Positions 1-64,000 of a DNA stretch of 64,000 bases are shown piece after piece (within the stretch, counting starts at the first letter, position 1; the number at the start of each line of letters is the position of its first letter). The stretch comes from an uncultured Patescibacteria group bacterium (lineage in GTDB: Bacteria; Patescibacteriota; Microgenomatia; UBA1400; PJMF01). Below the pieces are notes generated by a model. That model was given only the letters and a program-made list of their open reading frames with translations, had not been told where the DNA came from and did no database searches. The stretch is from positions 5,573 through 69,572 of the forward strand of contig CAJQIG010000002.1 of assembly GCA_905478415.1 (NCBI GenBank), written 5' to 3'. A program made the translations under genes and the position numbers.

Positions 1-1005
1 TTTGACCTTACATTTGTACCGGCAATCACTGGTCCCGAAGTTGAAAAAGCTGTGGAGGCTCTAGTTCCTGGCCAATTTCTTTTACTAGAAAACCTGCGAT
101 TTGATCCCAGCGAAAAGAAAAACCTGGCTCCGTTTGCAAAATCACTCGCACAACTCGCTGATGTCTATATTAATGATGCCTTTTCAACTGCCCACAGGTC
201 TCACGCTTCAACGACTGGAATTACCGAATATATACCTGCCTATGCCGGATTAGCTCTCCAAAAAGAAGTTGAAACCCTTTCTGAACTGACCGAAAACCCT
301 CAAAAACCCCTAGTTGTGGTACTTGGTGGTGCGAAAATTTCTGATAAAGTTGCAGCCGCAGAGAAACTGCTCACTATTGCTGATATTGTGCTTGTTGGAG
401 GTGCAGTAGCAAACAGTTTCCTCAAGGCAGAAGGACTTGAAATTCATAAATCTTTTATTGAAGATGCTTCAGCTGACCTCAAAAAACAAAATATTAACTA
501 CACTACAGTAGCTCGAGACCTGATGGAAGCCCACCGAACAGAAAAAATGCTTCTTAAAGGCTATATCCCGCTTCCAAAAATAATTTATCCTGTTGATGTT
601 ATCGCTGCGCCGTCACTCGATACCCACAAAAAAACCGATGTACAAATACTCGACCTCACTAAAGATATGGCAGATACTCCGAACGATAAAGATCTTTTAT
701 ACCTAGATATCGGTCCAAAAACCATGCATTTATATGCTGAAATTCTAAAACAAGCTCAAACAGTTTTCTGGAATGGCCCCATGGGGGTCTGGGAAAACCC
801 ACTCTTCGCTGCTGGTTCTACCCTCATTGGCAAAGCAATTGGGAAAGTACCTCACTCAATTATTGGTGGAGGCGATACTATTTCATGTGTACGCCATTTC
901 AAACTCGAGAAAACATACACCTATGTATCTGCAGCGGGCGGAGCTGCTCTCGCTTTTTTAGGTGGAGAACAGCTGCCAGGCTTACTACCACTCACTAAAA
1001 AGTAG
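1..1005 (+). CDS. pgk: Phosphoglycerate kinase, C-terminal portion (5' end lies outside the window)
   Basis: Frame 1 is open from base 1. The translation FDPSEKKNLAPFAKSLAQLADVYINDAFSTAHRSHAST...GGGDT matches conserved PGK hinge and C-domain motifs. The track's GTG at 52 is internal. Confidence 0.85.
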   Translation, partial: FDLTFVPAITGPEVEKAVEALVPGQFLLLENLRFDPSEKKNLAPFAKSLAQLADVYINDAFSTAHRSHASTTGITEYIPAYAGLALQKEVETLSELTENPQKPLVVVLGGAKISDKVAAAEKLLTIADIVLVGGAVANSFLKAEGLEIHKSFIEDASADLKKQNINYTTVARDLMEAHRTEKMLLKGYIPLPKIIYPVDVIAAPSLDTHKKTDVQILDLTKDMADTPNDKDLLYLDIGPKTMHLYAEILKQAQTVFWNGPMGVWENPLFAAGSTLIGKAIGKVPHSIIGGGDTISCVRHFKLEKTYTYVSAAGGAALAFLGGEQLPGLLPLTKK

Positions 1006-1055
1006 CTCTCTTCAAGATTGCTCATTGACGACAGTACCAAAAACTATGTATTCTG

Positions 1056-2963
1056 ATGTATAAGCTGTTTTTTGTGCCTTCTTTGGCACTCAGAAAGCCA
1101 ACACACATGATTAGCGCATCAACAGACACACCAGCCACACCAACAGAAAACCAACCAGTTATGGCAACTACGCCTGTTAATAACGCTCCAACCCCTCCTA
1201 GAGCACCTCAAAAGACTAGTAGTCTTCCTTTGAAAATGATTCTGGGAATTGCATTGTTACTTCTACTTGTTTTAGGAAGTGGCGTTGGACTCTATCTTTC
1301 ACAACAAAGTCAAAATATTCGTCCTCAAGCAGCAATAGCCTGTGGAAACATTACTTGTAAAGATGGCAGAACAGCAGGCTCTGACTGTAGTGCTCCTCAA
1401 TCTAGCTGTGAAAAACGCGCTGAAGAATTCTGTGGAGTTGGAAATGTTCAAAGTACTAGCTCTAACCCTTCTTCGTGTGATGGAGGTAGTTCTTCAAGCT
1501 GTGCATATCCATACTGCGATGCTACTTGCGGTGATACAAGTTGTTCAGTTTCTTGTCAATCAGGAACAAGCTGTACAACTGGTAAAAATACATTCGTTTG
1601 TAGCGGAAAAAGTGGTTCTGGTTGTAATGAAGCAATGGGCAGTTATCTTCCAGCTCTTTCAAATAACTCTGGTAGTGTTGGTACTATTACTGAAGAAAAA
1701 TGGTGTACGACTATTCAACTTGACGCTTGGGCTAAAAATTCAGGCGGCAGTGCACAAGAAACCGCTGCTCGAGTCGTCTATATTGGTGATAATGGAGCTG
1801 TTTGTGTTGAAGGCACTGGCTGTAACCCTGACGACTTAGACTGGGACTGTTCAAAAACTCCTCCTGCTGGAACCTACACTTCTGCTTGTTCCCCTGCTAC
1901 TCAAACAGTTGGTAACTTAAGCTATCAGCTTAAAATCACCGGTACGCAACCTAAAGATGTAGGAGAAGTTGTCTTTTTCCTTGGATTTTATGGTAAATAC
2001 TATAACAAAGAGCTTACAGATGGTTTCTTAGGCAAACCAACTTGGTCAGTGACTTCTTGTCAGGCAAGTGTTGAAGGACCTGATAAATGGTGTGGATACT
2101 GGTTGAAACAAGTAAGTGACCCAAATCGTACTGCTGGTGGAGACACTATTACTTGGACCTGGGATGGATCTTTCAAACAACCAGCTCTTGATAACAAAAC
2201 TATTAATGAAATTGCCACAAAAATTGCAGCCATGAAAGCTGCAGGCACATTAGCCGCAGACTATAAAGTCCCTGTTCACGTCGAGTACCGACTACCCGAT
2301 GGATCTAGATATTCAGAAATGGGCACCCAATTCTTAGATATTTCTCCATACGCTTGTGCTCCTAAACCAAGCCCAACGCCGACACCTACTCCTACGCCAA
2401 CCCCGACCCCTACTCCGACGCCTACCCCTACCCCAACGCCTACACCTACTCCAACCCCAGGAGTGACTCCAACGCCGACGCCGACACCTACCCCGACACC
2501 GACACCAACGCCAACGCCGACACCTACCCCAATTGGCCCAATGTGTATGTCTATCACAATGCAAACACCTGCTGGCCAGCCAGTCAGAACCCCTAATGTC
2601 GGAAATACGGTACAGTTTACATGTGGACAAGTTGCTGGTGTAACTGATTACCAATTCAGAGTCATCACTCCAAGCCTAGCAGCAGTCACTGTCGAATCAT
2701 CTGGAAACATCTCTGTCCCTTATACAATAGAGGAGTTTGGAAGATACTATGCTCAGTGCAGAATCTGTCCAACAACTGGAGATGGAGTCCTCTGCCAAGA
2801 TTGGGAACCAGTTCCGGTAGTGTTCGAAGACACAGTTCAACAGTTGGGTGCTCCTCCAAGATCAGAAGTTATGAGTCGCGAATCAGAAACAATTCAACCG
2901 GTCATTGATGAAATACCAGAGAGAACTCAGTCAGATCGCTCACTAGATGTAATGACAAGATAG
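1056..2963 (+). CDS. Membrane-anchored or secreted cysteine-rich surface protein with a long PT linker; paralogous to the N-terminal half of 4530-7040
   Basis: N-terminal hydrophobic helix [26 protein letters not shown] is near-identical to residues ~95-125 of the 4530-7040 product. A Cys-rich module ([23 protein letters not shown]...) and a ~55-residue (PT)n linker are present. No LPXTG at the C-terminus. Start is uncertain (an alternative ATG lies at ~1107). Confidence 0.6.
2366..2532 (+). repeat. Imperfect hexanucleotide (CCNACN)n repeat encoding a PT linker
   Basis: The run ccaacgccgacacctactcctacgccaaccccgacccctact... is directly visible. Its reverse complement generates the spurious GV-repeat ORF 2276-2557. 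Confidence 0.9.
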
Positions 2964-2985
2964 AAACTAACAACATAGTACAAAA

Positions 2986-4503
2986 ATGGAAACACAAAAC
3001 AACCAAACACCAGCATTCTATACAAAAACTCCAAATGAGAATTCTGGAGCAATGAATACTGGTACACCAAACCAGCCTCCTTCAAGAAAACCTATTACTA
3101 GGTCCAAATCGAAGTATGTCATGGCGATACTAGCTGTCTTCCTTTTTGTCATCGTTGGTGCTGCAGGAATTTTAATTTCCCAGCGACAGCGACAAGTTGC
3201 TGGCCCGGTAGCTCCAACAGCTCCAGAGTCAAAACCAAAAGCAGCTCGAGAAATCGAAGAAAGCTGTACGCTTGTCTTTGATGTTCCCGAACCAACTCCA
3301 ACACCAAGCCCAACCCCTACTCCAGTTCCTAGTGATAAAGCTAAATGTATTAGTAAAGAAACATACTACGCTGCTGAAGCTACTTCATCAGCAAGAGTAG
3401 TTGCTGATGCAGCTATGGTCGATCCAAAAGCCCCTCTTCCAGTGGGCACGGTACTTGAATACAGAATTACCGTTCGATCCCAAGGTACTACCACTGGTGA
3501 AGTCAATGTTATTGATACTTTGCCCGATGCAGTTGCATTTATCCCAGATGCAGATGCAAATACTCCAGATTGGATTGTTGATGACGAAGGTCGATTAACA
3601 ACAAACCTTGGAGTTCTAGAAGCAGGCGAACAGGTACTAAAAATAGTTGTCAGAGTAATTAAAGAATCTGCCGGCTTAAGTGGAACAGGTCTCACTTTCA
3701 AAAATCAGGTAGCTGTCACTACAGAACCAAGTACTACAACTGGCCGCGTTCACATGAGTGAGTGTGAAGTCACTAATGTTCTTCCAGAACCAACTCCTAG
3801 CCCAACGCCGACCCCTACTCCAACCCCCACACCGACGCCAACACCAACACCTACCCCTACGCCTGATGTAACTCCTACACCAACGCCAACCCCAACACCA
3901 GGAGTAACACCAACGCCTACGCCAGTCGTGTACTCATGTGGTAGCGTCTGTGAAACTGATGATCAGTGCCAGACTGGTAACGCAAGTCACTTCTGTAGTA
4001 ATGAGTTCGGCAACACTTGCAGACTCTACAGCAATCCATCAGATGCCAATTGTGAACCTGTGGTTGAAACCTATGCTTGTAACAGTACTTGCTCAACTGA
4101 TGAACAATGCTACACAGCCAATCCAAACTATGTCTGTAATGAAGGAGCCTGTCGCTTAGCTGAAAATACAGCTGCCACAAACTGTCTCCCCGTAGCCTAT
4201 GTTCCACCAGCTCCAGCTGTTGGCTGCAATGAAGTTTGTGAAACCAACGCTGACTGTAGCCAGGTTGACCATATCTGCTACACCACGGCTGACGGCACAA
4301 ACCGCTGTAGAACTGAAGAATACGTAAACAGCTCAACCTGTTCTGCTCCTCCTGCAACACAAACTGTCTATACAACTGTTGCTCAAGTACAGCCAGAATT
4401 ACCAGCTGAACTACCAAAGACAGGTGCATTCGACCTAGCTAACTGGCTCAAAGCAGGACTGGTCACACTTGGACTTGGAGCTGCACTCTTACTCTTGTTA
4501 TAA
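2986..4503 (+). CDS. LPXTG cell-wall-anchored surface protein with a DUF11-like repeat domain, PT linkers and three 6-Cys modules; paralogous to the C-terminal half of 4530-7040
   Basis: C-terminal LPKTG followed by a hydrophobic stretch ([26 protein letters not shown]) is a sortase sorting signal. An N-terminal TM helix is present. The segment [30 protein letters not shown] resembles a DUF11/conserved repeat domain. Three modules of the form C-x3-C-x5-C-x7-8-C-x6-8-C-x9-C are present. Confidence 0.7.
3787..3925 (+). repeat. PT-linker-encoding (CCNACN)n repeat
   Basis: The run ccaactcctagcccaacgccgacccctactccaacccccacaccgacgccaacaccaacacct is directly visible. Confidence 0.85.
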
Positions 4504-4529
4504 AAATAGTACTTTAGAGAAGTAGAACT

Positions 4530-7040
4530 ATGATCAACGCATCAGGCATCGGAACGAACACGACACCAACTCCTCAGGGAATTCCTCCAATGCCAGGTGT
4601 TAATGGTCCTACACCCCCCTCCTTCAATCTCAACCAAGCTAACATCCCCAAAGAAAAGGCTAAAGCTGAAATAGCCAAGCCCGTTTCACCAGTAGCAGGT
4701 CAGCCGGCAGGTGCTCCAGTAACTGGACCCAAATTTCCAGATGCTGCAAAAGCTCCTATAACCACTTCTAATAATGGTGGTAACTCGCACCGTAAGAGAA
4801 AAGGCTCATTGAAAATTATCATTGGGGCTATTCTTTTATTCATTCTCGTATTAGGTAGTGGCGTCGGGTTATATCTTTCACAACAGAGTCAAGATATCGC
4901 TCCTCAGGCTGCTATTGTTTGTGGAAGTATTACCTGTACTGATGGCCGTAGTGCTGGCTCGGACTGCAGTGCTCCTCAGGCTGACTGTCAGCAACGTGCT
5001 AGAGAATTTTGTGGCAGCGATGAACAAGTCGCAAGTAAAGGTACAAAACCAGAATGGTGTGGCGGTGGTGGTGATACTTGCGCAACTTCAGACTGTCGTG
5101 GAACCTGTAATAACAACCCTTCTTGTAGTTTAACTGGTAACTGCAGTAAATGCAGTGGAACTGAAAAAGGAACTAAAACCTTCTACTGTGAAGGTAAAAG
5201 TGGCTCTGGTTGTAACGATGCTATGGGTAGCTATATGCCAGAATTTTCAAATCAATCTGGAAGTCTTGGTACTATTACTAAGGAAAAATGGTGCACTACT
5301 GTTCAGCTAGACGCTTTTGGCCCCGCTGGAAGTGATGCTCGAGTCGTCTACATCGGTAATAATGGACAAGTCTGTGTCGAAGGTAAATGTGATGACTACA
5401 AGAATGCTGAATTTTGGAACTGTGATCCACCAGCTTCTCCAACTCCTCCAGCTGGAACCTACACTTCTGCTTGTGCTCCTGCTACTCAGACTGTTGGTAA
5501 CTTAAGTTACAACCTTAAGATTACCGGAACTCAACCAGCAGATCTTGGACCTGTAGTTTTCTTCCTCGGATTTTACGGTAAATACTATAATAAAGAATTA
5601 ACTGATGGTTTTCTAGGTAAACCAACCTGGTCTGATACCTGCCAAGCAGGTATTGAAGGCGAAAGTAAATGGTGTGGATATTGGCTAAAACAAGTCAGTG
5701 ATCCAAACCCTGCTGCTGGTGGTGACACTATCTCCTGGACATGGGATGGCACCCATAAACAACCAGCCATTGACAACAAAACCATCAACGAAATTGCCAC
5801 AAAAATTGCAGCTATGAAAGCTGCAGGCACATTAGCCGCAGACTATAAAGTCCCTGTTCATGTCGAGTACCGACTACCTGATGGAACAAAATACAAAGGC
5901 ATGGGTACCCAATTCTTAGATATCACTCCTAGTGCTTGTGCTCCCGAGCCAAGCCCAACACCTAAGGCTGACCCCAGTCCTACGCCACTGGTCACACCAA
6001 CACCTACTCCGACACCAAGTCCAACGCCAACCCCTACCCCAGAGCCTGGTACCGCAGCTTGTGTGTGGAAACGTGCCTACACCAGTTACCGTGGTGACAC
6101 TGATGCGGCCCGATTGACTGTGGCTGACACCATTAATCCCGGAGATGAGTTTTTCTATCGAACTCGAATCACAGCTAGTACAACAGGTGTCATTGGTGCT
6201 GTTTCTCTCTTAGATGTACTACCAACTGGTATCACCTATGTGCCTGACGCACATAACACAACTGGAATTGAGTATAATGAGGCCGACAACTCTATTTCAA
6301 TGAGTTATGACACTCTTACTGACTACAAAGTCGTCAATTTCAAAGTTATGGTTAACGAGGATGTCGCAGATCAGACTACTATTGCTAACACAGCAATAAT
6401 CACCAATAGTAATAAAGCTTTGGAAGTCAGTGAATGTTCGACCGACATACTTATCTCAGATATTCCTCCAGAACCAACATACGAATGTAACTCACCATGT
6501 AGTGATGACTCCCAATGTCAGACAGCAAACGCCGAATACACTTGTAGTGTTGAAGATGGCAATGTCTGCCGACTCGACAGCAATAGAGCAGATGATATGT
6601 GTCAACCAAAGCCACTCACCTATTCTTGTAACTCTAGTTGTGAAACTGACACCGAATGTCAGACAGCGAATGAGAACTACATTTGTCAACCAGACGAGAA
6701 ACTCTGTCGCTTAGTTAGTAATCCGGACGAATCTAACTGTACAAATCCAGTAGCACCTTCCCCATCTCCAGCAATTGGCTGTAATGAAGAATGTTCTACA
6801 AACGCTGACTGTTCAAACAGTAACCACATCTGCTACACGACACCTGAAGGAACTAACCTCTGCAGATTAGAGAGCTACCTCAACAGCTCAAGTTGTACTG
6901 AACCAGTCGTACAAACAATCGTTGTGCAACCAGAGCTTCCACCGGAGCTACCTCAAACTGGCCCAACTAACTGGCTCAACTGGATCAAGACTGGATTCGT
7001 AACTCTGGGAGTTGGAGCAATCTTACTACTACTACTTTAA
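4530..7040 (+). CDS. Large LPXTG-anchored modular surface protein (836 aa); its architecture equals 1056-2963 plus 2986-4503 fused
   Basis: Pro-rich N-terminus, a TM helix, a Cys-rich module homologous to the 1056 product (MGSYMPEFSNQSGSLGTITKEKWCTTVQLDAF), a PT linker, a DUF11-like domain, three 6-Cys modules, then LPQTG plus a hydrophobic tail. Confidence 0.7.
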   Translation: MINASGIGTNTTPTPQGIPPMPGVNGPTPPSFNLNQANIPKEKAKAEIAKPVSPVAGQPAGAPVTGPKFPDAAKAPITTSNNGGNSHRKRKGSLKIIIGAILLFILVLGSGVGLYLSQQSQDIAPQAAIVCGSITCTDGRSAGSDCSAPQADCQQRAREFCGSDEQVASKGTKPEWCGGGGDTCATSDCRGTCNNNPSCSLTGNCSKCSGTEKGTKTFYCEGKSGSGCNDAMGSYMPEFSNQSGSLGTITKEKWCTTVQLDAFGPAGSDARVVYIGNNGQVCVEGKCDDYKNAEFWNCDPPASPTPPAGTYTSACAPATQTVGNLSYNLKITGTQPADLGPVVFFLGFYGKYYNKELTDGFLGKPTWSDTCQAGIEGESKWCGYWLKQVSDPNPAAGGDTISWTWDGTHKQPAIDNKTINEIATKIAAMKAAGTLAADYKVPVHVEYRLPDGTKYKGMGTQFLDITPSACAPEPSPTPKADPSPTPLVTPTPTPTPSPTPTPTPEPGTAACVWKRAYTSYRGDTDAARLTVADTINPGDEFFYRTRITASTTGVIGAVSLLDVLPTGITYVPDAHNTTGIEYNEADNSISMSYDTLTDYKVVNFKVMVNEDVADQTTIANTAIITNSNKALEVSECSTDILISDIPPEPTYECNSPCSDDSQCQTANAEYTCSVEDGNVCRLDSNRADDMCQPKPLTYSCNSSCETDTECQTANENYICQPDEKLCRLVSNPDESNCTNPVAPSPSPAIGCNEECSTNADCSNSNHICYTTPEGTNLCRLESYLNSSSCTEPVVQTIVVQPELPPELPQTGPTNWLNWIKTGFVTLGVGAILLLLL

Positions 7041-7070
7041 ACAGAGTTCACCTATTGAAATAAAGATATG

Positions 7071-7091
7071 AGCCAGGTAAGTTGCCTGGCT
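7071..7091. terminator. Candidate bidirectional hairpin terminator between convergent genes
   Basis: agccagg-taagttg-cctggct is a 7-bp stem. The T-rich tract is on the minus-strand side only. Confidence 0.35.
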
Positions 7092-7122
7092 CATTGTAGT
7101 TAAGCAGCTCTAGCTAGGAGCG

Positions 7123-8127
7123 TTAGTTTACCTGATCAACTGACCTGTACACAGCTTCAGAAATCTCTTTGATTGTTTCTCTCAGCTCAACCATATCAGT
7201 TCCTTTGGACATCACACACAAAATATATGGCTTTTCTGGGTAGTAGATAACTCCGCAATCATGTAATTGTTTTTCTTCTATACCAACCTTACTGAGAATT
7301 CCAAATTTATGTGCAATAACAACTCCTTCTGGCAAACCAGCCACAAGACCATCCTTAAAATCTGCTTGGCTTAAGGTAAAAAGCAGATACTCTGAATTTT
7401 GCCTATAAAGGTATGAGGAATTGTACAAAACTCTAAAGAGAGAAGCATATTGTTTGACAGAAACAAAATCTTGAGGAGTTTCTTTGTACGCTAATGGAAT
7501 ACCTAGGTCACGATGCGTTTTAACCAAGTATTTTTCAGGCACGTCAGTTGCAAGCAATCGATAAGCAATGTTGTCAGAAAGAGTTAAAGCCCTCTCGATC
7601 AGTTGCTTTGCCGTATACGACTCACCCACAACCAAATCATCTTCAGGCTTCAAGTTTGACTCTAACTCCTCTGAATACACGATCTTCTTTAGAAGAGTGC
7701 TTGGCTCATTTTCAAAATACTTCATGTAGGCTATTGCAGTGGGGACTTTTAACAGGCTCTGAGGAGCAAACGTAGCTTCCTCATTGTATCCATACCAAGG
7801 ACCATTTGATAAATCACGATAATAAACACTAATCGTTTCTTCTGAGTTAGCTTCCACAACCTTCTCTACCGCTTCACTCATACTCTTCAGACTCGTATAT
7901 CCTTGATTATTTGTCTGCTCACACTCTAAGAGTGGATTTATAAAGGTAAATCCTGCTTCTCTTTTTTCGATGGAAAAATTTTCGTTCACCTTTGGCAGGA
8001 TTTTTGTTTTTTCTATCAGAGGTGATACAAAAATACCTAAAAAAAAGGTGGTTGATGCAGCTGTTACGGTTAGTAACAAAGTTTTTGCTGTAGGCATGTG
8101 TTTGAATAAAAAAAGTGAGTAGTACAA
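7123..8127 (-). CDS. Class-A beta-lactamase-like serine hydrolase (secreted or membrane-anchored)
   Basis: N-terminal hydrophobic segment. The SxxK-like FAPQSLLKV, the SDN loop LTLSDNIAYRLL and the KTG-like AHKFG occur in class-A order and spacing. Confidence 0.55.
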   Translation of the reverse strand: MYYSLFLFKHMPTAKTLLLTVTAASTTFFLGIFVSPLIEKTKILPKVNENFSIEKREAGFTFINPLLECEQTNNQGYTSLKSMSEAVEKVVEANSEETISVYYRDLSNGPWYGYNEEATFAPQSLLKVPTAIAYMKYFENEPSTLLKKIVYSEELESNLKPEDDLVVGESYTAKQLIERALTLSDNIAYRLLATDVPEKYLVKTHRDLGIPLAYKETPQDFVSVKQYASLFRVLYNSSYLYRQNSEYLLFTLSQADFKDGLVAGLPEGVVIAHKFGILSKVGIEEKQLHDCGVIYYPEKPYILCVMSKGTDMVELRETIKEISEAVYRSVDQVN

Positions 8128-8397
8128 AAACTACTTAGTATTAAAATAACTACTGAGATTTTATCCCACATATCAGTTAATTGATATCAGAAAAAATAAA
8201 TTGCTCTGTTTGACTGTAAGTTAAAAGTTCACTACTTATGAATAAGTTAACTCCCTAAATAATGTAAAAAACAACTTCATTAGTCATAATAATTTAAATT
8301 ATTGGATAATTCATGATATAATTTCTGCTAGTCACTAAGGATATGCCGTGTTGCGGCCTGTTGCTTAGTTGCTCTTTATCAATTCATTCGTTCAAAA

Positions 8398-9729
8398 ATG
8401 GAGAAGCTCATGCCATTATCGATACAAAGTATTCATCAAAAATTTCAGGCATTACAATCAGGGAGAGTTCAATCTCCCCAATATATTCTCTTTCCTGCTG
8501 CAACCCTAAAAATAACTCTCAATTCTGAGTGTACGATTGCTTGTGATGGATGTTTTCATCAATCAAGCAATGAACCATTTAAAAGGTTCTTAGAAACTCG
8601 AAAACTGAGTGTTGAGCAAATGAAAGAACTTATCCTGGAAGCTCAAGTTGAATTTGGAGTTCCTCTAGTTGAATTTTCAGGAGGCGAACCGACCCTAGAC
8701 CGGAAAGCACTGTTAGAACTTATTGCTTTCTGTACTGGGCTTGGAATTAAAACCCGCCTGATTACCAACGGATCTCTAGTTGGAGGTGAAGGAACATACA
8801 AAGAAAGTTTGCGCCCCTATCTCTCACCAGATTTAAAAAATCTGTCTGGCATTCAATATGCCCAAGAATTAAAATTAGCTAGACTAACTTCTGTAATTGT
8901 AAGTATAGATGTCATGCATACCTCTTCGCAGGAAGAACATGCGCTCAGCACATTGCAGCTGCATAACAAAGTGCCTGTCACCATTGTAGGTTTAGCAATT
9001 CGGAATCTCATGTCTGTTGGTTTTGGATTTGAACCAGAAGAAAATGCGGGTAGAGCTAATAAAACACTCCGCATTGGCGTCACAGCTGCAGGAGATGATT
9101 ACAAGCCCTCCTTTGAGCTGGTCAAAACAGCTCTTGGACTTGCAGCGTCAGACTGGGAAGATTTACTCCCTGTTGCTGATGCCAAAACGTACCGTGTTGT
9201 TCAAAGGAAAAGTGGTCAGAGAGTTTACATCCACAGAAATCAAACTGCAGATATTGGATTCGGAAAAACGCTTCCAATAAATCGACTGAGAGGACCACTG
9301 GGAGAAACTGTCTATGACAGAATGTGTTACCACTTTGCAGGGCCCATCGGTAGCGACGGTGGCCCAAATGGTGAACTTTTTGTTGATAATACGGGATATG
9401 TGTATACCTGCCCCATGGGTTCCTACAGGATCGGAAGTGTCCATACACATACGCTTGCAGGAATTGTTGGCTATGTAAATGCTGGCACACCACCCAAAGA
9501 ATACGAAGTTGGAGTTGGTATGTTTCGAATGCTCAAGATGATTGGGTACTTAACCGAGTACTCCAATTCAATGGGCCTGGCATACCAAATTCTGGTGCAC
9601 ATGGATCCCTCGCTTGTGGAAGAAATTGAAAGCCAACGCTCCCACTCGGGGGCCTGTCATACCCTTGGACACAGCAAAAAGTACTTGGATATGCTGACCC
9701 ACTTTTTTGAGAATGAATTGATAGAATAA
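8398..9729 (+). CDS. Radical SAM domain protein of unknown specificity
   Basis: CTIACDGC is the CxxxCxxC cluster. The glycine-rich SAM motif VEFSGGEPTL follows. Only three further Cys, so no SPASM or twitch domain. A long AT-rich intergenic region lies upstream. Confidence 0.7.
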   Translation: MEKLMPLSIQSIHQKFQALQSGRVQSPQYILFPAATLKITLNSECTIACDGCFHQSSNEPFKRFLETRKLSVEQMKELILEAQVEFGVPLVEFSGGEPTLDRKALLELIAFCTGLGIKTRLITNGSLVGGEGTYKESLRPYLSPDLKNLSGIQYAQELKLARLTSVIVSIDVMHTSSQEEHALSTLQLHNKVPVTIVGLAIRNLMSVGFGFEPEENAGRANKTLRIGVTAAGDDYKPSFELVKTALGLAASDWEDLLPVADAKTYRVVQRKSGQRVYIHRNQTADIGFGKTLPINRLRGPLGETVYDRMCYHFAGPIGSDGGPNGELFVDNTGYVYTCPMGSYRIGSVHTHTLAGIVGYVNAGTPPKEYEVGVGMFRMLKMIGYLTEYSNSMGLAYQILVHMDPSLVEEIESQRSHSGACHTLGHSKKYLDMLTHFFENELIE

Positions 9730-9737
9730 CTAATAAA

Positions 9738-9760
9738 CCCGCCAAATCGGCGGGTTTTTT
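9738..9760 (+). terminator. Rho-independent terminator
   Basis: cccgccaaatcggcggg hairpin followed by tttttt immediately after the radical SAM stop. It also lies directly 3' of the minus-strand tRNA. Confidence 0.8.
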
Positions 9761-9766
9761 ACAGTG

Positions 9767-9839
9767 TGAGCCGAGAGGGACTTGAACCCCCGACCAGTAA
9801 GGTATAAGCTTACCGCTCTACCAGCTGAGCTATCGGCTC
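9767..9839 (-). tRNA. tRNA with anticodon UAU (Ile, decoding AUA)
   Basis: Hand-folded cloverleaf on the minus strand: acceptor GAGCCGA/TCGGCTC; U8; D-arm GCTC-AGCTGGTA-GAGC; anticodon stem GTAAG/CTTAC with loop C-U-UAU-A-C; variable loop TGGTC; T-arm GGGGG-TTCAAGT-CCCTC; discriminator A. No encoded CCA. Confidence 0.75.
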
Positions 9840-9896
9840 ACTCGCAGGTTGAACCATCATTATATACCAAGTGTTTATTTCTGGCGAAAGTAATCC

Positions 9897-10958
9897 GTGG
9901 TATACTACCCTGGTATGAAAAAGAAATTCACCTCCTTATTTACTACTCTAAAGGAACGATGGAAACTTACAATTTTTGTCTTGTTACTTCTCGTAGGTGG
10001 AGCATTCTTTTTCTTTAAACAAAGTGCTGCCAGTGAAGTTGAGCAAACGTTTATCACCCCAGAAAAAGGAAATATTACTGAGTCTATCGAACTCTCCGGA
10101 ACAGTAGATGCCAAAGAGCGAGCCCGCCTCAGATTTATTGCTGGTGGAAAGCTTACCTATCTGGGTGCTCAAGAAGGAGACCAGGTCAAAAAATGGCAAA
10201 CACTTGCAACTATCGATCAAGCTAGTTTACAAAAACAACTTGAACAAAACTTAAATCTCTACATGAAAGAACGCTGGGACTGGGAGCAAACACAAGATAA
10301 CATTGATGGCAACTACTTGGGAGAAGACGATGCCAGTCGCCGAACGATCGATAAAGAACAGTTTGACCTTAACAACACTGTTCTGACCGTAGAAATTCAA
10401 GATATTGCTATCAAAAATACCCGGTTGACTGCCCCATTTGAGGGTATCTTGGTAACATCACCTGCATCAGTAACTGGAGTCCAGTTGTTAGCTACTGATT
10501 ACTTCGAAATTGTGAACCCTGACTCAATTATCTTCAGAGCCTATGTTGATGAAGAAGATGTAGCTAAAATTCAACTCAACCAAATGAGCAATATTACTCT
10601 TGATGCTTTCGACAACGAAATTATAGATAGCACAGTGAACTATATAGCATATACCGCTCTCCAAAGCTCTGAGGGAACGGTATTTATTGTTGAATTCCCC
10701 CTAGAATACAGTGAAACAAGCCTGCCACTGAGAATTGGCATGAATGGAGATGTGCAAGTTGTCCTGAACCAAAAAGAAGACGTCATGACCATTCCAATTA
10801 TAGCTACCATTCAACGTGATGATCGCACCTATGTCCAAGTCAAAGCAGAAAATGGAACTCTTGAAGAGCGTGAAATTGAAATTGGCTTAGAGTCAGAAGA
10901 TTCGGTCGAAATTATTTCAGGACTTACCGAAAGTGACCAAGTCTTACTGCCAGAATAA
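9897..10958 (+). CDS. Efflux transporter periplasmic adaptor (HlyD/MacA family membrane fusion protein)
   Basis: N-terminal TM helix, coiled-coil middle region and a beta-barrel-like C-terminus. It immediately precedes the ABC ATPase and permease. Probable true start at MKKKF (~9915). Confidence 0.6.
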   Translation: MVYYPGMKKKFTSLFTTLKERWKLTIFVLLLLVGGAFFFFKQSAASEVEQTFITPEKGNITESIELSGTVDAKERARLRFIAGGKLTYLGAQEGDQVKKWQTLATIDQASLQKQLEQNLNLYMKERWDWEQTQDNIDGNYLGEDDASRRTIDKEQFDLNNTVLTVEIQDIAIKNTRLTAPFEGILVTSPASVTGVQLLATDYFEIVNPDSIIFRAYVDEEDVAKIQLNQMSNITLDAFDNEIIDSTVNYIAYTALQSSEGTVFIVEFPLEYSETSLPLRIGMNGDVQVVLNQKEDVMTIPIIATIQRDDRTYVQVKAENGTLEEREIEIGLESEDSVEIISGLTESDQVLLPE

Positions 10959-10963
10959 CGCGT

Positions 10964-11683
10964 ATGCTACTCCGCTTAACTACCGTCTCAAAACACTACA
11001 AGCTCGGTGGCACAGTCATTCGAGCCCTCGATAAAGTCACTGTTGATATTGACAGTGGTGAGTTTGTGGCCATCATGGGACCTTCTGGAAGTGGAAAATC
11101 AACCTTTCTCCAGGTAGCAAGCATGCTGGCACAACCCAGTGATGGAACTATCTTTCTGAAAGGAATTGATGTCACTGAGTATAATGAAATTGAGAGTGCG
11201 AAACTTCGAAATAAAGAAATTGGTTTCGTCTTTCAACAGTTTAATCTGCTCGCTAAAACAACAGCTCTTGATAATGTAAAACTACCCCTTGTCTATGGCC
11301 AGGTATCTGATCGAGAACAAAACAGACGTGCCAAAGAAATGCTTGATCGAGTTGGGCTCTCTGATCGAATGAACAACACCTCTGCTCAACTTTCTGGTGG
11401 CCAGCAACAACGAGTAGCCATAGCTCGAGCGCTGGTAAATGAACCAGCAGTCATTTTTGCTGACGAACCAACCGGAAACCTCGATACTAAAAGTGGTGAA
11501 GAAATCATGAAACTCTTGGTCAACCTTCACAAAGAAGGTAAAACCATTATTATGGTCACCCATGAAGAAGAAATTGCCGCCTTTGCTGACCGACTAATTA
11601 TGTTCAGAGATGGAAACATCCTTTCTGATACAAAAAAACGAAAAACAAAGAAAAAAACTTCTAAGAAGAAAGGCAAAAAATAA
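10964..11683 (+). CDS. ABC transporter ATP-binding protein (MacB/LolD-like)
   Basis: Walker [13 protein letters not shown] signature [15 protein letters not shown] and Walker [12 protein letters not shown]. Confidence 0.9.
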
Positions 11684-12894
11684 TGGGAAATGCCTTTAAA
11701 CTTGCCATCAAAGCTATCTGGATCAACAAAACTCGCTCATTTTTGACTACGCTTGGCGTTATTATTGGTGTTGGCTCAGTCGTGCTCCTCACCTCAATTG
11801 GAACTGGCCTTTCTGCCTTTGTCCAAGAACAATTCGACGCACTTGGTGCTAATACCGTTATTGTCTACCCAGGTGATATCTTTGGAGAAGATGGTGGATT
11901 TAGTCAAGAAGCACAACTCAGTGCGCTTTCTAACTCAAAATTAAAAATGAGTGACGTACAAGAACTAAGACGATTGCGAGAGTTCCTTGACATTGTAGTA
12001 CCAATGAACACCAGGCAGGAAACACTTTCATACCGAGGTTCATCAAGAAAAGTAAGCATTGTAGGTACCACACACGAATTCATCATTGCAAAAGCAAATA
12101 TTTTGCCAGAAACAGGCCGTTTTTTTACTAAAGAAGAGTCTGAAGGTGCCAAGAAAGTTATTGTCTTAGGACCAACTATTAAAGAAGACCTCTTCGGTAA
12201 TATCGATCCAATTGGCAAAAAAATGAGAGTTGGTTCAACCACCTACCGAGTTATCGGTGTAATGGAGGAAGCTGGAGGCGGTGGTTTTGGAGGCCCTTCA
12301 TTTGATACCTATGCATATATTCCTATCGAAACTTCTTTCAAACAGTTTGATAACAAGACTATTATCGAAATTATCACTAAAACAAAAAGTACTGATAATA
12401 TTCCAGAATCCATCGCAGCTATCGAGAAAACCATGTTAAAGAAATTCAAAGAAGATGAGTTTTCTGTTGTCGAACAATCTGATATTTTAGAAACAATTCA
12501 AGAAATTCTCGGAGTCCTTACACTTGGCCTCGGTGGTATCTCCAGTATTTCTCTAGTTGTCGGCGGTATTGGCATCATGAACATCATGCTTGTTTCAGTC
12601 ACCGAGCGCACCAAAGAAATAGGCCTCAGAAAAGCCCTCGGTGCTACCCCAAATGTGATTATGTTACAGTTTTTAATCGAGTCTGCACTGCTTTCAATCC
12701 TTGGTGGAACAATTGGTATCATCATTGCTCTTTTTGGAACTTGGGGACTACAATCCTTTTTTCCAGCCAAAGTCACCTTGGATGCTATTTTGCTCGCGTT
12801 CGGCGTTTCAACTGCCGTCGGCCTTATTTTCGGCGTGGCTCCAGCTCGACGAGCTGCTGGCCTTTCACCAATCGAAGCGCTTCGCTACGAGTAA
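11683..12894 (+). CDS. ABC transporter permease, MacB/FtsX family
   Basis: N-terminus [34 protein letters not shown] is typical of MacB-type permeases. A large periplasmic loop and a C-terminal FtsX-like 3-TM bundle are present. Start overlaps the ATPase stop. Confidence 0.85.
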   Translation: MGNAFKLAIKAIWINKTRSFLTTLGVIIGVGSVVLLTSIGTGLSAFVQEQFDALGANTVIVYPGDIFGEDGGFSQEAQLSALSNSKLKMSDVQELRRLREFLDIVVPMNTRQETLSYRGSSRKVSIVGTTHEFIIAKANILPETGRFFTKEESEGAKKVIVLGPTIKEDLFGNIDPIGKKMRVGSTTYRVIGVMEEAGGGGFGGPSFDTYAYIPIETSFKQFDNKTIIEIITKTKSTDNIPESIAAIEKTMLKKFKEDEFSVVEQSDILETIQEILGVLTLGLGGISSISLVVGGIGIMNIMLVSVTERTKEIGLRKALGATPNVIMLQFLIESALLSILGGTIGIIIALFGTWGLQSFFPAKVTLDAILLAFGVSTAVGLIFGVAPARRAAGLSPIEALRYE

Positions 12895-12940
12895 GTATCA
12901 CCTTCTCTACCTCAATATACTTTAATGCTATACTGATCTC

Positions 12941-13333
12941 ATGGGAAAGATAAAAACACTTTTTGGCACACTTGGATTACTGGGAGTTGTGGTAGTTGGA
13001 GGCTATTTCTACTCCAAGAACTCCAACTCATTACTGGCAAAAAAAATAGCTCCGCTTGTCGAAATAGTTGCTCCTACCATCGAAAAAGCCCCCTCACTTG
13101 CACAAGAAATAAAACTCCCAGAAGATGGCCTAGCAGAGGTCAGTACCCTCACAGAGCGTGGCAAAGAACTGACAGAGCATGTGGGAACCGTACTTGGAGA
13201 AAGTGTGGCTGAAGTTGACGCTGAAAAACAACCGCTACATGAAAGAGCCATTGAATATGGACAGTACTTATACTGTAAGGGAATTGTTGAGGAGTACGAG
13301 AGGACTCAACAAATCAAGACCACAGAAAACTAG
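12941..13333 (+). CDS. Small N-terminally membrane-anchored hypothetical protein (intact copy of a duplicated gene)
   Basis: MGKIKTLFGTLGLLGVVVVGGYFY is the anchor. The remainder is acidic and helical. A near-identical DNA copy occurs 817 bp downstream. Confidence 0.5.
   Translation: MGKIKTLFGTLGLLGVVVVGGYFYSKNSNSLLAKKIAPLVEIVAPTIEKAPSLAQEIKLPEDGLAEVSTLTERGKELTEHVGTVLGESVAEVDAEKQPLHERAIEYGQYLYCKGIVEEYERTQQIKTTEN
12957..13301 (+). repeat. Direct repeat copy 1 (345 bp, ~97% identical to 13774-14118)
   Basis: Manual base-by-base comparison; constant offset of 817 bp; about ten mismatches. Confidence 0.9.
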
Positions 13334-13731
13334 TTTTCAACAACTTGTTGTGCTCTGGAAATATGCATTTTTACGATAAAAGCATTAGGGCTAGTAGTAT
13401 CTGTTTCCAAAAAGTATCTAATTTGCCAACCACCCGCCGTTACTTTAAGATCAGTATCTCTTTCAAAAAAATCTCCTTCAGGTATATGAAACATTGTATT
13501 TAGTCCGTTAAATATTCCACCCAAAGAATCGCGTGCTTGCTCCCAAATTGATCGCACATCAGATTCTGAATGAAGATCGTTTTCTAGCAGTGCTTGAAGA
13601 GGAATCGCTATCATTTTCCCTCTTACTTCTAGTTGTTGTTGAGTTAATTCTTTTACTTGAGTTAATTCTTTTTGAGTTGGTACTTTTATATTAAACATTC
13701 GATCAGCAAAAGATGAATATGATTCTCCCAT
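13330..13731 (-). CDS. Hypothetical protein encoded between the two direct-repeat copies
   Basis: 133-aa ORF on the opposite strand in an AT-rich spacer. It has an internal KELTQ duplication and no recognisable motif. Confidence 0.4.
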   Translation of the reverse strand: MGESYSSFADRMFNIKVPTQKELTQVKELTQQQLEVRGKMIAIPLQALLENDLHSESDVRSIWEQARDSLGGIFNGLNTMFHIPEGDFFERDTDLKVTAGGWQIRYFLETDTTSPNAFIVKMHISRAQQVVEN

Positions 13732-13773
13732 AGCTTAGTTCCTTTTTACTTTTTGTCCATGATGGCATCATAG

Positions 13774-14118
13774 CACTTTTTGGCACACTTGGATTACTGG
13801 GAGTTGTGGTAGTTGGAGGCTATTTCTATTCCAAGAACTCCAACTCATTACTGGCAAAAAAAATAGCTCCGCTTGTCGAAATAGTTGCTCCTACCATCGA
13901 AAAAGCCCCCTCACTTGCACAAGAAATAAAACTCCCAGAAGATGGCCTAGCAGAGGTCAGTACCCTCACAGAGCGTGGCAAAGAACTCACTGAACATGTG
14001 GGAACCGTACTTGGAGAAAGTGTGGCTGAAGTCGACGCTGAAAAACAACCCCTGCACGAAAGAGCTATGGAATATGGACAGTACTTATACTGTAAGGGAA
14101 TTGTTGAGGAGTACGAGA
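13774..14118 (+). repeat. Direct repeat copy 2
   Basis: See copy 1. Confidence 0.9.
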
Positions 14119-14144
14119 CAACTAATTCAAAAATAGCAGACTAA
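13806..14144 (+). pseudogene. 5'-truncated duplicate of the 12941-13333 gene (lacks the N-terminal anchor; in-frame TAG upstream)
   Basis: The sequence upstream reads atgatggcatcaTAG. The ORF can only start at an internal GTG. The C-terminus diverges from the first copy (TTNSKIAD vs RTQQIKTTEN). Confidence 0.45.
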
Positions 14145-14149
14145 AAGAA

Positions 14150-17100
14150 CTAATCCCCTTCCCTAATATATCCATATTGGGCTTGCACAATCGGCTGATC
14201 AACCATCTTTGAGAGAAGAGGCTGCATCTCACGCAAGGTTTTTACTGAATCTATTGTCTTCAAGGTATTCTTGTCATACCAAAATGCATACACAAACCCC
14301 TTGATATCCATATAAATAATTTTATTTTCATTAGAAACTAACTCTTTATACATACCAAAGTCTTTAGTCCATTCAACTGACATCGTTTTCAAAAGTCTAC
14401 CTAGTAAAATTGGACCCGTTTTTTTCATCGTGAATCCCTCACTCTGTGAATACGCCGATCTTAAAAAATCTCTAACTTCCAATGGTATTTCTTCATTTTG
14501 AGATAACTCATCTATTATTTCAGTAGTCTTCATGTTAAAAACTCTTGACTGAAGCGTCAATAAGGTGAAAGAGGTGCTAGTTCCATTTTGCTCTATTTGT
14601 TTTTGCTTATCTTTACAGAGCATACTCAGTTCTTTTAAGTCATCTAATGCATTCATTTCATCAGAATTATCATTCTTTTTATACCACTCAAAAAAATCAC
14701 TAATCGAGTGATCTCCACTGGCTTCCCAATCTAAGAACATTTCTAAATTTACATTTTTAAGATTAACCCTTACTTTATCTTTATCGAAAAAATAACCACT
14801 ATTATGTTGCAAACCAACTACAATATTAAGTAAAAAGACCTGTTGACCAATGTCATCTAAAACTCCATCTGCCCACATTTTTTCTCCAAATTCTGCAATA
14901 TTCCCCCAGGAAGCCCCTCCCCATGGATCGTCTTGATCAAAACCTCTTGGGTCAATGAATTTCCCCTTTACTTGATGAAACATTACTCTGATTTCCTCTT
15001 CTGTTCCCTCTTGGTATAGTAAGCGGTTACTTCTTGGAGAAGCAGAAATAGCAAACTTGTCTTGTGCATGTTTAATTTCAGAATTAACTGCAAATACCAT
15101 ATACTCACGCACTTTTTTGAACAATGAAGTTATTTCATTATTTACTCTTTGTCCAAGTTTTTCGTTCAGTTCTAAAGTGGTTTTGTAGTTCTGTCTCAAT
15201 AAGACTAGGATATAATATCTGAAAATTTCTTTAAAACAATTGATCTCACGATAGGGCTCTCGTTCAATTTTTTCTTGTGGAGCAACCTCATTGCTAAGAT
15301 ATGTCTCAATTGAAATAAACTCATCACTTTTGTGTGGGAAAAGTTTTTTACCTAAAGCACACAGGCTTTTTACTGTCTCAAAATTTTTCGCAAATACTTC
15401 TTCTTTTATTTGTGACTTTAGCCATGAGTACTCACCTTCTCCATCTTGTAGTTCGATTTGGAACTCACTAATAAAAAAACAGAGCGTATCATATTCTTTA
15501 TTTTTGACGCAATCAATTAAAAACTGATTTTGCGTGTCAAGTTCTAGACTTCTGAAATCGTCTGCTACTGATGATCTATCAATATCTTTGAAGAGTGAAA
15601 AGTGTGTTAACATAACATCCGGATATACAGAAATGAACTTGTTCAAATACTTCATTTTTGCAGTAGGATCTAGGTACTTAAAATAGTACATTATATCAAC
15701 ATCAAAATAACTATTTGAACTTAGGATTGTTTCAGCTAGCTTCTTCTTATCCACTTGATGAAATGTTTCAGAATATTTTCTTATAATTTCAAACTGTGAC
15801 GCTTCTAAAAACCTTTCTCCTAAACGTTTAAAATCAATATTGGAATGCATAATTACATCCATATGAGAGGATAAAGGGTAGTTCAGCTCGCAGTTCCAAA
15901 ATTCATCAATAATCATGTTGTGGTGATCAGATAAATTGCTCCAGTATCTGAATACTTCATTATGAAATTCAGTATGAATCGTGGCTACTAGAACTTTTTT
16001 CAATTGATCTTGAGAAAGCTTTTCACTCCATTCTAGGAAGCAGTAAATCAATTTATCTTCCCCCATAGACTCTAACAACATGGTGATGTTTGCATTTGGA
16101 AAGTGTGACAATTTTTTTACTACAAAACCCTGGTAATTGTATTTAAGACAAAGTCTCATGAGTACATCTGGATCAATTTCTTTCAGATAGCCCCAAACCT
16201 TATATAAATGATCAACGCTAATTTGATTTCCTTCCATAGCTTTTTCAAGTACATCGAGCACATTAATACTGCTCTCAGTTTTCGATAAACATCGAATTAA
16301 AGAACCAAATTTTTTCTTTGCCAATAGTAGTTCAATAAACTTATCAGTATCGTATGATTCAAAATAATCAATGTATGTGAATACATCATGCCCATGGCCA
16401 GAGTCAACTATCTTTTCAAGTAACAACTCAGCTCTAATCTGCTTAAAAAAATCAAAGTTTTCAAATAGATAGTAAATACGGTAATTCTCAATAAAAGCTT
16501 CTGCAATAACTGTTCTATTACAACTTGAAAAATAATCTAATTCATCACTCAGTAGCCTCATATTTCCATTATCAATTAGTTTCTGAAGGATTAGATCTCG
16601 ATCAGCGTCAGGAAAACTTGATTCTGCTGCAATAAGAGACTCAACACAAGAATTTTTTAATGCATCCTGTTCTATCATCGCTAACTCTGCGGTAGAAAAT
16701 GAAAAGTCCTTAATCCTAGAAATTAAATATTCGATATTTCCTGTTTTTATAGCCATTTTTAATAGCCATGATTGATCTAGATCTTTAAAATATTGAGTGT
16801 TCTGAAAAACATATACACCTTTATTTTCAGCAAACATTGCCTTTGCTAGCTGCTTCATATCTATGTTTGACGTTCTTGCACTTTTAATCATTTCAGTACA
16901 AGAACGATAATTAAAAATAGATCTTGATAAGGACCTCATTTCATCGTAAGTTAATTCTTTTTTTAGTTCAAAAAATTGAGATAAAGCTTCACTTCCCCAT
17001 ACAGTATCTAAAACAAAATGGTTAGATTCAGCGTCAATAGGAAGAATACTATTAACTAATATATCCATACCTTGTTTTTTTAACTTAAGCACTAACTCTA

Positions 17101-17350
17101 AAAACCAAACTGGTTGTGAAAGTGATGTTTTTTCTTCTTTTATTTGAATAAATTTTTGAACAATTTCATCAGTGCTACTACTCAAAATAACTTCTCTGTA
17201 TCCCGCTAGGATCTCTTCTTTACCAGTATTTTTTCGTTCTGAAACTGAATCTTTTATTTCTTCATCTTTGGAATTGACTAAAAACAATTTAGAGATCACT
17301 TGTCTTCTTCTTGTCAACTCATGATTTTGTTTAATAATATGTTCATTCAT
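14150..17350 (-). CDS. Large (1066 aa) AT-rich orphan protein, co-oriented 9 bp downstream of the VirB4-like ATPase
   Basis: Uninterrupted ORF rich in K/E/D/F/Y. No TM segment and no recognisable catalytic motif. It looks visibly more AT-rich than its neighbours. Confidence 0.55.
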   Translation of the reverse strand: MNEHIIKQNHELTRRRQVISKLFLVNSKDEEIKDSVSERKNTGKEEILAGYREVILSSSTDEIVQKFIQIKEEKTSLSQPVWFLELVLKLKKQGMDILVNSILPIDAESNHFVLDTVWGSEALSQFFELKKELTYDEMRSLSRSIFNYRSCTEMIKSARTSNIDMKQLAKAMFAENKGVYVFQNTQYFKDLDQSWLLKMAIKTGNIEYLISRIKDFSFSTAELAMIEQDALKNSCVESLIAAESSFPDADRDLILQKLIDNGNMRLLSDELDYFSSCNRTVIAEAFIENYRIYYLFENFDFFKQIRAELLLEKIVDSGHGHDVFTYIDYFESYDTDKFIELLLAKKKFGSLIRCLSKTESSINVLDVLEKAMEGNQISVDHLYKVWGYLKEIDPDVLMRLCLKYNYQGFVVKKLSHFPNANITMLLESMGEDKLIYCFLEWSEKLSQDQLKKVLVATIHTEFHNEVFRYWSNLSDHHNMIIDEFWNCELNYPLSSHMDVIMHSNIDFKRLGERFLEASQFEIIRKYSETFHQVDKKKLAETILSSNSYFDVDIMYYFKYLDPTAKMKYLNKFISVYPDVMLTHFSLFKDIDRSSVADDFRSLELDTQNQFLIDCVKNKEYDTLCFFISEFQIELQDGEGEYSWLKSQIKEEVFAKNFETVKSLCALGKKLFPHKSDEFISIETYLSNEVAPQEKIEREPYREINCFKEIFRYYILVLLRQNYKTTLELNEKLGQRVNNEITSLFKKVREYMVFAVNSEIKHAQDKFAISASPRSNRLLYQEGTEEEIRVMFHQVKGKFIDPRGFDQDDPWGGASWGNIAEFGEKMWADGVLDDIGQQVFLLNIVVGLQHNSGYFFDKDKVRVNLKNVNLEMFLDWEASGDHSISDFFEWYKKNDNSDEMNALDDLKELSMLCKDKQKQIEQNGTSTSFTLLTLQSRVFNMKTTEIIDELSQNEEIPLEVRDFLRSAYSQSEGFTMKKTGPILLGRLLKTMSVEWTKDFGMYKELVSNENKIIYMDIKGFVYAFWYDKNTLKTIDSVKTLREMQPLLSKMVDQPIVQAQYGYIREGD

Positions 17351-17359
17351 AATAATAAA

Positions 17360-19711
17360 TTACAAATTCGACCGACTCGTAATCTCAGCCTGCACCACAT
17401 CCACATCTTTTCCATACTTGAGCCGAGATAACTGTTTAATCATATCTGCCTGTTTTGGGTTCATACGAGCTTCAATAGCAGCCATATCTTTCATCAATGA
17501 CATACTAAATGGCGGCACTGGCTCATTCTTTACGATTGTCTTTACATAGACATGATACTTTTCGATGTTTGTGAGATCTCCTTCGTTAAAAGTTGGCGCA
17601 AACTCATGCTGCAAAAAGTTTGCATCAGGAACACCGACGCGGAACGAAACCATAGTACCAACGTTACCAAAAACAGCATTCTTAACTTCTTCGTCAATCT
17701 GACTGACAAACTGATTGGCCACAATCAAGTTGAGACGATACTTGCGAGCCTCTGAAAGAATGACCGCAAAATCTTCGGTAGCATAATTCTGGAACTCATC
17801 AACATACAGGAAGAAGTCTTTACGATCGTGCATCGGAATGTCCTGACGAGACATAGCAGCAGTCAGTACTTTTGGAACTAAAATCAGTCCCAAAAACTTA
17901 GCGTCTTCCTCTCCTAGTACACCTTTTGAAAGGTTGCAGAGAATAATTTTTTGTTCATCCATAGCTTTACGAAAATTAAACGAACTTTCTGGCTGACCAA
18001 TAATATTACGCATGGTTTTGTTAGTCACAAACCGACCAAACTTAGAAACAATGTAATCCAAAACTTCGGACTTGTGGAAGTCAGAGGTTTGAGCCATCTG
18101 ATCAGTCCAGTACCGACGCACCACTGGATCTTTTACAAGCGGTAGCATTTCGTCAATATACTTTTGATCGGTTAAAATACGCACCAACTCAATAAAAGTA
18201 GTGCCTTTTTTGTACATAATAGTCAACATAGCATTACGAATAGCGTGCTCAAACCGAGGACCAATGATACCAGTGCGGTGCGGGTCATACAGTTTATACA
18301 TCAAACCAATAATTGATCCCACCACAAAGTGACGTTGCTCTTCGCTATCCGCCTCCATCATATTCAGACCCATTGGACGACTAAGGTCAGAAGGGTTGAA
18401 GTAAATGACATCGTCGGCACGTTCTGGAGGCATGAGTTGTAAGATATCTTCGATAAATTCTCCATGTGGGTCGACAGCACAAACACCATTGCCATTTTCA
18501 ATATCCTGCAGGATCATTTCTTTCAAAAACTCTGACTTACCAGTACCAGTCTTTCCAATAATGTACATATGCCGTCTACGGTCATCATCACCAATGTATA
18601 CTTCTCTCGATTCTCCTCTGTACTGAGACTTACCCAGTCTGAGTCCCTTGGTTGGAATATTGTGAGGAGCCGGAGCATGTTTAGCGTTCAGCCATCTGAT
18701 AAAGTGAGTTTCGATCATTTTACTTGGCAGATGGAACATGGTAGCTAATTCTTCGGAATTAAGAATCATTGTGTTCCGATTAAAAAGAGGCATGTAGCGA
18801 TACAAAAAGTCGATCATGAACAAGTGTTTCAAAAATACTCGTCCTTTTTTAATATTATTGTAGGCACTGCTGAATTGAGCAAAAGCTCCCAAAATGTTAT
18901 TAATGTGAGAGTCAGCAGAGTTTTCATCTGGAGAAGAAACAACAACTCTCAGAGCCACTGTGAAACCTACTTTTTCTGCTTTTGTGGTAATCGCCTCCAT
19001 CTCTTTTGGATCATGGTTGTACGAAGCTTTTTCTGGATCTGCTTCACGCTTTTTCTGCTTCTGTACGTACGATCGACCTTGATCCTGCCATTTTTTTGAT
19101 GCTGGCTGGAGCAAGATCTGCACAACAGCTCCTTCTCCTGGGCCCATCTTTGCAAGCGCAGAAGTAATCAACGATAATCCATCAGTTGGTAAATCTTTAT
19201 ATGGTTTCAGCGGTAAGTACTTGGCACGATCAAACGTCAGCGAAGCAAATGAAACTTTTCCTTTTTCACTGAAAATATTTATTTCGTCAACTTCCTTGAT
19301 ATCTGCGTTTGGATAAGCACCATGAACCTGCTTTTCGACGAAATCTCTAATTCCTCTGGAACAACTAACGTAAAAAGCAATTTCTTCTTTAAGTGCCACA
19401 ATCTCAAACGAGATAATATCGTCCGTCTTTAAAAAGGAAGTAACTCCCCTGCTTTTAAGCGCATAGAGGGCTGCAAACATTTGTTCGGCAGCATCAATTT
19501 TCGTTTCATTGTCTTTTGGTACTCTAATCATGAGCGTTACAAAGCTCAGCGCATACTTTTCACGATTACGATGCTTAAACCACTGCAGACCCATGTAGGC
19601 AAACACTCCAAGAATGATCCATAGAAAGAGCATGGCAAACAGCGCAGCTGTCACCGCTATGAGTTGTTGTAAAACTGTATTTGGATCCATTGCGTTTCCT
19701 CTAAAAGACAA
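17360..19711 (-). CDS. Type IV secretion ATPase, VirB4/TrbE/CagE-like (FtsK-HerA superfamily); a VirD4-type coupling protein is less likely
   Basis: N-terminal TM helix. Walker A IIGKTGTGKSEF sits at ~residue 385 of 783, which is VirB4-like placement. A VDPHGEF motif and Walker B FFLYVDEFQNYAT are present. Confidence 0.6.
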   Translation of the reverse strand: MSFRGNAMDPNTVLQQLIAVTAALFAMLFLWIILGVFAYMGLQWFKHRNREKYALSFVTLMIRVPKDNETKIDAAEQMFAALYALKSRGVTSFLKTDDIISFEIVALKEEIAFYVSCSRGIRDFVEKQVHGAYPNADIKEVDEINIFSEKGKVSFASLTFDRAKYLPLKPYKDLPTDGLSLITSALAKMGPGEGAVVQILLQPASKKWQDQGRSYVQKQKKREADPEKASYNHDPKEMEAITTKAEKVGFTVALRVVVSSPDENSADSHINNILGAFAQFSSAYNNIKKGRVFLKHLFMIDFLYRYMPLFNRNTMILNSEELATMFHLPSKMIETHFIRWLNAKHAPAPHNIPTKGLRLGKSQYRGESREVYIGDDDRRRHMYIIGKTGTGKSEFLKEMILQDIENGNGVCAVDPHGEFIEDILQLMPPERADDVIYFNPSDLSRPMGLNMMEADSEEQRHFVVGSIIGLMYKLYDPHRTGIIGPRFEHAIRNAMLTIMYKKGTTFIELVRILTDQKYIDEMLPLVKDPVVRRYWTDQMAQTSDFHKSEVLDYIVSKFGRFVTNKTMRNIIGQPESSFNFRKAMDEQKIILCNLSKGVLGEEDAKFLGLILVPKVLTAAMSRQDIPMHDRKDFFLYVDEFQNYATEDFAVILSEARKYRLNLIVANQFVSQIDEEVKNAVFGNVGTMVSFRVGVPDANFLQHEFAPTFNEGDLTNIEKYHVYVKTIVKNEPVPPFSMSLMKDMAAIEARMNPKQADMIKQLSRLKYGKDVDVVQAEITSRSNL

Positions 19712-20512
19712 CTATTCTTCTGTATGTCGGTAAATAACCTTACCAGCAAACATCTTGATAACTTTATGACTCCACTCAACAAGCCAACGGATGCTATACC
19801 GAGGACTTTTTTTCTTTCCAGCCTTCTCTTCTTCTTCTGTAATAGGCAACACAATGACTGGCCTCGATGGGTAGTTGGTCGTTGCTTGTTCGGACGTCCC
19901 ATCAGCAATGACAACTTCTTGTGGCTCTTGTGCAGAAAAATCTTCAACTCTTTGTAAAAATCCTTCGACTTCAACGGGAACTTCGGGGTTTCTTTCTGTT
20001 TCTATATGTTGCACTGCCCCGCCCGCATCAACTGATGCTACATCTGGAGCTGCTGGTCGCTCAAAGTTTTCCTTAGCAGAAGCTGGAGCTGGGTTTGGAG
20101 GATTAAGTGGGTCTTCGACTTCCTGAATAGTCGACAGCACTGCTTGAGCGGCTGCGCCTTCTGAAGCCTGAGCTGGTTGAACTGTAGGGGCCACTGGTGT
20201 TGGCACAGGAGCGGGTGGCTCCACCGCAACAGGTACTTCTGGTTGGGGAGTAACAGGAGTATCTCCACTAGAGTTAACAATAGACTCAAGTAAATCGAGC
20301 GCATCACTACTAGTAGCTGGAACAGTTGGGGTTGCCGTCTGAACCGGAGTTTGAGATGGCGCTGGTGGTTGAGGAGCAGCTGGCTGCACTGGAGGTTGGG
20401 CAGGTTGAGGATCAGGCTGGGCAACTGGTTCCGGAGAAACTGCGGCTTGTCCTTGATCTGCTGGCTGTTGGCCACCAGTAAATGCTCCCATCATACTATT
20501 GGGGTCAATCAT
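19712..20512 (-). CDS. Pro/Ala/Gln-rich low-complexity protein immediately upstream of the VirB4-like gene
   Basis: PEPVAQPDPQPAQPPVQPAAPQPPAP...; its stop abuts the VirB4-like start. Start chosen at MIDPNS to avoid overlap with the DUF192 gene. Confidence 0.4.
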   Translation of the reverse strand: MIDPNSMMGAFTGGQQPADQGQAAVSPEPVAQPDPQPAQPPVQPAAPQPPAPSQTPVQTATPTVPATSSDALDLLESIVNSSGDTPVTPQPEVPVAVEPPAPVPTPVAPTVQPAQASEGAAAQAVLSTIQEVEDPLNPPNPAPASAKENFERPAAPDVASVDAGGAVQHIETERNPEVPVEVEGFLQRVEDFSAQEPQEVVIADGTSEQATTNYPSRPVIVLPITEEEEKAGKKKSPRYSIRWLVEWSHKVIKMFAGKVIYRHTEE

Positions 20513-20549
20513 TACACTCCATAATAGCACTTCTTGGCAGGCAAAAAAA

Positions 20550-21053
20550 TCAGTAATTACAGATAGTGCCGGGCACAATGCCAAGTTCAGCAGCTTTGCC
20601 AGCAGGAAGCTCTAGTACTCTATTGACTGGCTCTGATGGTGAATACGTTGGCAGCGCTTTCTGTTCTGGTTTTGGTTTTGGTACAGATGCTGAAATATCG
20701 ACAACTGTGTCATCATTCAACCACACAATATCAATATCGAACTTCATATCAGGCATCCAAAATCGTGGGGTTCTAAGCTCCGGAAATATAAAAAGCATGC
20801 CATCAGCTCCAATTTCCTCTCTGCCACTGAGTCCTTGGGTTGTGCTTTCTGGTGAGGTAACGACTTCCACCTCAAGTGGAATGGTTCCAACCATAATAGT
20901 TCGTCGCTCTCGATCTGTAAATGAAGTATCTACTTTACTCAAAGCTGCTTGCTGTGCCGCCATAGGAACTCCATTCTGTGTTTTATTAATCCAAAAGAAG
21001 ATGGTCAACAAAGAAAGTACTGCTAAACTACTAATCACTATTTTTTGCTTCAT
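20550..21053 (-). CDS. DUF192 family protein (secreted)
   Basis: Signal-like MKQKIVISSLAVLSLLTIFF. MLFIF...FWM...DIDIVWL matches the DUF192 core. Confidence 0.6.
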   Translation of the reverse strand: MKQKIVISSLAVLSLLTIFFWINKTQNGVPMAAQQAALSKVDTSFTDRERRTIMVGTIPLEVEVVTSPESTTQGLSGREEIGADGMLFIFPELRTPRFWMPDMKFDIDIVWLNDDTVVDISASVPKPKPEQKALPTYSPSEPVNRVLELPAGKAAELGIVPGTICNY

Positions 21054-21825
21054 ATACATTCCATTTGTAATTAAAAAACATCCATACTCCAAGTAGTATC
21101 AATAAAATAAGTTGATTTATTCCTAACATACCAAGTACTTGCGGCTTGTCTATTCGTAGAAAATCAAGCAAAAATCGAAATCCGGCGTAAAAACCAACCA
21201 GACTAAAAATAAAGGCTCCTGATCCCAATTTCCATGATTTCTGCTTTTTCCAAAGAAAGATACCAAACGCGACCATACCCAGAGCTTCATACAAAAAGAG
21301 AGGATGATACCGCTCGATGTTCTCAAAGTTAGGTAGACGATGTGTTGCTTCAATAAAAATACCCCAGGGAAGACTTGTTGGCCGCCCATACAACTCCTGG
21401 TTAATATAGTTGCCCCACCGACCAATAGCTTGTCCAAAAGGAAACCCTATGGCCGCACTATCCAAGAGAGCCCTGACTGGAATTTGAGAAAATTTCTTTT
21501 TTTGAAGAAAAAAGATAGTTATGCCTCCAAACAACAAACCACCTAGAATACTGAGACCACCATTCCAAATAGAAAAAATTGCCCTCCAATTATCAATGTA
21601 CAAATAGTAGTCGGTAACCACATGCCACAGTCGAGCTCCAAGAATACTCACTACAAGTACACCACCCGCAGCAGTATAAAATGATGATTCACTAATCGAA
21701 AACTTGTCTTTCAACCGAGAATAAGTAATCTGCAATCCGGTACTAATTGCAATTCCAAGGATGAGTCCATACAGATGAAACGTCACACCAGCTACTGTAA
21801 ATTCTGAAATCATATTAAAAAACAA
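21031..21825 (-). CDS. lgt: Prolipoprotein diacylglyceryl transferase
   Basis: Lgt signature GRWGNYINQELYG and a polytopic membrane profile. Confidence 0.85.
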   Translation of the reverse strand: MFFNMISEFTVAGVTFHLYGLILGIAISTGLQITYSRLKDKFSISESSFYTAAGGVLVVSILGARLWHVVTDYYLYIDNWRAIFSIWNGGLSILGGLLFGGITIFFLQKKKFSQIPVRALLDSAAIGFPFGQAIGRWGNYINQELYGRPTSLPWGIFIEATHRLPNFENIERYHPLFLYEALGMVAFGIFLWKKQKSWKLGSGAFIFSLVGFYAGFRFLLDFLRIDKPQVLGMLGINQLILLILLGVWMFFNYKWNVYEAKNSD

Positions 21826-22303
21826 ACAATTGTAAAACTAAGTACAGCCAAAAGAATAACAATCCACCTCTATACAGCTGTACTTGCTCAGCAGATACAG
21901 CTACTTTCAGTTGTGATAAAAATGTTGCATTAAAACTGTTCGTATCTCCTCCTAAAAATAACATTTCCAATAAAATACTCGAAAAAAGGCTAAAGTACAC
22001 GCCCATACCCATAGCACTTCCGGAAGAAGTTAGTAAAAAAATGCCAAGTGGAATCAAAGCCATCACAAACAACAATGAACGCGTCATCACTATTTTTTTC
22101 TGTACTCCTTGTTCTGCATACCGAGCCGCAAATACCTTTTGATCTAACACTAACAATGCTAATCCAAGTAGTGATCCTATAGAAAAAAGAGTTGCTTCTA
22201 GCCAAACTGAGCTGCCTAAACGAGCTACGAAAAAATAATAGGCGGCACTTGCCAACAGGGCCACAATAACTTGTACTACTATAACGAAGTTCGGTGATTT
22301 CAT
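21815..22303 (-). CDS. Hypothetical integral membrane protein
   Basis: Four to five hydrophobic helices. No motif. Confidence 0.4.
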   Translation of the reverse strand: MKSPNFVIVVQVIVALLASAAYYFFVARLGSSVWLEATLFSIGSLLGLALLVLDQKVFAARYAEQGVQKKIVMTRSLLFVMALIPLGIFLLTSSGSAMGMGVYFSLFSSILLEMLFLGGDTNSFNATFLSQLKVAVSAEQVQLYRGGLLFFWLYLVLQLFVF

Positions 22304-22308
22304 AAGAG

Positions 22309-23601
22309 TTACTTTGCTAATTTATATCGTAACACAAGTGCAACATTGGCATTAATTTTTTCTCGGAATGCATATGAATCGTGAAACTCTCTCAGTAGTC
22401 TCTCGTGCACAATTTTTAGTTCTGACTGTGGAACTCCATCACCAAACACAAGCACGGTATTACCTGCTTCGATAGCTTGCAAAGCGACATCTTCAAGGAA
22501 TACTGTTTCGTTATCAACTCCTGTAGCTTTCATTTCTAAAGCATCGGTAAAAGTTAAAACTTGTGGATACTTTTCATACAGTTGTCCCACACAATCTTTA
22601 CTGAGTGAACATGGAGCAGTAGCATTTTGATTTTCTACACCAACGTGACTGGTCATGACACCGCTGTATGGATACACGTCTAAAATTGTTGAATAGAGTT
22701 CGACATCATCATCGGTGACCGTCACCGTATCAAAACTTGTGTGCAGATCTTTTTTTGCACCCCCAATTCCTGGAAAATGTTTGAGAACAGGCAGCACTTT
22801 GAACTCATTAAAGATTGATACGAACTCCGTTGAGGCCTCATAAATCACCAGTGGTTCATTTGAACAAATACGAGTCTTAAGAATCGGGTGGTTCTTCGCA
22901 CTATCAAGCATTGGCGCTAACACCGCATCCACACCGACATCATGCAACTCAGTTGCAGATTGTGTAAGTAAAGCTACTCGATCTTCTGACTGCATTTGAC
23001 ACTGTTCTTGCCAACTTGGGAGATCAGTAAAACCTGTTCCACTAAACCTCTGAACACTACCTCCTTCGTGGTCAACTAGGATCCATCGGGGAACTGGCCC
23101 CAATGAGGTTTCTTTTAAGAAAGAAATTATTTTCTGTCCCTGAAAAAAAGATATGTTCGAACCAAACAGTGTCGCAAAACCCCAGTTTTCTAGAAATAAT
23201 GGCTGGGCTGACGACCCAGCAGCATCACCAGTGGGAGTCGTCTCCCCCGTTAGGAAGCCCACATAGGCAGGAGAAGTGTCTCCAGATACAGCCTCTGCAA
23301 GGGCAGACATACTGGCTGACATTTCTTCAGCATCAATGGGAACAGCAATCAATTGTGCAATTTTATCTTCCGGAGAAAAGGTGGCAACAAGTGCTTCAAT
23401 TTCTTCTTGAGTATCGGTAACATTCACTGTGTTTTGAATTGGTTCTTGAGAAGCGATCTCTTCAGAAATTCCTTGCTTCTCCGGCATGAACTCTAATTCC
23501 GAGAACGGTTTAAAGAAATAGTTTGCACCCATTAACACAGCCATGACAGCCAAGATTGCAATGAGTATATAGGTGGTAATAGGAGACTTTTTGCTACTCA
23601 T
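22309..23601 (-). CDS. Glycoside hydrolase family 3 N-terminal-domain protein (beta-N-acetylhexosaminidase, NagZ-like), membrane-anchored
   Basis: N-terminal TM. GH3 motif LKHFPGIGGAKKDLHTS is present (KHFPGHG...D.H). Confidence 0.7.
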   Translation of the reverse strand: MSSKKSPITTYILIAILAVMAVLMGANYFFKPFSELEFMPEKQGISEEIASQEPIQNTVNVTDTQEEIEALVATFSPEDKIAQLIAVPIDAEEMSASMSALAEAVSGDTSPAYVGFLTGETTPTGDAAGSSAQPLFLENWGFATLFGSNISFFQGQKIISFLKETSLGPVPRWILVDHEGGSVQRFSGTGFTDLPSWQEQCQMQSEDRVALLTQSATELHDVGVDAVLAPMLDSAKNHPILKTRICSNEPLVIYEASTEFVSIFNEFKVLPVLKHFPGIGGAKKDLHTSFDTVTVTDDDVELYSTILDVYPYSGVMTSHVGVENQNATAPCSLSKDCVGQLYEKYPQVLTFTDALEMKATGVDNETVFLEDVALQAIEAGNTVLVFGDGVPQSELKIVHERLLREFHDSYAFREKINANVALVLRYKLAK

Positions 23602-23924
23602 AAAAGTGGTATCTGTTTAGCATTAGCAGTTTTTTTATTTTTACTCTCAGTCTTTAGTTGTGAAACTTTCCACATAAAGAGCTTTGCTTTGCTTTTTGCT
23701 GACGCTGCATCTGAAACAAAACTCAGAGCTCGTTCAAGAATGCTTCGGTCAACTTCCTTTGCCATCTTCATGTATAAAGACTTATGTTTTAAATCATTGA
23801 GCTTGACTGCCAGTTGGTATCCAAAATCTTGGAATTCCTGACTGATATATTTATTTTTCGTGACAGTATACTCGGTAAATAAATCACCTATACCTGAAAA
23901 TCCACTGTCTTTCTTTTTAGCCAT
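23598..23924 (-). CDS. Hypothetical protein
   Basis: 108-aa basic ORF in an operon-like arrangement. No motif. Confidence 0.35.
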   Translation of the reverse strand: MAKKKDSGFSGIGDLFTEYTVTKNKYISQEFQDFGYQLAVKLNDLKHKSLYMKMAKEVDRSILERALSFVSDAASAKSKAKLFMWKVSQLKTESKNKKTANAKQIPLL

Positions 23925-25152
23925 CTAAGCTTTCTTTGTCTTTCATGAGGACCGAGAGTGATACTCCAATTGCTGCGAATAAAAAGAGAGAGTCCCAGCC
24001 AAGACCAACAACGAAAAATGTTGCAAAAATTGACCAAAAACAAATTGACGTAATATTTAGTATTATTTCTCGATACACAAAGTATGAAAGAGCATTTCTT
24101 CCCTTACCTCGCTTCATCATAATCATGTCATAAAAAAGCCAGTGAAAGTTCGAGGTCAGTCTATCAACAACATCAATAATCGCAATACCCAAAATCGATA
24201 AAAATTGTGTACGTATCAGCCAAAGTGCTGTTAAGACACCCCCACTTAAAAGGAATGGCTTTCGACTTTTTGTATGGTCAATATAGACACTGACAAAAAA
24301 GGTAAACATCATGGCAATAAAAAGTGAGATGGTGTAAAGGTACCCAACTTTATCTACTGAACCCAAAAAGATAAACACATAGAGTGGCCATACATAGAGC
24401 GCTGCGTCATTAATATACCTTCCTGCCAATGAAATAGTAAATTTTTTAAATCGATTTTCCTTGAGCCAAGTAAAGAATTCTTTATACGATACCGTATCCT
24501 TCTGATACTTGAGTGTCATCTGGAGTGTCAAGATAAACCCAATCAAGTTTCCTACTAAAGCCACCAAAAATAAAGATTCTAATCCGGAAACCAAGGCTAT
24601 ATAGCCACTAATAGCTGGGCTGACAACTGCAACCAATTGAAGCAAGAACTGCAAAATTCCCAGATCCTGCCCCATATTATTCTTAAGTGTGTTCTGTGAA
24701 AGAACAGTGTAGTAACTTGGCCAAAACATACTCGACTGAACACCATCAAATAACACAGCTAAAAAAATGGTCCAAGGTGTAGTTGCACTCACAAACATAA
24801 ATAACAAAGCTATTAAACGAAGTACATATGAAAAAATCATTGATTTTTGATACCCAACTCGACCAGTCATTTGGGCAATGGGAATAGCGAATAGAGCCCC
24901 AATAATTCCATATAATACGTAGTGAACGCCCAAAGCCAAAATGCCCTGAGTGAAGGCGGGAAGTCCTGTAAAGGCGTATAAACCGCTAGTGTTCCCAAGT
25001 TGAAAGAGGTAAATAGGTAGAAAGAAGAAAGCTAATTTATTAACTAAGTCACGAGCTACTCGAACACCGTATAAGTAGCGCAAGTTAGTACTATCGTCCG
25101 AGTGAATATGGATATGTGGTAAATGAAGATGATGGTCTCGATATCTTGGCAT
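23917..25152 (-). CDS. MFS-type transporter
   Basis: About 12 predicted TM helices in 6+6 organisation. Confidence 0.6.
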   Translation of the reverse strand: MPRYRDHHLHLPHIHIHSDDSTNLRYLYGVRVARDLVNKLAFFFLPIYLFQLGNTSGLYAFTGLPAFTQGILALGVHYVLYGIIGALFAIPIAQMTGRVGYQKSMIFSYVLRLIALLFMFVSATTPWTIFLAVLFDGVQSSMFWPSYYTVLSQNTLKNNMGQDLGILQFLLQLVAVVSPAISGYIALVSGLESLFLVALVGNLIGFILTLQMTLKYQKDTVSYKEFFTWLKENRFKKFTISLAGRYINDAALYVWPLYVFIFLGSVDKVGYLYTISLFIAMMFTFFVSVYIDHTKSRKPFLLSGGVLTALWLIRTQFLSILGIAIIDVVDRLTSNFHWLFYDMIMMKRGKGRNALSYFVYREIILNITSICFWSIFATFFVVGLGWDSLFLFAAIGVSLSVLMKDKESLDG

Positions 25153-25206
25153 ACTTCATGGTAACAAACTTACTGACACTATGAAATAGGACAGTACACA
25201 ACTGAG

Positions 25207-25749
25207 TTAAGAAATTTTTTCCACAATTTCTGGAACTATGGATTCCAGTAAGATTCGCTTAAAAGTAGCTTCTTCTTCCAAAGAAAAGTTCTGTAATACA
25301 TATGAGTGACCCGGAATCGATCTATCTCCATTTCGACCATCAATACCCAGGCGTGCATACCAAAAATGCTCAATTCCAAGATATGATTGTACTGACTGAA
25401 TACCATTGTGAACTTTTGGACTTTTGTTTTTCTGAACTTTATACTCTCCAAAAGCAATATCAAGATCATCATGCAAAACAATGATATTTTCATCGAGAGG
25501 CTGTGTAATTTTGTCCTTGAAGAAATCTAAGACCGCTCTCACTGCTCGACCAGACTCATTCATAAATGTCTGTGGTTTCACTAAAATATACTCATTATTC
25601 TTAGTAATTTCTGCTTGAAGATTTTTTTTGAAGGAGAACTCTGGTAAACCCAATGTAGCCTGCAGTACATCTAATGCAATAAAACCCGCATTGTGACGTG
25701 TCCGAAGGTACTTAAATCCAGGGTTACCCAAACCAATAATAAGTTTCAT
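25207..25749 (-). CDS. pth: Peptidyl-tRNA hydrolase
   Basis: MKLIIGLGNPGFKYLRTRHNAGF is the canonical Pth N-terminus, so the start is set at that Met rather than the track's upstream start. Confidence 0.9.
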   Translation of the reverse strand: MKLIIGLGNPGFKYLRTRHNAGFIALDVLQATLGLPEFSFKKNLQAEITKNNEYILVKPQTFMNESGRAVRAVLDFFKDKITQPLDENIIVLHDDLDIAFGEYKVQKNKSPKVHNGIQSVQSYLGIEHFWYARLGIDGRNGDRSIPGHSYVLQNFSLEEEATFKRILLESIVPEIVEKIS

Positions 25750-25784
25750 ACTCTGTATTGTAACAGTGTTGTATACTGGAGACC

Positions 25785-26654
25785 ATGCAAAAAGCTCAGC
25801 AAACAAAGAAACCATTTTTCTCCATTATTATTCCCAGTCTTAACGAAGAGAAGTATCTCCCTCTGCTGTTAGAGGATTTGGCGCAACAAACATTTACCAA
25901 CTTTGAGGTTATTCATGTAGATGGAAACTCTGAAGACAAAACGGTTGCTGCTGCCACTGCTTTTTCAAAAAAACTCACAATCACGAGCACTGTTACTACA
26001 GTACAAAATGTCAGTCATCAGCGAAACCTTGGCATTGAGGAAGCCAATGCTAACTGGCTTATTTTTATGGACTCCGATAATAGGCTGCCTGCTTTTTTCC
26101 TCGAGGGAATTAAGTATCACCTTACTAAGAACAAAAAAATTGATCTGTTTACAACACTCATTGACGTCGAACAATACTCTATTGCAAACAAATCAATCAT
26201 GATTTTAACTAATGTTCTCTTAGAAATCCTTGCCAAGGTTAAGCCATCTGGCCCTGGGTCTATGATAGGTGTCCGAAAAAAACTTGCTAAAAAGTTTCCT
26301 TTCGATACTACTGTGCCTCTCTCTGAGGACCACCTCTTTATAGAAACGCTCACACAAGATGGCCATACATTTGTGTGTCTCAAAGACCCTCAATATGAGT
26401 ACTCTCTGAGAAGACTTGAACAGAACGGAACGTTAAAAACTATTAGAATGAATACTACCATTTACTTAAAATATTTTTTAGGACTTGATCTTGAACACGA
26501 AAGTCGAGAATATCCTATGAATGGTGGTGGATCATACTCCCCTAAAGATATTTCAAAACTCAAGCAACTCTTAAATATAAATAAACTCAACGAAAAAATA
26601 CTTCCTTTTAACCTGATAAAGAAACTCCTCAAATCAATTTCCGAACAACTGTAA
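25785..26654 (+). CDS. Family 2 glycosyltransferase
   Basis: FSIIIPSLNEEKYL...DGNSED...FMDSDN matches GT2 DxD-type motifs. Confidence 0.75.
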   Translation: MQKAQQTKKPFFSIIIPSLNEEKYLPLLLEDLAQQTFTNFEVIHVDGNSEDKTVAAATAFSKKLTITSTVTTVQNVSHQRNLGIEEANANWLIFMDSDNRLPAFFLEGIKYHLTKNKKIDLFTTLIDVEQYSIANKSIMILTNVLLEILAKVKPSGPGSMIGVRKKLAKKFPFDTTVPLSEDHLFIETLTQDGHTFVCLKDPQYEYSLRRLEQNGTLKTIRMNTTIYLKYFLGLDLEHESREYPMNGGGSYSPKDISKLKQLLNINKLNEKILPFNLIKKLLKSISEQL

Positions 26655-27738
26655 GCAGCCGCTGTCCACTTTTTTTGTTATCATCAGCAACTGCTGCTAC
26701 TGATTTCTCAAATGGATCTAAGAGTGAGGGATCAGTAATAATAGATTCAAGCAACTTGCTGGCCCCAATTAGACTTTCTTCGACAAAGCCGAGTTTTTGG
26801 TTTTGAATAATTTCTAAGTTGATATCTTCTTGGCCTGCTACATGGGTAATTGCAAAAAATGGAGTCTTCGTAGCGATACTTTCAAACAGCATATTCGGAC
26901 CTGCTTTACCAACCACAATATCAGCAGCTTGCATATGTTCGTGAATCTTCTTTGTAAAGCCAAGGACGCGAACCTCGATATCTGGAGAAATTTTCTTGAT
27001 AAATTTAGATAAAATAGAAACTTGCTCAGATAACAGCTTACTCTTACCGCAAGCAACAGTAATAACTGCTGCTTCATTCACTCTCAAGAGTGACGGTAGT
27101 ATTTTTGTAATCGCGCTGGTTCCTTCTGATCCAGATGCAATCAAAACATGAAATGTGTCTGAAGAAATGTTGTATTTTTTCCTCATGGCTGTTGGTGAAT
27201 AGTCTGCTTCAAACCGAGGACGAACAAACCAACCAGTAGTATAAAAAGTTGCTTCAGGGTATTTTTCTTCTAAATCAAACCGAGTCTCGTCATTTATGAC
27301 CAAGTTATAATCTGCTTTCAAAGCTATCTCGGCAGGGTGAGAAACACCAGGGTTTGCAAGGACATTAAGCAAAGGTAGTGCTTTTTGCTTGCAAATTTTT
27401 TCAAGTGAAGAATTGTAAACAAAATTGGTATTAATACAGAGATCTGGCTTTTCTTTCTCAATAAATGCCTCTATATCACCTGCAAATTTTCGATGTGACA
27501 AACTCGAAAACACATCAGTGACCTTCTGCATTTTACTCAGAGTATACGGCACACTAAATACTGATGGGGCAAATTTGTAAATCATGCCGTACTCTTTCAT
27601 GAGTACCGAGTTCGAAAAAAACTGAACAACTTCAAATTCATCACCCGCTAACTGCTCAATTTTTTGAGTTACTGCTTCGGCAATGCTGAGGTGTCCTTGG
27701 GGTGTTGTAAAAACTGCAATTTTTTTCTTTTTTGACAT
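26629..27738 (-). CDS. GT28-family glycosyltransferase (MGDG synthase / MurG-like, probable glycolipid synthase)
   Basis: N-terminus KKKIAVFTTPQGHLSIAEAV resembles the MGDG-synthase N-domain. A C-terminal GT-B fold region follows. Confidence 0.55.
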   Translation of the reverse strand: MSKKKKIAVFTTPQGHLSIAEAVTQKIEQLAGDEFEVVQFFSNSVLMKEYGMIYKFAPSVFSVPYTLSKMQKVTDVFSSLSHRKFAGDIEAFIEKEKPDLCINTNFVYNSSLEKICKQKALPLLNVLANPGVSHPAEIALKADYNLVINDETRFDLEEKYPEATFYTTGWFVRPRFEADYSPTAMRKKYNISSDTFHVLIASGSEGTSAITKILPSLLRVNEAAVITVACGKSKLLSEQVSILSKFIKKISPDIEVRVLGFTKKIHEHMQAADIVVGKAGPNMLFESIATKTPFFAITHVAGQEDINLEIIQNQKLGFVEESLIGASKLLESIITDPSLLDPFEKSVAAVADDNKKSGQRLLTVVRKLI

Positions 27739-27823
27739 ACTTCTATTATACAGTACTCTACAAACTCAAAACTTTTTAAAAACTTGAGTGGGTAAAAAAA
27801 AAGCAATGGTATACTAAGTACAT

Positions 27824-29032
27824 ATGATTGAAACTCAGCAAGTACCAGATTCGGTAGTCCTAACGCATGCTGAAAATAAAGAAAAAAACCTGAGTCCACA
27901 CGTCTATTGGCTTTCTGGGCTCACTGGCACTGAAAATAGTGGAGCTGCAATGAAGCCAGCTCTTGAGGAAGAACTCAAAAAAACATCTAGTGTTGATGAT
28001 GGTCCAGACGAAGAACGTGTCACCTACCTCCACAGTGTTGCCTCATCCCAAAAAACTGAAACAACTCCAAATTCTCCAGAAAACAGATACATAAAGTACG
28101 CCAAAGAAATTGTGGAACGACTTGAAAATAATCAGGAAACCACTATCGTTGCCCATTCATTTGGAGCTCAAGAATTCCATGTTTTGCTTACAGAACTTGA
28201 AAAACATGAATCGTTTGCTGAGCACCTAGATAAACTAACCTTAGTGTTACTCGCTCCCTACGGCGTTATTGAATCAACAAAACAGCTTCCTCGTCTTTTA
28301 AGATTTGTTGAAATTGTTCGTGCTCAGATGCCGATTGGCCCACTCAATAGTTTTAGGCAAGGACTTGAATCTTTAAGCTACTTACCACCAGCAACTATTG
28401 ATGAATCGACTCTCGAGGAAAGTATGCGTTTGCTGTTTGCAGACGCCTCGCAATACGAACAACTTCCAGAACAAAATGAAGTTGCAACTTTTAGAACGAT
28501 TAGACGTGGAGAAGGGTTCTTCACCACACTACCACCGGAACGCCAAGAAGAAATAAAAGCAAAAATTACTAAAATTGATGAACAAATGGCCACAGCAATT
28601 AAGAAAAAAAACTGGTTTATCTATAAACACCTTTTGAGAAGACGAGGCAAACTTCTCCGAAAAGAAATGGAAGAGGCTTACAAAGGCGGCATCGAGATTC
28701 CAGAACAAGGACTTGGTGAAATGTATAAAACCATGGCTCAAGCACAACTTGGTCTAACAGGTATGTACAACGCAACACTGAATGGAGAAGCCTTCCAACA
28801 TATTCAGTCGCTCACAACTCCAAACAAACTTGGTAAAAAAGTGAAAATTAGAGCCATTATTCCAGAATTTGATGTCATCTACTCGGTCGATGAACTACAA
28901 ACACTCCTAAAACTTTCTGAAGAAGAAGTTTTAGATAGTATCGCAGTACTCTCGGCAACAACACACAACTCGATGGCACTTAATTCTCGGGGACTGGCTG
29001 AAGCGGTTACTCACTTGATCAAAAATACCTAG
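27824..29032 (+). CDS. Hypothetical protein, possible alpha/beta hydrolase fold
   Basis: Nucleophile-elbow-like TIVAHSFGAQE. Otherwise no motif. Confidence 0.3.
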   Translation: MIETQQVPDSVVLTHAENKEKNLSPHVYWLSGLTGTENSGAAMKPALEEELKKTSSVDDGPDEERVTYLHSVASSQKTETTPNSPENRYIKYAKEIVERLENNQETTIVAHSFGAQEFHVLLTELEKHESFAEHLDKLTLVLLAPYGVIESTKQLPRLLRFVEIVRAQMPIGPLNSFRQGLESLSYLPPATIDESTLEESMRLLFADASQYEQLPEQNEVATFRTIRRGEGFFTTLPPERQEEIKAKITKIDEQMATAIKKKNWFIYKHLLRRRGKLLRKEMEEAYKGGIEIPEQGLGEMYKTMAQAQLGLTGMYNATLNGEAFQHIQSLTTPNKLGKKVKIRAIIPEFDVIYSVDELQTLLKLSEEEVLDSIAVLSATTHNSMALNSRGLAEAVTHLIKNT

Positions 29033-29535
29033 TCTGCTTTCTCCACCACATATCTATCATCTTCAACAGTAACTGCAACTGCATCACTGCTGATAAGTTG
29101 TTTTGTAAACATCTCTCTTCCAGCGGGAAGTATCCATCCTGAAGAAAGTTTTGGTGAATAGAATTTTTTCACATGCCCTCGAATTAATAACTCCTCTATA
29201 ACTTTAGAAACAACTCGCGGTATATACAAACTACTATTTTCTGTTGCATCCCCCATCCTGCTGCGATGTGAGTTGCTCACATGAAACAGATAAAACGATT
29301 CTGGATCATTTGCAGCGACTGATCCATCTATGACTCCCAGCTGAGTCCCGTCGGGTTTACAAATACCAAAAGCTTGAGTAATTCTTTCAGTGTCAGCTAA
29401 CTGACTTGTAGCTTGTAACTTTCTTACTTCGATTTCTATACCAGATAAAGTTAATGAAAACAATGTTTCTTGAGGGCCTTCTAAGTCTTCAAGATTCCAA
29501 CCGGCTAAGTGAGAAAAAATCTGTCGCTCAATCAT
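29029..29535 (-). CDS. Hypothetical protein co-transcribed downstream of the DNA ligase
   Basis: 168-aa ORF whose start overlaps the ligase stop. No LigD PE or Pol motifs recognised. Confidence 0.35.
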   Translation of the reverse strand: MIERQIFSHLAGWNLEDLEGPQETLFSLTLSGIEIEVRKLQATSQLADTERITQAFGICKPDGTQLGVIDGSVAANDPESFYLFHVSNSHRSRMGDATENSSLYIPRVVSKVIEELLIRGHVKKFYSPKLSSGWILPAGREMFTKQLISSDAVAVTVEDDRYVVEKAD

Positions 29536-31304
29536 AATGACTTCAGCTCCTCAACCGTCGTCGCATCCTGCCAAGATTTATCTGTGCGAACAGTAATCAA
29601 ACGAGGAAAACGTAAAGCTACTTTGGCTGTGTGATTCGGTGAGCGCGTTATCTCATCGGCTGCAACTTCGATTACAACATCGGGCTGAACCCAAACATCA
29701 GGGGTCAATGCATCTGCCACCACATACATAGTTGGCATTTCAGAGACCCGAATCTTGTCACACGCCTCCTTCAATGAAACCAGTCGTTTTTCTGTTAAAC
29801 CCGTGCCGATTTTAGCAATAGTTTTGACCTGTTCATCACTATCTAAAACCCCCACTAAAAGCGCGCCTATTCCAAATTGTGAGCGCTTACCTCGACCCGC
29901 ATAGTACCCCATCACAACTACATCTAGGGTGTCCTTGAGCTTGCCAGAAGCACCTTCCTCTTCTTTTATTTTGACCCATTTCCAGCCTTTTCGACCACCT
30001 TGGTAATCAGAGTCAACCTTCTTAATGACTGCTCCTTCGAGACCTTTGGCCAATTGATCTTCGTGATATTCACGCAGCAGGACCGAGTCCTTAGTAATGA
30101 CGAATGGAGCAACAATAAATGTGCTCTTAGTATTAAAAACCTCCTCTAATAGGTCTTTTCTCTCACGCAAAGGTTTTTCTAAAAACCCAACTCCATCCCG
30201 AAACAAGATATCAAAGACAAAAAATCTAATGGGAACTTTTTCTGAAGCTGCAACAATGTTGTGTTTCCGTTTTCGAGTCATAGTTTCTTGAAATGGCAAC
30301 AGCTCCCCACTTTCGTTATCGTAGCCAATTGCTTCAGAATCTAACACCAAAGAATCTGCACTGACCGCATGTTCTAACTCGTTGAGCTCAGGAAACATAT
30401 GCGTAGCATCCTCTAAGTTTCGAGTGTATGCACGGACTTTACTTCCATCTTCAAAGCCCGATCTTTTAAAATGGATTTGAACCCGAAGTCCATCATACTT
30501 TGGTTCAGCAATAACCTCACCCATTTTATCGATAATTTCTTGTGAAGTATTTAACCTGTGGCAGAGTGCCGGCACCACTGGCACGCCCGCTTTGACACTA
30601 TATTCAGAAAGGACATCTTTGAGTGAAGACTTGCTTTTTGCAACATCCTTCAAATACGTCTCTGCCAAAAAACCGATATCTGCTTGTTTCAGATAGGCAA
30701 GCTCAAGTTGCGTTCGGTGTGCTTTATCGCCTACTACAGCCCATGAAAGTGCATCCAACATCGTCATAGCACTGAAGCCCAACCGTACTTTCCCTAAAAT
30801 AATTCTGACAATAAACTTAGCCGAAATAGGATCAACTACATCTAGTAGTTGCGAAAGTAACAAAACTTTTTCATCTTGTGAACCTGTCCCAGAAATGTGA
30901 GCCAAAGCAACTAATTTTTCATACACCTGAGCAAGTGTTAGGTCCGATTGGTGTGGCTGTACCCAACCCGCAGTCACTTCTCCTAAATCACCCATGTGCT
31001 TATATCGTTTTTCTAACTCTGCTTGCACAGAGGAGGTATCCTCTTCACCAAATAGAGTGGTGGTCTGACCGGTAATAAATGACGTTTTAACTTTCGCTAA
31101 CGTTCTTAAAATCATCTTGGTTGAAAGCTGAAACTCGAGTGATTGGTAACTTGGCACCAAACTACCTTGCATCAAATATGACGCAGGAGCGACTTCAACA
31201 AGGTCAAGTTCGAGAAAAAGCTGCGCCAATCGTTCAGTCATGTCGATTCGTGAAGATAAGTGTTCGAGCTCTTCAAGAGCAGTCGCAAATTTTGAAAATA
31301 GCAT
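29532..31304 (-). CDS. lig: ATP-dependent DNA ligase
   Basis: Adenylation motif I EPKYDGLRVQIH (KxDG). The size (590 aa) and downstream OB-domain region are typical. Confidence 0.85.
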   Translation of the reverse strand: MLFSKFATALEELEHLSSRIDMTERLAQLFLELDLVEVAPASYLMQGSLVPSYQSLEFQLSTKMILRTLAKVKTSFITGQTTTLFGEEDTSSVQAELEKRYKHMGDLGEVTAGWVQPHQSDLTLAQVYEKLVALAHISGTGSQDEKVLLLSQLLDVVDPISAKFIVRIILGKVRLGFSAMTMLDALSWAVVGDKAHRTQLELAYLKQADIGFLAETYLKDVAKSKSSLKDVLSEYSVKAGVPVVPALCHRLNTSQEIIDKMGEVIAEPKYDGLRVQIHFKRSGFEDGSKVRAYTRNLEDATHMFPELNELEHAVSADSLVLDSEAIGYDNESGELLPFQETMTRKRKHNIVAASEKVPIRFFVFDILFRDGVGFLEKPLRERKDLLEEVFNTKSTFIVAPFVITKDSVLLREYHEDQLAKGLEGAVIKKVDSDYQGGRKGWKWVKIKEEEGASGKLKDTLDVVVMGYYAGRGKRSQFGIGALLVGVLDSDEQVKTIAKIGTGLTEKRLVSLKEACDKIRVSEMPTMYVVADALTPDVWVQPDVVIEVAADEITRSPNHTAKVALRFPRLITVRTDKSWQDATTVEELKSL

Positions 31305-31319
31305 ATATTGTCTAGTCTA

Positions 31320-32411
31320 CTATTCAACCAGCTGGTATGTAACCCCTTTAGTAACGCCTCGTTTTTTAATCACCCCTTTGGCGATCAAATCTTTGACGTC
31401 ACGTAAGATGGTATCTACAGAAACATTCGGTAATACTTTTTGTGCATCATCTGATGTGATGTGCTCTTGTTGCTGAAATAATTCGAGCAAAATAATCTGT
31501 CGTTCAGAAAGTGCAACTTGTTTCCCCAACTGTTTCTTTAGTTTTAAATCTTTTGAAAGTTTGGTAACTTGCTCTCGCACCTTATCAATTCCAATGGCAA
31601 TACCATAACAAAAGTACTCAAGCCAGTAGGTCATATCGTGCAGTGGATCTTGCTGAACTGAAAGCAAAGCCTGGTAGTATGCTTCAACATCAGCATCGAA
31701 GTATGGTTCTATCGAGAAAAATCGTTTAAAATCATAGCCGAGTGAATGCAGTGCCAACATAGCCATTGCTCGAGCAGTGCGTCCATTTCCTTCAATAAAG
31801 GGATGAATATACACCAACTGATAGTGCACAATTGCTGCTAATAAGATTGGGTGAATTTGCGCTGCAGCTGGCGAGTGAATCCAAGTAAAAAAATCATCAA
31901 CCAAAAAGGGGACTTCGACAGAGACTGGAGGTCTGAATACGACACCACCATGAGCGGCGCTTTTCACAATTACTTGCTTATCTCTAAAAGTCCCTGAATA
32001 CTGTTCTTCTATCAAACGCTCCATAGTAAAGCGATGCACTATTGAGAGCGTCTCAAGCGTAAATACTGACTGGAAATGTGGCTTTACTTGGTCATCAATC
32101 CATTTGATAACGTTGCGGTAGTTAATGACTTCTTGTACATCACGTTCACGAGCCATAATGCCTGTACGATGAAATACTTCACCAGTATCACGAACATCTT
32201 CCAACTGAACAACTCGATTTGATTGTTCTTCAGTTAAGTCATTTCCCTCAATTTTAGTACCATAATGAATTGTTTTACTCATGGCATCCTGACGGAACTT
32301 TGCTTCCCAAGCAGGCACTAGTGGAGCATTATCAATCAGAGCTTTGGCTGACTCAATTCGAGTAATGTAAGTAAGGAGATTGTTGGTAATTCTGAATTTG
32401 GGTTGATACAT
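31320..32411 (-). CDS. Fic family protein (AMPylase / Fic-Doc)
   Basis: Canonical Fic motif HPFIEGNGRTARAM. Confidence 0.9.
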   Translation of the reverse strand: MYQPKFRITNNLLTYITRIESAKALIDNAPLVPAWEAKFRQDAMSKTIHYGTKIEGNDLTEEQSNRVVQLEDVRDTGEVFHRTGIMARERDVQEVINYRNVIKWIDDQVKPHFQSVFTLETLSIVHRFTMERLIEEQYSGTFRDKQVIVKSAAHGGVVFRPPVSVEVPFLVDDFFTWIHSPAAAQIHPILLAAIVHYQLVYIHPFIEGNGRTARAMAMLALHSLGYDFKRFFSIEPYFDADVEAYYQALLSVQQDPLHDMTYWLEYFCYGIAIGIDKVREQVTKLSKDLKLKKQLGKQVALSERQIILLELFQQQEHITSDDAQKVLPNVSVDTILRDVKDLIAKGVIKKRGVTKGVTYQLVE

Positions 32412-32503
32412 GGGTCCTGCTGCTTTTAATGCCAGAAAGATAACTATTGATCTACTAAGGAGTAGTCACATTGTAGCTTAATTTTTGCATTTTGTGCAGG
32501 GAA

Positions 32504-32558
32504 AAATGTAAATAAATGTAGATAAAATGTAGATAAATGTAGATAAATGTAGATAAAT
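32504..32558. repeat. Tandem ~10-bp repeat (aaatgtagat) x5 in the Fic upstream region
   Basis: aaatgtaaataaatgtagataaaatgtagataaatgtagataaatgtagataaattg lies between the stop of the 32564-34000 gene and the Fic start. The period is about 10 bp (one helical turn). Confidence 0.85.
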
Positions 32559-32563
32559 TGAAG

Positions 32564-34000
32564 CTATTCCTTAAAAAGGTACCGTCTATCCCTGTTACTT
32601 CCTATCTTTTTTAAAATGCCTAGTTTCACCATTTTTACCAATTCAAAGTTTGCTTTTCGATCATCACCAACTTTTGTTAAGTTATTGAGTTCCCTATATT
32701 CACTATTATTGATTCCAACATTTGTGTGTTTAATATGAACAAGTGCTTTTAATTGTCGTTCGTTAAGTCTATATCTCTGAAATTTCCCCAACCAGTCTTG
32801 ATCAGTATCTTGGATAAATGCAGAACTAAATAAAGTTGCAACAAACCAATCATGTTTATGCTCAAACGTTGGTTCACTTAACCCAGCATTCTTCAAAGAA
32901 GCTATAATTGTGCGAATTCCTCTTCCTCTATGCTCAGAAATACTTAGATCTCGAAGATAACTCATAAGTAGTGGATTTCTTGTTTGTGGATGAGCACTGC
33001 TTAGTTTACTTAAAGGAACTAAACTTCTCCCAGCATTCGCAAACTCAACTCTATCTGAATAGATATCAATTTGAATACGACTAGAATAGGTGCTGTAATC
33101 TCTGTGAGCAAGAGCATTAGCTAAGGTTTCTCTGATTGCCAATTCTGGTATAGCTAGATAGTCGGCTCTTTTACCACCTTCTTCAATACGCCCACGTATT
33201 GGAAGTTTAGAGATAATAAATTTCAAAGCATTCTCAAATTGGTCAGAAACATTTCCTCCGAACTCTCTATCATCTAAACTCACTTCAGCAACATCCCCTG
33301 GATTAACTTTATTTGTACCAGAATAGTGAGTAACCGCAATATTAATAGTTGGAGCAGTTAAATCTTGCAATCCAGTCTTATTGCTAAAAGCAAGCAAACC
33401 AAAAAGGGTTGGATTCAGAGTTTGAGTAATAGCTCTCAATTTCTTCAAGACACTTTCTGTATCCATTTTGTTGTACACATCTCCTCTATTTTTTTTAACT
33501 ACACTCAAGTATGTTTGAATACTCTCTTCACTAAAGAAGCTTTCATAATTACCATTGAACTCTATAAGCTCGGCCCCTCCATTAGCTGTAATAGCAAACC
33601 TTCTAATCCACTCATCGTCTACTTGAGTATTAGCTGTACCAACTCTAACTCTTGCCCCTTTAGGAAGACCCCTACTAACACTGTAGATTGGCCTCATTGT
33701 TGATGGTGCTGGTGGAATGAAAACCTGGACTACTCTGTTCTTATCAATATTTACTTCAGGGTACACCTTATGATTAAAGCCCGTTGCACAAAGTGATGCA
33801 ATTGAAGTAAGGAGTTCATCTTGAAACTTAGAACGAATACCTTGAATATCTCCTTCGGGAGTAACTCCAAGGTATATCGACCCACCATCGCTGTTACTAA
33901 AAGCCGAGATTGACTTCCAAAAGTCACCTGGCAATTTTTCGCTGCTAATAGTTTTGAACTCTACTATATCTGATTCTACTTTGGGAATGTTCATCCTCAT
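32564..34000 (-). CDS. AlbA_2 (Schlafen-like divergent AAA) domain putative transcriptional regulator / RecG-C-like DNA-binding protein
   Basis: N-terminus ESDIVEFKTISSEKLPGDFWKSISAFSNSDGGSIYLGV is the AlbA_2 signature. A C-terminal HATPase-like region and a wHTH-like tail follow. Confidence 0.6.
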   Translation of the reverse strand: MRMNIPKVESDIVEFKTISSEKLPGDFWKSISAFSNSDGGSIYLGVTPEGDIQGIRSKFQDELLTSIASLCATGFNHKVYPEVNIDKNRVVQVFIPPAPSTMRPIYSVSRGLPKGARVRVGTANTQVDDEWIRRFAITANGGAELIEFNGNYESFFSEESIQTYLSVVKKNRGDVYNKMDTESVLKKLRAITQTLNPTLFGLLAFSNKTGLQDLTAPTINIAVTHYSGTNKVNPGDVAEVSLDDREFGGNVSDQFENALKFIISKLPIRGRIEEGGKRADYLAIPELAIRETLANALAHRDYSTYSSRIQIDIYSDRVEFANAGRSLVPLSKLSSAHPQTRNPLLMSYLRDLSISEHRGRGIRTIIASLKNAGLSEPTFEHKHDWFVATLFSSAFIQDTDQDWLGKFQRYRLNERQLKALVHIKHTNVGINNSEYRELNNLTKVGDDRKANFELVKMVKLGILKKIGSNRDRRYLFKE

Positions 34001-34018
34001 TTGTATCCTTGTATTTAC

Positions 34019-34819
34019 CTATTTCAGTAACGTATGTATTGTCTTTGGAACCTGCGCAGCCAAATCAGTAGCATTAAAAAAGGGACCAACTTCCTGGGCC
34101 AGTGTTTCACCTGCTTTTTTATTTACATAACTACTCACAATCGCTGCTACTTCTGCAGAGTTTGTTGCATACAAGCCAGCCATAAGTCCAGCCAGAACAT
34201 CACCCGTTCCTCCCTTAGTCATACCGGGGTGACCTCCTTCGATTAAGATATTTTTTCGATTACAAAACAGAGAGTCCGTTTCCCCTTTTAGGACAATAGT
34301 AACCCCTTTTTCTGACAAGAACTGTAACGCCCCATCTTCATCCAGCTCTAAGTGTGTAGCTACTCTTGCTAACTCTTTTTGATGTGGCGTGATAATCATG
34401 GAGCTCGTCAATAACTCGGGATTAACCATCTGGAGTGCCCCTGCATCAACCACCCATTTTTTATGTGGAAATGTACGCAACAAGGTATTTGTCATTTCAG
34501 TTGTTTCTTCAACTCGTTCCATACCTGGACCAATCAACACACAATCTGCTTCATCAATATACACTTCAACCTGACCTTGTGGCACCACGATACCATTCCA
34601 AAAATTTCCCTTTGCTTCTGCAATGAGTTCGTTATTTTGTGGAACTGAGGCATAAAACAGCATGTCAACAAATCGAGATGCGGTATCAAGAGCCCACCGC
34701 ATCGGAGCATGAAATAACTCTGATCCCCCAATAAAAACTAACTTGCCATTTTCTCCTTTGTGAGAATCACTGGCAGGAAGTTTGAGTTGTGAAAATGCGT
34801 TTTTTATTTCTGGTTGCAT
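34019..34819 (-). CDS. nnrD: ADP-dependent NAD(P)H-hydrate dehydratase (YjeF C-terminal family)
   Basis: GENGKLVFIGGS...GHPGMTKGGTGDVLAGLMAGL. Confidence 0.8.
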   Translation of the reverse strand: MQPEIKNAFSQLKLPASDSHKGENGKLVFIGGSELFHAPMRWALDTASRFVDMLFYASVPQNNELIAEAKGNFWNGIVVPQGQVEVYIDEADCVLIGPGMERVEETTEMTNTLLRTFPHKKWVVDAGALQMVNPELLTSSMIITPHQKELARVATHLELDEDGALQFLSEKGVTIVLKGETDSLFCNRKNILIEGGHPGMTKGGTGDVLAGLMAGLYATNSAEVAAIVSSYVNKKAGETLAQEVGPFFNATDLAAQVPKTIHTLLK

Positions 34820-34824
34820 AGATT

Positions 34825-35910
34825 CTATTCTATAGATTTTTTGTACTGAGTAGTTACGTTCTTTTCACCTACTTTTTCGACAATAAATGGCACAATTCGC
34901 TCATCTGTAGAAGTCACAATCGATTGATAATTTGCTAACGTCTGTAACACAATGTGTTGGCTGTCAACATCAAGCTCAGACATAATATCATCTAATAGTA
35001 GTACCGGCTTCTGTCCACTAATTTTTGCAATATACTCGAGCTCACAAAACTTGAGCCAGAGTACCGCAAGCCGCTGCTGTCCTCGTGAACCATACACCGC
35101 AATGTCCATATCTCTATCGGAGTGAAGAATAATGTTAATGTCATCTTTATGCGGACCAATCAAAGTGTGTCCTGCCGCAATTTCTCTGGGCAAATACTCT
35201 GCTATCCGCTCTTCAGAAATAACTGAAGCCATATACTCCACTGAAAAATTAACTGGAAAGGCTACTTCTGCAAAAGTTGAGAAAAACGCCCGACGATACT
35301 CTTGTAGAATTTCGCCATGTTTAATGAGACCCATATTCCAATACTGCAAAGTAGAACGGGATTGTTCACCTTCACGAACTTGCCACAAAAGTTTATTGCG
35401 TCGTTTCAGTGTCTGTTCATAATTTTTAAGGGCTACTGCATACTTGTAGTACAAAACGGAAAGTGGTGCATCAATATAACTGCGACGTCGGGCTGGTGAC
35501 CCTTCGATAAGTCGCATATCTTCTGGTCGAAATAAAACAGTGAAAAATTTCCCTACTGCATCTTTTTTACGTTTTTTAACGCCATTGACTGAAAACAACC
35601 GATGCTGTGTTCGTTTTCCTTGCACTACCCCTCTTGTTAACATAATCTCAACTTCATCTGATTCACCGTTCAAAGTTGTTTTGGCTTTGACTCTACCCAA
35701 CTCTTCGTCAAAGAGAATCATTTCCTCAATCTTACCTGCTCTGAAACTATTTCCTGTCGAAAGCATATGAACAGCCTCGAGAATAGTGGTTTTGCCACTC
35801 GCATTAGGACCAATAATCACTGTTGATTGGGTAGGAAACTGAATCACAAACGACGAATGTTGACGAAAATTTTGAAGGGCTAAACCGGTAACGAGTCTTT
35901 CTACTTGCAT
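34825..35910 (-). CDS. recF: DNA replication and repair protein RecF
   Basis: Walker A IIGPNASGKTTILEAV and SMC-like signature/Walker B LLLDDIMSELD. Confidence 0.85.
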   Translation of the reverse strand: MQVERLVTGLALQNFRQHSSFVIQFPTQSTVIIGPNASGKTTILEAVHMLSTGNSFRAGKIEEMILFDEELGRVKAKTTLNGESDEVEIMLTRGVVQGKRTQHRLFSVNGVKKRKKDAVGKFFTVLFRPEDMRLIEGSPARRRSYIDAPLSVLYYKYAVALKNYEQTLKRRNKLLWQVREGEQSRSTLQYWNMGLIKHGEILQEYRRAFFSTFAEVAFPVNFSVEYMASVISEERIAEYLPREIAAGHTLIGPHKDDINIILHSDRDMDIAVYGSRGQQRLAVLWLKFCELEYIAKISGQKPVLLLDDIMSELDVDSQHIVLQTLANYQSIVTSTDERIVPFIVEKVGEKNVTTQYKKSIE

Positions 35911-35946
35911 TAGGGCATTATAACTAAACTCACAAAAAAAGAATGG

Positions 35947-37680
35947 TTACTTTTTCTCAATATTAAAGAAAGCTCCACTACAACTACTACCCGACCACTG
36001 TGGAATTCTCAAATTGCCAGGAGCTCGTAGGTTAAAAGCTTTACAAAATTGATCGCCATTCATACTCACACCATTAATAGTAACCGTGTTTGTTTTACCC
36101 TCTCCTTGTGAGACTGACACACTATTTGCCGAAGAGATGCCACCATATTTACCAGCTACATCACGCAATTCTGAGTGGGAGTATGGATTTCCACCCCAAC
36201 AAGAAGTCGTAACTGGGCTGACTCGCTCCGCTTCCCCAGAGTTGCCCTTGGTAATAACTAGGTGGGCATTGACAATATCAGCCATTTCTTCTGGACTCAG
36301 CCACGGATTTGATCGGCCGCAAGTATCACCACTGCTACTGTAACCAGCACGCCACCAAGATTTATAGAGCCAAGGAGAACCACCAATTTTTTCATAGGCT
36401 TTGTTTAGTAGATCCGAACCACCAGCTCCATCGGTCGTATCCCAACCAGAAGTTTTTGACCAACCGCCATGTGTAGAAGCAAATTGGGTTGAAACTGGGT
36501 TTCCACCACCATCAACTAAAACCATACCTTTGGTTTCATTTACCGCTTCTTTCCAAGCACCACCTTTTTCAGAATTTTTAAAGACCTGACATTGTTCGGT
36601 AGTACAAATAGATTTTTGACCATTGTTGGTATAGCGAATTGCATACGTACGAGCTGCAATAGCTTGAGCCTTTAAGACTTCTTTTGGCCAACTTGCTGGC
36701 ACCTCATAGATTCTCTGCAGATACCAATCCTCAAACGATCCAGACCCATTGCCATCAACAGAAATTTGATCCATGGCAGTATAGTTCTCTTTAATTTGAG
36801 AACCCGGATAGTAGGCATTCAAAATTTCAGCATATTTTTGTCCACTCTTGGCTCGGCCAAGCGCGCCATACTGACTCATGCCATTTCGATGACTGTAAGC
36901 ACCAAATGAAAAGATGGCAAAGTATCCACCTGGGGCAGATTCATTAAATCCTTTAATAGAGGCCAAGTAATCATCGGCTAACTCACTATCTCCACTCACG
37001 GTAAACCCTCCACTTCTGGCAGTAATAATTTCTTGCTGTCTGGCAGATAACTCGGCTATTTGACTACCAAGTACTGTTTGGTAGTCTTTTGCTTTTCCTA
37101 TCTCACCTTTGAAGAAAGCTGCTTGACTATCAAGCTGAGCTTCCAAACTGGCAAGCGTTTTTTGTGTTTGTTCCAACTCAGCCTTATCTTCTTCAAGTTG
37201 AAACAGTTCTGTACCAATGGTTTGAATCAACTTATTATCTTGAGCTTTGACTGAATCTCGGTACGCCAAATCTTTTGTCAATTCGGCCGCGTTAGCATTC
37301 TGAATAAAGAAGAGTAACGGCGAAAACATTCGTGCTTTTTTGTACTGCTCGTGCACTCGTCGAGATAGAATTTGGTACTGCACTGCTAAATCTTTCTCTC
37401 TCTGTTCAATTTTAGATTCAACCGCAACTGCATCCGCTTGTGCCTTCGAGATACCATATCGAGCATTGGTAATTCGACTTTCTAGAGTGTCAACTTCTTT
37501 CTCAAGTGGTTTTGTTGCATCTTCCGAGAGTTGCTTGAGGTGTTCTAGTTCATCAATTTCTCTTTGGAGCGATTCAACTTCAGCGTTGGCCTTAGCTTGC
37601 TGGTTGACGAACCTCTGAGAGGTAAAAAATCCCGATAAGACAACAAAAAAAGCTAGAAGCAGGAATGATGATTTTTTCAT
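35947..37680 (-). CDS. SpoIID/LytB-domain protein with an N-terminal signal anchor and a long coiled coil
   Basis: AQAIAARTYAIRY...CTTEQCQVF...STHGGWS are SpoIID/LytB motifs. The N-terminal half is heptad-rich. Confidence 0.7.
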   Translation of the reverse strand: MKKSSFLLLAFFVVLSGFFTSQRFVNQQAKANAEVESLQREIDELEHLKQLSEDATKPLEKEVDTLESRITNARYGISKAQADAVAVESKIEQREKDLAVQYQILSRRVHEQYKKARMFSPLLFFIQNANAAELTKDLAYRDSVKAQDNKLIQTIGTELFQLEEDKAELEQTQKTLASLEAQLDSQAAFFKGEIGKAKDYQTVLGSQIAELSARQQEIITARSGGFTVSGDSELADDYLASIKGFNESAPGGYFAIFSFGAYSHRNGMSQYGALGRAKSGQKYAEILNAYYPGSQIKENYTAMDQISVDGNGSGSFEDWYLQRIYEVPASWPKEVLKAQAIAARTYAIRYTNNGQKSICTTEQCQVFKNSEKGGAWKEAVNETKGMVLVDGGGNPVSTQFASTHGGWSKTSGWDTTDGAGGSDLLNKAYEKIGGSPWLYKSWWRAGYSSSGDTCGRSNPWLSPEEMADIVNAHLVITKGNSGEAERVSPVTTSCWGGNPYSHSELRDVAGKYGGISSANSVSVSQGEGKTNTVTINGVSMNGDQFCKAFNLRAPGNLRIPQWSGSSCSGAFFNIEKK

Positions 37681-37865
37681 ATACTATAATAGTGTATGCA
37701 CATTGTAGCGAAGCATTGACGACTTGGCTAGGAGAGTTCTTTTTTAGATTGAAAATAATCCCATAACAATATATAATGTGTTGTAGAAAATGAAAATTCC
37801 TCTAACTGTTGAGGAGTGTTGTTCTTTCAAAATCAAAACTTTCCCTGAAACTTAAGGAGAAAAAC

Positions 37866-38150
37866 ATGGGATCATTAGCTTTTTTATTTGTTTTAGAAAA
37901 CTATATTTTTATTGGAACGATCTATCTAGTCATCGCTGTTATAGGAGGAGCTGTTCTACAAGACTTCTCTCTCTTTGTATCAGTGATCATTGTCGGTATT
38001 ATTTGTTCCATAGCCATTGTGACTGTGGGACACCTTCTACCCGCCATGCTGCTTGGCACAGCTCTCTGGAGCTGGGGGCCCCTTGCCGCGTTTATTATAA
38101 ATGTGGGCATATTCTTGATAAGTATGAAGTTGCTTTTCTTTTCTAACTAA
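37866..38150 (+). CDS. Small integral membrane protein
   Basis: Strong SD ttAAGGAGaaaaacATG. Three hydrophobic helices. Start moved to the SD-preceded ATG. Confidence 0.5.
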   Translation: MGSLAFLFVLENYIFIGTIYLVIAVIGGAVLQDFSLFVSVIIVGIICSIAIVTVGHLLPAMLLGTALWSWGPLAAFIINVGIFLISMKLLFFSN

Positions 38151-38178
38151 AAGCAATGAAGTTTTGAACAATTATAGT

Positions 38179-38207
38179 AGCCACCTCCTAGAGGTGGCTT
38201 TTCTTTG
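38179..38207 (+). terminator. Rho-independent terminator
   Basis: agccacctc-ctag-gaggtggct hairpin followed by tttctttg. Confidence 0.75.
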
Positions 38208-38245
38208 CACTCTGGCACGTCGCCTCTTTATAAGGTAAAATACAA

Positions 38246-39550
38246 GTGAATCTGAGAAGATATAAGAAAGTATGTTTAATGAAACAAAAGATACTTGGCA
38301 TTTTTATTGTCTTTGCTAGTGTTTTTTTGGCGACTAGTCAGGCAAATCAAGCTTATGCTGCTGCCTGTGCTGGAGTTATTAGCGGCATCGGTGACACTCT
38401 CCCCCCCTACTACTCTGGACTAGAGCATGTGATTGTTATGGATATTTCCTCCTACGATCCAAACGACCGGTACTACGTCAAAGTAAAAAATACAAAACTC
38501 ACCGATGATCAAGCTCAAACAGGAAGTTTTCGTTTAAACGATGGAGTATCAGGATCAAATGGTGATTCAAGATGGGAAGTCAGCGGTGGAAAACTCTACA
38601 TCACCATAACTGAAAAAGAAGCACTTGCCCCAAATACAACAGATGGAGAGAACGGTTCTCACTTTGTCGAACTCTACAAACATGAATTTGGATCAAATAG
38701 ATTTTGTGAAATTGGTTACTATTACACACCAAAGAATACCCTCGCAGGAAAATGTACTTTTACTATTACCCAACAACGAACTGGGGCAGATGGAAACACT
38801 CAGGCCTGTTATGCAGCAGGCCAAGCCTCGTGCATGGAAGATGACAAACCGGTTCAAATTGAGGTCTCTGGCCTTGAAGATGCAGATGGACCGTACAATG
38901 GAGCCGTTAGATTTGTCATAGGTGCTGAAGGCTGGGATGCAGGAGGAGATCATATAGAAACATCAACAAATGGCACAGCTACAACCTCAATAACTCCAAA
39001 CTCATCAGCTTCATTTGCAGAAGGAAAAACATATACCGTCAAAATGGAAGCGTCTAGATTAGGAATCAACTTTGACTTTCCAGACCAAAGTTGTACAACA
39101 AAAATTACAATTTCTGACTATTGTGCTCCAGAGCAGTGTGGAGATGAGGCTACAATCGGAGGTGCTCAAGCAATTGGTCCAGACGAATTCAAACTTTGCT
39201 CACAAATAAAAGACCCCGTTGCATTCGAAGCTTGCACTACTTGCGCCGGCGGCGAAGATGGAGAAGATGGCATCTGGACAGCCATTGGCTGTATTAGCAG
39301 AGAACCTGAAGAAATTGTTGGAAAACTCATCAGATTGGGCCTGAGTATGGGTGGTGGAATTGCGCTTCTGATGATCTTATCTGCTGGATTTACACTAACT
39401 GTTTCACAAGGAAACCCACAGAAGGCAGGTCAAGCTAAAGAGATGATTACTGCTGCGGTCACAGGCCTACTCTTCATTATCTTTTCTGTCACTATTCTAC
39501 AATTTATTGGCTTTTCTGTGCTCAAGATACCTGGATTTGGAGGGCCATAA
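38246..39550 (+). CDS. Secreted protein with a ~370-aa extracellular N-domain fused to a C-terminal VirB2/TrbC-like two-TM pilin module
   Basis: Signal peptide. The C-terminus GIALLMILSAGFTLTVSQGNPQKAGQAKEMITAAVTGLLFIIFSV has the same TM-loop-TM module as the 49801-54266 family. Confidence 0.5.
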   Translation: MNLRRYKKVCLMKQKILGIFIVFASVFLATSQANQAYAAACAGVISGIGDTLPPYYSGLEHVIVMDISSYDPNDRYYVKVKNTKLTDDQAQTGSFRLNDGVSGSNGDSRWEVSGGKLYITITEKEALAPNTTDGENGSHFVELYKHEFGSNRFCEIGYYYTPKNTLAGKCTFTITQQRTGADGNTQACYAAGQASCMEDDKPVQIEVSGLEDADGPYNGAVRFVIGAEGWDAGGDHIETSTNGTATTSITPNSSASFAEGKTYTVKMEASRLGINFDFPDQSCTTKITISDYCAPEQCGDEATIGGAQAIGPDEFKLCSQIKDPVAFEACTTCAGGEDGEDGIWTAIGCISREPEEIVGKLIRLGLSMGGGIALLMILSAGFTLTVSQGNPQKAGQAKEMITAAVTGLLFIIFSVTILQFIGFSVLKIPGFGGP

Positions 39551-40083
39551 TGAAAAAAACGTATAGATTATTCTTAACGCTCACACTCTCTCTCCTTTTA
39601 TTGAGAAAGACTCAAATTGTTTTTGCTCAAACTTGCTATGATGACTGCATTTCTGGCGGAAACACCCCAATAGAGTGTAATGCTGCTTGTGGAAACGCTG
39701 TCCCAAATTTTGATGACCCAAATGACGCCATCAACCCAGTCGAAGCCCCAACTGCAGAAACCTTTGACGCCCTCAACCCACTTCAAATTGGTGGGGGTGA
39801 GACTATTGATGATGTAGCTGCTAGTGAGTATGCTGACCAACTTTCTACACCTGGTGGTATAGTAACCCGCCTCCTCGAATTTATTTTTCCTATAGCTGGC
39901 CTGATCCTCTTCTTAATGATCTCCTGGGGTGGCTTTGAAGTTCTTATGGGTAGTGGTGATAGTGGTAAAGTACAAGCCGGAAAACAGAGAGTCACAGCTG
40001 CGATTGTGGGCTTCCTGGTGCTCTTCTCTTCATACTGGCTGATTCAAATTGTTGAAGCAGTTTTTGGTGTCGTTATTTTCTAG
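39550..40083 (+). CDS. VirB2/TrbC-like pilin-family protein (paralog)
   Basis: Signal peptide. C-terminus LILFLMISWGGFEVLMGSGDSGKVQAGKQRVTAAIVGFLVLFSSYWLI: TM helix, short polar loop with GSGDSGK, then a second TM helix. Confidence 0.55.
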   Translation: MKKTYRLFLTLTLSLLLLRKTQIVFAQTCYDDCISGGNTPIECNAACGNAVPNFDDPNDAINPVEAPTAETFDALNPLQIGGGETIDDVAASEYADQLSTPGGIVTRLLEFIFPIAGLILFLMISWGGFEVLMGSGDSGKVQAGKQRVTAAIVGFLVLFSSYWLIQIVEAVFGVVIF

Positions 40084-40088
40084 AGAAC

Positions 40089-40802
40089 TCAACCTCCACC
40101 AAATCTTCTTTTACGCGTAGCAAATTCTGCCAGGACTTCATCTAGTTTTTCTTTGGTAAATTCGGGAAAGTTAAATCTTGGAAAAATTATTTCCGAGTAC
40201 TGTTGTTGCCAAGACATAAATCCTGATAGTCGGATATTATCCATACCAGTTCGAATAATCACGTCAGGATCTGGCATGTAGTGTGTATCTAAATTTTCTG
40301 CAATAGTTTTTTCAGTTATATCTTCAGGTTTGAGACTGCCAGAGGCAACTTGTGTTGCAAGCTTCTGCATCGTTCGAGTTAACTCATCGCGACCGCCGTA
40401 GTTCATGGCTAGAGTAACGGTGATTTTTTTATTTTCTTTGGTTTTTTCTTCACCTTCAACAATTCTCGTTTGAATGTCCTTGGCAAAACCCTTGATATTT
40501 CCAATCATTTTGAACCGAACACCTTTTTCTCCCCAGCCATCAATGCGTTCATCAAAAATTTTTCTAAACAAGTTCATGAGAAAATCGACTTCGACCTTAT
40601 CTCGTTTCCAATTTTCTGTACTAAAAATCCAAAAAGTCAGGTACTGGATACCGCGCTCAATGCTGTGATCGATCAAATCTTCAAACACTTCGTTCACAGC
40701 CTTTTCGTGACCAATAAAAACTTTCAGGCCTCTTTCTCTGGCCCAAGATCTATTGCCATCGCAAATAATAGCTACGTGAGTTGGTATATTACTTTGTTTC
40801 AT
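40089..40802 (-). CDS. uppS: Undecaprenyl diphosphate synthase
   Basis: HVAIICDGNRSWAR and TFWIFSTENWKR. Confidence 0.9.
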   Translation of the reverse strand: MKQSNIPTHVAIICDGNRSWARERGLKVFIGHEKAVNEVFEDLIDHSIERGIQYLTFWIFSTENWKRDKVEVDFLMNLFRKIFDERIDGWGEKGVRFKMIGNIKGFAKDIQTRIVEGEEKTKENKKITVTLAMNYGGRDELTRTMQKLATQVASGSLKPEDITEKTIAENLDTHYMPDPDVIIRTGMDNIRLSGFMSWQQQYSEIIFPRFNFPEFTKEKLDEVLAEFATRKRRFGGG

Positions 40803-41364
40803 AATCAGATCCTAACACTGCTACTTTTGTATTGAATTTGCCTTGCCAGTACTCTTTGAAAATTCTAACATGCTTTGTATTTACATTTTCACCAGCTGCA
40901 ATAAAAACGTCTAGATCAGCTTCGCTGAAAAATCGAGTTTCTGCAACTTCTGCTGTTTCGAGAACAATCGGCTGGCCTGTGTGGATGCCCACGTAGTAAT
41001 ACATAAAATGTGTTTCCCAATCATAGGTATGAAATGCCTTGGTTATAAACACAAGCTCGGTATCAAAACCCAGTTCTTCTTGGAGTTCTGTGTGAGCTGC
41101 TTCAAGTGTATCTTCACCCTTAAGCACATGACCTGCAGTAACTGACCACATACCTGGATTGACAGTTTTGTAGTGACTTCTTTTTTGTAAGAGAATCTTG
41201 TTCTGACTATCTACTAAAATAACTGCAACTTCTCGGTGGGTGTTACTTGGATTGGTGTTGGCTTCTTCACGAATAACTTCACCAATAACTTTATCATTGG
41301 CATCGACCAGATCGAGCAGCTCTGCTGGCTTATTTGCCTTTTCTGTCTGATGAGAAGTATTCAT
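40789..41364 (-). CDS. Nudix hydrolase embedded in the mevalonate operon
   Basis: Nudix box GHVLKGEDTLEAAHTELQEELGF. Start moved to MNTSHQ to avoid a 41-nt overlap with mvaD. Confidence 0.6.
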   Translation of the reverse strand: MNTSHQTEKANKPAELLDLVDANDKVIGEVIREEANTNPSNTHREVAVILVDSQNKILLQKRSHYKTVNPGMWSVTAGHVLKGEDTLEAAHTELQEELGFDTELVFITKAFHTYDWETHFMYYYVGIHTGQPIVLETAEVAETRFFSEADLDVFIAAGENVNTKHVRIFKEYWQGKFNTKVAVLGSDYETK

Positions 41365-41368
41365 ATCT

Positions 41369-42376
41369 TTAAAATAGGTGTTCTTGTATTTCTCTTGGCT
41401 TTCCACCAACCTTGGCAGAAAGTGTTTTTTGAACTAATGGTAATGCCGCTAGTCGCTCGGTAACTCTGGCTTCAAATTTGGGTAGTGTCAATACATGCAC
41501 ATTGAAACCAGTGTTAATAGTGAAGTAACACTCGATTCCCTCTTCCCTCATTCTCTGAACTTCGTGTATCACCTGGACAGTACCTGGATACCACAGAACT
41601 AAAGGAGGTTGGCTTGTTAATAAAATACTATGAAACTCTAAGCATTCTGCTTCGACAAGTGCTCCTAAAGCAGTAAAATCTTTGGCTACAATATAGTTTT
41701 TAGTATCGATGATCTTTTGAGCAATGTGGTCTTGTCGAACTTTGAAAAACACACTTGATCCAGCAGTTTTATGACCTTCAGTCGAAGAAATCTTCTTTTT
41801 ACCTTGATCAACAACTGCAACAACATCCCGGATATCCCAGTGATCTTTGTCAAAAATAGTTTTTGAGTACGAAGTTTCCGAAGTGTCTCCATCAAGCCAT
41901 TCTGTAAATCCTCCCACTGCACATCGACAAGCTGTTCCTGAAGCCTGTCTGCTGAGAATACTGAGCTCTTTTTCACTAAGCTCTAAATCTAGAGCTTGCA
42001 CAGCTGCATAGGTCAATGCTGCCATTCCAGATCCCGAACTTGAAAGTCCAGTACCTCTAGGAAATGAGTTCTCTGAAACAACTTTAGCAAAGAACGCACC
42101 TGCTTTTTTACCTTGCTCTTGGGCGATAGCTCGAATTCTATCAAGGTGTTTAACGACTCGTTTTGCTTCTCTAGAATCGGTGACAATGGTTTCTCCACTA
42201 ATAATAAATTGATCAGCTTCTAAAGCTTCACGAAATTCGACCGTGGTTACAGTATCTAAACCGTCTAGTAAAATAGAAATGCTGCCATTTTCTGGCAACC
42301 GCAGAACTGGATCTTTTTTACCCCAATACTTAACTAACGCTATATCGCTTGAAGCTTTGACCGTAACTTTTTTCAT
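41369..42376 (-). CDS. mvaD: Diphosphomevalonate decarboxylase
   Basis: ASSDIALVKYWGKKD is the N-terminal MVD motif. GHMP fold and size are consistent. Confidence 0.8.
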   Translation of the reverse strand: MKKVTVKASSDIALVKYWGKKDPVLRLPENGSISILLDGLDTVTTVEFREALEADQFIISGETIVTDSREAKRVVKHLDRIRAIAQEQGKKAGAFFAKVVSENSFPRGTGLSSSGSGMAALTYAAVQALDLELSEKELSILSRQASGTACRCAVGGFTEWLDGDTSETSYSKTIFDKDHWDIRDVVAVVDQGKKKISSTEGHKTAGSSVFFKVRQDHIAQKIIDTKNYIVAKDFTALGALVEAECLEFHSILLTSQPPLVLWYPGTVQVIHEVQRMREEGIECYFTINTGFNVHVLTLPKFEARVTERLAALPLVQKTLSAKVGGKPREIQEHLF

Positions 42377-42383
42377 GAAATTC

Positions 42384-43376
42384 CTACTCTGTTTCTATTC
42401 GCACACCTTCGGCGTGAACAGCTACTTCGATTATTTTGCCACCGTGAGCTTTCAGAGCTTCAATAACTGCTGGCTGAACATCTTCTGGAGCCAACGCTAA
42501 AATACAATCACCACCGGCAGCTCCCGATGATGTTGCACCTAAAGCTCCAGCTGCAAGAGCAGCTCCAGTGAGTTCTTCCAGCTTAGCGTTACTAACGCGA
42601 AGCTTCTGGGCACATACTTGAGAGGTAGTAAAAAGATCTCCAATAGCTTTCCAATTACCTGCTTCAGCTGGTTGAGTAAAAGCATTTGCTATTTCTGCAA
42701 TTTCTTCAAAAATAGCTTGAATCTTTTCGGGATTATCAGCCAACATTGTATCAACGACTCGAATAAGTGTTGGTGTATCAGCTTTTGCACCAGAATAAGC
42801 GATCACAAGGGGGATTTTTTTAATAGCAATGGGACGAACGATTTTCGCAGGGCTGACATAGTAGAGGGTGCCACCCCAAATGGCAGCGGCAATATCGTAT
42901 CCAGAACCTACACCTTGAACCTCAATAACCGCGTTATAGCATAAATTAAAAAGCTCTTGGTTGGTGAGCTTGATGCCATATAACGTTGTTAGGGCTTTTG
43001 CAAAAGCAACGGTAACTGCACTGCTTGATCCAAATCCATAGGTCGAGGAAAAATCACTTTTTGTGGTCACAATAATACCCTCTTTTTGAGGGTGTTTTTC
43101 GAGAAAATGTTTATATAAAATTTCGATAAATCGCACTGCTTTTGGTAAATCTTTTTTTCCAAGGTCAGCCATGTTTTTTGTATAAGCCGTTAAGCCTAAG
43201 TCTGGAGCATCTAGGTGAAAGACGTCAACTCCATTCTTTTTAACCGTAGCAAACAAGCGCTGATCAACTGCCGTCACAATCGTGGGATGACCATGCACCA
43301 CTGCATAACCAACTGAGAGCATCAATTTTCCTGGTGCCGAAGCAGTTACTTGATTTTGTTCTGTTGTTTTTGTCAT
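42384..43376 (-). CDS. Phosphomevalonate kinase (GHMP family)
   Basis: APGKLMLSVGYAVV matches the PMK N-motif APGKLxLxGEY. GFGSSSAVTVA matches GHMP motif 2. Confidence 0.65.
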   Translation of the reverse strand: MTKTTEQNQVTASAPGKLMLSVGYAVVHGHPTIVTAVDQRLFATVKKNGVDVFHLDAPDLGLTAYTKNMADLGKKDLPKAVRFIEILYKHFLEKHPQKEGIIVTTKSDFSSTYGFGSSSAVTVAFAKALTTLYGIKLTNQELFNLCYNAVIEVQGVGSGYDIAAAIWGGTLYYVSPAKIVRPIAIKKIPLVIAYSGAKADTPTLIRVVDTMLADNPEKIQAIFEEIAEIANAFTQPAEAGNWKAIGDLFTTSQVCAQKLRVSNAKLEELTGAALAAGALGATSSGAAGGDCILALAPEDVQPAVIEALKAHGGKIIEVAVHAEGVRIETE

Positions 43377-43412
43377 GTGTTTACTGCTTTCTTTAGAAAG
43401 TCCTCGAAAAGA

Positions 43413-44285
43413 CTATTGTACCTCAACCATAAAGTTTTCCCAAGCCTGGGCATTACAAAATGCTTGCAACTCTTCAAGATTATGGCTTGTTGCAAGTAGC
43501 CAACCAGAGCCAGTTGTAACACCTCCAGCTCCAGTAATTTTGGTGTGGGCACCTTCTCCTTGCAACTGTTTGATCATTTTTATAGCTTTTTGACTAACAA
43601 CTCCAAGTGACTCAAGCTCAATTTGATTTGCATCAAGTAACTCACCAGTAAATGAGCCATCAAGCAACTGTTCTCTAATAAACCCACTTATGGTTCCAAT
43701 TTTTTTACAATGCTGATGTAACTTTGGATCTTTTTTAAGAGTATCAGCAACTTTTTGCACCATTTCACCAGTGGTTTCTGTAGCTTCGCCAGAATTAATA
43801 AGCAGAAATGAGTATTTTTGAGGTAACGTTAGTTTTGTACAACTCATCTGTTTTGTATCTTTTATAAATGAGTGTGTTCCTCCATACACAACCGCACACG
43901 GATCAATACCGCTAGGATTTGTATGTATAAACACTTCTGATAGAAAAACTAAATCGTACAGTTGCTCACTGGAAAGCGTGATTGAATACGTATCTGCAAG
44001 TGCTTGCATAACAGCATGCGCATATGCTGCTGAAGAACCAAGTCCCGCTTTTTTTGGCAACTCACTAACGACTGAAACTGAAACATTGCTTGCCTCAACT
44101 GAAAAGTGCTCAGAAAAAAGCGATACAATGTGCTGCAAGTAGGGAGATCTCGGTGCTAAAGCAACTTTGGTCACCTGAACAGTTACTCCTTTAGTAATAG
44201 CTGACACTACCGCTGGATAGCCATATACCACACTGTGCTCACCAGTGATAATTACTTTTCCAGGTGAAAAAAAGGTTTTGTTCAT
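43413..44285 (-). CDS. mvk: Mevalonate kinase
   Basis: SPGKVIITGEHSVVYG and GLGSSAAYAHA. Confidence 0.75.
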   Translation of the reverse strand: MNKTFFSPGKVIITGEHSVVYGYPAVVSAITKGVTVQVTKVALAPRSPYLQHIVSLFSEHFSVEASNVSVSVVSELPKKAGLGSSAAYAHAVMQALADTYSITLSSEQLYDLVFLSEVFIHTNPSGIDPCAVVYGGTHSFIKDTKQMSCTKLTLPQKYSFLLINSGEATETTGEMVQKVADTLKKDPKLHQHCKKIGTISGFIREQLLDGSFTGELLDANQIELESLGVVSQKAIKMIKQLQGEGAHTKITGAGGVTTGSGWLLATSHNLEELQAFCNAQAWENFMVEVQ

Positions 44286-44569
44286 AGTTTTTCTGCTTTT
44301 AAGCCATACGGTATCGGCTGGCTTGGAGTATTTGAAGCTAATCGACGAAGTACTAATCGGACTGCATCCCCCTTGACAAATGTTACTCCGGGAACTCCCA
44401 TAACTTCCATCTTTTTTTCTTCGACAGAAATAATCAAAAAGCTATAGGGGGAAAAAAGTGCTTGGGCTGTTGGAGGAATAAAAATCTGAGTCGATTGAAC
44501 AACTGTACCTGTTTTAAATAACAGGTTTGACCAGTTACCTTTTTTTCTCCAATATTCTGCTGGTTTCAT
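44282..44569 (-). CDS. DUF35-like OB-fold protein (archaeal thiolase/HMGCS scaffold-type)
   Basis: 95-aa ORF translationally coupled between the thiolase and mvk. The position matches the archaeal thiolase-HMGCS-DUF35 trio. Only weak sequence motifs. Confidence 0.4.
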   Translation of the reverse strand: MKPAEYWRKKGNWSNLLFKTGTVVQSTQIFIPPTAQALFSPYSFLIISVEEKKMEVMGVPGVTFVKGDAVRLVLRRLASNTPSQPIPYGLKAEKL

Positions 44570-45732
44570 GACTGTCCCTTTTCGAGAATATGTACCACTG
44601 CTGTAGCACCACTACCACCAACATTATGTGTCAAACCAACTGAAAAATCAGAGTTTTCACGAAGGAGACGAGTCATGTAAGCCACTTGCTTAACTCCCGT
44701 GGCTCCAACAGGGTGTCCACAAGCTTTAAGACCTCCCGAGTGATTAATTATTGGCAACGAACTTTTTAACTTCTTTTGTGAGCTTTGACGATACTGTGAC
44801 AGTGTTGTTTCTTCTTTCAACACTGCGGTGGCAGCAGTTCCTCTCTTGCAAAAACCGAGATCTTCCATTGCAAATAACTCTGCAATGGTAAAACAATCAT
44901 GTACTTCGGCAACTTGAATATCCGTTGGTTTTTTGTTTGCCATTGCATATGCTTTTTTTGCTGCATCTACCGTACTCTGCAACGATGTGAGAGAACTTCT
45001 GCGAGCTAGGTCCAGTGTTTCTTGTCCCTGCCCAAAACCAGTTAGGGCTACCAATTGCTTACGCGATGGCTTTACAGATAACACAACTGCAGCTGCTCCA
45101 TCAGTAATTGGTGAACAATCAAGAATTCTGAGCGGATCGGCTACTAACATGCTTTTTTCAACTTGGTCTGGAGTAATTGTTCTTCTGAACTGAGCTTGTT
45201 GATTTGCGAGTGCATGGCTGTGATTTTTTGCTGCAATCATACTCAATGCTCGACGCGGTGTCTGGTATTTATGCATGTGTTCTTTTGCTAGAAGCGCATA
45301 GAGACCTGGAAATGTGCTCCCATACTCTCTTGCTGCATCAGCTGCCGAGGAAAGTATCGTGGTAACACCATTTGTATCATCGGTCATTTTTTCGACCCCA
45401 ACAACTAAAACCGTTTGGTACATGCCCGAAAGCAGCGCCATCTCGGCTTGCAGAACTGCTAAACCACCAGAAGCACAAGCAGCTTCGACTCGGGTGCTCG
45501 GGGGAAGATGTGAGAAAAAGCTTGAAACAAGCGCCCCCAAATGCTGCTGGCCTTCAAATTGTCCAGCGGCCATGTTTCCAACAAAGATGGCTTCAATGGT
45601 ACTAGGCTGTATGACAGCATCTGCGACTGCTCCAAGCGCAGCCTCTTTGGCTAAGTCTTCCAAGCTGCGATCCCACAGTTCTCCGAACTGAGTAATATGT
45701 GTGCCTTGGACAAAAATGGGAAGGTGTGACAT
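44566..45732 (-). CDS. Acetyl-CoA C-acetyltransferase, archaeal-type (SCP-x-like) thiolase
   Basis: Thiolase fold with the active Cys region EAACASGGLA and a Gly-rich C-terminus HNVGGSGATA. It lacks bacterial AtoB-type motifs. Confidence 0.65.
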   Translation of the reverse strand: MSHLPIFVQGTHITQFGELWDRSLEDLAKEAALGAVADAVIQPSTIEAIFVGNMAAGQFEGQQHLGALVSSFFSHLPPSTRVEAACASGGLAVLQAEMALLSGMYQTVLVVGVEKMTDDTNGVTTILSSAADAAREYGSTFPGLYALLAKEHMHKYQTPRRALSMIAAKNHSHALANQQAQFRRTITPDQVEKSMLVADPLRILDCSPITDGAAAVVLSVKPSRKQLVALTGFGQGQETLDLARRSSLTSLQSTVDAAKKAYAMANKKPTDIQVAEVHDCFTIAELFAMEDLGFCKRGTAATAVLKEETTLSQYRQSSQKKLKSSLPIINHSGGLKACGHPVGATGVKQVAYMTRLLRENSDFSVGLTHNVGGSGATAVVHILEKGQS

Positions 45733-45734
45733 GT

Positions 45735-46781
45735 TTAGTGTCCCCTCGATGTATTTTTTAGATACTCTGAGTACGAAAGAGTGTATGACTTTTTAAGCTG
45801 GTCTGATACTAATGAGTTCCAAGCGCTTCTCTTTTTAACTAGTAAGGGAGTTGTTTTAAGTAGGAATGCATCTGAACCAGCTCCCGATCCATAAGAGGCC
45901 AATAAAATTGTTTTATTAGCTCCTACTGTATCCAGTAAGTGCGCCAATGCAATCAAAGAAGCAGCCGAGTAAGTATTTCCCACCGTTTCTACGAGTAATG
46001 AAGGCTCAATTTGTTCTTTAGAGAACCCTAATCTTTTGGCAACCTGACGAGGAAACTTTGCATTTGGCGTATGAAAAACACAGTAATCAATTTGGCTTGG
46101 TGTAAGCTTGTTTTGATTGAGAAGTTGAGTAACACTTTTAGTAATATGAGCAAAATAGGCTGGTTCACCAGTAAATCTACCTGCATGACTGGGGAATGGC
46201 GCGCCTGCGGCGCGCCAAAAGTCCGGCGTATCACTCACCACCGAAACAGTATCTAACATTTCAACTAACATCCCTCGGCTCCCAACTACAAAAGCTGCAC
46301 TTCCAGCCGAGGCCGTGTATTCAAGTGCATCTCCAGGAGCTGCTTGAGCCGTGTCGCTGCCAATAGCGAGACCTAGTTCGTGCTGACCAGCTTGCACATA
46401 GGCAGCCGCAATCTGTAAACCTTGAGTTCCAGCTTTACAAGCGAACTCTAAATCGGCAACTGCTAACTGTTCTGAAAGTCCAAGGGCTGCTGCCACGGTG
46501 GCACCTGTTGGTTTAACTGCGTAAGGGTGACTTTCACTTCCCACAAATACCGAACCCACCTTCTCTTTTTTAAAACTACTTCGTTCTAAAGCTTGCCCCG
46601 CTGACATAACTGCCAAAGTAGCTGCGTCTTCGTCAACTTGTGGTACTGATTTTGAAATAAGACCAGCCGCTTTTTGAGTACTCCCCGGACTTTTTCCACG
46701 AACCATATCAATTTCTGCAGAAGTCAATCTGCCAGAGGGGATATAACAACCATAAGAAACAATACCAATCTTTTTTTTCAT
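45735..46781 (-). CDS. Hydroxymethylglutaryl-CoA synthase (archaeal-type)
   Basis: MKKKIGIVSYGCYIPSGRLTSAEI N-terminus. Condensing-enzyme fold. Confidence 0.75.
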   Translation of the reverse strand: MKKKIGIVSYGCYIPSGRLTSAEIDMVRGKSPGSTQKAAGLISKSVPQVDEDAATLAVMSAGQALERSSFKKEKVGSVFVGSESHPYAVKPTGATVAAALGLSEQLAVADLEFACKAGTQGLQIAAAYVQAGQHELGLAIGSDTAQAAPGDALEYTASAGSAAFVVGSRGMLVEMLDTVSVVSDTPDFWRAAGAPFPSHAGRFTGEPAYFAHITKSVTQLLNQNKLTPSQIDYCVFHTPNAKFPRQVAKRLGFSKEQIEPSLLVETVGNTYSAASLIALAHLLDTVGANKTILLASYGSGAGSDAFLLKTTPLLVKKRSAWNSLVSDQLKKSYTLSYSEYLKNTSRGH

Positions 46782-47971
46782 TGGGATCGTCCTAATCGTT
46801 TATGTGCTGCTGCTAATGTATTAGTGCAAAGTGCTGCTAAGCCAGAAATTTCACCACCCAGTGCAACCGCTGCAACTGTGGCTGCTAACACGTGTGCTGT
46901 CAGCTTTTCTCCCGTAATTATCTGTTGCCACTGACGTTGTCCGGGTAGTAAAGTTCCTCCACCAACGGTTCCCACCGGCAGTGAAGCAATTTCTAAACGG
47001 ACCTGAACTCCACCTCCAACCGCTTCAAAAAAAACTTCTGCCGAAGATGCTACGTCAACCACATGTGCAATGTCTTGACCGGTAGCAACAAAAATTCCTG
47101 CCACTGCGTTAGCAACGTGCATATTCCCTGCAGGAATTCCAGCCAGTTGTGAACCAACCACATTTTTAGCAACATGTGTGGCAACTAAATCACCAGCAGC
47201 TACTTTCAGAACATTTTCTAAAACAGTTGGTGGAAGAAGTGCTTCTGCTCGTACTCGATATCCTCGACCAAGTTCCCTATTAATTCTCGATGGTTTTTTA
47301 TCTGTGCAAAGATTGCTCGATAAAGCTCTGAGTGAAACATCTTGTTTCATTTTTCTAGGAACTAACGTATTCCACCAATGGGAAAGAGCAATGCTGACCA
47401 TATTCATTCCCATTGCTTCACCAGTATCAAAAACACATCTGACAAACACTAAGTTGCCTTCAACCCATGTTTTTTGAGAAATAAAATGAAGGTGTGAACT
47501 AGTTGCAAGTGATGCCTCTTCAAAGAGTGAGCTATGTTCTGTAACCCAGTTTGCAAATTTTTGGGCTGATTTTGGAGTCGCGCACTCAAAAACAGGGGCT
47601 CTACTCATCCCCACTTTTTCTACCTGAACATTGAATTCTTTGGAAAGCGAAAGTGCTCGCACACCTCTACTTAAACTCGCAATTAGGGCACCTTCGGTTG
47701 TTGCAATTGGAACAATGACTTTAGCTATTTTGGTGATGTCAGGACCATCAGCCAAAGGAAGATTAAATGGGCCAACCACTCCAACCGGCAGAGCTACTGT
47801 GCCAACTAGGTTTTCACAATTTTTTGAACCAACAGACTGAATATCAAAAGGGAATACTTGTGTCTTTTGTAAAATCTCACCTCGAAGTTCTTTGAGCAAA
47901 CTCACTCGGGCTGAAACTTTCGCTTCTTCTGATTGATTTGATCGAATGTAAAAAGACTTTTGTGACATCAC
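46778..47971 (-). CDS. Hydroxymethylglutaryl-CoA reductase
   Basis: DTGEAMGMNMVS, the GTVGGGT motif and a size of ~400 aa. Confidence 0.8.
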   Translation of the reverse strand: MMSQKSFYIRSNQSEEAKVSARVSLLKELRGEILQKTQVFPFDIQSVGSKNCENLVGTVALPVGVVGPFNLPLADGPDITKIAKVIVPIATTEGALIASLSRGVRALSLSKEFNVQVEKVGMSRAPVFECATPKSAQKFANWVTEHSSLFEEASLATSSHLHFISQKTWVEGNLVFVRCVFDTGEAMGMNMVSIALSHWWNTLVPRKMKQDVSLRALSSNLCTDKKPSRINRELGRGYRVRAEALLPPTVLENVLKVAAGDLVATHVAKNVVGSQLAGIPAGNMHVANAVAGIFVATGQDIAHVVDVASSAEVFFEAVGGGVQVRLEIASLPVGTVGGGTLLPGQRQWQQIITGEKLTAHVLAATVAAVALGGEISGLAALCTNTLAAAHKRLGRSQ

Positions 47972-48016
47972 GTAAAGTTAGTCGCAAAAAGAGAGTCAAA
48001 TCATGCAAAGTAAAAG

Positions 48017-48646
48017 TTATTTTGTTTCTGCCAGACCTGCTTGTAACATCATCACTGTCCATGGAGCCAATTTCATATGCTTTCCACCAAGTAATACGGG
48101 TAAAGGCTGCATATTTTCAGCTAACTCATTCCACGAAGCTTCAAGAGATGTTTGCAAAGTGTAGTAGCCCTGTTCTGAAACAGCAGCTTGGATTACTTTT
48201 TTTAATTCTTCAAGTGATATCCAACTATAGTCGCTCACCTCATCAGGGTTGGCAATGACCTCAACATCATCAACATTCATAAAGAAAATTTGATCAACTT
48301 CATGTTCACTGTACTGCTGATTGCAGTAGGCTTTATACTCGAATTTTTCACCTTTTTTTAAAACCATTTGGTCAACGGAAATACCCAACTCACCTTTGAG
48401 CCTTCTGATTGCACAAGCTTCATAGGTTTCTCCATCCCATACATTACCACACACTGTATTCGCCCACCAAAGAGCTCCCACAATTTTTTTACTGCTTCGC
48501 TGCTGGAACAACACTTCTCCCCGAGCATTAGTAAGCCAAACCGAGATAGCACGATGACGTTTGGGTGGATTTTGATGAGCCGTATACTTTTCAAGTGTTC
48601 CCACTTGAGTGTCATCTGTTGATACTAAAATAATTTGTTCACTCAT
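48017..48646 (-). CDS. idi: Isopentenyl-diphosphate delta-isomerase, type 1 (Nudix family)
   Basis: WANTVCGNVWDGETYEACAIRRLKGELGI closely parallels the Idi type 1 active-site region. Confidence 0.75.
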   Translation of the reverse strand: MSEQIILVSTDDTQVGTLEKYTAHQNPPKRHRAISVWLTNARGEVLFQQRSSKKIVGALWWANTVCGNVWDGETYEACAIRRLKGELGISVDQMVLKKGEKFEYKAYCNQQYSEHEVDQIFFMNVDDVEVIANPDEVSDYSWISLEELKKVIQAAVSEQGYYTLQTSLEASWNELAENMQPLPVLLGGKHMKLAPWTVMMLQAGLAETK

Positions 48647-49047
48647 GTATTCCTAACAATTAATTTAAAGCGCAGTAATAAATACAACAGTAGTACTTGC
48701 CAATATAAACAGAAAAAGACTACCGTGTTTGACACAAATGATAACAAATCACACGACACGTAGTACTTCGTAGAACAAGAAAAGAGTATCTGGGCAAGTG
48801 GTACAACCAAAAACTTCCACAGTACCGTGGCTGCTGCTAGAATATATAAAGGAGTGACTGTCATCCAAACAAACACTTTTCCTTTTACCAAGGACTGCAT
48901 TGTCTGGTACGGATGGAGTAACAAACCTAAAGCAACTTGACCCGTGGAATAAAATAGTGAGAGAAAAACTATTTTTTTATTCATACCTTTTCGATAACTT
49001 CTAATAAAAATGCCGAGAGTAGAGATAAAGAAAGTAACACTTGCCAA
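48643..49047 (-). CDS. Hypothetical membrane protein (possible C-terminal part of an anti-sigma factor)
   Basis: Three hydrophobic helices. It overlaps 48981-49175 in another frame. Confidence 0.35.
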   Translation of the reverse strand: MASVTFFISTLGIFIRSYRKGMNKKIVFLSLFYSTGQVALGLLLHPYQTMQSLVKGKVFVWMTVTPLYILAAATVLWKFLVVPLAQILFSCSTKYYVSCDLLSFVSNTVVFFCLYWQVLLLYLLLRFKLIVRNT

Positions 49048-49175
49048 ACATGTGTGCCCACAAAAGCGGAAACCGCATCAACTTGTCTAGGAAGTAGTCG
49101 TGTCTTTGAAAGCTTTTTTTGAAACTCAGCTTCTGTTTGTAGTTTTGCTAGGAATTCTGTTTGAGAAAGACTCAT
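48981..49175 (-). CDS. Small protein immediately downstream of the ECF sigma factor; possible anti-sigma N-terminal segment
   Basis: Starts 3 bp after the sigma stop. Cytoplasmic N-terminus followed by a TM onset VWQVLLSLSLLSAFLL. The frame differs from 48643-49047. Confidence 0.3.
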   Translation of the reverse strand: MSLSQTEFLAKLQTEAEFQKKLSKTRLLPRQVDAVSAFVGTHVWQVLLSLSLLSAFLLEVIEKV

Positions 49176-49178
49176 CTG

Positions 49179-49703
49179 CTACTCTTCCCGTATCCATAAA
49201 TACTGAAACTCTTTTCGAGCTCTAAATAAGTCTGATTCAATGGCTTTACAACTTCGGCCGCATCTCGATGCAATCTCAGCAACCTTAAGTTTATCAATGT
49301 ACTTTTGTTGTAAGAGCTCACCCGATTCCCGCTTCATTTTAGAAAGAACAGAAGCTACTTTTTCAGACACATCATCTGCATCGTGCACATGGGAGATCAT
49401 GAATGAATCAACCAATGGGAAGGTCTTTAAAGCCTTCTTTGCATATTTTTTTCGATAATAATCAGCAATTTCATGACGCAAGACTGCGTTCATCCACGTC
49501 CACAGCGAAGATTTTCCACGAAATAATCCAATTTGCTTCATGCAGTTTATAAACGTTTCTTGCACCAGTTCTTCGGCCTCGGCTTTATCAGAGACACGCA
49601 GCTGGGCTACAACAAGTAAACGATCAAAGTATGTAGTAAACCAAGTCGCAACAGCTCGTTGTTCACCGTTTTGAAGACCAGTAATAAGTTTTGCCTCTTG
49701 CAT
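49179..49703 (-). CDS. RNA polymerase ECF-type sigma-70 factor
   Basis: Region 2 EELVQETFINCMKQIGLFRGKSSLWTWMNAVLRHEIADYYRKK and region 4 LKVAEIASRCGRSCKAIESDLFRARKEF. Confidence 0.8.
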   Translation of the reverse strand: MQEAKLITGLQNGEQRAVATWFTTYFDRLLVVAQLRVSDKAEAEELVQETFINCMKQIGLFRGKSSLWTWMNAVLRHEIADYYRKKYAKKALKTFPLVDSFMISHVHDADDVSEKVASVLSKMKRESGELLQQKYIDKLKVAEIASRCGRSCKAIESDLFRARKEFQYLWIREE

Positions 49704-49800
49704 GTATTTCAGATACTTTCATATAGTAGAGATACTCTAGGTGAAATGTTCAATCGCCTGGGGTAGTAAAGAAAGTTAAGTTACTATATAATACCATTAC

Positions 49801-50151
49801 ATGAAGCTTCAGTTGATACCACAAGCCTACGCTCAATGTTCCCCCGGAAGTGGAGGCGTTAATCTTGGTGACTGCCTCAAGCTTTCTGATAGTACTCCTG
49901 TCAGCGAAGTGTATAGCAACCCCGCTTTTCTCGTTAATTTAGTTGTCAGAAATTTGTTTATTGTTGGTGGCATTGTCCTAGTCATCATGTTCTTTCTAGC
50001 TGGATACAAATTTATTCTTAAAGGCAAGGAAGGTGTCCAAGAAGCACAATCACTTGCAACTAATGCCTTAATTGGCTTCATTATTATGTTTGCAGCCTAC
50101 TGGATTGTACAAATTATTGCTCTCATTACTGGAGCTGACATAGCACTGTAA
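49801..50151 (+). CDS. VirB2/TrbC-like pilin-family protein, paralog 1 of a 9-gene tandem array
   Basis: Signal/anchor. C-terminus LFIVGGIVLVIMFFLAGYKFILKGKEGVQEAQSLATNALIGFIIMFAAYWIVQ: TM-loop-TM. Confidence 0.5.
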   Translation: MKLQLIPQAYAQCSPGSGGVNLGDCLKLSDSTPVSEVYSNPAFLVNLVVRNLFIVGGIVLVIMFFLAGYKFILKGKEGVQEAQSLATNALIGFIIMFAAYWIVQIIALITGADIAL

Positions 50152-50156
50152 ACCGC

Positions 50157-50615
50157 ATGAAAATTCGTTCTCATTTCACCACTGTCATCTCTACCGCTTC
50201 TTTTTTTCTACTCGCCCTTATCCCCCAACTTAGAATTGTTTCTGCCGTCTTTGCTCAAGATGATCCAATTGGAACAATCGATAAACCAGAAGCTGTTGCA
50301 AACTTTGACAACGCTGGCGGAATTGGTGAAGGTGATATTGGAGTACTGTTTTTCTTCTCAAGAATGATTAGCTATATCACCATTGTTGCAGGTATTTGGT
50401 CATTCTTTAACTTGATCTTGGCTGGATATACCTATGTAACTTCTTCAGGAAACGCACAAAGTCACACCACCGTTCGAGATAAAATCACCATGAGCATCTT
50501 GGGAATGGTTTTGATTGTCACTGTCTATGCCATCGCCGGTATCATTGGCACTATTTTCTTTGGCAACTCCCTTTACTTCCTCAATCCAACCATCGAAGGA
50601 CCGGCTGCGATATAA
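50157..50615 (+). CDS. Pilin-family paralog 2
   Basis: Signal peptide. ITIVAGIWSFFNLILAGYTYVTSSGNAQSHTTVRDKITMSILGMVLIVTVYAIAG. Confidence 0.5.
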   Translation: MKIRSHFTTVISTASFFLLALIPQLRIVSAVFAQDDPIGTIDKPEAVANFDNAGGIGEGDIGVLFFFSRMISYITIVAGIWSFFNLILAGYTYVTSSGNAQSHTTVRDKITMSILGMVLIVTVYAIAGIIGTIFFGNSLYFLNPTIEGPAAI

Positions 50616-50630
50616 CCAAGGTACTGATTT

Positions 50631-51149
50631 ATGAAAAAACTTCTCTCTCAAACACTCATTTTTGCCATCATCTTTAGTAGTTTTTTACTGTTTACTCCTC
50701 AAAAAATTCAAGCCCAAGAGTGTTCTTATACCAGTCAGTGTGTTAATAACCAAAGCTGCTTATGTATCAGTGGTAGCATTTGCTTTCTAACTCCCTCGCC
50801 TTGTGGCTCCGCAATTATTGGAGAAGTGGCACCACCTCAAGGTGTAGCTGCTTATAATGAAGAAGCCGGTGGTGAAATTGGTCTCTTTAAGTTCGCCTCG
50901 AGGATTATTTCTCTCGCCTCTATTATCGGTGGTATTATTGTCATGGTGAACTTTGTTTCTGCTGGCTTTACCTATGTCACTTCGGCTGGAAATGCGAGCG
51001 CTCACGAAAAAGTTAAAGATAAAATCACCTGGGGATTAGTAGGACTAGCAATAATTGCTGCCTTCTACACCATTGCTGGTCTAGTCGGCCTCTTATTCTT
51101 TGGAAATGCAGGGGCTATCTTAAATCCAACTCTTGGTGGATCAGTGTAA
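50631..51149 (+). CDS. Pilin-family paralog 3 with a Cys-rich N-terminal insert
   Basis: Signal peptide, then QECSYTSQCVNNQSCLCISGSICFLTPSPCGS, then the module FVSAGFTYVTSAGNASAHEKVKDKITWGLVGLAIIAAFY. Confidence 0.5.
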   Translation: MKKLLSQTLIFAIIFSSFLLFTPQKIQAQECSYTSQCVNNQSCLCISGSICFLTPSPCGSAIIGEVAPPQGVAAYNEEAGGEIGLFKFASRIISLASIIGGIIVMVNFVSAGFTYVTSAGNASAHEKVKDKITWGLVGLAIIAAFYTIAGLVGLLFFGNAGAILNPTLGGSV

Positions 51150-51208
51150 AAGTACAGAACTTGAAGAAACGAGTACAAAAGAAGTAATAATTAGGATATA
51201 CTATACTT

Positions 51209-51577
51209 ATGTTAACGCTCATAGCACAATTTGGTGGAGGATTTGACACTGGCGATGCCCCTTTTTCTGAAGGTGTTGAAACCAATGAAGGAGCTCTTAC
51301 TAATCTAGAATCCTTTATTTCAAATATTATCGGAGTGTTAACTGTTTTTGGCGCAATTTTCTTTATTGTCTACTTTTTAATCGCTGCTCTTGCTTGGGTT
51401 ACCAGTGGAGGAGATAGTGGAAAACTGCAAAACGCCAGAGAACGCATGCTGCATGGGGTGCTTGGACTCATTATCTTAGTTGCCGCATATGGAATAGTTG
51501 GACTCATTGGATCTATCATTGGCTTTGATATCTTAAGTCCAGCTGAAAAATTACTTGAGTTAGCGCCAACACCATAA
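51209..51577 (+). CDS. Pilin-family paralog 4
   Basis: LIAALAWVTSGGDSGKLQNARERMLHGVLGLIILVAAYG. No obvious signal peptide in the ORF as tracked. Confidence 0.45.
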   Translation: MLTLIAQFGGGFDTGDAPFSEGVETNEGALTNLESFISNIIGVLTVFGAIFFIVYFLIAALAWVTSGGDSGKLQNARERMLHGVLGLIILVAAYGIVGLIGSIIGFDILSPAEKLLELAPTP

Positions 51578-51579
51578 TT

Positions 51580-52068
51580 ATGAAAAAACACATCACCACA
51601 ATTATCACCGCTACAACCACTTTTGGAGTAACACTACTTGCTCCTCTTAAAGCCTTTGCTGCTATTAATAATCCTGTCCTTCCCGAAAACTTAGGAGGAA
51701 CTGCAGATTCTTCTGAAGCAGCAACAAGTGGAACTGTATTTGTACAATATCTCGTCTCTCTTTGGGAATCTATGATAAACATTGGAGGGCTTTTAGTGCT
51801 CTTCTATTTTGCCTGGGGCAGCATTGAATGGATTACTGCTGGTGGCGATAGTGGAAAACTCGAGAAGGCACGTCTCCGAATGATGCATGCCATAATTGGC
51901 CTACTGATTCTAGTTTCAAGCTTTGTTATCCTCGGCTACATTAGCACAGCAATGTTTGGTGAAGAATTCCAAATCCTTAATCTTTCATTCCCGACTCCAG
52001 GAGACGCTGCTGGAGCAGCTGGCGGAGGTGGTAGTGGAGGCGGAGGCGGTGGTAATAACGTAATGTAG
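51580..52068 (+). CDS. Pilin-family paralog 5 with a Gly-rich C-terminal tail
   Basis: Signal peptide. WGSIEWITAGGDSGKLEKARLRMMHAIIGLLILVSSF. C-terminus AGAAGGGGSGGGGGGNNVM. Confidence 0.5.
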   Translation: MKKHITTIITATTTFGVTLLAPLKAFAAINNPVLPENLGGTADSSEAATSGTVFVQYLVSLWESMINIGGLLVLFYFAWGSIEWITAGGDSGKLEKARLRMMHAIIGLLILVSSFVILGYISTAMFGEEFQILNLSFPTPGDAAGAAGGGGSGGGGGGNNVM

Positions 52069-52081
52069 TGGTAAAAATTTT

Positions 52082-52660
52082 ATGAAACTCGCACAAGTCA
52101 CACTCGATTTTGCACAAGAAGCAATAGATAAAGAAGTTCCTGGGACAGCTAACCTTGATGCTGCAAACCACGCATCTGGATTTGGTCCTCTCCTTGGTAG
52201 TATTTTTTCATTCGTAATGCTCATTGCAGCTATTCTGGTCATATTTTACCTGATTTGGGGAGCTTTCGAATGGATCACTTCTGCAGGTGACAAAGGAAAA
52301 CTTGAAAAAGCCAGGCAACGTATTACGGGCGCAATTTTAGGTATCGTGGTACTTGGTTCTGTTATAGCTATCTTTATGGTTGTCCAACAATTCTTAGGAA
52401 TTGAGGCCTTCACCTTTGTTGGTGCCAGTGGTGGCACTAGCAGCGGTGGCGGAGGTGGGGCGGCAGTGGCTGATGGTGCCTGTGTTGTTAATGGCTCTAT
52501 GCTCAATGACGGTGGTGCAGGAAATTACTGTACTCAAGGAGCAGCTATCGTTCGTTGTTTTCCTCCTGAGGGAAGCTATGCCAGCAATCACTATAACCCC
52601 TGCTCTTGTGTAGATGGATCACAGTACGAACGACCAGGCTACAACTTTGGTTCGTGCTAA
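52082..52660 (+). CDS. Pilin-family paralog 6 with a Cys-rich C-terminal extension
   Basis: WGAFEWITSAGDKGKLEKARQRITGAILGIVVLGSV followed by a ~90-aa extension containing seven Cys. Confidence 0.5.
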   Translation: MKLAQVTLDFAQEAIDKEVPGTANLDAANHASGFGPLLGSIFSFVMLIAAILVIFYLIWGAFEWITSAGDKGKLEKARQRITGAILGIVVLGSVIAIFMVVQQFLGIEAFTFVGASGGTSSGGGGGAAVADGACVVNGSMLNDGGAGNYCTQGAAIVRCFPPEGSYASNHYNPCSCVDGSQYERPGYNFGSC

Positions 52661-52752
52661 TAAACCAGCCAAAGAAATTGGCTTGACTATTTCTCTGGAA
52701 CACAGGTATAATTGAAAGTATTAAGTTTGTAACTAAAGTAATAAGGAGAAGC

Positions 52753-53157
52753 ATGACAAACTCACTTAAAAAAATGGCAGCTTCAGCTGTCGCTACCGGA
52801 ACCGCTTATTTAACAGCCGTTTCACCAGTATTTGCTCAAATTGACGTAACTACCATCGAACCAGGAAAAGGTTTCGCAACTAACATCGGTGATGTTATTA
52901 ATGCTGTTCTCTCTTTTGTCATGGTAATCGCTGCCCTCTTGGTATTTATGTACCTTATCTGGGGTGGTATCGAATGGATCACATCGGGTGGAGACAAAGG
53001 TAAGACTGAATCTGCACGTAACAAAATTACTGCAGCTATCTTGGGACTTATCGTTCTTGCTGCTTCATATGCAATCCTCTTAATTGCTCTTAACTTCATC
53101 GGGTTTGAAAACCTTGGAGATGCTTTCAGCAATGTTAAAAGAATTAATGGTAACTAA
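52753..53157 (+). CDS. Pilin-family paralog 7
   Basis: Good SD aAGGAGaagcATG. Signal peptide. WGGIEWITSGGDKGKTESARNKITAAILGLIVLAASY. Confidence 0.55.
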   Translation: MTNSLKKMAASAVATGTAYLTAVSPVFAQIDVTTIEPGKGFATNIGDVINAVLSFVMVIAALLVFMYLIWGGIEWITSGGDKGKTESARNKITAAILGLIVLAASYAILLIALNFIGFENLGDAFSNVKRINGN

Positions 53158-53184
53158 TAGATAGTTATCTTAGACTTGAAACCG

Positions 53185-53215
53185 AAGGCCTCGCACTCTG
53201 TGCGAGGCTTTTTGG
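53185..53215 (+). terminator. Rho-independent terminator inside the pilin array
   Basis: aaggcctcgcac-tctg-tgcgaggctt followed by tttgg. Confidence 0.8.
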
Positions 53216-53242
53216 ATTCAAAAACAAACTTAGTAATATCGA

Positions 53243-53797
53243 GTGTTTACCAAATCTGATATACTAAGCCTCACTCAAATGGAAGACATGCTAAAAAAAT
53301 TACTCATACTTTTTATCACACTAGGTGCTATCGTGCTCTTGTCAAATCCAGCCTTAGGAAAAGCTAAGACTACAAATGATGTTCTTGTTCAACAAGACGG
53401 TGATATTTTGTTCTTAACAACTACCGAAGCTACCAATTCAGCAAACACTACTAAAACAACCACTCAACAATCATTTATTTCTCTTGAAAAAAGCTGGATT
53501 ACGATTCCAAAAGGATTTGCAACTGATGTTGGCACGCTTCTAAATGCCATTCTCAGTTTTGTTATGCTCCTTGGTTCTTTGTTAGTTTTTACACAACTTA
53601 TTTTAGCTGGATTATACTGGATCACTTCTGGTGGAGATAAGGGGAAGGTCGATGCTGCTCGTCAAAGACTCATGGCTGCAATTATTGGTTTGATTATTCT
53701 AGCCTCAAGTTTTGCTATTCTAACAATTGGACTTAATTTTCTTGGCTTTGAATCACTTGATGAAGTATTTAAAAACACTAAAACAATCGCTCCATAA
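53243..53797 (+). CDS. Pilin-family paralog 8
   Basis: Probable real start at MLKKLLILFITLGAIVLLSNPALG (~53288). LAGLYWITSGGDKGKVDAARQRLMAAIIGLIILASSF. Confidence 0.5.
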   Translation: MFTKSDILSLTQMEDMLKKLLILFITLGAIVLLSNPALGKAKTTNDVLVQQDGDILFLTTTEATNSANTTKTTTQQSFISLEKSWITIPKGFATDVGTLLNAILSFVMLLGSLLVFTQLILAGLYWITSGGDKGKVDAARQRLMAAIIGLIILASSFAILTIGLNFLGFESLDEVFKNTKTIAP

Positions 53798-53831
53798 TTT
53801 GGTATACTAAAAAAGTAGAAAAATTATATTT

Positions 53832-54266
53832 ATGTCAACAAAAGCAGCTAAATTCCTTAACAAGTTCTCAAGCTTTGTGGCTGCTCTTGCTTTTTACCTA
53901 ACAGTGGCCACTCCAGCTCGAGCTCAAACACTTACCTGGAGCGGTGTCTGTGTCGGTACTACCGAAAACTCTACTGATGTAGCAACACTACAAGGCCTTG
54001 AATGCTTGATTGCGAATGTCTTTACCGTCATCATTACAATCATTGGACTAGCTGGATTTGTCATGTTTGTAGTTGGAGGAATTACTTGGATGCTTTCAGG
54101 TGGTGATTCTGGTAAGGTTCAATCTGCTCGTGGTTCGATGACCTATGCGGTGGTTGGTATGGTTGTGGCACTGAGTGCCTTCATCATCCTCAACTTGATA
54201 GCTTCATTTACTGGAATTAGTTTGATTACTCAATTTAGAATTCCCGTTGCTGGCGACGGTACCTAA
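53832..54266 (+). CDS. Pilin-family paralog 9
   Basis: Signal peptide. VGGITWMLSGGDSGKVQSARGSMTYAVVGMVVALSAF. Confidence 0.5.
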   Translation: MSTKAAKFLNKFSSFVAALAFYLTVATPARAQTLTWSGVCVGTTENSTDVATLQGLECLIANVFTVIITIIGLAGFVMFVVGGITWMLSGGDSGKVQSARGSMTYAVVGMVVALSAFIILNLIASFTGISLITQFRIPVAGDGT

Positions 54267-54291
54267 ATTAAGTTCCACCAGGCAAAAGTGA

Positions 54292-57200
54292 TTGTTGAAT
54301 CACGTAATTCACGGTATACTACTGGTTGTGAACATCTTCAAGAAAATAGCTTCTATCATTTTCCTTTCTGCAGTTCTTTTTACCAGACCTCAAAAAATAT
54401 TTGCTGCCGTTGGTACCCATCTTGGGGCAGGTGATGTTGGCACACAAGTAAGTGTTATGAATGGTGTGATTGGAAATCGCCCTGGATTTCCCGTAACAAT
54501 TATGGCAGATATGGGTCTTTCTGACGACTCTTTAGGACAACTTGCAGCTGCCGCTAACAATAATGGACTCTTTCCAATTGTCCGTATTAACTATGCCTGT
54601 ACTGTAGCTTCTGACGAAGCTATCGCAATGGTAAATCGAGTTAAGGCTGCCTTTGGCAATGATGTCATCATCACTTTTGGAAACGAGGTAAACAACCAAA
54701 GCTCGGATAATGCTGGGTGTACCGATTGGAATAGATATGCAGCTAACTACAACTCCGTAAAGGGATTAGGAAATATTTCACCTTCTGCCCTTGATTGGTA
54801 CATGGGAGATCCAGCCTACAACGCCCAACTCTTTTTAGATTCTTCTGGCATGAATGGAGCCTACTCGGCTGCAGGCATACGAACCGCCAATGCCTACGGT
54901 TGTATTGGTGGCACCAGCAGTGACTGCGATCCAGCTGGTACTGACACCCAATCAATCGGTGTCCAGGGAACTAGTGGCAAAGAACTCTATATTACTGAAT
55001 TTTCCCTTTCTCCTGGTGGCGGTGATCCTCCCGATTCAAATTTAGCTAACGTTCTTGACTTCATTCAAAACCGTTCTGGCGAAATGAATGCAGCCCAGAT
55101 TACTCCACTAGTCAGAAATGTCTGTTCTGATCTGCAGAGTGAGGGAGAATGGCTTGTCTACGTTGAAGGTGAACTTTTTACTTGGGGTGGCACAAAAGTA
55201 GACCCCGACTGTAGCGCGATTGCTGGTACCAACGGGAGTAATGGCTATGACCTAAGTGATTTTCCAGAATACGATACCAGCCCCGATCTTTTTTACTTAC
55301 AACCAATATCAGGAATGCTCCCCCCAACCAGAAACGTAGACCTTATTCGCAAAGATTTAACTAGTTCAGGCTACGAAGCCTACTGTGCTGCCGAAAATAT
55401 TGAAATAAAACCTCGATACAATACCTCTAGTCTCATTGATAGATATTTAGAACTGTACCCAGATGGAATTAACTTGGCTGTTGACTCTGTCGCTTCAGCA
55501 GATTTTACCAATGCAAAAATTCCTATTTGGAGAGATGTCGAAGGCACAAAGTTTTTAATGAGCTCTCTTGAAGAATTCTTTAGTTTCAAAGACTTATACA
55601 CACAAGATCCAAATTATGCTGAGCTGAACTCTGCCCCAATCAACTCACTCTTAAGCCAAGAACAACGGTGTGTCCAATCCGCTCGAACTCTGTTGGCGAC
55701 CGAGCTTATGTGCGAAAAATTACTCAATCCTGGAGAGTGTGCACTACTTGCCCAGGCAGTACCCACTGGTGGAACTGTTGAAGAAGTCAGAACCATGATG
55801 CATGAGCTTATGCCAACCTACCGGGATGGTGGTATTTCAAGAGAATGTCGCAGCCTCTACTCTGCTGACCTTGAGGAAACACCAGCTATCAAAAAATTTA
55901 AAACAGCCTTACAAAGTTTTCCTCTGGAAATCAACAGATCGTACCGACTTGCCTTTTTAGTTGTTTCGATCGAAATGAAAGAACCCCTTCTCAGTGGAGA
56001 CGTGGCCAGTAAAATTTTTAACTTCTTTACAAAAAAAACTGAAGATTTAATTCCTAAACATGAGGTCCTGGTTATTGCGTTCAAAATTCCAGATATTGCA
56101 ACAAATAAAGGTGGTGGTGATGACTCAGGAAGTGTCTATTGGAATGACCCTTCGTACCTCACTCGCAACATTCTCCTTACCCAAGATCAAATTAGAAACC
56201 TAGAAGATGTCCGTCGTCCTCAAAAACGTAGTGAAATTGCTCAACTAGCAGAAGCTGCAAAGAATCAAAATGATGGTAGTCGTATTTTTTGCTATGAAGG
56301 CAACTTTCCAGATGGAGACGGCACTCCAGCTTGTAAAAATGAGCTTGGTAAAGCGGTCGTTGATATCGTCAATGGAGCCGCCTATGGCTGTGATGACAAA
56401 GAGACTGAGCCCGTAGCACAAATTAATGACTATGCTGGTCTGAGAGATCCTAAAGATCCTTATGGAAAAATCTATATCGACCAATGGGGAAATTCCCTCC
56501 TCCTTAACCTCTTTGGAGCAGGAAGTAATGCTGATGTAACGCATGTAGCTGATAATAACTACATGGACCCTCAAAAAGCTAAAACTTCAGACCCCTGGTA
56601 TGAAAAAATAAAAACACAATGGACTATTAACCCAACTACCTGGCCACCATCCGAAAATAAAACTATTGCTAACTACTACCTTGTTTACCCAATGGGCTTC
56701 GAATTAAAAGAAATAGAAGCTGTCATTAAAAACACCTTCTTTACTGCAGAACAGATTGCCCAAATCGAAGAAACAGAGGATATCTTAGATGGTTTTCCTA
56801 TTCAAGGTACTCAAATTGGTGTAGCTGGTGGAACTGCAACTTGGGACTTTCCTGACCCAGACAAAAACTGTGGTACAGATGCTTCGCCCAGCCCATGTAC
56901 AGAGTACGTCTCAATCCCTATCGAAACAGAAAATAAGGGAGTTGGTTTCTTAGGAGCAAATCTTGGATTTTGGCTGCGTCAGGTTCAAAGATCACTCAAC
57001 TCATCAGCATCAGCAACTCACAACTATATTACTTCGTGTAAAACTCTTGAACAATTTTTGTTAGGTCAATGTGCAGGAGGTATTGCAAGTGGAGATCCTT
57101 CTTCTTCAAACTTTGATTATGACACTTGTGGGTACAAGCTCGGTACCGGCTACTGTGCTCCCGATAATCTTGCCCCCTACTTTGCTGAAGCCGGCTTTGC

Positions 57201-57660
57201 TAACCCTCAACTCGAGGCAGACAAAGCCTCACGGATCTGTCAAAAAGAAAGTGGAAGTAGTCCCTATGCCTTTAATGATCGCTGCATAGAAGGCACTTCT
57301 GTTGACTATAGCGTGGGTCTCTTCCAGATTAATATGTTACCTCGCTGTCCTGGCTCTTTCTTAGATGGTAGCGGCAATCCAGATACTTCTGCAGCTTACG
57401 ATGCCTATGACCTTCCTTGTACTATTACTGACCAAGTTAATCTGAACGAATGCGCCCTTTCAAAGCTTGCCATTGGCTCATATGCACAACCTCGAATCAA
57501 CGCTAATTTACCAGCTGGAGCCTCTCCAATTCAACAAGACACCTTGGCAGAGGAAGCTATTAAAGCTGATAACAATATCAAAGCTATGGTACAACTGAGA
57601 AAAGCCTGGGGTAACTGGCAACCTTGGACAAATGGGGCAGGCAACTGCAGTATCGAGTAA
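54292..57660 (+). CDS. Secreted 1122-aa bifunctional cell-wall hydrolase: N-terminal GH clan-A-like glycosidase domain plus C-terminal VirB1/SLT-like lytic transglycosylase domain
   Basis: Signal/anchor. ITFGNEVNN (acid/base NE-motif) and YITEFS (nucleophile TE) are spaced ~110 residues apart, as in clan GH-A. C-terminal ICQKESGSSPYAFN...YSVGLFQINMLP matches the SLT catalytic ES...GLxQ[IV] signature. Confidence 0.55.
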   Translation: MLNHVIHGILLVVNIFKKIASIIFLSAVLFTRPQKIFAAVGTHLGAGDVGTQVSVMNGVIGNRPGFPVTIMADMGLSDDSLGQLAAAANNNGLFPIVRINYACTVASDEAIAMVNRVKAAFGNDVIITFGNEVNNQSSDNAGCTDWNRYAANYNSVKGLGNISPSALDWYMGDPAYNAQLFLDSSGMNGAYSAAGIRTANAYGCIGGTSSDCDPAGTDTQSIGVQGTSGKELYITEFSLSPGGGDPPDSNLANVLDFIQNRSGEMNAAQITPLVRNVCSDLQSEGEWLVYVEGELFTWGGTKVDPDCSAIAGTNGSNGYDLSDFPEYDTSPDLFYLQPISGMLPPTRNVDLIRKDLTSSGYEAYCAAENIEIKPRYNTSSLIDRYLELYPDGINLAVDSVASADFTNAKIPIWRDVEGTKFLMSSLEEFFSFKDLYTQDPNYAELNSAPINSLLSQEQRCVQSARTLLATELMCEKLLNPGECALLAQAVPTGGTVEEVRTMMHELMPTYRDGGISRECRSLYSADLEETPAIKKFKTALQSFPLEINRSYRLAFLVVSIEMKEPLLSGDVASKIFNFFTKKTEDLIPKHEVLVIAFKIPDIATNKGGGDDSGSVYWNDPSYLTRNILLTQDQIRNLEDVRRPQKRSEIAQLAEAAKNQNDGSRIFCYEGNFPDGDGTPACKNELGKAVVDIVNGAAYGCDDKETEPVAQINDYAGLRDPKDPYGKIYIDQWGNSLLLNLFGAGSNADVTHVADNNYMDPQKAKTSDPWYEKIKTQWTINPTTWPPSENKTIANYYLVYPMGFELKEIEAVIKNTFFTAEQIAQIEETEDILDGFPIQGTQIGVAGGTATWDFPDPDKNCGTDASPSPCTEYVSIPIETENKGVGFLGANLGFWLRQVQRSLNSSASATHNYITSCKTLEQFLLGQCAGGIASGDPSSSNFDYDTCGYKLGTGYCAPDNLAPYFAEAGFANPQLEADKASRICQKESGSSPYAFNDRCIEGTSVDYSVGLFQINMLPRCPGSFLDGSGNPDTSAAYDAYDLPCTITDQVNLNECALSKLAIGSYAQPRINANLPAGASPIQQDTLAEEAIKADNNIKAMVQLRKAWGNWQPWTNGAGNCSIE

Positions 57661-57681
57661 TTGTTATCTCAAAAGTTGAGA

Positions 57682-58608
57682 TTAATTTCTGGAAATGTTT
57701 TTTGAAGGGTCGTAGTGAAGACCACCGGGGTTTTGGTTCTTTTTTCTCAACCCTGATTTTTTCTTTTTCTTAAGCGGAATTCCCTGTTTTTGTTTCTCGA
57801 CAGAAATTTCAACTTCTTTGTGCTGGTGCTTTTGCTGATGGGTAACTGGATCTGATTTAGATACTTTTACTGGTTGTGCTGGTCTAATTCGACGTGCTCC
57901 CATTCTCATCAACTGAGCAACTGCCTCAAAGGTAATAGCCGTGGCACTCAAAGACCGCATGTACTCTGTCTCTACATCAATAGCAGAAAGTAAGTTAGTG
58001 GCACTTTCAGTAGAAAATGAGATGCCCATACTATTGAGTAACACCAGTAAACACTCACTAATAGTCGAGTATCCAACCGAGTTTATATTTAGATTTCCGA
58101 GTTGAGAACCATTCTTTGAGAACGAAATTTTAGGAGTTTTTTCAAAAAGATCTTCATAGCCAAAGTATAGCTGTTCAAGCGATTCGAGTGAGTTTACTCC
58201 CACTAGTAAGAGTAAATCGCTTTCTGCTCCTGTATAAGAAAAATCAATCTGCTTATAATCGAGAGGTGTTACTCCTTTTTTGGGTTTAATAGTCAGGTAA
58301 AAACGACCTGTCTCTTCACCAATGTGAGAAACAACTTTATCGATTTTTGACTCATCATAATCGAAACTTAACAATAAATTTTGATTTCCAATTTCAGTCG
58401 CCACTTGATCTAAACCTGAAATAACTGATTGTGAAAGTTTTCGAGGAGCCAACAACTGTACTTCTTTACCTTCAGCTTGCATAACTTGTAGCAACGTTGA
58501 AACTGCAGCCAAGACATCAATGCTCGCATCTGGACCACAAATAATGGTAACTGTTTGCGCTTGTTCAAAGTAATTCCGAGCAGTTGAAAGTTGTGCTTGA
58601 TCTAACAT
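57682..58608 (-). CDS. Hypothetical protein with a basic C-terminal tail
   Basis: 308-aa ORF with a Lys/Arg-rich C-terminus. No convincing motif. Confidence 0.35.
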   Translation of the reverse strand: MLDQAQLSTARNYFEQAQTVTIICGPDASIDVLAAVSTLLQVMQAEGKEVQLLAPRKLSQSVISGLDQVATEIGNQNLLLSFDYDESKIDKVVSHIGEETGRFYLTIKPKKGVTPLDYKQIDFSYTGAESDLLLLVGVNSLESLEQLYFGYEDLFEKTPKISFSKNGSQLGNLNINSVGYSTISECLLVLLNSMGISFSTESATNLLSAIDVETEYMRSLSATAITFEAVAQLMRMGARRIRPAQPVKVSKSDPVTHQQKHQHKEVEISVEKQKQGIPLKKKKKSGLRKKNQNPGGLHYDPSKNISRN

Positions 58609-58696
58609 ATGCTCATTCTACTATACCAAACTAGATCTTTCCACACCACGATTAAGCGTGTTACTTTTGTCAAAATTCTTGATATAATAACTCCAT

Positions 58697-60310
58697 ATGG
58701 CTAAGCGAGCTCTCTTGATGCTAGCAGTACTGTTTGTGTTCCTTTTCGGGGGCCGAGCTTCTGTCGCACATGCTCAAGGAGCACCAGCAGAAAGTCCTTT
58801 TAGTCCGCAATACGACGCCAACCTCATTGATTCTTACCGAGAAGCTATCACTAACTGTGGAACTCCTTCTTTAGAATGTCTTGTTCACCACGTCTTTAAG
58901 TATGTACAAATTGAAACAGCTGGCACCGTCTACCAAGGAACTCCTCCAAGCAGTGCCGGGGCCCAATCTGCTGAAGCTCCAGCAACTAATAGTGTTGCTG
59001 GCGGCCTGATGTACTTAATCGGCCAAATGTATGCTTCACCTCCAGCCAGTACTGCCACCTATGTAGCTGATGTTATGAACAGCGCTCACATTGCTACCCC
59101 AGCCTATGCACAAGGACTTGGGTTTGCCGCCCTAGATCCCATTTTAGCTCTCTGGAAAACATTTAGAAATATCGCGTACCTCTTCTTTGTGATTATCTTT
59201 ATTGTCATTGGTTTCATGATTATGTTCCGGAATAAGGTTAACGGGGCTGATATTACGGCGCAACAAGCAATCCCAAGTATCATTGTTTCGCTTATCTTTG
59301 TTACGTTTTCATACGCTATTGCCGGATTTATGATCGACCTGATGTATTTAACAATGTTCCTTATGGTGGGACTGTTCGACACAACCATGACCAATGGTGG
59401 TCAAATTATTGATTACAACATTCTCCAGATTGGAGCCATGCTCTTTAGCGGAGTGGGAACATCCTTTAGTAATAACATTGATATCGTCACTAACATGTTA
59501 GCAGGGTTAGTCAGCGCCGAAAACTTTGGAACTGATCTGTTGGGTGTAATCGGTGGCGTTACTCTTTCGTTAGTGTTAGCTGTAGCTGTTATTATTGGAA
59601 CCTTTAAACTTTTCTTCGAACTCCTGAAAAGTTATGCCAATGTAATTGTCAGTACCGTTATCGCCCCAATTACCCTAATGATGGGTGCTATCCCTGGTAA
59701 AAACGTCTTCACTCCTTGGGTCCGAAACTTAGCAGGGAACCTGGCAGCCTTCCCCGCCGTTCTCTTCGTCGTCATTTTATATAACCAGTTTACAGAACTT
59801 GGCAGTGGAACAAATGGTGGCTTTATGCCTCCTTTTTTACTTGGCCGAGGCCAAGATGGCGCTATTGCTTCCTTAATGGGATTAGCCCTAATTTTAGCTT
59901 TGCCAGAAATTGTGAAAGAGATTAAAACTGCCGTTGGCGCTACTGAGGGTATTGGAACGAAGATTTGGGGATGGGCTTCAGCTCGAGCTAAAGAATCTCC
60001 AAGATATGGATTCCCTGTCTATGGTGCTGCAGCTGGGGGAGCCTATGGAGCTGCAAAAGGATTTATGCAAGGAGATGGCCTTACAGATCGATTATCAAAA
60101 GCGGGAGCTGGAATGAAAAGCCATGGTAGAAGAGGTTTCACCAAGGGACAAGATGCTGCTAAACAAACAGAACAAATCATGGAAGGAAAATTCTTTGACC
60201 CTAATAGCTGGGAGAATGCTCTTTTGAAACGAGAGCGAGCAGCTCAAGAAAAGGAAAGAGCAGAAGAACTACTCAAGAAAAAGCAAAATAAAGATAAAGA
60301 CCCAGGCTAG
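58697..60310 (+). CDS. VirB6/TrbL-like polytopic membrane protein (T4SS inner-membrane channel candidate)
   Basis: Signal peptide, a ~150-aa extracytoplasmic domain, about six TM helices and a long charged cytoplasmic tail. This is VirB6/TcpH-type architecture. Confidence 0.4.
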   Translation: MAKRALLMLAVLFVFLFGGRASVAHAQGAPAESPFSPQYDANLIDSYREAITNCGTPSLECLVHHVFKYVQIETAGTVYQGTPPSSAGAQSAEAPATNSVAGGLMYLIGQMYASPPASTATYVADVMNSAHIATPAYAQGLGFAALDPILALWKTFRNIAYLFFVIIFIVIGFMIMFRNKVNGADITAQQAIPSIIVSLIFVTFSYAIAGFMIDLMYLTMFLMVGLFDTTMTNGGQIIDYNILQIGAMLFSGVGTSFSNNIDIVTNMLAGLVSAENFGTDLLGVIGGVTLSLVLAVAVIIGTFKLFFELLKSYANVIVSTVIAPITLMMGAIPGKNVFTPWVRNLAGNLAAFPAVLFVVILYNQFTELGSGTNGGFMPPFLLGRGQDGAIASLMGLALILALPEIVKEIKTAVGATEGIGTKIWGWASARAKESPRYGFPVYGAAAGGAYGAAKGFMQGDGLTDRLSKAGAGMKSHGRRGFTKGQDAAKQTEQIMEGKFFDPNSWENALLKRERAAQEKERAEELLKKKQNKDKDPG

Positions 60311-60397
60311 TTATTAGCACTAGGTATTTTCACACTACTATAGAAAATATATTGATATTATTATTTTTTTGAACAAGAAATTGTAAAAAAGCAGGAT

Positions 60398-63300
60398 CTA
60401 GCTACCCTTAGTAGTATCTCTATCAACGTGCTTATACTCCCAAGGAGCTCTGACTCCTACTTGAGCACCATCAAGCTTTTTACCTACTCCACCAGGAAGA
60501 ATTCTTGCAACCTTGACTCCAGGTCTTTTTGATGCAGCTGTCTTAAACAAGTACAACTTCTTTTTATATGCTGCTTCAAGCAACAATCTTTTTTTATCAA
60601 TCATTGAACTAATTCTCTTGTCTGGCAATCCTTTAAATGACTCTAAATCAATATATTCTTCTGTGTTTTCAGGGTTGTCTTCATCAGGTTCTGCAATCTC
60701 TGCATACTTAAAAACCTTATCAATGGAGGCTTGGTCCCATTCTAGATAGAGAAGAACTTGTTCTTTAACAAACTTTGGAACACCACCAGCTCCCAATAGT
60801 TCCTTAACAAATTCTCTTCTTAATTCATCCACTTCCCACTTATCATCGCTTGCTGTAAATGAGTTCATTAAACGATATATTTTTCGCATAGTCATAGGTG
60901 CAAATAAAAGTTGGTGTTTCCCTGGAATAAGTTTTGCTTTTCCAACTACCGAAGAAAGCCAGCCTCTAAAGTCTTCAATTAAAACTTCTTTATCATGCTC
61001 CCACTCGGGTTTTTCTCTAAATGTTGAGAACATCTTATCTGTAGCTTTAAAGGAAAGTTTATATTGACCTTGGTCAATTTGAGATAGTTTTTTTATTCCT
61101 AAGTCATCATATTTTTTACCATAGCCCATGTTTATAAAGTGTTTGGCGAATTCAGCTTTTTGAGCTTCAGTTGCATTTGGATTATCTTCTTCAAATTTTC
61201 TTTTAGCATCTTCAACTCGAATAATATTAACAGACACTTCCCCTGGCATTGGCAACCAATTTTCATTTACATTTAATGAGTCATCATCCCAACGACCACC
61301 ATCCCCCATTGTTCCTGCGGTCGTCATCCTTCTAACATCTGTTACCCACTTGGGAATCTCTCCCCATTTAGCTTTTCTATAACTTTCAACAACTTCCCAT
61401 AATTCTCTCGTTCCATCTCTCTTCTGTCTATGATCAATTAATGAAGTAGCTGTATGCTCATCCATAAACAATAAGTCTTCGGCTGTGGCATTAGCTGCAA
61501 CAAATGCATATCTTATTCTGGAGTATGAGCCAGCTGCAAAAGGGGCCGCCGCAAAAAGCTCGTCACTAAAGGGTTTGTCACCAAGTAAAGCTGAAGTTCC
61601 TCCATGAGCTCTGGTTGTACCAGCAAGCAACCAGGGAACATATCCAGATGATTTAACAGCCATGTTCTGTGCATATTTCACCATTTCTCTGAGTTTATCT
61701 TCATTTAATGAATCAAATTCTATCTTTAAGTGAGCAATAAAATCACCAACTGCGTCCTCACTTAAGTGGTTATAGTCAAATTCCTCATTAAATTCTTTTT
61801 TTTCTTCCTTAGACCACTGGTCATATGGCTTTGTTCGATCATATTTTGAATCAATCTCTTCAGTAGTTGGAAGATACAGCCCAGCACGTTCTCGTTCATC
61901 CTTAGTTGCAAATTTTCCCTTAATTCTAACTAAAATATAATCATATACACGAATCATATGAGTATCAATTTCAGCCTTATTCATATCCTCATTTTCAACT
62001 TTAAGATTTTCACTTTCTTCCATGAGGATAGAATCACGTTCGGTTGCAGTTAAAACTCTCGCACCTTTTTCAGCTGTTTTGGGGTTAAGAAGTAATGCAC
62101 GAGCCATTCCCAAAAAAGAAACATATTTATCTGAAAGAGTTGGCATAATTGCATCGAAGTAGACACCAAAATCAATTTTACCTGGATCTCCAGCTACTGA
62201 TACCTCTTGAATACCAACTTGTAATCTATAAAAATTTGCTAACTTTGTATTAGCTACATCACCAATTTTATTTAAAAACTCATTTTTAAGTGAGTTAATA
62301 CGGGGGTCATGGCCAAAGATAATAGTTAATAATTCGCCCACAATTGCACGAACCTTCATTCTATTTGGATCTTCTTTTCTTGCTGGAGTTTCACTGTGAG
62401 TAATAAATCCCTGTAATCTATCAAGTATTTGATATGAAGTATCACCAAGGTCTAGAGCTCTCTTTTTTATTTGTTCTGATTTATCATTAAAGAAAGGATT
62501 TCCTTCATCAAACATTCCAAGAGCATTACAAGCATCAATAGCAGCTTGCAAATCATCAAATAATACCGTTAGCTGTTCTGAATTATAAGTGTGTCTTCTT
62601 GTTGATCGAGCGTGAGGTTCAATATCCTCTCGAGAGATCTTCTTAATTGCTTCAATTAACGGCACTATTGTAGCAACTTCAGGAATTGTTAGAAATTGTC
62701 TCGTTGCTTCTCTCTCTTGTTTGTTAGAAAAGTTATTAATTCTTTTTTCGAGTTTAATGTATCCAGAAACCAGGTTTTTTGCTTTTACTTGATACTCGGC
62801 TTCAAACACTTTTTCTTTATACAAAGGATCGAAAGCACTCTTTTTTTGATTCAATAAACGCAAGTTTTCTTCAACGTCAAATGGAAGTGTATCGTCAACT
62901 TCTGCTCTATCAAGTTCAGAAGTAATTTGTACAATTACTTGCTCTAATGCTTGTACCTCAGCAGGAGTGTTTTTTACTACTTCTAGCTTCTTTTTAAGCT
63001 CACTTGCTTTACGCTGATAGGTATCAACATAGAGTTGTTGAAGAACAAACAGATCCTCATCCTCCTGATCAAACTCCGCTTGAGCAGCAGCTATAAAACG
63101 GGTCTCTTTTTGAGACAGCTCTGTTAAAACAGTGGCAATATCTTGATATTCAACTGTTGAAGTATCAAGATCTTCGATGAAATCAACAAATGATTCTACA
63201 GCTGGAATAGCTTCTATTCTAGTAACCCAAAGTGTAGTTTTTTCTTCAAGTTCAACCTTAAATTCATCTGCTGAAATTTCCAATAGACCATGGAGCTTTT

Positions 63301-64000
63301 TATATTCTTTTTTTAGTTCTTTATCTAATGTTCGATGAAAATGAGTCTTTGCTGCTTCATAAAATTCATCTAATTCTTCGATAAGTCTTTGAGCTTGACG
63401 TTTAAAATCGGGATGATCTTGGTAATTATTTAATTGGCTAATAGCCTCATCAAGTCTAAGTACGGGAATTCTATGCTGTAATTCATGAACTCTAATTTCT
63501 AACCTTTTTAAACTTCCATCAAGAATTTCAAATTTTCTGGCGGCTTCTGGTTCATTTAGAAACAAAAATGTTGCATCGTCAAAATTTTCCCTCAAAGCTT
63601 CAACTCTTTCTAAAAGAGCTGAAATATCAGCCGCTGATTTAATTTTTGAAATATCATTGAGAATACTTCTACTTTCCAGTACGTACGAAGCATTCCAGTT
63701 TTCGAATGAGCTTTCTTCAGCTGTTTCTTCTTGAGTTTCTTCTTCTATATGAGATGCGATACTTTTTTCTGCTTCAATAAGTGCATTCTCAAAAAGGGCC
63801 TTACCACTTGCGGGTATTGAGATCTTTGCTTCTTCAAGTTCTTCAAGGCTACCACTCATAACTGCGGCTTGAATATCATCCCAAAGACCCAAAATAAAGT
63901 CTTTACCATCAATAATGCTCTGAAGCGTGCGAATTTTAGTTGTATAAGCTTCGAGATTTTTAAACTTTTCTAATGCAAGTTCTACGGCTTGTCGGTCGGA
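60398..64000 (-). CDS. Very large (>1200 aa) orphan protein; the ORF remains open to the window edge (N-terminus outside the window)
   Basis: Minus-strand frame has no stop between 60398 and 64000. The track's TTG start at 63892 is probably internal. K/E-rich, no recognisable motif, and it looks visibly AT-rich. Confidence 0.5.
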   Translation of the reverse strand, partial: SDRQAVELALEKFKNLEAYTTKIRTLQSIIDGKDFILGLWDDIQAAVMSGSLEELEEAKISIPASGKALFENALIEAEKSIASHIEEETQEETAEESSFENWNASYVLESRSILNDISKIKSAADISALLERVEALRENFDDATFLFLNEPEAARKFEILDGSLKRLEIRVHELQHRIPVLRLDEAISQLNNYQDHPDFKRQAQRLIEELDEFYEAAKTHFHRTLDKELKKEYKKLHGLLEISADEFKVELEEKTTLWVTRIEAIPAVESFVDFIEDLDTSTVEYQDIATVLTELSQKETRFIAAAQAEFDQEDEDLFVLQQLYVDTYQRKASELKKKLEVVKNTPAEVQALEQVIVQITSELDRAEVDDTLPFDVEENLRLLNQKKSAFDPLYKEKVFEAEYQVKAKNLVSGYIKLEKRINNFSNKQEREATRQFLTIPEVATIVPLIEAIKKISREDIEPHARSTRRHTYNSEQLTVLFDDLQAAIDACNALGMFDEGNPFFNDKSEQIKKRALDLGDTSYQILDRLQGFITHSETPARKEDPNRMKVRAIVGELLTIIFGHDPRINSLKNEFLNKIGDVANTKLANFYRLQVGIQEVSVAGDPGKIDFGVYFDAIMPTLSDKYVSFLGMARALLLNPKTAEKGARVLTATERDSILMEESENLKVENEDMNKAEIDTHMIRVYDYILVRIKGKFATKDERERAGLYLPTTEEIDSKYDRTKPYDQWSKEEKKEFNEEFDYNHLSEDAVGDFIAHLKIEFDSLNEDKLREMVKYAQNMAVKSSGYVPWLLAGTTRAHGGTSALLGDKPFSDELFAAAPFAAGSYSRIRYAFVAANATAEDLLFMDEHTATSLIDHRQKRDGTRELWEVVESYRKAKWGEIPKWVTDVRRMTTAGTMGDGGRWDDDSLNVNENWLPMPGEVSVNIIRVEDAKRKFEEDNPNATEAQKAEFAKHFINMGYGKKYDDLGIKKLSQIDQGQYKLSFKATDKMFSTFREKPEWEHDKEVLIEDFRGWLSSVVGKAKLIPGKHQLLFAPMTMRKIYRLMNSFTASDDKWEVDELRREFVKELLGAGGVPKFVKEQVLLYLEWDQASIDKVFKYAEIAEPDEDNPENTEEYIDLESFKGLPDKRISSMIDKKRLLLEAAYKKKLYLFKTAASKRPGVKVARILPGGVGKKLDGAQVGVRAPWEYKHVDRDTTKGS

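What the first reader, a model, noticed from the sequence alone, without database searches (positions are those of the whole stretch)
1056..7040. Tandem triad of modular surface proteins showing a gene fission or fusion: ORF A (635 aa) plus ORF B (505 aa) equals ORF C (836 aa)
ORF C (4530-7040) carries, in order: an N-terminal TM helix, a Cys-rich globular module, a PT linker, a DUF11-like domain, three 6-Cys modules, and LPQTG. The two genes immediately upstream reproduce this order split in two. ORF A carries TM, the Cys-rich module (near-identical stretches such as [16 protein letters not shown] and [14 protein letters not shown]) and the PT linker. ORF B carries TM, PT, DUF11-like, three 6-Cys modules and LPKTG. 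This is a direct snapshot of domain fission or fusion in adhesin-like sortase substrates. In an epibiotic or surface-attached small-genome bacterium they are prime host-attachment candidates. Only ORF B and ORF C would be covalently wall-anchored; ORF A may be retained by its TM helix or released.
Basis: seen in the sequence. Interest (0 to 1): 0.65.

Follow-up and report, generated by a model that had tools for sequence, protein, structure and literature searches.

The report
Mosaic surface-protein gene trio beside pgk
Three neighbouring genes in a tiny-genome (Patescibacteria) bacterium encode modular cell-surface proteins, and the third is an old hybrid of the first two whose "head" is repeatedly copied between genes 1 and 3 – a familiar way for adhesin families to evolve, seen here in a little-studied lineage, not a fresh gene split or fusion.

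Summary
The three ORFs are real. Similarity lies in globular modules, not only PT linkers: A58-442 matches C90-478 at 63% identity, and B119-505 matches C509-836 at 37%. "A+B=C" is inexact. A also carries a C-terminal FN3-like module and tail that C lacks, and B has its own conserved leader.

Comparative data replace the "snapshot of fission or fusion" reading:
- pgk→A→B is a conserved pair in about 20 related Patescibacteria (Microgenomates/Pacebacteria-like) loci.
- C, with an A-type leader and head and a B-type stalk and anchor, occurs in only nine related genomes.
- So fission is excluded, and C is an old chimeric paralogue.

Heads cluster by genome, not by gene. A/C DNA identity within a genome ranges from 72% in this window (dS≈1.1) to about 100%, with mosaic identity profiles. 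Three genomes share no head, and unrelated head types occur between genomes. This is recurrent gene conversion or segment replacement, bounded by the conserved TM segment and the PT linker.

B and C look like sortase-type fibrillar surface proteins. Their CLIPPER/DUF11 domain has an invariant Lys/Asp/Asn triad. Their LPxTG signal is atypical because it lacks a basic tail. No sortase lies in the window; the closest relative has one beside its C gene. Function is inferred only.

The parts
52..1005 (+). 3' part of pgk (phosphoglycerate kinase), the conserved upstream neighbour of the locus
   Evidence: PGK HMM E=1e-198. pgk precedes the A-type gene in about 20 related loci.
1056..2963 (+). Gene A (635 aa; the true start is probably ATG 1107, giving MISAS...). 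Order of parts: Pro-rich cytoplasmic leader, TM, Cys-rich region, module 1b, PT linker, FN3-like tail module, acidic tail. No sorting signal.
1230..1298 (+). A: TM segment with the conserved juxtamembrane motif ([23 protein letters not shown])
   Evidence: A/C-leader HMM E=2e-23; motif conserved in all A- and C-type homologues.
1266..2446 (+). A: segment homologous to C (TM through the start of the PT linker), 72% DNA identity to 4845-6040
   Evidence: blastn; dS≈1.08 and dN≈0.22.
1845..2363 (+). A: module 1b, an Ig/FN3-like beta-sandwich with two helices; no Pfam family
2208..2278 (+). A: local high-identity patch with C (identical runs of 23 and 47 nt), a candidate recent gene-conversion tract
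   Evidence: Longest-run permutation test P<1e-4 for all sites and P=0.02 for third codon positions.
2364..2531 (+). A: PT linker encoded by imperfect 6/18-nt repeats
2532..2825 (+). A: C-terminal 4-Cys FN3-like module (MCMSITM...[16 protein letters not shown]...CRIC), absent from C
2986..4503 (+). Gene B (505 aa). Order of parts: own conserved leader and TM, short PT linker, CLIPPER/DUF11, PT linker, three 6-Cys modules, LPKTG signal.
3334..3771 (+). B: CLIPPER/DUF11 domain with candidate isopeptide triad K124/D177/N240 and flanking C121/C260
   Evidence: TIGR01451 28.2 bits, above the cut-off of 24. Residues invariant in 43 family domains. Triad as in PMC12617251.
3925..4347 (+). B: three 6-Cys spacer modules
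4393..4500 (+). B: C-terminal sorting signal, [12 protein letters not shown]...[20 protein letters not shown]
4530..7040 (+). Gene C (836 aa), a chimeric paralogue. Order of parts: A-type leader and TM, Cys-rich region, module 1b, PT linker, CLIPPER/DUF11, three 6-Cys modules, LPQTG signal.
4845..6040 (+). C: segment homologous to A (TM through the PT linker)
5790..5860 (+). C: counterpart of the local high-identity patch (2208-2278)
6051..6449 (+). C: CLIPPER/DUF11 domain with K514/D562/N620 and flanking C511/C636
6477..6905 (+). C: three 6-Cys spacer modules
6930..7037 (+). C: C-terminal sorting signal, QPELPPELPQTG...NWIKTGFVTLGVGAILLLLL
7068..7094 (.). 10-bp-stem hairpin between C and the convergent beta-lactamase-like gene. 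It is the only strong terminator-like element; none lies between A, B and C on the + strand.

Best explanation
The locus is a conserved, probably co-transcribed cluster of modular cell-surface protein genes next to pgk, in a Patescibacteria (Microgenomates/Pacebacteria-like) genome.

Evolution.
- A and B are an old gene pair. A is a membrane-anchored or released protein with a variable head and an FN3-like C-terminal module. B is a head-less stalk: CLIPPER domain, disulfide-rich 6-Cys spacers and an LPxTG-type signal.
- C is a third, chimeric paralogue. It joins an A-type leader, TM segment and head to a B-type stalk and anchor.
- It most likely arose by duplication and recombination in the PT-linker-coding repeats that sit at the junction in all three genes (inferred).
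- C arose before this genome, L001/L019, L002 and L005 diverged.
- Since then, the segment between the conserved TM/juxtamembrane motif and the PT linker (the head) has been exchanged repeatedly between A and C by non-reciprocal recombination (gene conversion). Over longer times it has been replaced by unrelated head modules.
- In this window the last extensive homogenisation is old (dS≈1.1). Only short patches look more recent.

Function (inferred).
- B and C are exported through their N-terminal TM signal.
- A sortase encoded elsewhere in the genome then cleaves at LPxTG and links them to the wall.
- The CLIPPER domain, probably locked by a Lys-Asn isopeptide bond, and the 6-Cys modules form a rigid, protease-resistant stalk.
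- C displays the head at the end of that stalk. A displays the same kind of head without a wall anchor.
- The ligand is unknown. Binding to a host cell or to a surface is the obvious candidate.
For: Shown.
- Module-level homology in globular parts.
- pgk-A-B-C synteny in L001, L002, L005 and L019, with B-C also in L006. Arrangements containing a C-type gene in L024, L027 and L038.
- pgk-A-B without C in at least 8 more distant loci.
- C's leader hits the A/C-leader model (E=3e-24) and not the B-leader model.
- C stalks and B stalks form sister clades, with the outgroup B-types outside them.
- Heads cluster by genome. Within-genome A/C DNA identity is 73% (window) and 88% (L001), against 58-60% for every cross-genome pair.
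- A/C shared tracts: 92.6% over 759 bp in L002, where the head has one synonymous difference in 186 codons; 96% over 659 bp in L019; 95.6% over 545 bp in L024; 78% in L006; none in L005, L027 or L038.
- Mosaic identity within tracts. L001 ranges from 63% to 100% along the tract. In the window pS falls from about 0.7 to 0.22-0.29 in one patch, and the run test gives P<1e-4.
- Tracts begin at the TM motif and end in the PT linker in the window, L001 and L002.
- A and B share DNA similarity only in the PT-coding repeats.
- The K/D/N triad and a Cys pair are invariant in 43 family CLIPPER domains, matching the crystallographic triad in PMC12617251.
- The extended C-terminal signal is conserved.
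- A sortase gene lies 1 kb downstream of C' in L001, and its homologues are common in Patescibacteria.
- Gaps between the genes are short, and the only terminator-like hairpin follows C.
Against: - Monophyly of the C-containing genomes appears in the full-data PGK NJ tree but has only 119/300 bootstrap support, so a single origin of C is tentative.
- C-type genes in the L024/L027 group lack a CLIPPER domain and may not be orthologous to this C.
- L006 B and C stalks pair with each other in the stalk tree, so stalks may also be converted or duplicated independently.
- No sortase is in the 64-kb window.
- The sorting signal lacks the basic tail, and it scores below the TIGR01167 cut-off in B (10.6 vs 15.9 bits); TIGR01167 is not listed for C at E ≤ 1.
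- Pfam DUF11 scores are below the gathering threshold.
- Nothing identifies a ligand. Both modelled modules are generic beta-sandwiches.
- Whether the N-terminal TM segment is cleaved is unknown.
Confidence: 0.68

Rival explanations
1. One reading: the trio is a direct, recent snapshot of one event. Either a C-like gene split into A and B (fission), or A and B have just fused into C.
For: The module order of C equals the A head followed by the B stalk. The genes are adjacent and co-oriented.
Against: Against fission.
- A and B each have a complete leader and TM segment and their own C-terminal modules.
- The A+B pair occurs without C in at least 8 more distant loci.

Against a recent event.
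- The trio is conserved in genomes whose PGK is 68-79% identical.
- A/C dS is about 1.1 in the window.
- B and C are only 37-44% identical, whereas B orthologues are 58-68% identical.
Confidence: 0.05
2. There is no gene conversion. The A/C similarity in each genome comes from independent, lineage-specific duplications of a head into both genes, or from strong purifying selection on a shared binding function.
For: - Head types differ between genomes, and three genomes have non-matching heads.
- In the window most of the head is saturated at synonymous sites, so selection alone could explain the 63% protein identity there.
Against: - Near-zero synonymous divergence over hundreds of bp in L002, L001, L019 and L024 cannot be due to selection on the protein.
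- Tracts are bounded by conserved flanks, while the leader and stalk outside them stay orthologous.
- Identity is mosaic within tracts.
- Inserting a copied head segment into a pre-existing paralogue is itself non-reciprocal recombination, so the distinction is largely semantic.
Confidence: 0.12
3. The genes encode subunits of a sortase-assembled heteromeric pilus, with B as shaft or base pilin, C as tip adhesin and A as an accessory protein.
For: - NCBI names the C orthologue P0001 an 'isopeptide-forming domain-containing fimbrial protein'.
- B and C have CnaA-like CLIPPER domains and LPxTG.
- A sortase lies beside the cluster in L001.
Against: - No YPK(N) pilin motif and no E-box in B or C, or in their orthologues.
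- There is a single CLIPPER domain per protein here.
- The N-terminal Lys in B's juxtamembrane region is not conserved in outgroup B-types.
- No sortase lies beside the cluster in this genome.
Confidence: 0.1
4. It is a programmed antigenic- or phase-variation system, in which A serves as a donor cassette that frequently rewrites the head of the expressed adhesin C.
For: - Non-reciprocal exchange between A and C heads is evident.
- L020 may be an A/C recombinant.
Against: - The 5,985-bp trio is identical (0-1 mismatch) in three samples.
- A is a full-length gene with its own start, leader and C-terminal module. It sits in the same probable operon and is not a silent cassette.
- There is only one possible donor.
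- In the window the two copies have diverged to dS≈1.1.
Confidence: 0.04

Closest known systems
Fibrillar adhesins with CLIPPER (DUF11, PF01345) stalk domains (PMC12617251)
   Same: - The overall layout is an N-terminal export signal, a distal non-stalk head, an Ig-like CnaA-type stalk domain and a C-terminal sorting signal.
- The Lys/Asp/Asn triad is conserved in the order found in the 9IFR structure.
   Different: - There is only one CLIPPER domain per protein here, rather than long tandem arrays.
- The stalk is extended by PT linkers and by 6-Cys modules that match no Pfam family.
- Pfam scores are below the gathering threshold.
- The head modules match no Pfam or NCBIfam family.
LPXTG cell-wall-anchored sortase substrates of Gram-positive bacteria (TIGR01167)
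   Same: An LP[KQ]TG pentapeptide is followed by a hydrophobic segment at the extreme C-terminus. Sortase genes are present in relatives.
   Different: - There is no positively charged tail.
- The signal is an extended, family-specific motif (QPxLPxELPxTG..W..W[LI]K[AT]G...LLLLL).
- It scores below the HMM cut-off.
- The N-terminus is a 40-90-aa Pro-rich cytoplasmic segment plus TM helix, not a short signal peptide.
Moraxella catarrhalis UspA2H, a hybrid adhesin made by recombination between uspA1 and uspA2 (PMC3458076)
   Same: A third form combines the N-terminal head-type region of one paralogue with the C-terminal stalk and anchor of another.
   Different: - UspA proteins are trimeric autotransporters of a diderm bacterium.
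- UspA2H is a strain-variable allele replacing uspA2. It is not an extra gene fixed in tandem beside both parents.
Helicobacter pylori babA/babB/babC paralogues, homogenised and made chimeric by gene conversion (PMC4552749)
   Same: Adhesin paralogues have conserved ends and a variable middle, and non-reciprocal recombination moves the variable segment between loci.
   Different: - The bab genes are dispersed outer-membrane-protein loci, and switching happens within infections.
- Here the paralogues are tandem, differ in their whole C-terminal half, and show no variation between samples.

Membership tests
LPXTG sortase substrate (cell-wall sorting signal) | LPXTG pentapeptide near the C-terminus | tested here: met
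   LPKTG in B and LPQTG in C, 29-31 residues from the end. These are the only two such ORFs in the window.
LPXTG sortase substrate (cell-wall sorting signal) | Hydrophobic segment followed by a positively charged tail | tested here: not met
   The hydrophobic segment is present. The proteins end in LLLLL, and the only Lys lies before the hydrophobic stretch. This is conserved in 13 family members.
LPXTG sortase substrate (cell-wall sorting signal) | Score at or above the TIGR01167 cut-off | tested here: not met
   B scores 10.6 bits against a cut-off of 15.9. C is not listed at E≤1.
LPXTG sortase substrate (cell-wall sorting signal) | A cognate sortase encoded in the genome | tested here: inconclusive
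   - None is in the 64-kb window: no TLxTC motif, tblastn E≥0.2 with the L001 sortase, and Pfam scans of 20 neighbouring proteins find none.
- A PF04203 sortase lies 1 kb downstream of C' in L001.
- The rest of this genome could not be read.
LPXTG sortase substrate (cell-wall sorting signal) | Cleavable N-terminal signal peptide | not testable with these tools
   A TM helix with positive-inside flanks is present, but it is preceded by 40-93 residues, and the following motif (..RQQA / ..PQAA) is not a canonical AxA site. No signal-peptide predictor was available.
CLIPPER / DUF11 (PF01345, TIGR01451) | Profile score at or above the curated cut-off | tested here: inconclusive
   - Pfam: B 22.6 and C 18.6 bits against a gathering score of 24.6, so not met.
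- TIGR01451: B 28.2, above the cut-off of 24 (met); C 18.2 (not met).
- Several orthologues carry precomputed PF01345 hits, e.g. P0002 and the B-types of L006 and L007.
CLIPPER / DUF11 (PF01345, TIGR01451) | Lys (first strand), catalytic Asp and Asn (late strand) for the intramolecular isopeptide bond | tested here: met
   K514/D562/N620 in C and K124/D177/N240 in B. Lys is 98% conserved; Asp and Asn are 100% conserved in 43 family domains. The order matches Lys715/Asp748/Asn806 of 9IFR. The bond itself was not tested.
Sortase-assembled pilins | Pilin motif (YPKN Lys) and E-box | tested here: not met
   No YPK and no E[TS]xAP in B, C or the B orthologues of L001 and L002. The C orthologues have no YPK; single PK[ND] or E[TS]xAP matches occur only at residues 40-41, in the cytoplasmic leader.
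Gene fission/fusion composite ('Rosetta stone') gene | The composite aligns end to end with two separate component genes, and the components carry nothing else | tested here: not met
   C's two halves match A and B. However, A has an extra FN3-like module and tail, B has its own leader and TM segment, and C's own 89-aa leader matches neither.
Gene fission/fusion composite ('Rosetta stone') gene | Polarity: the components are ancestral (fusion) or the composite is ancestral (fission) | tested here: met
   The result favours fusion-type chimera formation. A+B occur without C in outgroup loci, and no locus has C without A or B except the ambiguous L020. Support for a single origin is weak, at 119/300 bootstraps.
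Tandem paralogues under gene conversion (concerted evolution) | Paralogous segments cluster by genome rather than by gene | tested here: met
   Within-genome identity is 73% and 88%, against 58-60% across genomes. L002 A and C share a head type unrelated to the window's.
Tandem paralogues under gene conversion (concerted evolution) | Discrete tracts with near-zero synonymous divergence and mosaic identity | tested here: met
   - L002 has one synonymous difference in 186 codons.
- L001 has about 900 bp at 99-100%, next to stretches at 63-80%.
- In the window pS drops to 0.22-0.29 in one patch, and the run test gives P<1e-4 for all sites and P=0.02 for third positions.

The most novel reading that the evidence does not exclude
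The matching of A and C heads is functional, not just a by-product of recombination. On this reading the lineage runs a dedicated two-format display system.
- The same rapidly replaceable binding head is shown once on a covalently wall-anchored, isopeptide-locked stalk (C).
- It is shown again on a membrane-tethered or released protein (A), whose Pro-rich cytoplasmic tail could couple ligand binding to the cell interior.
- Selection favours gene conversion that keeps the two heads matched.
- The conserved N-terminal motif ([19 protein letters not shown]) and the tail-less LPxTG signal would then define a Patescibacteria-specific sorting pathway for host-contact proteins.
Probability: 0.12. Interest if true: 0.7.

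Novelty: new variant of a known kind. Interest (0 to 1): 0.45.

Why it matters
Patescibacteria (CPR) are mostly uncultured and are thought to live attached to other cells, and very little is known about the molecules that mediate contact.

- **A trackable locus.** This cluster is conserved and easy to find, always beside pgk in about 20 related loci. It encodes cysteine-rich surface proteins with wall-anchor signals.
- **Evolving heads.** The distal heads change by module replacement and by gene conversion. That marks them as the parts under ecological pressure and makes them good first candidates for host- or surface-binding tests.
- **Unannotated modules.** The locus supplies several modules not matched by the profile libraries searched, which could be turned into profile families:
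  - module 1b
  - the 4-Cys FN3-like tail of A
  - the 6-Cys spacer module
  - two distinct N-terminal leader types
  - a tail-less LPxTG signal
- **Ordinary evolution.** The evolutionary mechanism is a textbook one for adhesin families. The result is useful for this lineage rather than surprising.

Tried and rejected
1. **Sortase in the window.** A TLxTC motif scan, tblastn with the L001 sortase and its neighbour, a sortase HMM and Pfam scans of 20 neighbouring ORFs all found nothing.
2. **Sortase elsewhere in this genome.** I searched with the L001 sortase and looked up the best long-contig candidate, P0060. It belongs to another genome, so the question stays unresolved.
4. **PDB sequence search with B.** It hit only PT-linker low-complexity matches.
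5. **Pfam and NCBIfam on A, B and C.** Beyond DUF11, they gave only PT-repeat noise such as Trypan_PARP, SslE and TonB.
6. **Population variation.** Three samples carry an identical trio, so there is no evidence of switching.
7. **L020 as proof of A/C recombination.** It equals L019 minus exactly 4,000 bp, with the junction inside a ~596-bp identical repeat. Assembly collapse cannot be excluded, so I did not use it as evidence.
8. **Single origin of C from a PGK tree.** The topology agrees, but bootstrap support is only 40%, so I treat it as tentative.
9. **Lineage assignment.** I assumed ORF 54292-57660 was RpoB. It is a conserved hypothetical protein, though its named homologues still place the genome near Ca. 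Pacebacteria and Woesebacteria.
10. **Literature.** A search for Patescibacteria with sortase and LPXTG, or with gene conversion, found no description of this family.

Full report
**1. Observation**

The window holds three co-oriented ORFs: A at 1056-2963 (635 aa), B at 2986-4503 (505 aa) and C at 4530-7040 (836 aa). They lie directly downstream of a pgk gene and are separated by 22 and 26 nt.

- A58-442 aligns with C90-478 at 63% identity (E=0). The alignment covers the TM helix, a Cys-rich region and a ~170-aa globular module.
- B119-505 aligns with C509-836 at 37% identity (E=2e-64). It is weak over the DUF11-like domain and about 56% over the last 190 residues, which hold three 6-Cys modules and the anchor.
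- A and B resemble each other only around the TM helix and, at DNA level, in the PT-coding repeats.
- B and C are the only ORFs in the window with LPxTG near the C-terminus.
- The DUF11 call is borderline. TIGR01451 is above its cut-off for B. Pfam is below its gathering score for both B and C.
- Three independent assemblies from other samples carry the same 5,985 bp with 0-1 mismatch.

**2. Where the equation fails**

- A has a further ~100-aa module (aa 493-590, MCMSITM...[16 protein letters not shown]...CRIC) and a 45-aa acidic tail that C lacks.
- The same module closes many homologues, namely P0004, P0008-P0011, P0014 and P0015, and the A-type gene of nearly every related locus.
- B has its own conserved cytoplasmic leader and TM segment (AFYTKTP...[17 protein letters not shown]), which is absent from C.
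- A and B are therefore complete architectures, not halves.

**3. Organism**

- The closest syntenic relative is the MAG HK-STAS-PATE-16. That isolate series consists of Patescibacteria from activated sludge (PMC12239599, PMC8518188).
- Named homologues of a neighbouring 1,122-aa protein and of the relative's sortase come from Ca. Pacebacteria, Ca. Woesebacteria and the Microgenomates group.
- The window genome occurs on contigs of up to 658 kb.

**4. Comparative genomics**

- pgk→A-type→B-type is found in about 20 related loci from genomes and metagenomes.
- A third gene with an A/C-type leader and a C-terminal sorting signal follows B only in the window, L001, L002, L005, L006, L019, L022-24, L027 and L038.
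- Loci with at least 2.5 kb of sequence after B and no C include L007, L028, L030, L035, L039, L041, L042 and L045.
- PGK of the window is 79% identical to L001, 73-74% to L002 and L005, and 60-62% to the A+B-only loci L007 and L009.
- In an NJ tree of PGK, all C carriers form one clade, but bootstrap support is only 119/300.
- In a tree of the last 190 residues, C stalks and B stalks of the window group are sister clades, and the B-types of L007 and L010 lie outside.

Fission is thus excluded. C is best read as a chimeric paralogue (A-type front, B-type back) that predates the divergence of at least five genomes. A single origin is likely but not firmly shown.

A PT linker sits exactly at the head/stalk junction in A, B and C, and it is the only DNA shared by A and B. 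This makes recombination in these repeats the likely way the chimera formed, though that step is inferred.

**5. Concerted evolution of the head**

- For the window and L001, which share a head type, A/C DNA identity within a genome is 73% and 88%. All four cross-genome comparisons are 58-60%.
- L002's A and C share a completely different Cys-rich head. It has one synonymous difference in 186 codons.
- L019 has 96% over 659 bp plus 87.5% over 514 bp. L024 has 95.6% over 545 bp. L006 has 78% over the available 217 bp.
- L005, L027 and L038 share nothing beyond short motifs.
- Identity is mosaic. L001 has about 900 bp at 99-100% next to stretches at 63-80%.
- In the window, overall dS≈1.08 and dN≈0.22. 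The proportion of synonymous differences (pS) falls from about 0.7 to 0.22-0.29 over the segment [37 protein letters not shown].
- That patch contains an identical run of 47 nt (2232-2278 = 5814-5860). A permutation test on the longest run gives P<1e-4 for all sites and P=0.02 for third positions.
- In the window, L001 and L002 the shared tract starts at the conserved TM/juxtamembrane motif and ends in the PT linker.

This is the signature of repeated non-reciprocal exchange between A and C, on top of occasional replacement of the head by unrelated modules. In this genome the last large exchange is old.

L020 equals L019 minus exactly 4,000 bp, joined inside a ~596-bp identical A/C tract. It may be a natural unequal-crossover product or an assembly collapse.

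**6. What the proteins are**

- All three have a Pro-rich N-terminal segment, basic residues and one TM helix, which places the rest of the protein outside the cell.
- The CLIPPER/DUF11 domain of B and C retains a Lys, an Asp and an Asn that are invariant or nearly so in 43 family copies, plus a flanking Cys pair.
- These residues are in the same order as the crystallographically defined isopeptide triad of CLIPPER. That CnaA-like stalk domain of fibrillar adhesins confers heat and protease resistance (PMC12617251).
- Three 6-Cys modules follow. They match no Pfam family.
- The C-terminal signal is strongly conserved: QPxLPxELPxTG..W..W[LI]K[AT]GLVTLGxGAxLLLLL. It has no basic tail and scores below the TIGR01167 cut-off.
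- Module 1b of the head is a beta-sandwich with two helices (pLDDT 86.9) and only generic Ig/FN3 matches.
- Module 1b is very rare, with 27 clusters at E ≤ 0.001 among 1.84 billion representative proteins.
- No pilin motif or E-box is present.
- No sortase gene lies in the 64-kb window. In L001 one lies 1 kb downstream of C'.
- The only strong terminator-like hairpin follows C, which is consistent with co-transcription.

**7. Mechanism proposed**

Shown:
- The modular homology.
- The conserved A-B pair.
- C as a chimera limited to a subset of related genomes.
- Head homogenisation between A and C.

Inferred:
- B and C are exported and then linked to the wall by a sortase encoded elsewhere.
- The CLIPPER domain and the 6-Cys modules form a rigid stalk.
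- C holds a variable binding head at the tip of that stalk.
- A presents the same kind of head without a wall anchor, either membrane-tethered or released.
- The ligand is unknown.

**8. Comparison with what is known, and verdict**

- The proteins work like fibrillar adhesins with CLIPPER stalks and like LPXTG proteins. They fail two formal tests for the canonical sorting signal: the basic tail and the HMM cut-off.
- The hybrid gene parallels UspA2H of Moraxella (PMC3458076). The head exchange parallels babA/babB gene conversion in Helicobacter (PMC4552749).
- I found no description of this family in Patescibacteria.

The finding is real. Its interpretation needs correcting, from a fresh fission or fusion to an old chimera plus ongoing concerted evolution. 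The mechanism is a known kind in a new lineage with new modules, so interest is moderate.

Noticed in passing
window 9766-9839 (-): The only tRNA in the window is tRNA-Ile with anticodon TAT, read directly rather than the usual CAT-plus-lysidine route for AUA in bacteria.
   Followed up: no
window 12957-13301 and 13774-14118: A 345-bp direct repeat, about 97% identical. Each copy covers a small + strand ORF (130 aa at 12941-13333; about 112 aa near 13806-14144). Together they flank a 133-aa - strand ORF at 13330-13731.
   Followed up: partly
window 1056-1110: Gene A probably starts at ATG 1107 (MISAS...) rather than 1056. Homologues begin MINA or MISA (a few MVNA), and the 17 upstream codons have no counterpart in them.
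   Followed up: partly
window 1230-1320 and 4809-4900: A strongly conserved motif lies just outside the membrane, [14 protein letters not shown][IL]RQQA, in every A- and C-type protein. B-types have a different conserved leader. This may be a processing or sorting site. It is not a canonical signal-peptidase AxA site.
   Followed up: partly
L020 7565-10300 compared with L019 3565-10300: L020 is L019 minus exactly 4,000 bp. The 5' part of A is joined to the 3' part of C inside a ~596-bp identical tract, and B is lost. This is either a real unequal-crossover deletion or an assembly collapse.
   Followed up: partly
L001 6314-8486: The A-type gene of the closest relative is broken by at least three frameshifts. 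It is either a pseudogene or carries long-read sequencing errors in a repeat that short reads cannot polish.
   Followed up: partly
window 54292-57660 (+): This 1,122-aa ORF follows the ribosomal-protein-sized genes but is not RpoB. It is a conserved hypothetical protein of Ca. Pacebacteria, Woesebacteria and Microgenomates, and some distant homologues carry PF18896.
   Followed up: partly
L003, L004, L005 record titles; P0182, P0193: Several Patescibacteria MAGs, including HK-STAS-PATE-16, are labelled 'Pseudomonadales bacterium' in the public records. This looks like a taxonomy mislabel.
   Followed up: partly
L001 13287-14661; L014-L018: In several genomes the sortase gene is preceded by a ~270-aa gene whose 3' end overlaps the sortase start. 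The L001 copy is rich in PS/PT repeats and ends in ...YAETG, then a hydrophobic stretch, then KKQEK. It may be a dedicated substrate.
   Followed up: no
L045 5311-9345: A different arrangement in a distant relative: two short genes with an A/C-type leader and a sorting signal lie between pgk and the A-B pair.
   Followed up: no
window 17360-19711 (-), 21031-21825 (-): Downstream synteny with L007 continues: MFP-ABC-FtsX transporter genes, a DUF87/TrwB-type ATPase and Lgt. The genes between C and the transporter, a beta-lactamase-like gene at 7123-8127 and a radical-SAM gene at 8398-9729, are absent there.
   Followed up: no

Follow-up and report, generated by a model that had tools for sequence, protein, structure and literature searches.

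The window, by which we mean the whole 64,000-nucleotide stretch of DNA analysed here (contig CAJQIG010000002.1 of assembly GCA_905478415.1, positions 5,573 to 69,572), contains two genes for exported surface proteins, each of which carries three small six-cysteine units directly upstream of a C-terminal sorting signal. The first protein consists of an N-terminal transmembrane (TM) or signal segment, a DUF11-type domain, a Pro/Thr-rich (PT) linker, the three units and the sorting signal, and is 64% identical to an ortholog, P0037 (MCB9800968.1), which confirms its start and end. Its head scores 28.2 bits with TIGR01451, above the curated cutoff of 24, and 22.6 bits with Pfam DUF11, slightly under the cutoff of 24.6. 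The second protein places an N-terminal TM segment, a large Cys-rich N-domain, a PT linker and a DUF11-like domain ahead of its own three units and sorting signal. Its N-domain is paralogous to the ORF at 1056-2963, and it shares 100% identity with P0001 across the C-terminal 325 amino acids. The features are as follows.

2986..4503, + strand: gene (ORF) for a 505-aa exported surface protein, start and end backed by ortholog P0037
3784..3924, + strand: Pro/Thr-rich linker, aa 267-313, from head domain to unit cassette; also a DNA-level imperfect repeat
3937..4053, + strand: unit 1 of ORF 2986-4503, type A; 39 residues, loops of 3, 5, 8, 7 and 10
4078..4185, + strand: unit 2 of ORF 2986-4503, type A/B; 36 residues, loops of 3, 5, 8, 4 and 10
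4225..4341, + strand: unit 3 of ORF 2986-4503, anchor-proximal type C with a short loop 3; 39 residues, loops of 3, 5, 6, 9 and 10
4390..4500, + strand: C-terminal sorting signal of ORF 2986-4503, a motif and a 25-residue hydrophobic tail ending LLLLL, without a basic tail
4530..7040, + strand: gene (ORF) for an 836-aa exported surface protein
6486..6602, + strand: unit 1 of ORF 4530-7040, type A, CNSPCSDDSQCQTANAEYTCSVEDGNVCRLDSNRADDMC; the sequence used for the single-unit AlphaFold model
6627..6740, + strand: unit 2 of ORF 4530-7040, type A/B, CNSSCETDTECQTANENYICQPDEKLCRLVSNPDESNC; found by regular expression and unit profile
6780..6896, + strand: unit 3 of ORF 4530-7040, anchor-proximal type C, CNEECSTNADCSNSNHICYTTPEGTNLCRLESYLNSSSC; found by regular expression and unit profile
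6927..7037, + strand: C-terminal sorting signal of ORF 4530-7040, QPELPPELPQTG; a motif and a 25-residue hydrophobic tail

A regular-expression scan of all six frames of the window recovered exactly six units, three in each of these ORFs and none elsewhere. Every copy scores 45-64 bits with the unit profile (domain E-values 1e-13 to 1e-19), the highest being unit 1 of ORF 2986-4503 with the A1 profile (64 bits), while the remaining window sequence yields no score better than E about 0.07. The units are a genuine repeated six-Cys mini-domain, far beyond chance, and the scan and profile scores together rule out a chance or low-complexity origin. The sequence-only reading had counted three copies per ORF, quoted peptides that prove correct, and gave a span for the first ORF (3940-4330) which covers its three units almost exactly. 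The opening C-x3-C-x5-C that it described is retained; the intervals that it gave thereafter (x7-8, x6-8, x9) are corrected here, and the spacing of the window units is C-x3-C-x5-C-x(6 or 8)-C-x(4-9)-C-x10-C. The conserved T/S-D/N-x-x-C-Q-T-x-N and C-R-L positions to which it drew attention are real, and are kept across the family. Its suggestion of a Cys-module toolkit shared with 'pilin' genes at 50631 and 52082 did not survive: these are PF18895 T4SS-pilin paralogs whose six cysteines are spaced otherwise, and the unit profile fails to match them (domain E about 13-15).

The unit family and its architecture

A word-index homology search with an alignment of 12 units gave three candidates and no match. 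An exhaustive profile search of 1.84 billion proteins, using a profile built from the 12 units, returned 412 cluster representatives at E<=1e-3, 128 of them at E<=1e-10, and as many as nine stretches matched in a single protein; the named sources are Pacebacteria, Woesebacteria and Patescibacteria. We examined in detail 468 units from 153 proteins, drawn from the best 150 of the 412 matches and the window proteins. The family exists and is large, and its cysteine framework is essentially invariant: of 451 full-length units, 448 have all six cysteines, and the remaining three merely reflect shifts in the alignment. An arginine directly after CysV (R31) is present in 450 of the 468 units, across which L32, N4, N35 and S38 are also strongly conserved, and T9, N/D10, N17 and Y/H20 are further conserved non-Cys positions. 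Three loops are of constant length (loop 1, 3 residues; loop 2, 5; loop 5, 10); the other two, loops 3 and 4, are variable, the latter (CysIV-CysV) ranging from 4 to 16 residues. Proteins carry one to eight copies, most commonly three, joined by short, Pro-rich linkers with a median length of 8 residues. Full-text literature searches for descriptions of the six-Cys unit found none, and we regard it as a new, uncatalogued domain family of a familiar kind.

The units were thought on first reading to lie proximal to a wall anchor, and an LPxTG-like C-terminal signal does adjoin them. An N-terminal hydrophobic segment occurs in 137 of 146 full-length members, and LPx[TSA]G with a hydrophobic tail of about 25 residues ends 120 of the 153 proteins, in an extended motif, QPxLPxELPx[TSA]G followed by the hydrophobic C-terminus, with the last cysteine a median of 22 residues ahead of it (IQR 18-27). 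In the window proteins the pentapeptides are LPKTG and LPQTG; in both, the 25 residues that come next are mostly hydrophobic. A basic tail is mostly absent (K/R within the last 8 residues in 2 of 120 anchored members), and the standard anchor models TIGR01167 and PF00746 mostly miss the signal, matching 3-5 of 81 relatives; on the signal of ORF 2986-4503, TIGR01167 reaches 10.6 bits against a cutoff of 15.9 (E 0.74). The unit nearest the anchor is a distinct, position-specific subtype: among the 110 anchored proteins listed, from a total of 120, it bears the type C deletion in loop 3 in 102, and the units upstream of it are mostly type A/B. Heads are diverse, with DUF11 in 26 of 81 members, DUF7927 in 15, bMG10 in 15 and RrgB-type isopeptide domains in 14. 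A head domain is essentially missing in 44 of 137 members (about 30%), in which the units are the only folded ectodomain. In a second architecture, represented by P0111, P0149 and P0141, three units lie between two TM segments and no LPxTG is present.

Conservation is stronger in the cassette than in the heads that it carries. Between orthologs and homologs, identity is 64-73% in the units and 73-94% in the signal, and 16-58% in the heads. At the DNA level, unit copies are only 70-72% alike (72% between the unit 3 region of ORF 4530-7040 and 4207-4345), and the duplications are therefore old and maintained. A 5-sequence cassette alignment served for the genome scan. The gene cluster PGK, two or three unit-bearing genes, then HlyD/ABC/FtsX, is kept in relatives. 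Neither a sortase gene nor the TLxTC motif was found in the window (33 ORFs scanned with Pfam) or in ten related loci; sortases are reported to be common in CPR (PMC6851277).

Predicted fold and nearest relatives

The small fold that had been suspected is supported by AlphaFold, which confidently models unit 1 of ORF 4530-7040 as an independent fold (pLDDT 89) with a short helix and a beta-hairpin. The predicted layout places a helical turn between CysII and CysIII, and CysIV and CysV on the hairpin. A triple-unit model likewise agrees with the earlier image of beads on a string: the units reach about 80-90 pLDDT, and since the linkers reach only 57-72 and pTM is 0.34, fixed inter-unit packing is not predicted. 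In the 186-residue model, a low-confidence terminal helix (residues 163-185) is predicted within the sorting signal of ORF 4530-7040.

Knottins, or inhibitor cystine knots (ICK), have disulfides I-IV, II-V and III-VI, the third of which threads the ring formed by the other two. A fold search with the predicted unit returned ICK toxins as the nearest solved folds, under significance. Each unit would contain three intradomain disulfides, and as modelled the pairing may be II-IV and III-V with a I-VI clasp, the core of a disulfide-directed hairpin and not a true knot. Co-loss of cysteines gave no pairing signal, as all six are kept in 448 of the 451 units noted above. Covariation analysis of 466 units by mean-field DCA and MI-APC mainly reflected invariant columns and the differences between types A and C; the contacts that emerged were all in the hairpin (21-33 and 6-29, for instance) and do not tell the pairings apart.

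The unit is not a fold orphan, having partial, sub-threshold kinship to knottins and to the potato carboxypeptidase-inhibitor (PCI) family. It shares with them a length of about 40 residues, six cysteines, the opening C-x3-C-x5-C with 'CN-x-PC-x-T-x-(A/D)-DC-S', a short helical turn before CysIII and, in prediction, a disulfide-bearing beta-hairpin. It differs in its spacing after CysIII (x6/8, x4-9 and x10, as against x5, x2 and x6 in PCI) and in the predicted position of the hairpin, between CysIV and CysV, whereas that of knottins lies between CysV and CysVI. The unit is, moreover, an internal tandem repeat of large anchored bacterial proteins, whereas a knottin is a free secreted peptide. 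No Pfam or NCBIfam model covers the unit, in keeping with the initial impression that it was no named domain; neither an EGF-like nor any other known family matches it cleanly.

Possible roles of the cassette

We propose, as the best reading, that the unit cassette is a disulfide-locked, knottin-like pedestal, set just before the anchoring signal in exported proteins of Microgenomates-type CPR, and we judge the chances for and against this reading to be evenly balanced. After export, the six cysteines would oxidise to three intradomain disulfides, and each oxidised bead would become rigid and resistant to proteases. Strung together, the beads would then give the protein an unvarying pedestal at its foot, within the thin wall or immediately outside it, with variable heads (DUF11, isopeptide/Ig-like and others) perched on the PT linker above, and with the anchor-proximal unit as a specialised subtype. 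We infer that the signal is processed by a sortase and that the units have a mechanical role. Several observations sit uneasily with the proposal, namely that the window and the ten related loci yielded neither a sortase nor a Dsb gene, and that the basic tail of a classical LPXTG signal is missing here. The headless members and the dual-TM proteins are unexplained by a pure spacer role, and long PT linkers already supply spacing. The conserved polar residues N4, T9, N/D10, N17, R31, N35 and S38 exceed the needs of a spacer, and could mark a binding surface.

The main rival, which would accommodate some of these same points, is that the unit is a ligand-binding or adhesive module, attached by non-covalent contacts to an envelope polymer or S-layer of its own cell, or binding host surfaces, with a site that would comprise the variable hairpin loop 4 and the conserved polar/aromatic face. 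Such a role, which we consider possible if somewhat doubtful, is favoured by the 44 of 137 exported members that have no other folded ectodomain, by P0111, P0149 and similar dual-TM proteins that display only three units, by strong conservation of N4, N17, Y/H20, R31, N35 and S38, and by a loop 4 that varies from 4 to 16 residues on a fixed framework, as well as by the redundancy of further spacing beside the PT linkers. Many knottin-type mini-proteins also bind targets (PMC5753296). However, the units exceed the heads in ortholog conservation, unlike a host-facing, diversifying binder; they are fixed at the cell-proximal end and not at the distal tip; and Pfam and NCBIfam detect no ligand, lectin or CBM family. 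A broader and rather unlikely extension is that the units are a bacterial branch of the knottin/disulfide-directed-hairpin superfamily, serving as a functional surface element beyond a spacer. Together with the tail-less QPxLPxELPx[TSA]G signal they would constitute a lineage-specific display cassette, in which the type C unit would dock to an envelope component or processing enzyme, and headless unit-only proteins would mediate envelope organisation or host contact.

The likeness to PCI raises the prospect that the units are protease inhibitors of this knottin family (PF02977), blocking host or environmental proteases. When the unit profile was compared with PDB sequences, chains of the PCI family appeared at E 0.13-0.17 with a common CNKPCKTHDDCS motif, and hhalign of the unit profile against PCI and the tomato inhibitor gave 72.5% probability (P 3e-5); PF02977 also matches 3 of 81 relatives, P0034 attaining 34.7 bits (gathering score 25) by partial matches. 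Yet the alignment is confined to the N-terminal half, from CysI to CysIV (profile positions 2-24 of 46), the loops beyond CysIII differ in length, no unit is matched across the domain at the gathering score, and the window proteins have no PF02977 match at E<=1. When the cassette profile and the most PCI-like units were searched against PDB sequences, no match was returned. PCI inhibits through a free C-terminal tail after its last cysteine, which enters the carboxypeptidase active site; the units have no free tail, CysVI being followed by Q/T/E-P and then by a linker, the next unit or the sorting signal, and inhibition of this kind appears very improbable. We think just as poorly of the idea that the cysteines bind a metal (zinc or an iron cluster) in place of forming disulfides, in cells of which many are anoxic and lack respiratory chains for Dsb-type oxidation. 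Neither a Dsb nor a VKOR gene was seen among the 33 window ORFs scanned, as this idea would have it. Against it, the proteins are exported, with the N-terminal hydrophobic segment and C-terminal anchor signal described above; the C-x2-C knuckles usual in zinc sites are missing from C-x3-C-x5-C, which no conserved His accompanies; the unit's nearest neighbours in sequence and in fold are disulfide-knotted peptides; and a disulfide-formation protein is reported from at least one CPR genome (PMC4736985). It is scarcely credible that the unit represents a diverged version of a named repeat (EGF-like, WAP, Myxococcus cysteine-rich repeat or EB module). WAP comes nearest, at 10.7 bits (E 0.69) on unit 1 of ORF 2986-4503 and in 6 of 81 relatives at E<=1, but its gathering score is 20.8, and it has eight cysteines in four disulfides where the unit has six cysteines. 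EGF models have no match at E<=1 in the window proteins and are not among the 25 most frequent families in the 81 relatives, and the EGF C-x-C is missing, as CysIV and CysV are separated by 4-16 residues and never by 1. The Myxococcus repeat has no Pfam or NCBIfam match in the window proteins (E<=1) or the 81 relatives. Thresholds for such repeats are never reached on the units, whether in the window proteins or in the 81 relatives, and profile searches of all PDB sequences returned no significant match.

Known surface systems offer parallels to the proposed pedestal. Myxococcus TraA (PMC3325183) similarly combines a variable N-terminal recognition domain with tandem small Cys-rich repeats, thought to serve as a rigid stalk, and a C-terminal sorting tag, although its repeat family is unrelated, its tag is MYXO-CTERM and its bearer is a Gram-negative proteobacterium and not a CPR organism. 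LPXTG substrates of Gram-positive bacteria share the N-terminal export signal, the C-terminal LPx[TSA]G with its hydrophobic segment, repetitive Pro-rich wall-proximal regions, and DUF11, isopeptide and Ig-like heads. The unit proteins thus have the LPXTG-like pentapeptide and hydrophobic segment of that class; unlike its members they lack the positive tail, carry the extended motif, and are mostly missed by standard anchor models. Sortase substrates of Firmicutes or Actinobacteria seldom have disulfide-rich beads. Within CPR, Cys-rich extracellular proteins have been noted before: those of Peribacteria are large surface proteins rich in Cys, with a suggested role in rigidity or attachment, from genomes that also encode sortase (PMC4736985). 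That account deals with the composition of very large proteins from a different CPR lineage and their weak similarity to the Myxococcus repeat; it defines neither the six-Cys unit and its framework nor the link between unit and signal.

Meaning for the CPR cell surface

The unit family adds a large, sequence-coherent bacterial family to the class of small disulfide-rich, knottin-like folds, in which bacterial knottins had no experimental structure as of 2017 (KNOTTIN database paper, PMC5753296). Because it is small, confidently modelled and ultra-conserved, the unit is an easy target for structure determination, and it may be useful as a stable display scaffold.

CPR (Patescibacteria) are ultra-small bacteria, mostly uncultured episymbionts, whose biology is thought to hinge on the cell surface. 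Most CPR surface proteins are annotated merely as 'hypothetical'. The unit gives annotators a searchable domain that flags hundreds of exported, probably wall-linked proteins, and divides the constant base of each from the variable heads which are the likely host-contact parts.

The six-cysteine unit and its predicted fold

The surface-protein genes at 2986-4503 (505 aa) and 4530-7040 (836 aa) are present as the sequence-only reading described them, with three copies each of a six-cysteine unit of about 40 residues. Scanned by regular expression in all six reading frames, the window yielded six units in total and no more:

3937-4053, 4078-4185, 4225-4341: units of ORF 2986-4503
6486-6602, 6627-6740, 6780-6896: units of ORF 4530-7040

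Each copy scores 45-64 bits against a unit-derived profile (domain E 1e-13 to 1e-19), and this profile, run against the six-frame translation, gave non-unit sequence in the window no score better than E ~0.07. The proposed six-cysteine framework held, while the exact loop lengths required slight correction to C-x3-C-x5-C-x(6|8)-C-x(4-9)-C-x10-C. Because the copies are only 70-72% alike as DNA, the duplications are old and maintained, rather than a recent repeat expansion. The Pro/Thr-rich (PT) linkers are coded by imperfect short DNA repeats (ACnCCn; 2276-2557, 3777-3912, 5936-6047), on the reverse strand of which long spurious ORFs arise, such as 2276-2557 (-) and 3917-4429 (-).

As had been suspected, the unit corresponds to no named domain: no Pfam or NCBIfam family covers it in the window proteins, where these libraries report a DUF11/TIGR01451 head domain (N-terminal of the unit cassette), low-complexity noise in PT linkers and a sub-threshold LPXTG anchor; the best match overlying a unit is WAP (E 0.69). 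Among 81 family members, no such family covers the units either, save partial PF02977 matches in three proteins. No solved structure was sequence-related to the unit, the best being potato carboxypeptidase inhibitor (PCI) chains (E 0.13-0.17); larger profiles matched no solved-structure sequence, and full-text literature searches found no description of the unit.

A small disulfide-stabilized fold had been anticipated, and AlphaFold2, given unit 1 of ORF 4530-7040 and a 12-unit alignment, predicted a small fold with confidence (mean pLDDT 89.3), comprising a short helix (residues 10-14) that ends at CysIII, a beta-hairpin (20-23/29-32) bearing CysIV and CysV, and isolated bridges at residues 6 and 35. 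In a three-unit cassette model this fold recurs in each unit (~80-90 pLDDT by 10-residue blocks), and given linkers of 57-72 pLDDT and a pTM of 0.34 the model resembles the beads on a string originally envisaged, followed by a low-confidence helix across the hydrophobic tail. Foldseek returned sub-threshold neighbors only, namely scorpion toxins and the spider ICK toxin JzTx-34 (TM 0.47-0.57, E 3.5-8.8).

The unit opening, CN-x-x-C-x-T-x-A/D-D-C-S, resembles that of PCI (CNKPCKTHDDCS), and partial matches, confined to profile positions 2-24 of 46, bring the family member P0034 above the PF02977 gathering score. Alignment of 466 units with PCI and the tomato inhibitor (hhalign) reached only from CysI to CysIV, at 72.5% probability (P 3e-5); the PCI sequence used agrees with the PCI fragment from the solved-structure sequence search. 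In an ungapped register, CysI, II, III and IV would fall on PCI C8, C12, C18 and C27, with CysV one residue off C34, in agreement with the predicted hairpin position. From this placement of CysI-V we infer that II-IV and III-V may form a knottin 'disulfide-directed beta-hairpin' core, with a I-VI clasp joining the domain ends; the classical I-IV/II-V/III-VI knot is a possible alternative, and neither cysteine co-loss nor covariation separates the two.

Extent of the family and specialization of its units

A word-index search found only six relatives. Exhaustive HMMER searching of 1.84 billion representatives with a 12-unit alignment (A1) returned 412 proteins at E<=1e-3, of which 128 reach E<=1e-10 and 44 reach E<=1e-30; a single protein contains as many as nine matched stretches. 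In a sample of 468 units from 153 proteins (the best 150 matches and the window proteins), all six cysteines are complete in 448/451 full-length units and Arg directly follows CysV in 450/468; conservation is also strong at L32, N4, N35, S38, T9, N/D10 and N17. Loops 1, 2 and 5 between successive cysteines are constant (3, 5 and 10 residues), and loops 3 and 4 vary. Units are also position-specific, the anchor-proximal one forming a distinct subtype, type C, in which loop 3 is two residues shorter, Gly precedes CysI and Tyr35 is frequent (consensus GCNxxCxTNADCSNSxHIC...CRLxxYxNSxTC). The loop-3 deletion marks this unit in 102/110 of the anchored proteins listed (120 anchored in all); units upstream are mostly type A or B, and both window proteins follow the order A-B-C.

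Members with a named source derive from Candidatus Pacebacteria, Candidatus Woesebacteria, 'Patescibacteria group' and unclassified 'bacterium' MAGs, together with several labeled 'Pseudomonadales'. Gene content, a gene order common to these contigs and the window, 74-76% identity to the window phosphoglycerate kinase (PGK) in two related loci (L003 and L005), and unit-bearing genes in common with a Pacebacteria contig indicate that the latter label is a taxonomic error. It is attached to CPR-type loci L003, L005, L006, L007 and L010, and to protein P0037 (MCB9800968.1). Features characteristic of CPR bacteria occur in the window too, among them multiple PF18895 T4SS-pilin paralogs.

Protein architectures and gene neighborhood

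An N-terminal hydrophobic segment is present in 137/146 full-length members, and 120/153 terminate in LPx[T/S/A]G plus a mostly hydrophobic stretch (median 25 residues) that typically closes with ...LLLLL; in only two of the 120 signals is there a basic residue within the last eight positions. QPxLPxE usually precedes this motif, giving an extended, highly conserved QPxLPxELPx[TSA]G that standard LPXTG models mostly miss. The window signals have the form found family-wide (P0002-P0154):

4390-4500: C-terminal signal of ORF 2986-4503
6927-7037: C-terminal signal of ORF 4530-7040

Proteins carry one to eight units (mode three) joined by linkers of median 8 residues, and a median of 22 residues (IQR 18-27) separates the last cysteine from the signal motif. 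Heads, surveyed in 81 members, are varied and include DUF11 (26), DUF7927 (15), bMG10 (15) and RrgB-type isopeptide domains (14). Between orthologs or homologs, identity is 64-73% in units, 73-94% in the signal and 16-58% in heads; the cassette is thus more conserved than the heads.

In a second architecture (P0111, P0149, P0141), an N-terminal TM segment is followed by three units, a linker, a second TM segment and a cytoplasmic tail. Some 12 further members share it, including P0107, P0116, P0122, P0130, P0131, P0144, P0147, P0148, P0150 and P0154; LPxTG is absent, the units are the entire ectodomain, and the low-complexity tail ends in a conserved M-(V/L/I)-(D/E)-R-L-K-x-K-x-I-x-P-P. In a third architecture, units stand upstream of a C-terminal '...QCR(I/L)C...' domain. 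ORF 1056-2963 ends in this domain and has lost its units, of which homologs in related loci retain one or two. In relatives (P0023, P0064, P0071, loci L006-L010) the domain follows one to six units. A paralogous, large Cys-rich N-terminal region without Pfam or NCBIfam match is common to 1056-2963 and 4530-5920 (aa ~95-465 of both proteins); the whole proteins (ORFs 1056-2963 and 4530-7040) contain 27 and 42 cysteines, respectively.

Related contigs keep the order PGK, two to three unit-bearing genes in tandem, HlyD/ABC/FtsX; in the window a further block lies between surface genes and transporter:

52-1005: PGK
7123-8127 (-): beta-lactamase-family gene (PF13354, E 1e-32)
8398-9729 (+): radical-SAM gene (PF04055)
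9767-9839 (-): tRNA
9897-12894: HlyD-like protein, ABC ATPase and FtsX permease (MacAB-like); order from PGK kept in L001, L004, L008 and L010

As tblastn detected no homologs of the beta-lactamase-like or radical-SAM genes in the related loci, the block seems to be a lineage-specific insertion. Scanning 33 window ORFs revealed no homolog of sortase or Dsb proteins, and no TLxTC motif was found in the window or related loci.

The idea of a Cys-module toolkit shared with the genes at 50631 and 52082 was not upheld: these encode PF18895 T4SS-pilin proteins whose six cysteines are spaced differently (for example C-x5-C-x5-C-x-C-x5-C-x7-C) and do not match the unit profile.

38246-39550 (+): 434-aa pilin paralog with 13 cysteines
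50631-51149 and 52082-52660 (+): pilin paralogs with their own six-Cys inserts, unrelated to the unit

The T4SS-like gene set (17360-19711 (-), 38246-40083 (+), 50157-53797 (+), 54292-57660 (+)) comprises a TrwB/VirD4-like ATPase, seven PF18895 paralogs and a 1122-aa protein with 26 cysteines and a sub-threshold SLT_3 lysozyme-like match (E 1.7e-05; 25.7 bits vs. a cutoff of 27).

Possible function and significance

The analysis establishes that the units form a genuine family of exported six-Cys domains, so far uncatalogued, which belongs to Microgenomates-type CPR bacteria and is closely tied to an atypical LPxTG-like signal. As for mechanism, we would give about an even chance to the likeliest reading, in which the units make up a disulfide-locked pedestal cassette that would resist proteases, sit at the cell-proximal end of surface proteins and bear variable heads on PT linkers, and whose anchor-proximal unit would be specialized. 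Stalks of small disulfide-rich repeats beside a sorting tag are already a familiar theme, Myxococcus TraA being an example. A pure stalk role sits uneasily with the 44/137 exported members that have almost no folded extracellular part besides units, and with the dual-TM architecture. These features, and the conserved polar face of the unit, instead favor the main rival, a somewhat doubtful one in our estimation, namely that the units bind something, be it in the envelope of the cell itself or on the surface of a host. It is unlikely that the units act as PCI-like inhibitors or hold a metal cluster; a known repeat in disguise is similarly unlikely.

Cysteine-rich surface proteins of CPR bacteria have already been remarked on, in general comments that extend to sortases (PMC4736985, PMC6851277). 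New here are the defined unit, its cysteine framework, subtypes and extent (>400 clusters at 50% identity), and the coupling of units to a tail-less, extended LPxTG signal. QPxLPxELPx[T/S/A]G may define a CPR-specific sorting signal, possibly served by a dedicated sortase.

Follow-up and report, generated by a model that had tools for sequence, protein, structure and literature searches.

Prophage e14 of Escherichia coli provides a described case in which an insertion divides its target gene, as icd/icdC consists of a hybrid gene and a displaced C-terminal pseudogene whose synonymous differences are exposed upon excision (PMC13626634). For the e14/icd hybrid that remains after loss of the insert, the same paper cites Hill et al. 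1989. By its layout, e14 in icd appears to be the closest analogue of the locus described here, in which a small membrane-protein gene is followed by an insert and a second, 5'-truncated copy. Flanking target repeats, a hybrid gene and a displaced fragment were all found. As with e14 (and phage 21), the functional gene runs into the insert, which supplies a replacement 3' part, and the resident 3' part ends up beyond the insert, without a promoter. The repeats again differ mainly by synonymous changes, and loss of the insert leaves a recognisable hybrid. However, e14 is 15 kb long and carries its own site-specific integrase, which acts at a short core, whereas the insert here is 472 bp long and holds a single ORFan (ORF133), with neither a tyrosine nor a serine recombinase of its own and no recombinase nearby. 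The repeat here also covers codons 6-120 of 130 and not the 3' end alone, and recombination between the copies would need the host homologous machinery.

In Campbell-type insertion-duplication mutagenesis of naturally transformable bacteria, circular DNA with an internal gene fragment integrates through a single crossover. The products are similar to our locus, as the repeats equal the homologous fragment in length and enclose the insert, the 5' end stays with one copy and the 3' end with the other, and reversion occurs spontaneously by recombination between the repeats. Here too, direct repeats bracket the insert, the upstream copy has the promoter and 5' end, and the downstream copy has the resident 3' end. 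The difference is that this would have happened naturally, in an uncultivated bacterium of the Patescibacteria (Woesebacteria/Pacebacteria-like), where the circular intermediate has to be presumed and corresponds to no known vector or replicon. In addition, the incoming fragment would have carried a coding 3' end, which leaves copy 1 functional instead of disrupted.

In the orphan modules of Rhs and CdiA loci, a full-length gene and a small gene precede a 5'-truncated copy whose C-terminus differs. This order, together with a conserved region shared by both copies, is also observed here, but the tails are 8-10 residues long without a toxin domain, the gene encodes a 130-aa pump-associated membrane protein, and the small gene lies on the opposite strand without a match to an immunity family. 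Homology-facilitated illegitimate recombination usually deletes the recipient DNA between its anchor and its joint. In natural transformation, homology at one end serves as the anchor while the other end is joined illegitimately, as outlined in PMC3240628 and PMC3410848. The homologous left side (the diverged patch described below) resembles such products, as does the right junction at 13773|13774, which is abrupt and without clear microhomology. Here, however, the joint is located 5' of its anchor and gives a 345-bp duplication, which would need a sister-chromosome or a circular intermediate.

The repeat, its two gene copies and the insert

A total of 335 out of 345 positions (97.1%) were found to be identical in the ungapped alignment of copy 1 (12957-13301, plus strand) with copy 2 (13774-14118, plus strand), which confirms the direct repeat of the original prediction with an offset of 817 bp. 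This pair is the sole long near-identical repeat in the window, i.e., the whole 64-kb stretch of DNA that was analysed. Copy 1 lies, as had also been proposed, within an intact gene with an N-terminal anchor. The gene (12941-13333, plus strand) encodes a single-pass membrane protein of 130 aa with a K-rich N-terminus and a hydrophobic transmembrane segment at about residues 6-24, and it is supported by its open reading frame, the family alignment and the codon score (+0.29 in frame, negative in the other five frames). The family alignment contains 29 invariant columns and a conserved stretch reading ...QPLHERAxEYGQYxYCKGIVEEYE. No Pfam family was found for this protein, and its AF2 model from 16 sequences is all-helical and of low confidence (pLDDT 59; no fold search was made from it).

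An extended -10 promoter element, TGCTATACT (12926-12934, plus strand), is predicted upstream of copy 1. The motif TGnTATACT ends about 6-7 nt 5' of the ATG and is kept at equal distance in the window and in L013, L018 and L032; TATAAT-like boxes were also observed 6-9 nt upstream of the ATG at many genes of the window. We infer from this conservation that the motif functions as a promoter, and its placement suggests a leaderless transcript.

Copy 2 starts at codon 6 of the gene, where it has neither the conserved TGnTATACT nor an ATG. Its reading frame (13734-14144, plus strand), identified from the ORF list and the family alignment, is open for 136 codons downstream of an in-frame TAG at 13731-13733. 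An in-frame TAG had been placed just upstream of the copy; the stop exists at this more distant position, whereas the TAG directly next to the repeat, at 13771-13773, belongs to another frame. The claim that only an internal GTG could serve as a start holds, since no ATG, GTG or TTG was found between 13734 and the GTG at 13806, and initiation at this GTG would delete most of the transmembrane helix. Copy 2, with neither promoter nor start codon, is most likely silent. The tandem ATG codons at 13759-13764 were considered as a former start and rejected, as they are shifted by one base relative to the frame of copy 2 and would give an N-terminus without the family-conserved lysines. The copy is thus 5'-truncated, and its end is divergent as predicted; following ...EEYE, copy 1 has a new tail of ten codons, RTQQIKTTEN, and copy 2 has TTNSKIAD.

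The segment between the copies (13302-13773) is unique in the window. It had been described as a 450-bp AT-rich spacer, of which the composition stands (GC 35%) and the length is corrected to 472 bp, made up of 28 bp, ORF133 and 42 bp. The predicted minus-strand ORF of 133 aa was found at 13330-13731. The insert is foreign by composition, with a GC3 of 0.18 for ORF133 compared to 0.35-0.39 for host genes, while ORF133 itself is coding-like; its codon score is +0.31 in its own frame, the same as the average over 34 reference genes, and negative in all other frames. Together with an AAGGA ribosome-binding site 8-9 nt 5' of the ATG, these features indicate that ORF133 is probably a real gene. A perfect 14-bp palindrome, GAAAACTAGTTTTC (13325-13338), was read directly from the sequence and contains both convergent stops, the TAG of copy 1 at 13331-13333 and the minus-strand TAG of ORF133 at 13330-13332. 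In blastn, the spacer matches itself in reverse.

No Pfam, PHROG or NCBIfam match was found for ORF133, and the best PADLOC hits were Cas fragments (E-value 0.012, 13.6 bits), which are not credible. A word-indexed search of 5.8 billion proteins returned only ORF133 itself. The exhaustive HMMER search of 1.84 billion representative proteins returned the query and two multi-repeat proteins, which were rejected as their scores are sums of weak repeat matches. A single-sequence AF2 model has a pLDDT of 57, with no Foldseek match in the PDB below E = 0.09. IMG/VR contained no relatives of ORF133, the window encodes no paralogue of it, and it does not resemble the neighbouring 1066-aa protein. The search for toxin or immunity homologs proposed earlier thus gave no toxin, immunity or defence homology, and an anti-phage defence or toxin-antitoxin gene is not supported by any credible PADLOC, Pfam or Foldseek match.

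The original prediction also considered a cassette or mini-island, which is not borne out in any classical form. The ends of the insert carry no terminal inverted repeats, and a scan of the ORFs between 52 and 35910 gave no integrase, transposase or recombinase domains. No attC was found, the 28 bp after the ORF133 stop having no imperfect inverted-repeat structure. Rfam gave no family over 12000-15000, and terminator prediction gave none. A 19-nt partial inverted match (12926-12944 with 13757-13775) was rejected as a chance occurrence, since 57 such pairs occur in 1.3 kb. An integron gene cassette was rejected since there is neither an attC-like structure nor an integrase, and an insertion sequence or MITE was rejected on the lack of inverted repeats, transposase and any other copy in the window, and on the 345-bp length of the duplication.

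Synonymous mosaic and alleles across assemblies

All ten mismatches between the copies occur at third codon positions, nine of them being synonymous and one exchanging I for M, an outcome with a chance of (1/3)^10 = 1.7e-5. Nine of the ten fall within an 82-bp patch (13171-13252 in copy 1, plus strand; clustering P = 2.5e-4 by simulation), so that the differences along the repeat amount to one in 214 bp, nine in 82 bp and none in the last 49 bp. Clustered mismatches restricted to third positions point to an imported allele and not to decay in place. The high identity that had been taken as a sign of recency stands as a figure, but the 3% divergence appears to be a mosaic patch of synonymous differences from another allele instead of uniform recent decay. 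The patch is best explained as sequence of the donor allele that runs on into the insert. The nine-site synonymous cluster lies 49 bp from the insert, which supports an insertion-duplication, and in every assembly each set of patch alleles occurs only together with its own tail. Outgroup codons could not polarise the nine sites because synonymous positions are saturated at 50-60% protein identity. The I/M residue of the patch was observed to vary freely across the small-protein family.

The two-copy form was found, essentially identical, in at least 12 independent metagenome assemblies, with contigs from SPAdes-style, MEGAHIT-style, METAG-scaffold, Logan and JGI sources. This recurrence also supports an insertion-duplication and makes an assembly artefact, which the original prediction had asked to be excluded, unlikely. 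All contigs found to bear ORF133 share one genomic context. A scan of JGI metagenomes gave one further contig only, which contains the left part of the filled allele.

The empty site was also found. A single-copy allele (P0001) encodes 128 aa and combines the 5' end of copy 1 with the nine patch alleles and the tail of copy 2. It occurs on 2-3 contigs, among them L001 and L002 from short-read assemblies of samples ERR4352503 and SAMN08776802, whose left (723 bp) and right (1051 bp) flanks match the window without a single mismatch. This provides the single-copy allele of the same population that a Campbell-type event entails, at the level of short-read assembly, and its hybrid structure is what one crossover inside 12957-13170 predicts. 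The crossover can be placed only somewhere within this interval, in which no specific att core motif is identifiable. Four more distant lineages have the pump operon, one small gene and the convergent ATPase, without ORF133 or the 1066-aa gene. As contigs without the insert also exist, the locus represents an insertion/deletion difference between strains.

Short-read assemblers cannot phase the 55-bp and 158-bp identical blocks within the 214-bp near-identical stretch, and the C/T site at 13012/13829 is called (C,T), (C,C) or (T,T) depending on the assembly. One contig of 872 bp (L031) has a 55-bp terminal overlap that closes an 817-bp circular path, which could equally be a cycle in a de Bruijn graph. 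Short-read assemblies break at the 345-bp repeat or thread it wrongly, so that long reads are needed for calling alleles here.

Origin of the two-copy form

We consider it somewhat more probable than not that the locus is a strain-level structural difference formed by insertion-duplication, through homologous recombination within the small gene. The 472-bp foreign segment with ORF133 would have been joined to the small gene by homologous recombination inside the gene, with the topology of a single Campbell-type crossover with circular or circularised DNA that carried an internal allelic fragment of the gene together with ORF133. Sister chromosomes joined illegitimately through a homology anchor would lead to the same arrangement. 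No integrase would be involved in either route. Three products would follow. The first is an intact, promoter-bearing hybrid copy 1, with its last third and new tail coming from the incoming DNA. The second is ORF133, which converges on copy 1 and shares its orientation with the minus-strand operon of the ATPase and 1066-aa genes, from which it may be transcribed. The third is the displaced copy 2, which would retain the resident 3' alleles and tail without a promoter or start codon. Host homologous recombination between the 345-bp repeats could reverse the event by deleting the 817-bp unit, leaving the 128-aa hybrid gene.

An insertion or duplication that regenerates its target gene had been anticipated, and it is supported by the single-copy allele and by the single-copy relatives. 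The nine patch sites fit a reciprocal distribution of donor and resident alleles, while the sole 5' marker (13012/13829) is placed inconsistently between assemblies. Several observations count against the insertion-duplication. The donor haplotype, which is one gene with the copy 1 tail followed by ORF133 without copy 2, was not found among the contigs; the 817-bp circle is implausible as a free replicon; and the path of the single-copy contigs could also be produced by a mis-threaded assembly graph. Furthermore, the first 214 bp of the repeat contain at most one difference although a simple diverged donor should differ there, which implies that the donor allele was itself a mosaic or that gene conversion occurred later.

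The reverse order of events is less probable. Here the two-copy form would be the older state in this species. A foreign island would have arrived earlier, bringing in ORF133 and a homologous copy of the gene along with the 1066-aa gene; gene conversion would then have kept the copies similar, and the single-copy form would have arisen by deletion between the repeats. The two-copy form is by far the more common one (16-19 contigs versus 2-3), the 1066-aa gene beside copy 2 is likewise foreign and low in GC, and the patchy identity of the copies is of the kind that partial gene conversion leaves. Deletion between 345-bp direct repeats is also easy and yields exactly the observed hybrid, so that a two-copy ancestor losing the unit would give an identical single-copy allele and the present data fit either direction. 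On the other hand, an initial insertion-duplication of the same topology is still required and the relatives are single-copy. A silent copy 2, which has no start codon or promoter and whose ATGs at 13759 and 13762 are out of frame, should moreover diverge at all codon positions, whereas its 9-10 changes are all at the third.

If the insertion-duplication is correct, ORF133 would therefore be a presence/absence polymorphism in the population, and the locus a clear natural case of a lineage-specific ORFan being gained and lost through nothing but homologous recombination, with no mobile-element machinery and with the conserved target gene retained, in a Patescibacteria bacterium that is uncultivated and has a reduced genome. 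It would remain an ordinary but well-documented insertion/deletion difference that opens no new class of system. A further extension, in which the 817-bp unit is a minimal mobile cassette without an integrase that spreads among naturally competent Patescibacteria as a circle via host RecA, is in our judgement unlikely. In such a cassette, the host-gene fragment would be an attachment handle that always restores its target and makes integration costless to the host, with the circular-path contig L031 and the coexisting filled and single-copy alleles as its footprints.

That the duplication is an assembly artefact is very improbable. The true state would then be a single-copy chromosome, perhaps with a small molecule or a collapsed allele of a second strain. 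Coverage is low (about 2-5x, from contig names), many contigs end at the repeat, and the single-copy path plus the 817-bp cycle of L031 is an alternative resolution of the same graph. Against this, over ten assemblies, made independently in different studies and with several pipelines, join within one contig the N-terminal context to the patch and tail of copy 1, and the junction to the patch and tail of copy 2, whereas the reverse linkage occurs in no long contig. The junction 13773|13774 is a novel adjacency in all two-copy assemblies, and the pipelines of L002 and L030 break at an unresolved repeat, yet L002 reads through.

We give just as little weight to copy 2 being a functional silent cassette or expressed paralogue, with programmed switching of tail or patch, as in pilS/pilE or orphan Rhs/CDI modules, and ORF133 as an immunity-like partner. 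The succession of a full gene, a small gene and a 5'-truncated copy with another C-terminus resembles orphan-module arrays, and the frame of copy 2 is open for its 136 codons with synonymous differences. However, allelic import accounts for this synonymous pattern, the variable tails of just 8-10 residues are domain-free, and the patch alters a single residue that is freely variable in the family. There is also only one extra copy, and no such array was found in any relative. A polymorphic toxin orphan module was rejected on the same short tails, on the opposite strand of ORF133, which has no toxin, immunity or defence homology, and on the lack of family matches.

A miniature autonomous mobile element (IS, MITE or integron cassette) with target duplication is hardly credible in spite of the compact single-gene unit between direct repeats, as a 345-bp duplication exceeds the length that any transposase produces by one to two orders of magnitude, the repeats differ by an allelic patch and are not a fresh duplication, the ORF133 contigs all have the same context with no second copy in the window, and inverted repeats, an attC-like structure and transposase or integrase domains are lacking.

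Neighbouring genes

The large gene downstream of copy 2 (14150-17350, minus strand) encodes a 1066-aa ORFan protein and is also low in GC (32%, GC3 0.27). It accompanies the filled as well as the single-copy allele and is absent from the relatives, in which a conserved structured intergenic element occupies its site. No Pfam, PHROG, PADLOC or NCBIfam family and no IMG/VR relatives were found for the protein, its sole homolog being a 612-aa fragment (P0022) that is 100% identical. With ORF133 and this gene, the downstream end of the small gene would be an accumulation site of foreign low-GC genes in this lineage.

The outer neighbours are conserved. A membrane ATPase of the DUF8128/DUF87/TrwB type (17360-19711, minus strand), identified by its domain matches, is the convergent neighbour of the small gene in relatives. 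Upstream, a MacAB-like pump operon (9897-12894, plus strand) consists of a membrane-fusion protein (9897-10958; Pfam HlyD_D23/HlyD_3), an ABC ATPase (10964-11683; ABC_tran) and a MacB/FtsX permease (11683-12894; MacB_PCD+FtsX), and these three pump genes precede the small gene in all the relatives examined.

Anatomy of the repeat and pattern of its mismatches

The two copies (12957-13301 and 13774-14118) form an ungapped direct repeat with 335 of 345 positions identical and an offset of 817 bp, and this pair is the only long near-identical repeat within the 64-kb window. Copy 1 is held in an intact 130-aa ORF (12941-13333). Copy 2 begins at codon 6 of this gene and has neither a -10 box nor an ATG of its own; its frame carries an in-frame TAG at 13731-13733, is open from 13734 and contains no ATG, GTG or TTG upstream of the GTG at 13806, and an ATG ATG at 13759-13764 is out of frame by one base. 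Beyond the common ...EEYE codons the tails are unrelated (RTQQIKTTEN in copy 1, TTNSKIAD in copy 2). The copies are separated by a 472-bp spacer with a GC content of 35%, within which ORF133 (133 aa) occupies 13330-13731 on the minus strand, and a palindrome, GAAAACTAGTTTTC (13325-13338), is common to the stop codons of ORF133 and copy 1. The original prediction of a near-identical repeat enclosing an opposite-strand ORF was thus confirmed, the spacer being slightly longer than first given and the in-frame TAG a different one.

ORF133 is probably a real gene: its codon score equals the mean of 34 reference genes in its own frame (+0.31) and is negative in the other five frames, and it is preceded by an AAGGA ribosome-binding site. 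Its composition is foreign, with a GC3 of 0.18 compared to 0.35-0.39 in host genes. Searches of family, protein, structure and viral databases detected no homolog and no fold match. As ORF133 lies in the same orientation as the ATPase/1066-aa operon, with no predicted terminator in between, it could be expressed by read-through from that operon.

All ten mismatches between the copies were found at third codon positions of the gene's frame (P = 1.7e-5). Nine of them are synonymous, and the remaining one is an I/M exchange at a residue that varies between I, M, V and L across the family. Nine mismatches fall within 82 bp (13171-13252; clustering P = 2.5e-4 by simulation), and the repeat shows at most one difference over its first 214 bp and none over its last 49 bp. 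The identity over these 49 bp is partly explained by synonymous sites that are unusually conserved in distant relatives too. A silent fragment decaying in place was rejected since its signature is not matched by third-position, clustered differences. Judged from their pattern, the differences would have arisen between two functional alleles in separate genomes which were later joined by recombination.

Two-copy and single-copy alleles in other assemblies

The two-copy (filled) form recurs with at least 99.9% identity in contigs of many samples and several assembly styles, namely SOLA22-1 scaffolds, SPAdes-style NODE contigs, a MEGAHIT-style k141 contig, Logan contigs and a JGI contig. In all of these, the copy 1 allele of the 82-bp stretch (patch 1) occurs together with tail 1 behind the N-terminal context, and the corresponding copy 2 allele (patch 2) together with tail 2 behind the junction context.

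An empty site, which had been proposed as the check on an insertion, was found in contigs encoding P0001, a 128-aa hybrid protein that joins the copy 1 N-terminus to the copy 2 patch and tail. P0001 occurs on L001 (Logan, ERR4352503), L002 (KRUG19-2, SAMN08776802) and one further contig. In L001 and L002 the pump permease gene is followed by a single small gene and then directly by the 1066-aa gene, and the flanking sequence agrees with the window without a mismatch for 723 bp to the left and 1051 bp to the right. A contig with the left portion of the filled allele (L030) comes from another sample of the KRUG19-2 study, so that both forms appear to co-occur in one environment.

The identical blocks of the repeat (55 and 158 bp) are at least as long as the k-mers of most assemblers. 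An 872-bp scaffold (L031; ENA SOLA22-1 SAMEA7060519 scaffold_491351) has a 55-bp terminal direct overlap that gives an 817-bp circular path in the order junction, core with all copy 1 alleles, tail 1 and ORF133. This scaffold may be an excised circle, the unit of a tandem array or a mere cycle in the de Bruijn assembly graph, and the single-copy contigs are the complementary path of the same graph. We consider the single-copy allele, known from short-read contigs, to be probably real because these contigs cross both branch points unbroken, at places where assemblies from these pipelines are otherwise interrupted (L029, L030), and because they were obtained from two different pipelines and samples.

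In four more distant lineages (L013/14, L015-17, L018-20 and L032), one small gene is followed directly by a convergent DUF8128/DUF87/TrwB ATPase gene, and both ORF133 and the 1066-aa gene are absent. By this comparison a single copy is ancestral at depth, and the two low-GC genes are lineage-specific additions at this spot.

Recombination model and comparison with known systems

A single homologous crossover within the first 214 bp of the repeat separates the filled from the single-copy allele, a relation that corresponds in topology to a Campbell-type insertion-duplication. The incoming DNA would have consisted of part of an allelic gene, running from an internal point to the 3' end with patch 1 and tail 1, followed by ORF133 and a further 42 bp. 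Its recombination within the small gene would have generated the functional hybrid copy 1 and left ORF133 as cargo, with copy 2 displaced without promoter or start codon while retaining the resident 3' alleles. With only 49 bp between the foreign patch and the foreign insert, both could have arrived together in one uninterrupted stretch of about 600 bp (13171-13773). Searches in and near the locus turned up neither an integrase or transposase nor terminal inverted repeats, an attC site or an RNA family, and we therefore credit the change to the host's own homologous recombination, which may have followed the uptake of DNA.

In the opposite direction, recombination between the repeats could delete the 817-bp unit and would yield exactly the 128-aa allele; insertion and secondary deletion therefore both fit the data. 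A donor that was a simple diverged allele should differ in the first 214 bp, yet it does not, which requires either that the donor allele was itself mosaic or that gene conversion followed. The sole marker in the 5' part, a C/T site at 13012/13829, is called (C,T), (C,C) or (T,T) depending on the assembly and hence cannot be phased, so that the reciprocal alleles of the Campbell model are not readable there. This variation reflects either segregating gene conversion between the copies or the collapse of a bubble by assemblers. The earlier reading of an insertion or duplication event is supported in substance, with the single-copy allele present in the population: the feature is real and is best read as a strain-level insertion-duplication that brought an ORFan gene and preserved its target gene.

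The closest analogue is the e14 prophage in E. coli icd. In that system the functional gene continues into the prophage, icdC, a displaced C-terminal fragment, marks the prophage's other end, and the gene left after excision is a hybrid recognisable by synonymous changes (PMC13626634). The present locus has the same geometry but lacks an integrase, carries a 30 times smaller cargo and has a repeat that spans nearly the whole gene. Its mode of action resembles insertion-duplication as done in the laboratory, or homology-facilitated illegitimate recombination. The locus is a further example of an event type already known and no new system. An IS (no transposase or terminal inverted repeats), an integron cassette (no attC or integrase) and a polymorphic-toxin orphan module (tails of only 8-10 residues, ORF133 on the opposite strand and without a family match) were rejected.

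The small gene and its surroundings

Upstream of copy 1 lies a MacAB-like operon encoding a membrane-fusion protein, an ABC ATPase and a MacB/FtsX permease. The 130-aa protein is a member of a small family that lacks a Pfam entry and was found only in Woesebacteria/Pacebacteria-type Patescibacteria (48-62% identity). Its members combine an N-terminus rich in lysine with one TM helix and share an invariant motif in the C-terminal part, QPLHERAxEYGQYxYCKGIVEEYE. Since the small gene lies directly 3' of the pump operon in every relative examined, its product may reasonably be regarded as a candidate accessory protein of the pump. A tRNA-Ile gene with anticodon TAT (UAU) is located just upstream of the operon (9766-9839, minus strand), and a tRNA is likewise found there in relatives.

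A TGnTATACT extended -10 box (12926-12934 in the window) ends 6 nt before the ATG of the small gene, at the same distance in the window and three other lineages. TATAAT-like or TGnTATACT boxes also occur 6-9 nt before the ATG of many window genes, for example 26629-27738, 34825-35910 and 58697-60310, and a Shine-Dalgarno-like motif was observed in just 16 of 43 genes. Boxes so close to the ATG suggest leaderless transcription, both of the small gene and more widely in this organism.

The 1066-aa gene (14150-17350, minus strand), a low-GC (32%) ORFan, lies between the small gene and the ATPase gene; its protein has no family and no homolog except an identical 612-aa fragment of part of it. The gene is found in both filled and single-copy alleles and is missing from all relatives, and it appears to be a second, probably earlier, foreign-gene gain at the same spot. 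It stands in the place of a conserved structured spacer of 126-141 nt that in relatives separates the small gene from the convergent ATPase gene (L013 8394-8535, L015 8367-8508, L018 5797-5953 and L032 6370-6511) and is gone from the window. The spacer has a closing stem of about 22 bp, the 3' strand of which overlaps the end of the ATPase gene, and an invariant core including a UUCC-GAAA-GGAA hairpin. RNAalifold predicts 43 pairs, 11 with compensatory changes, and no Rfam family matches. Candidate identities for the element are an RNA not yet described, a terminator acting in both directions or a target for recombination.

Elsewhere in the window, three large plus-strand ORFs (1056-7040) probably encode surface proteins. 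Each of them contains Pro/Thr-rich tandem repeats (12-18 nt), a weak DUF11 match is present in one, and the first and third are paralogous, with 72-82% identical blocks about 3.58 kb apart. Genes for an ATP-dependent DNA ligase, a Fic-domain protein and a Schlafen/AlbA_2 + HATPase_c_4 protein adjoin each other on the minus strand at 29532-34000.
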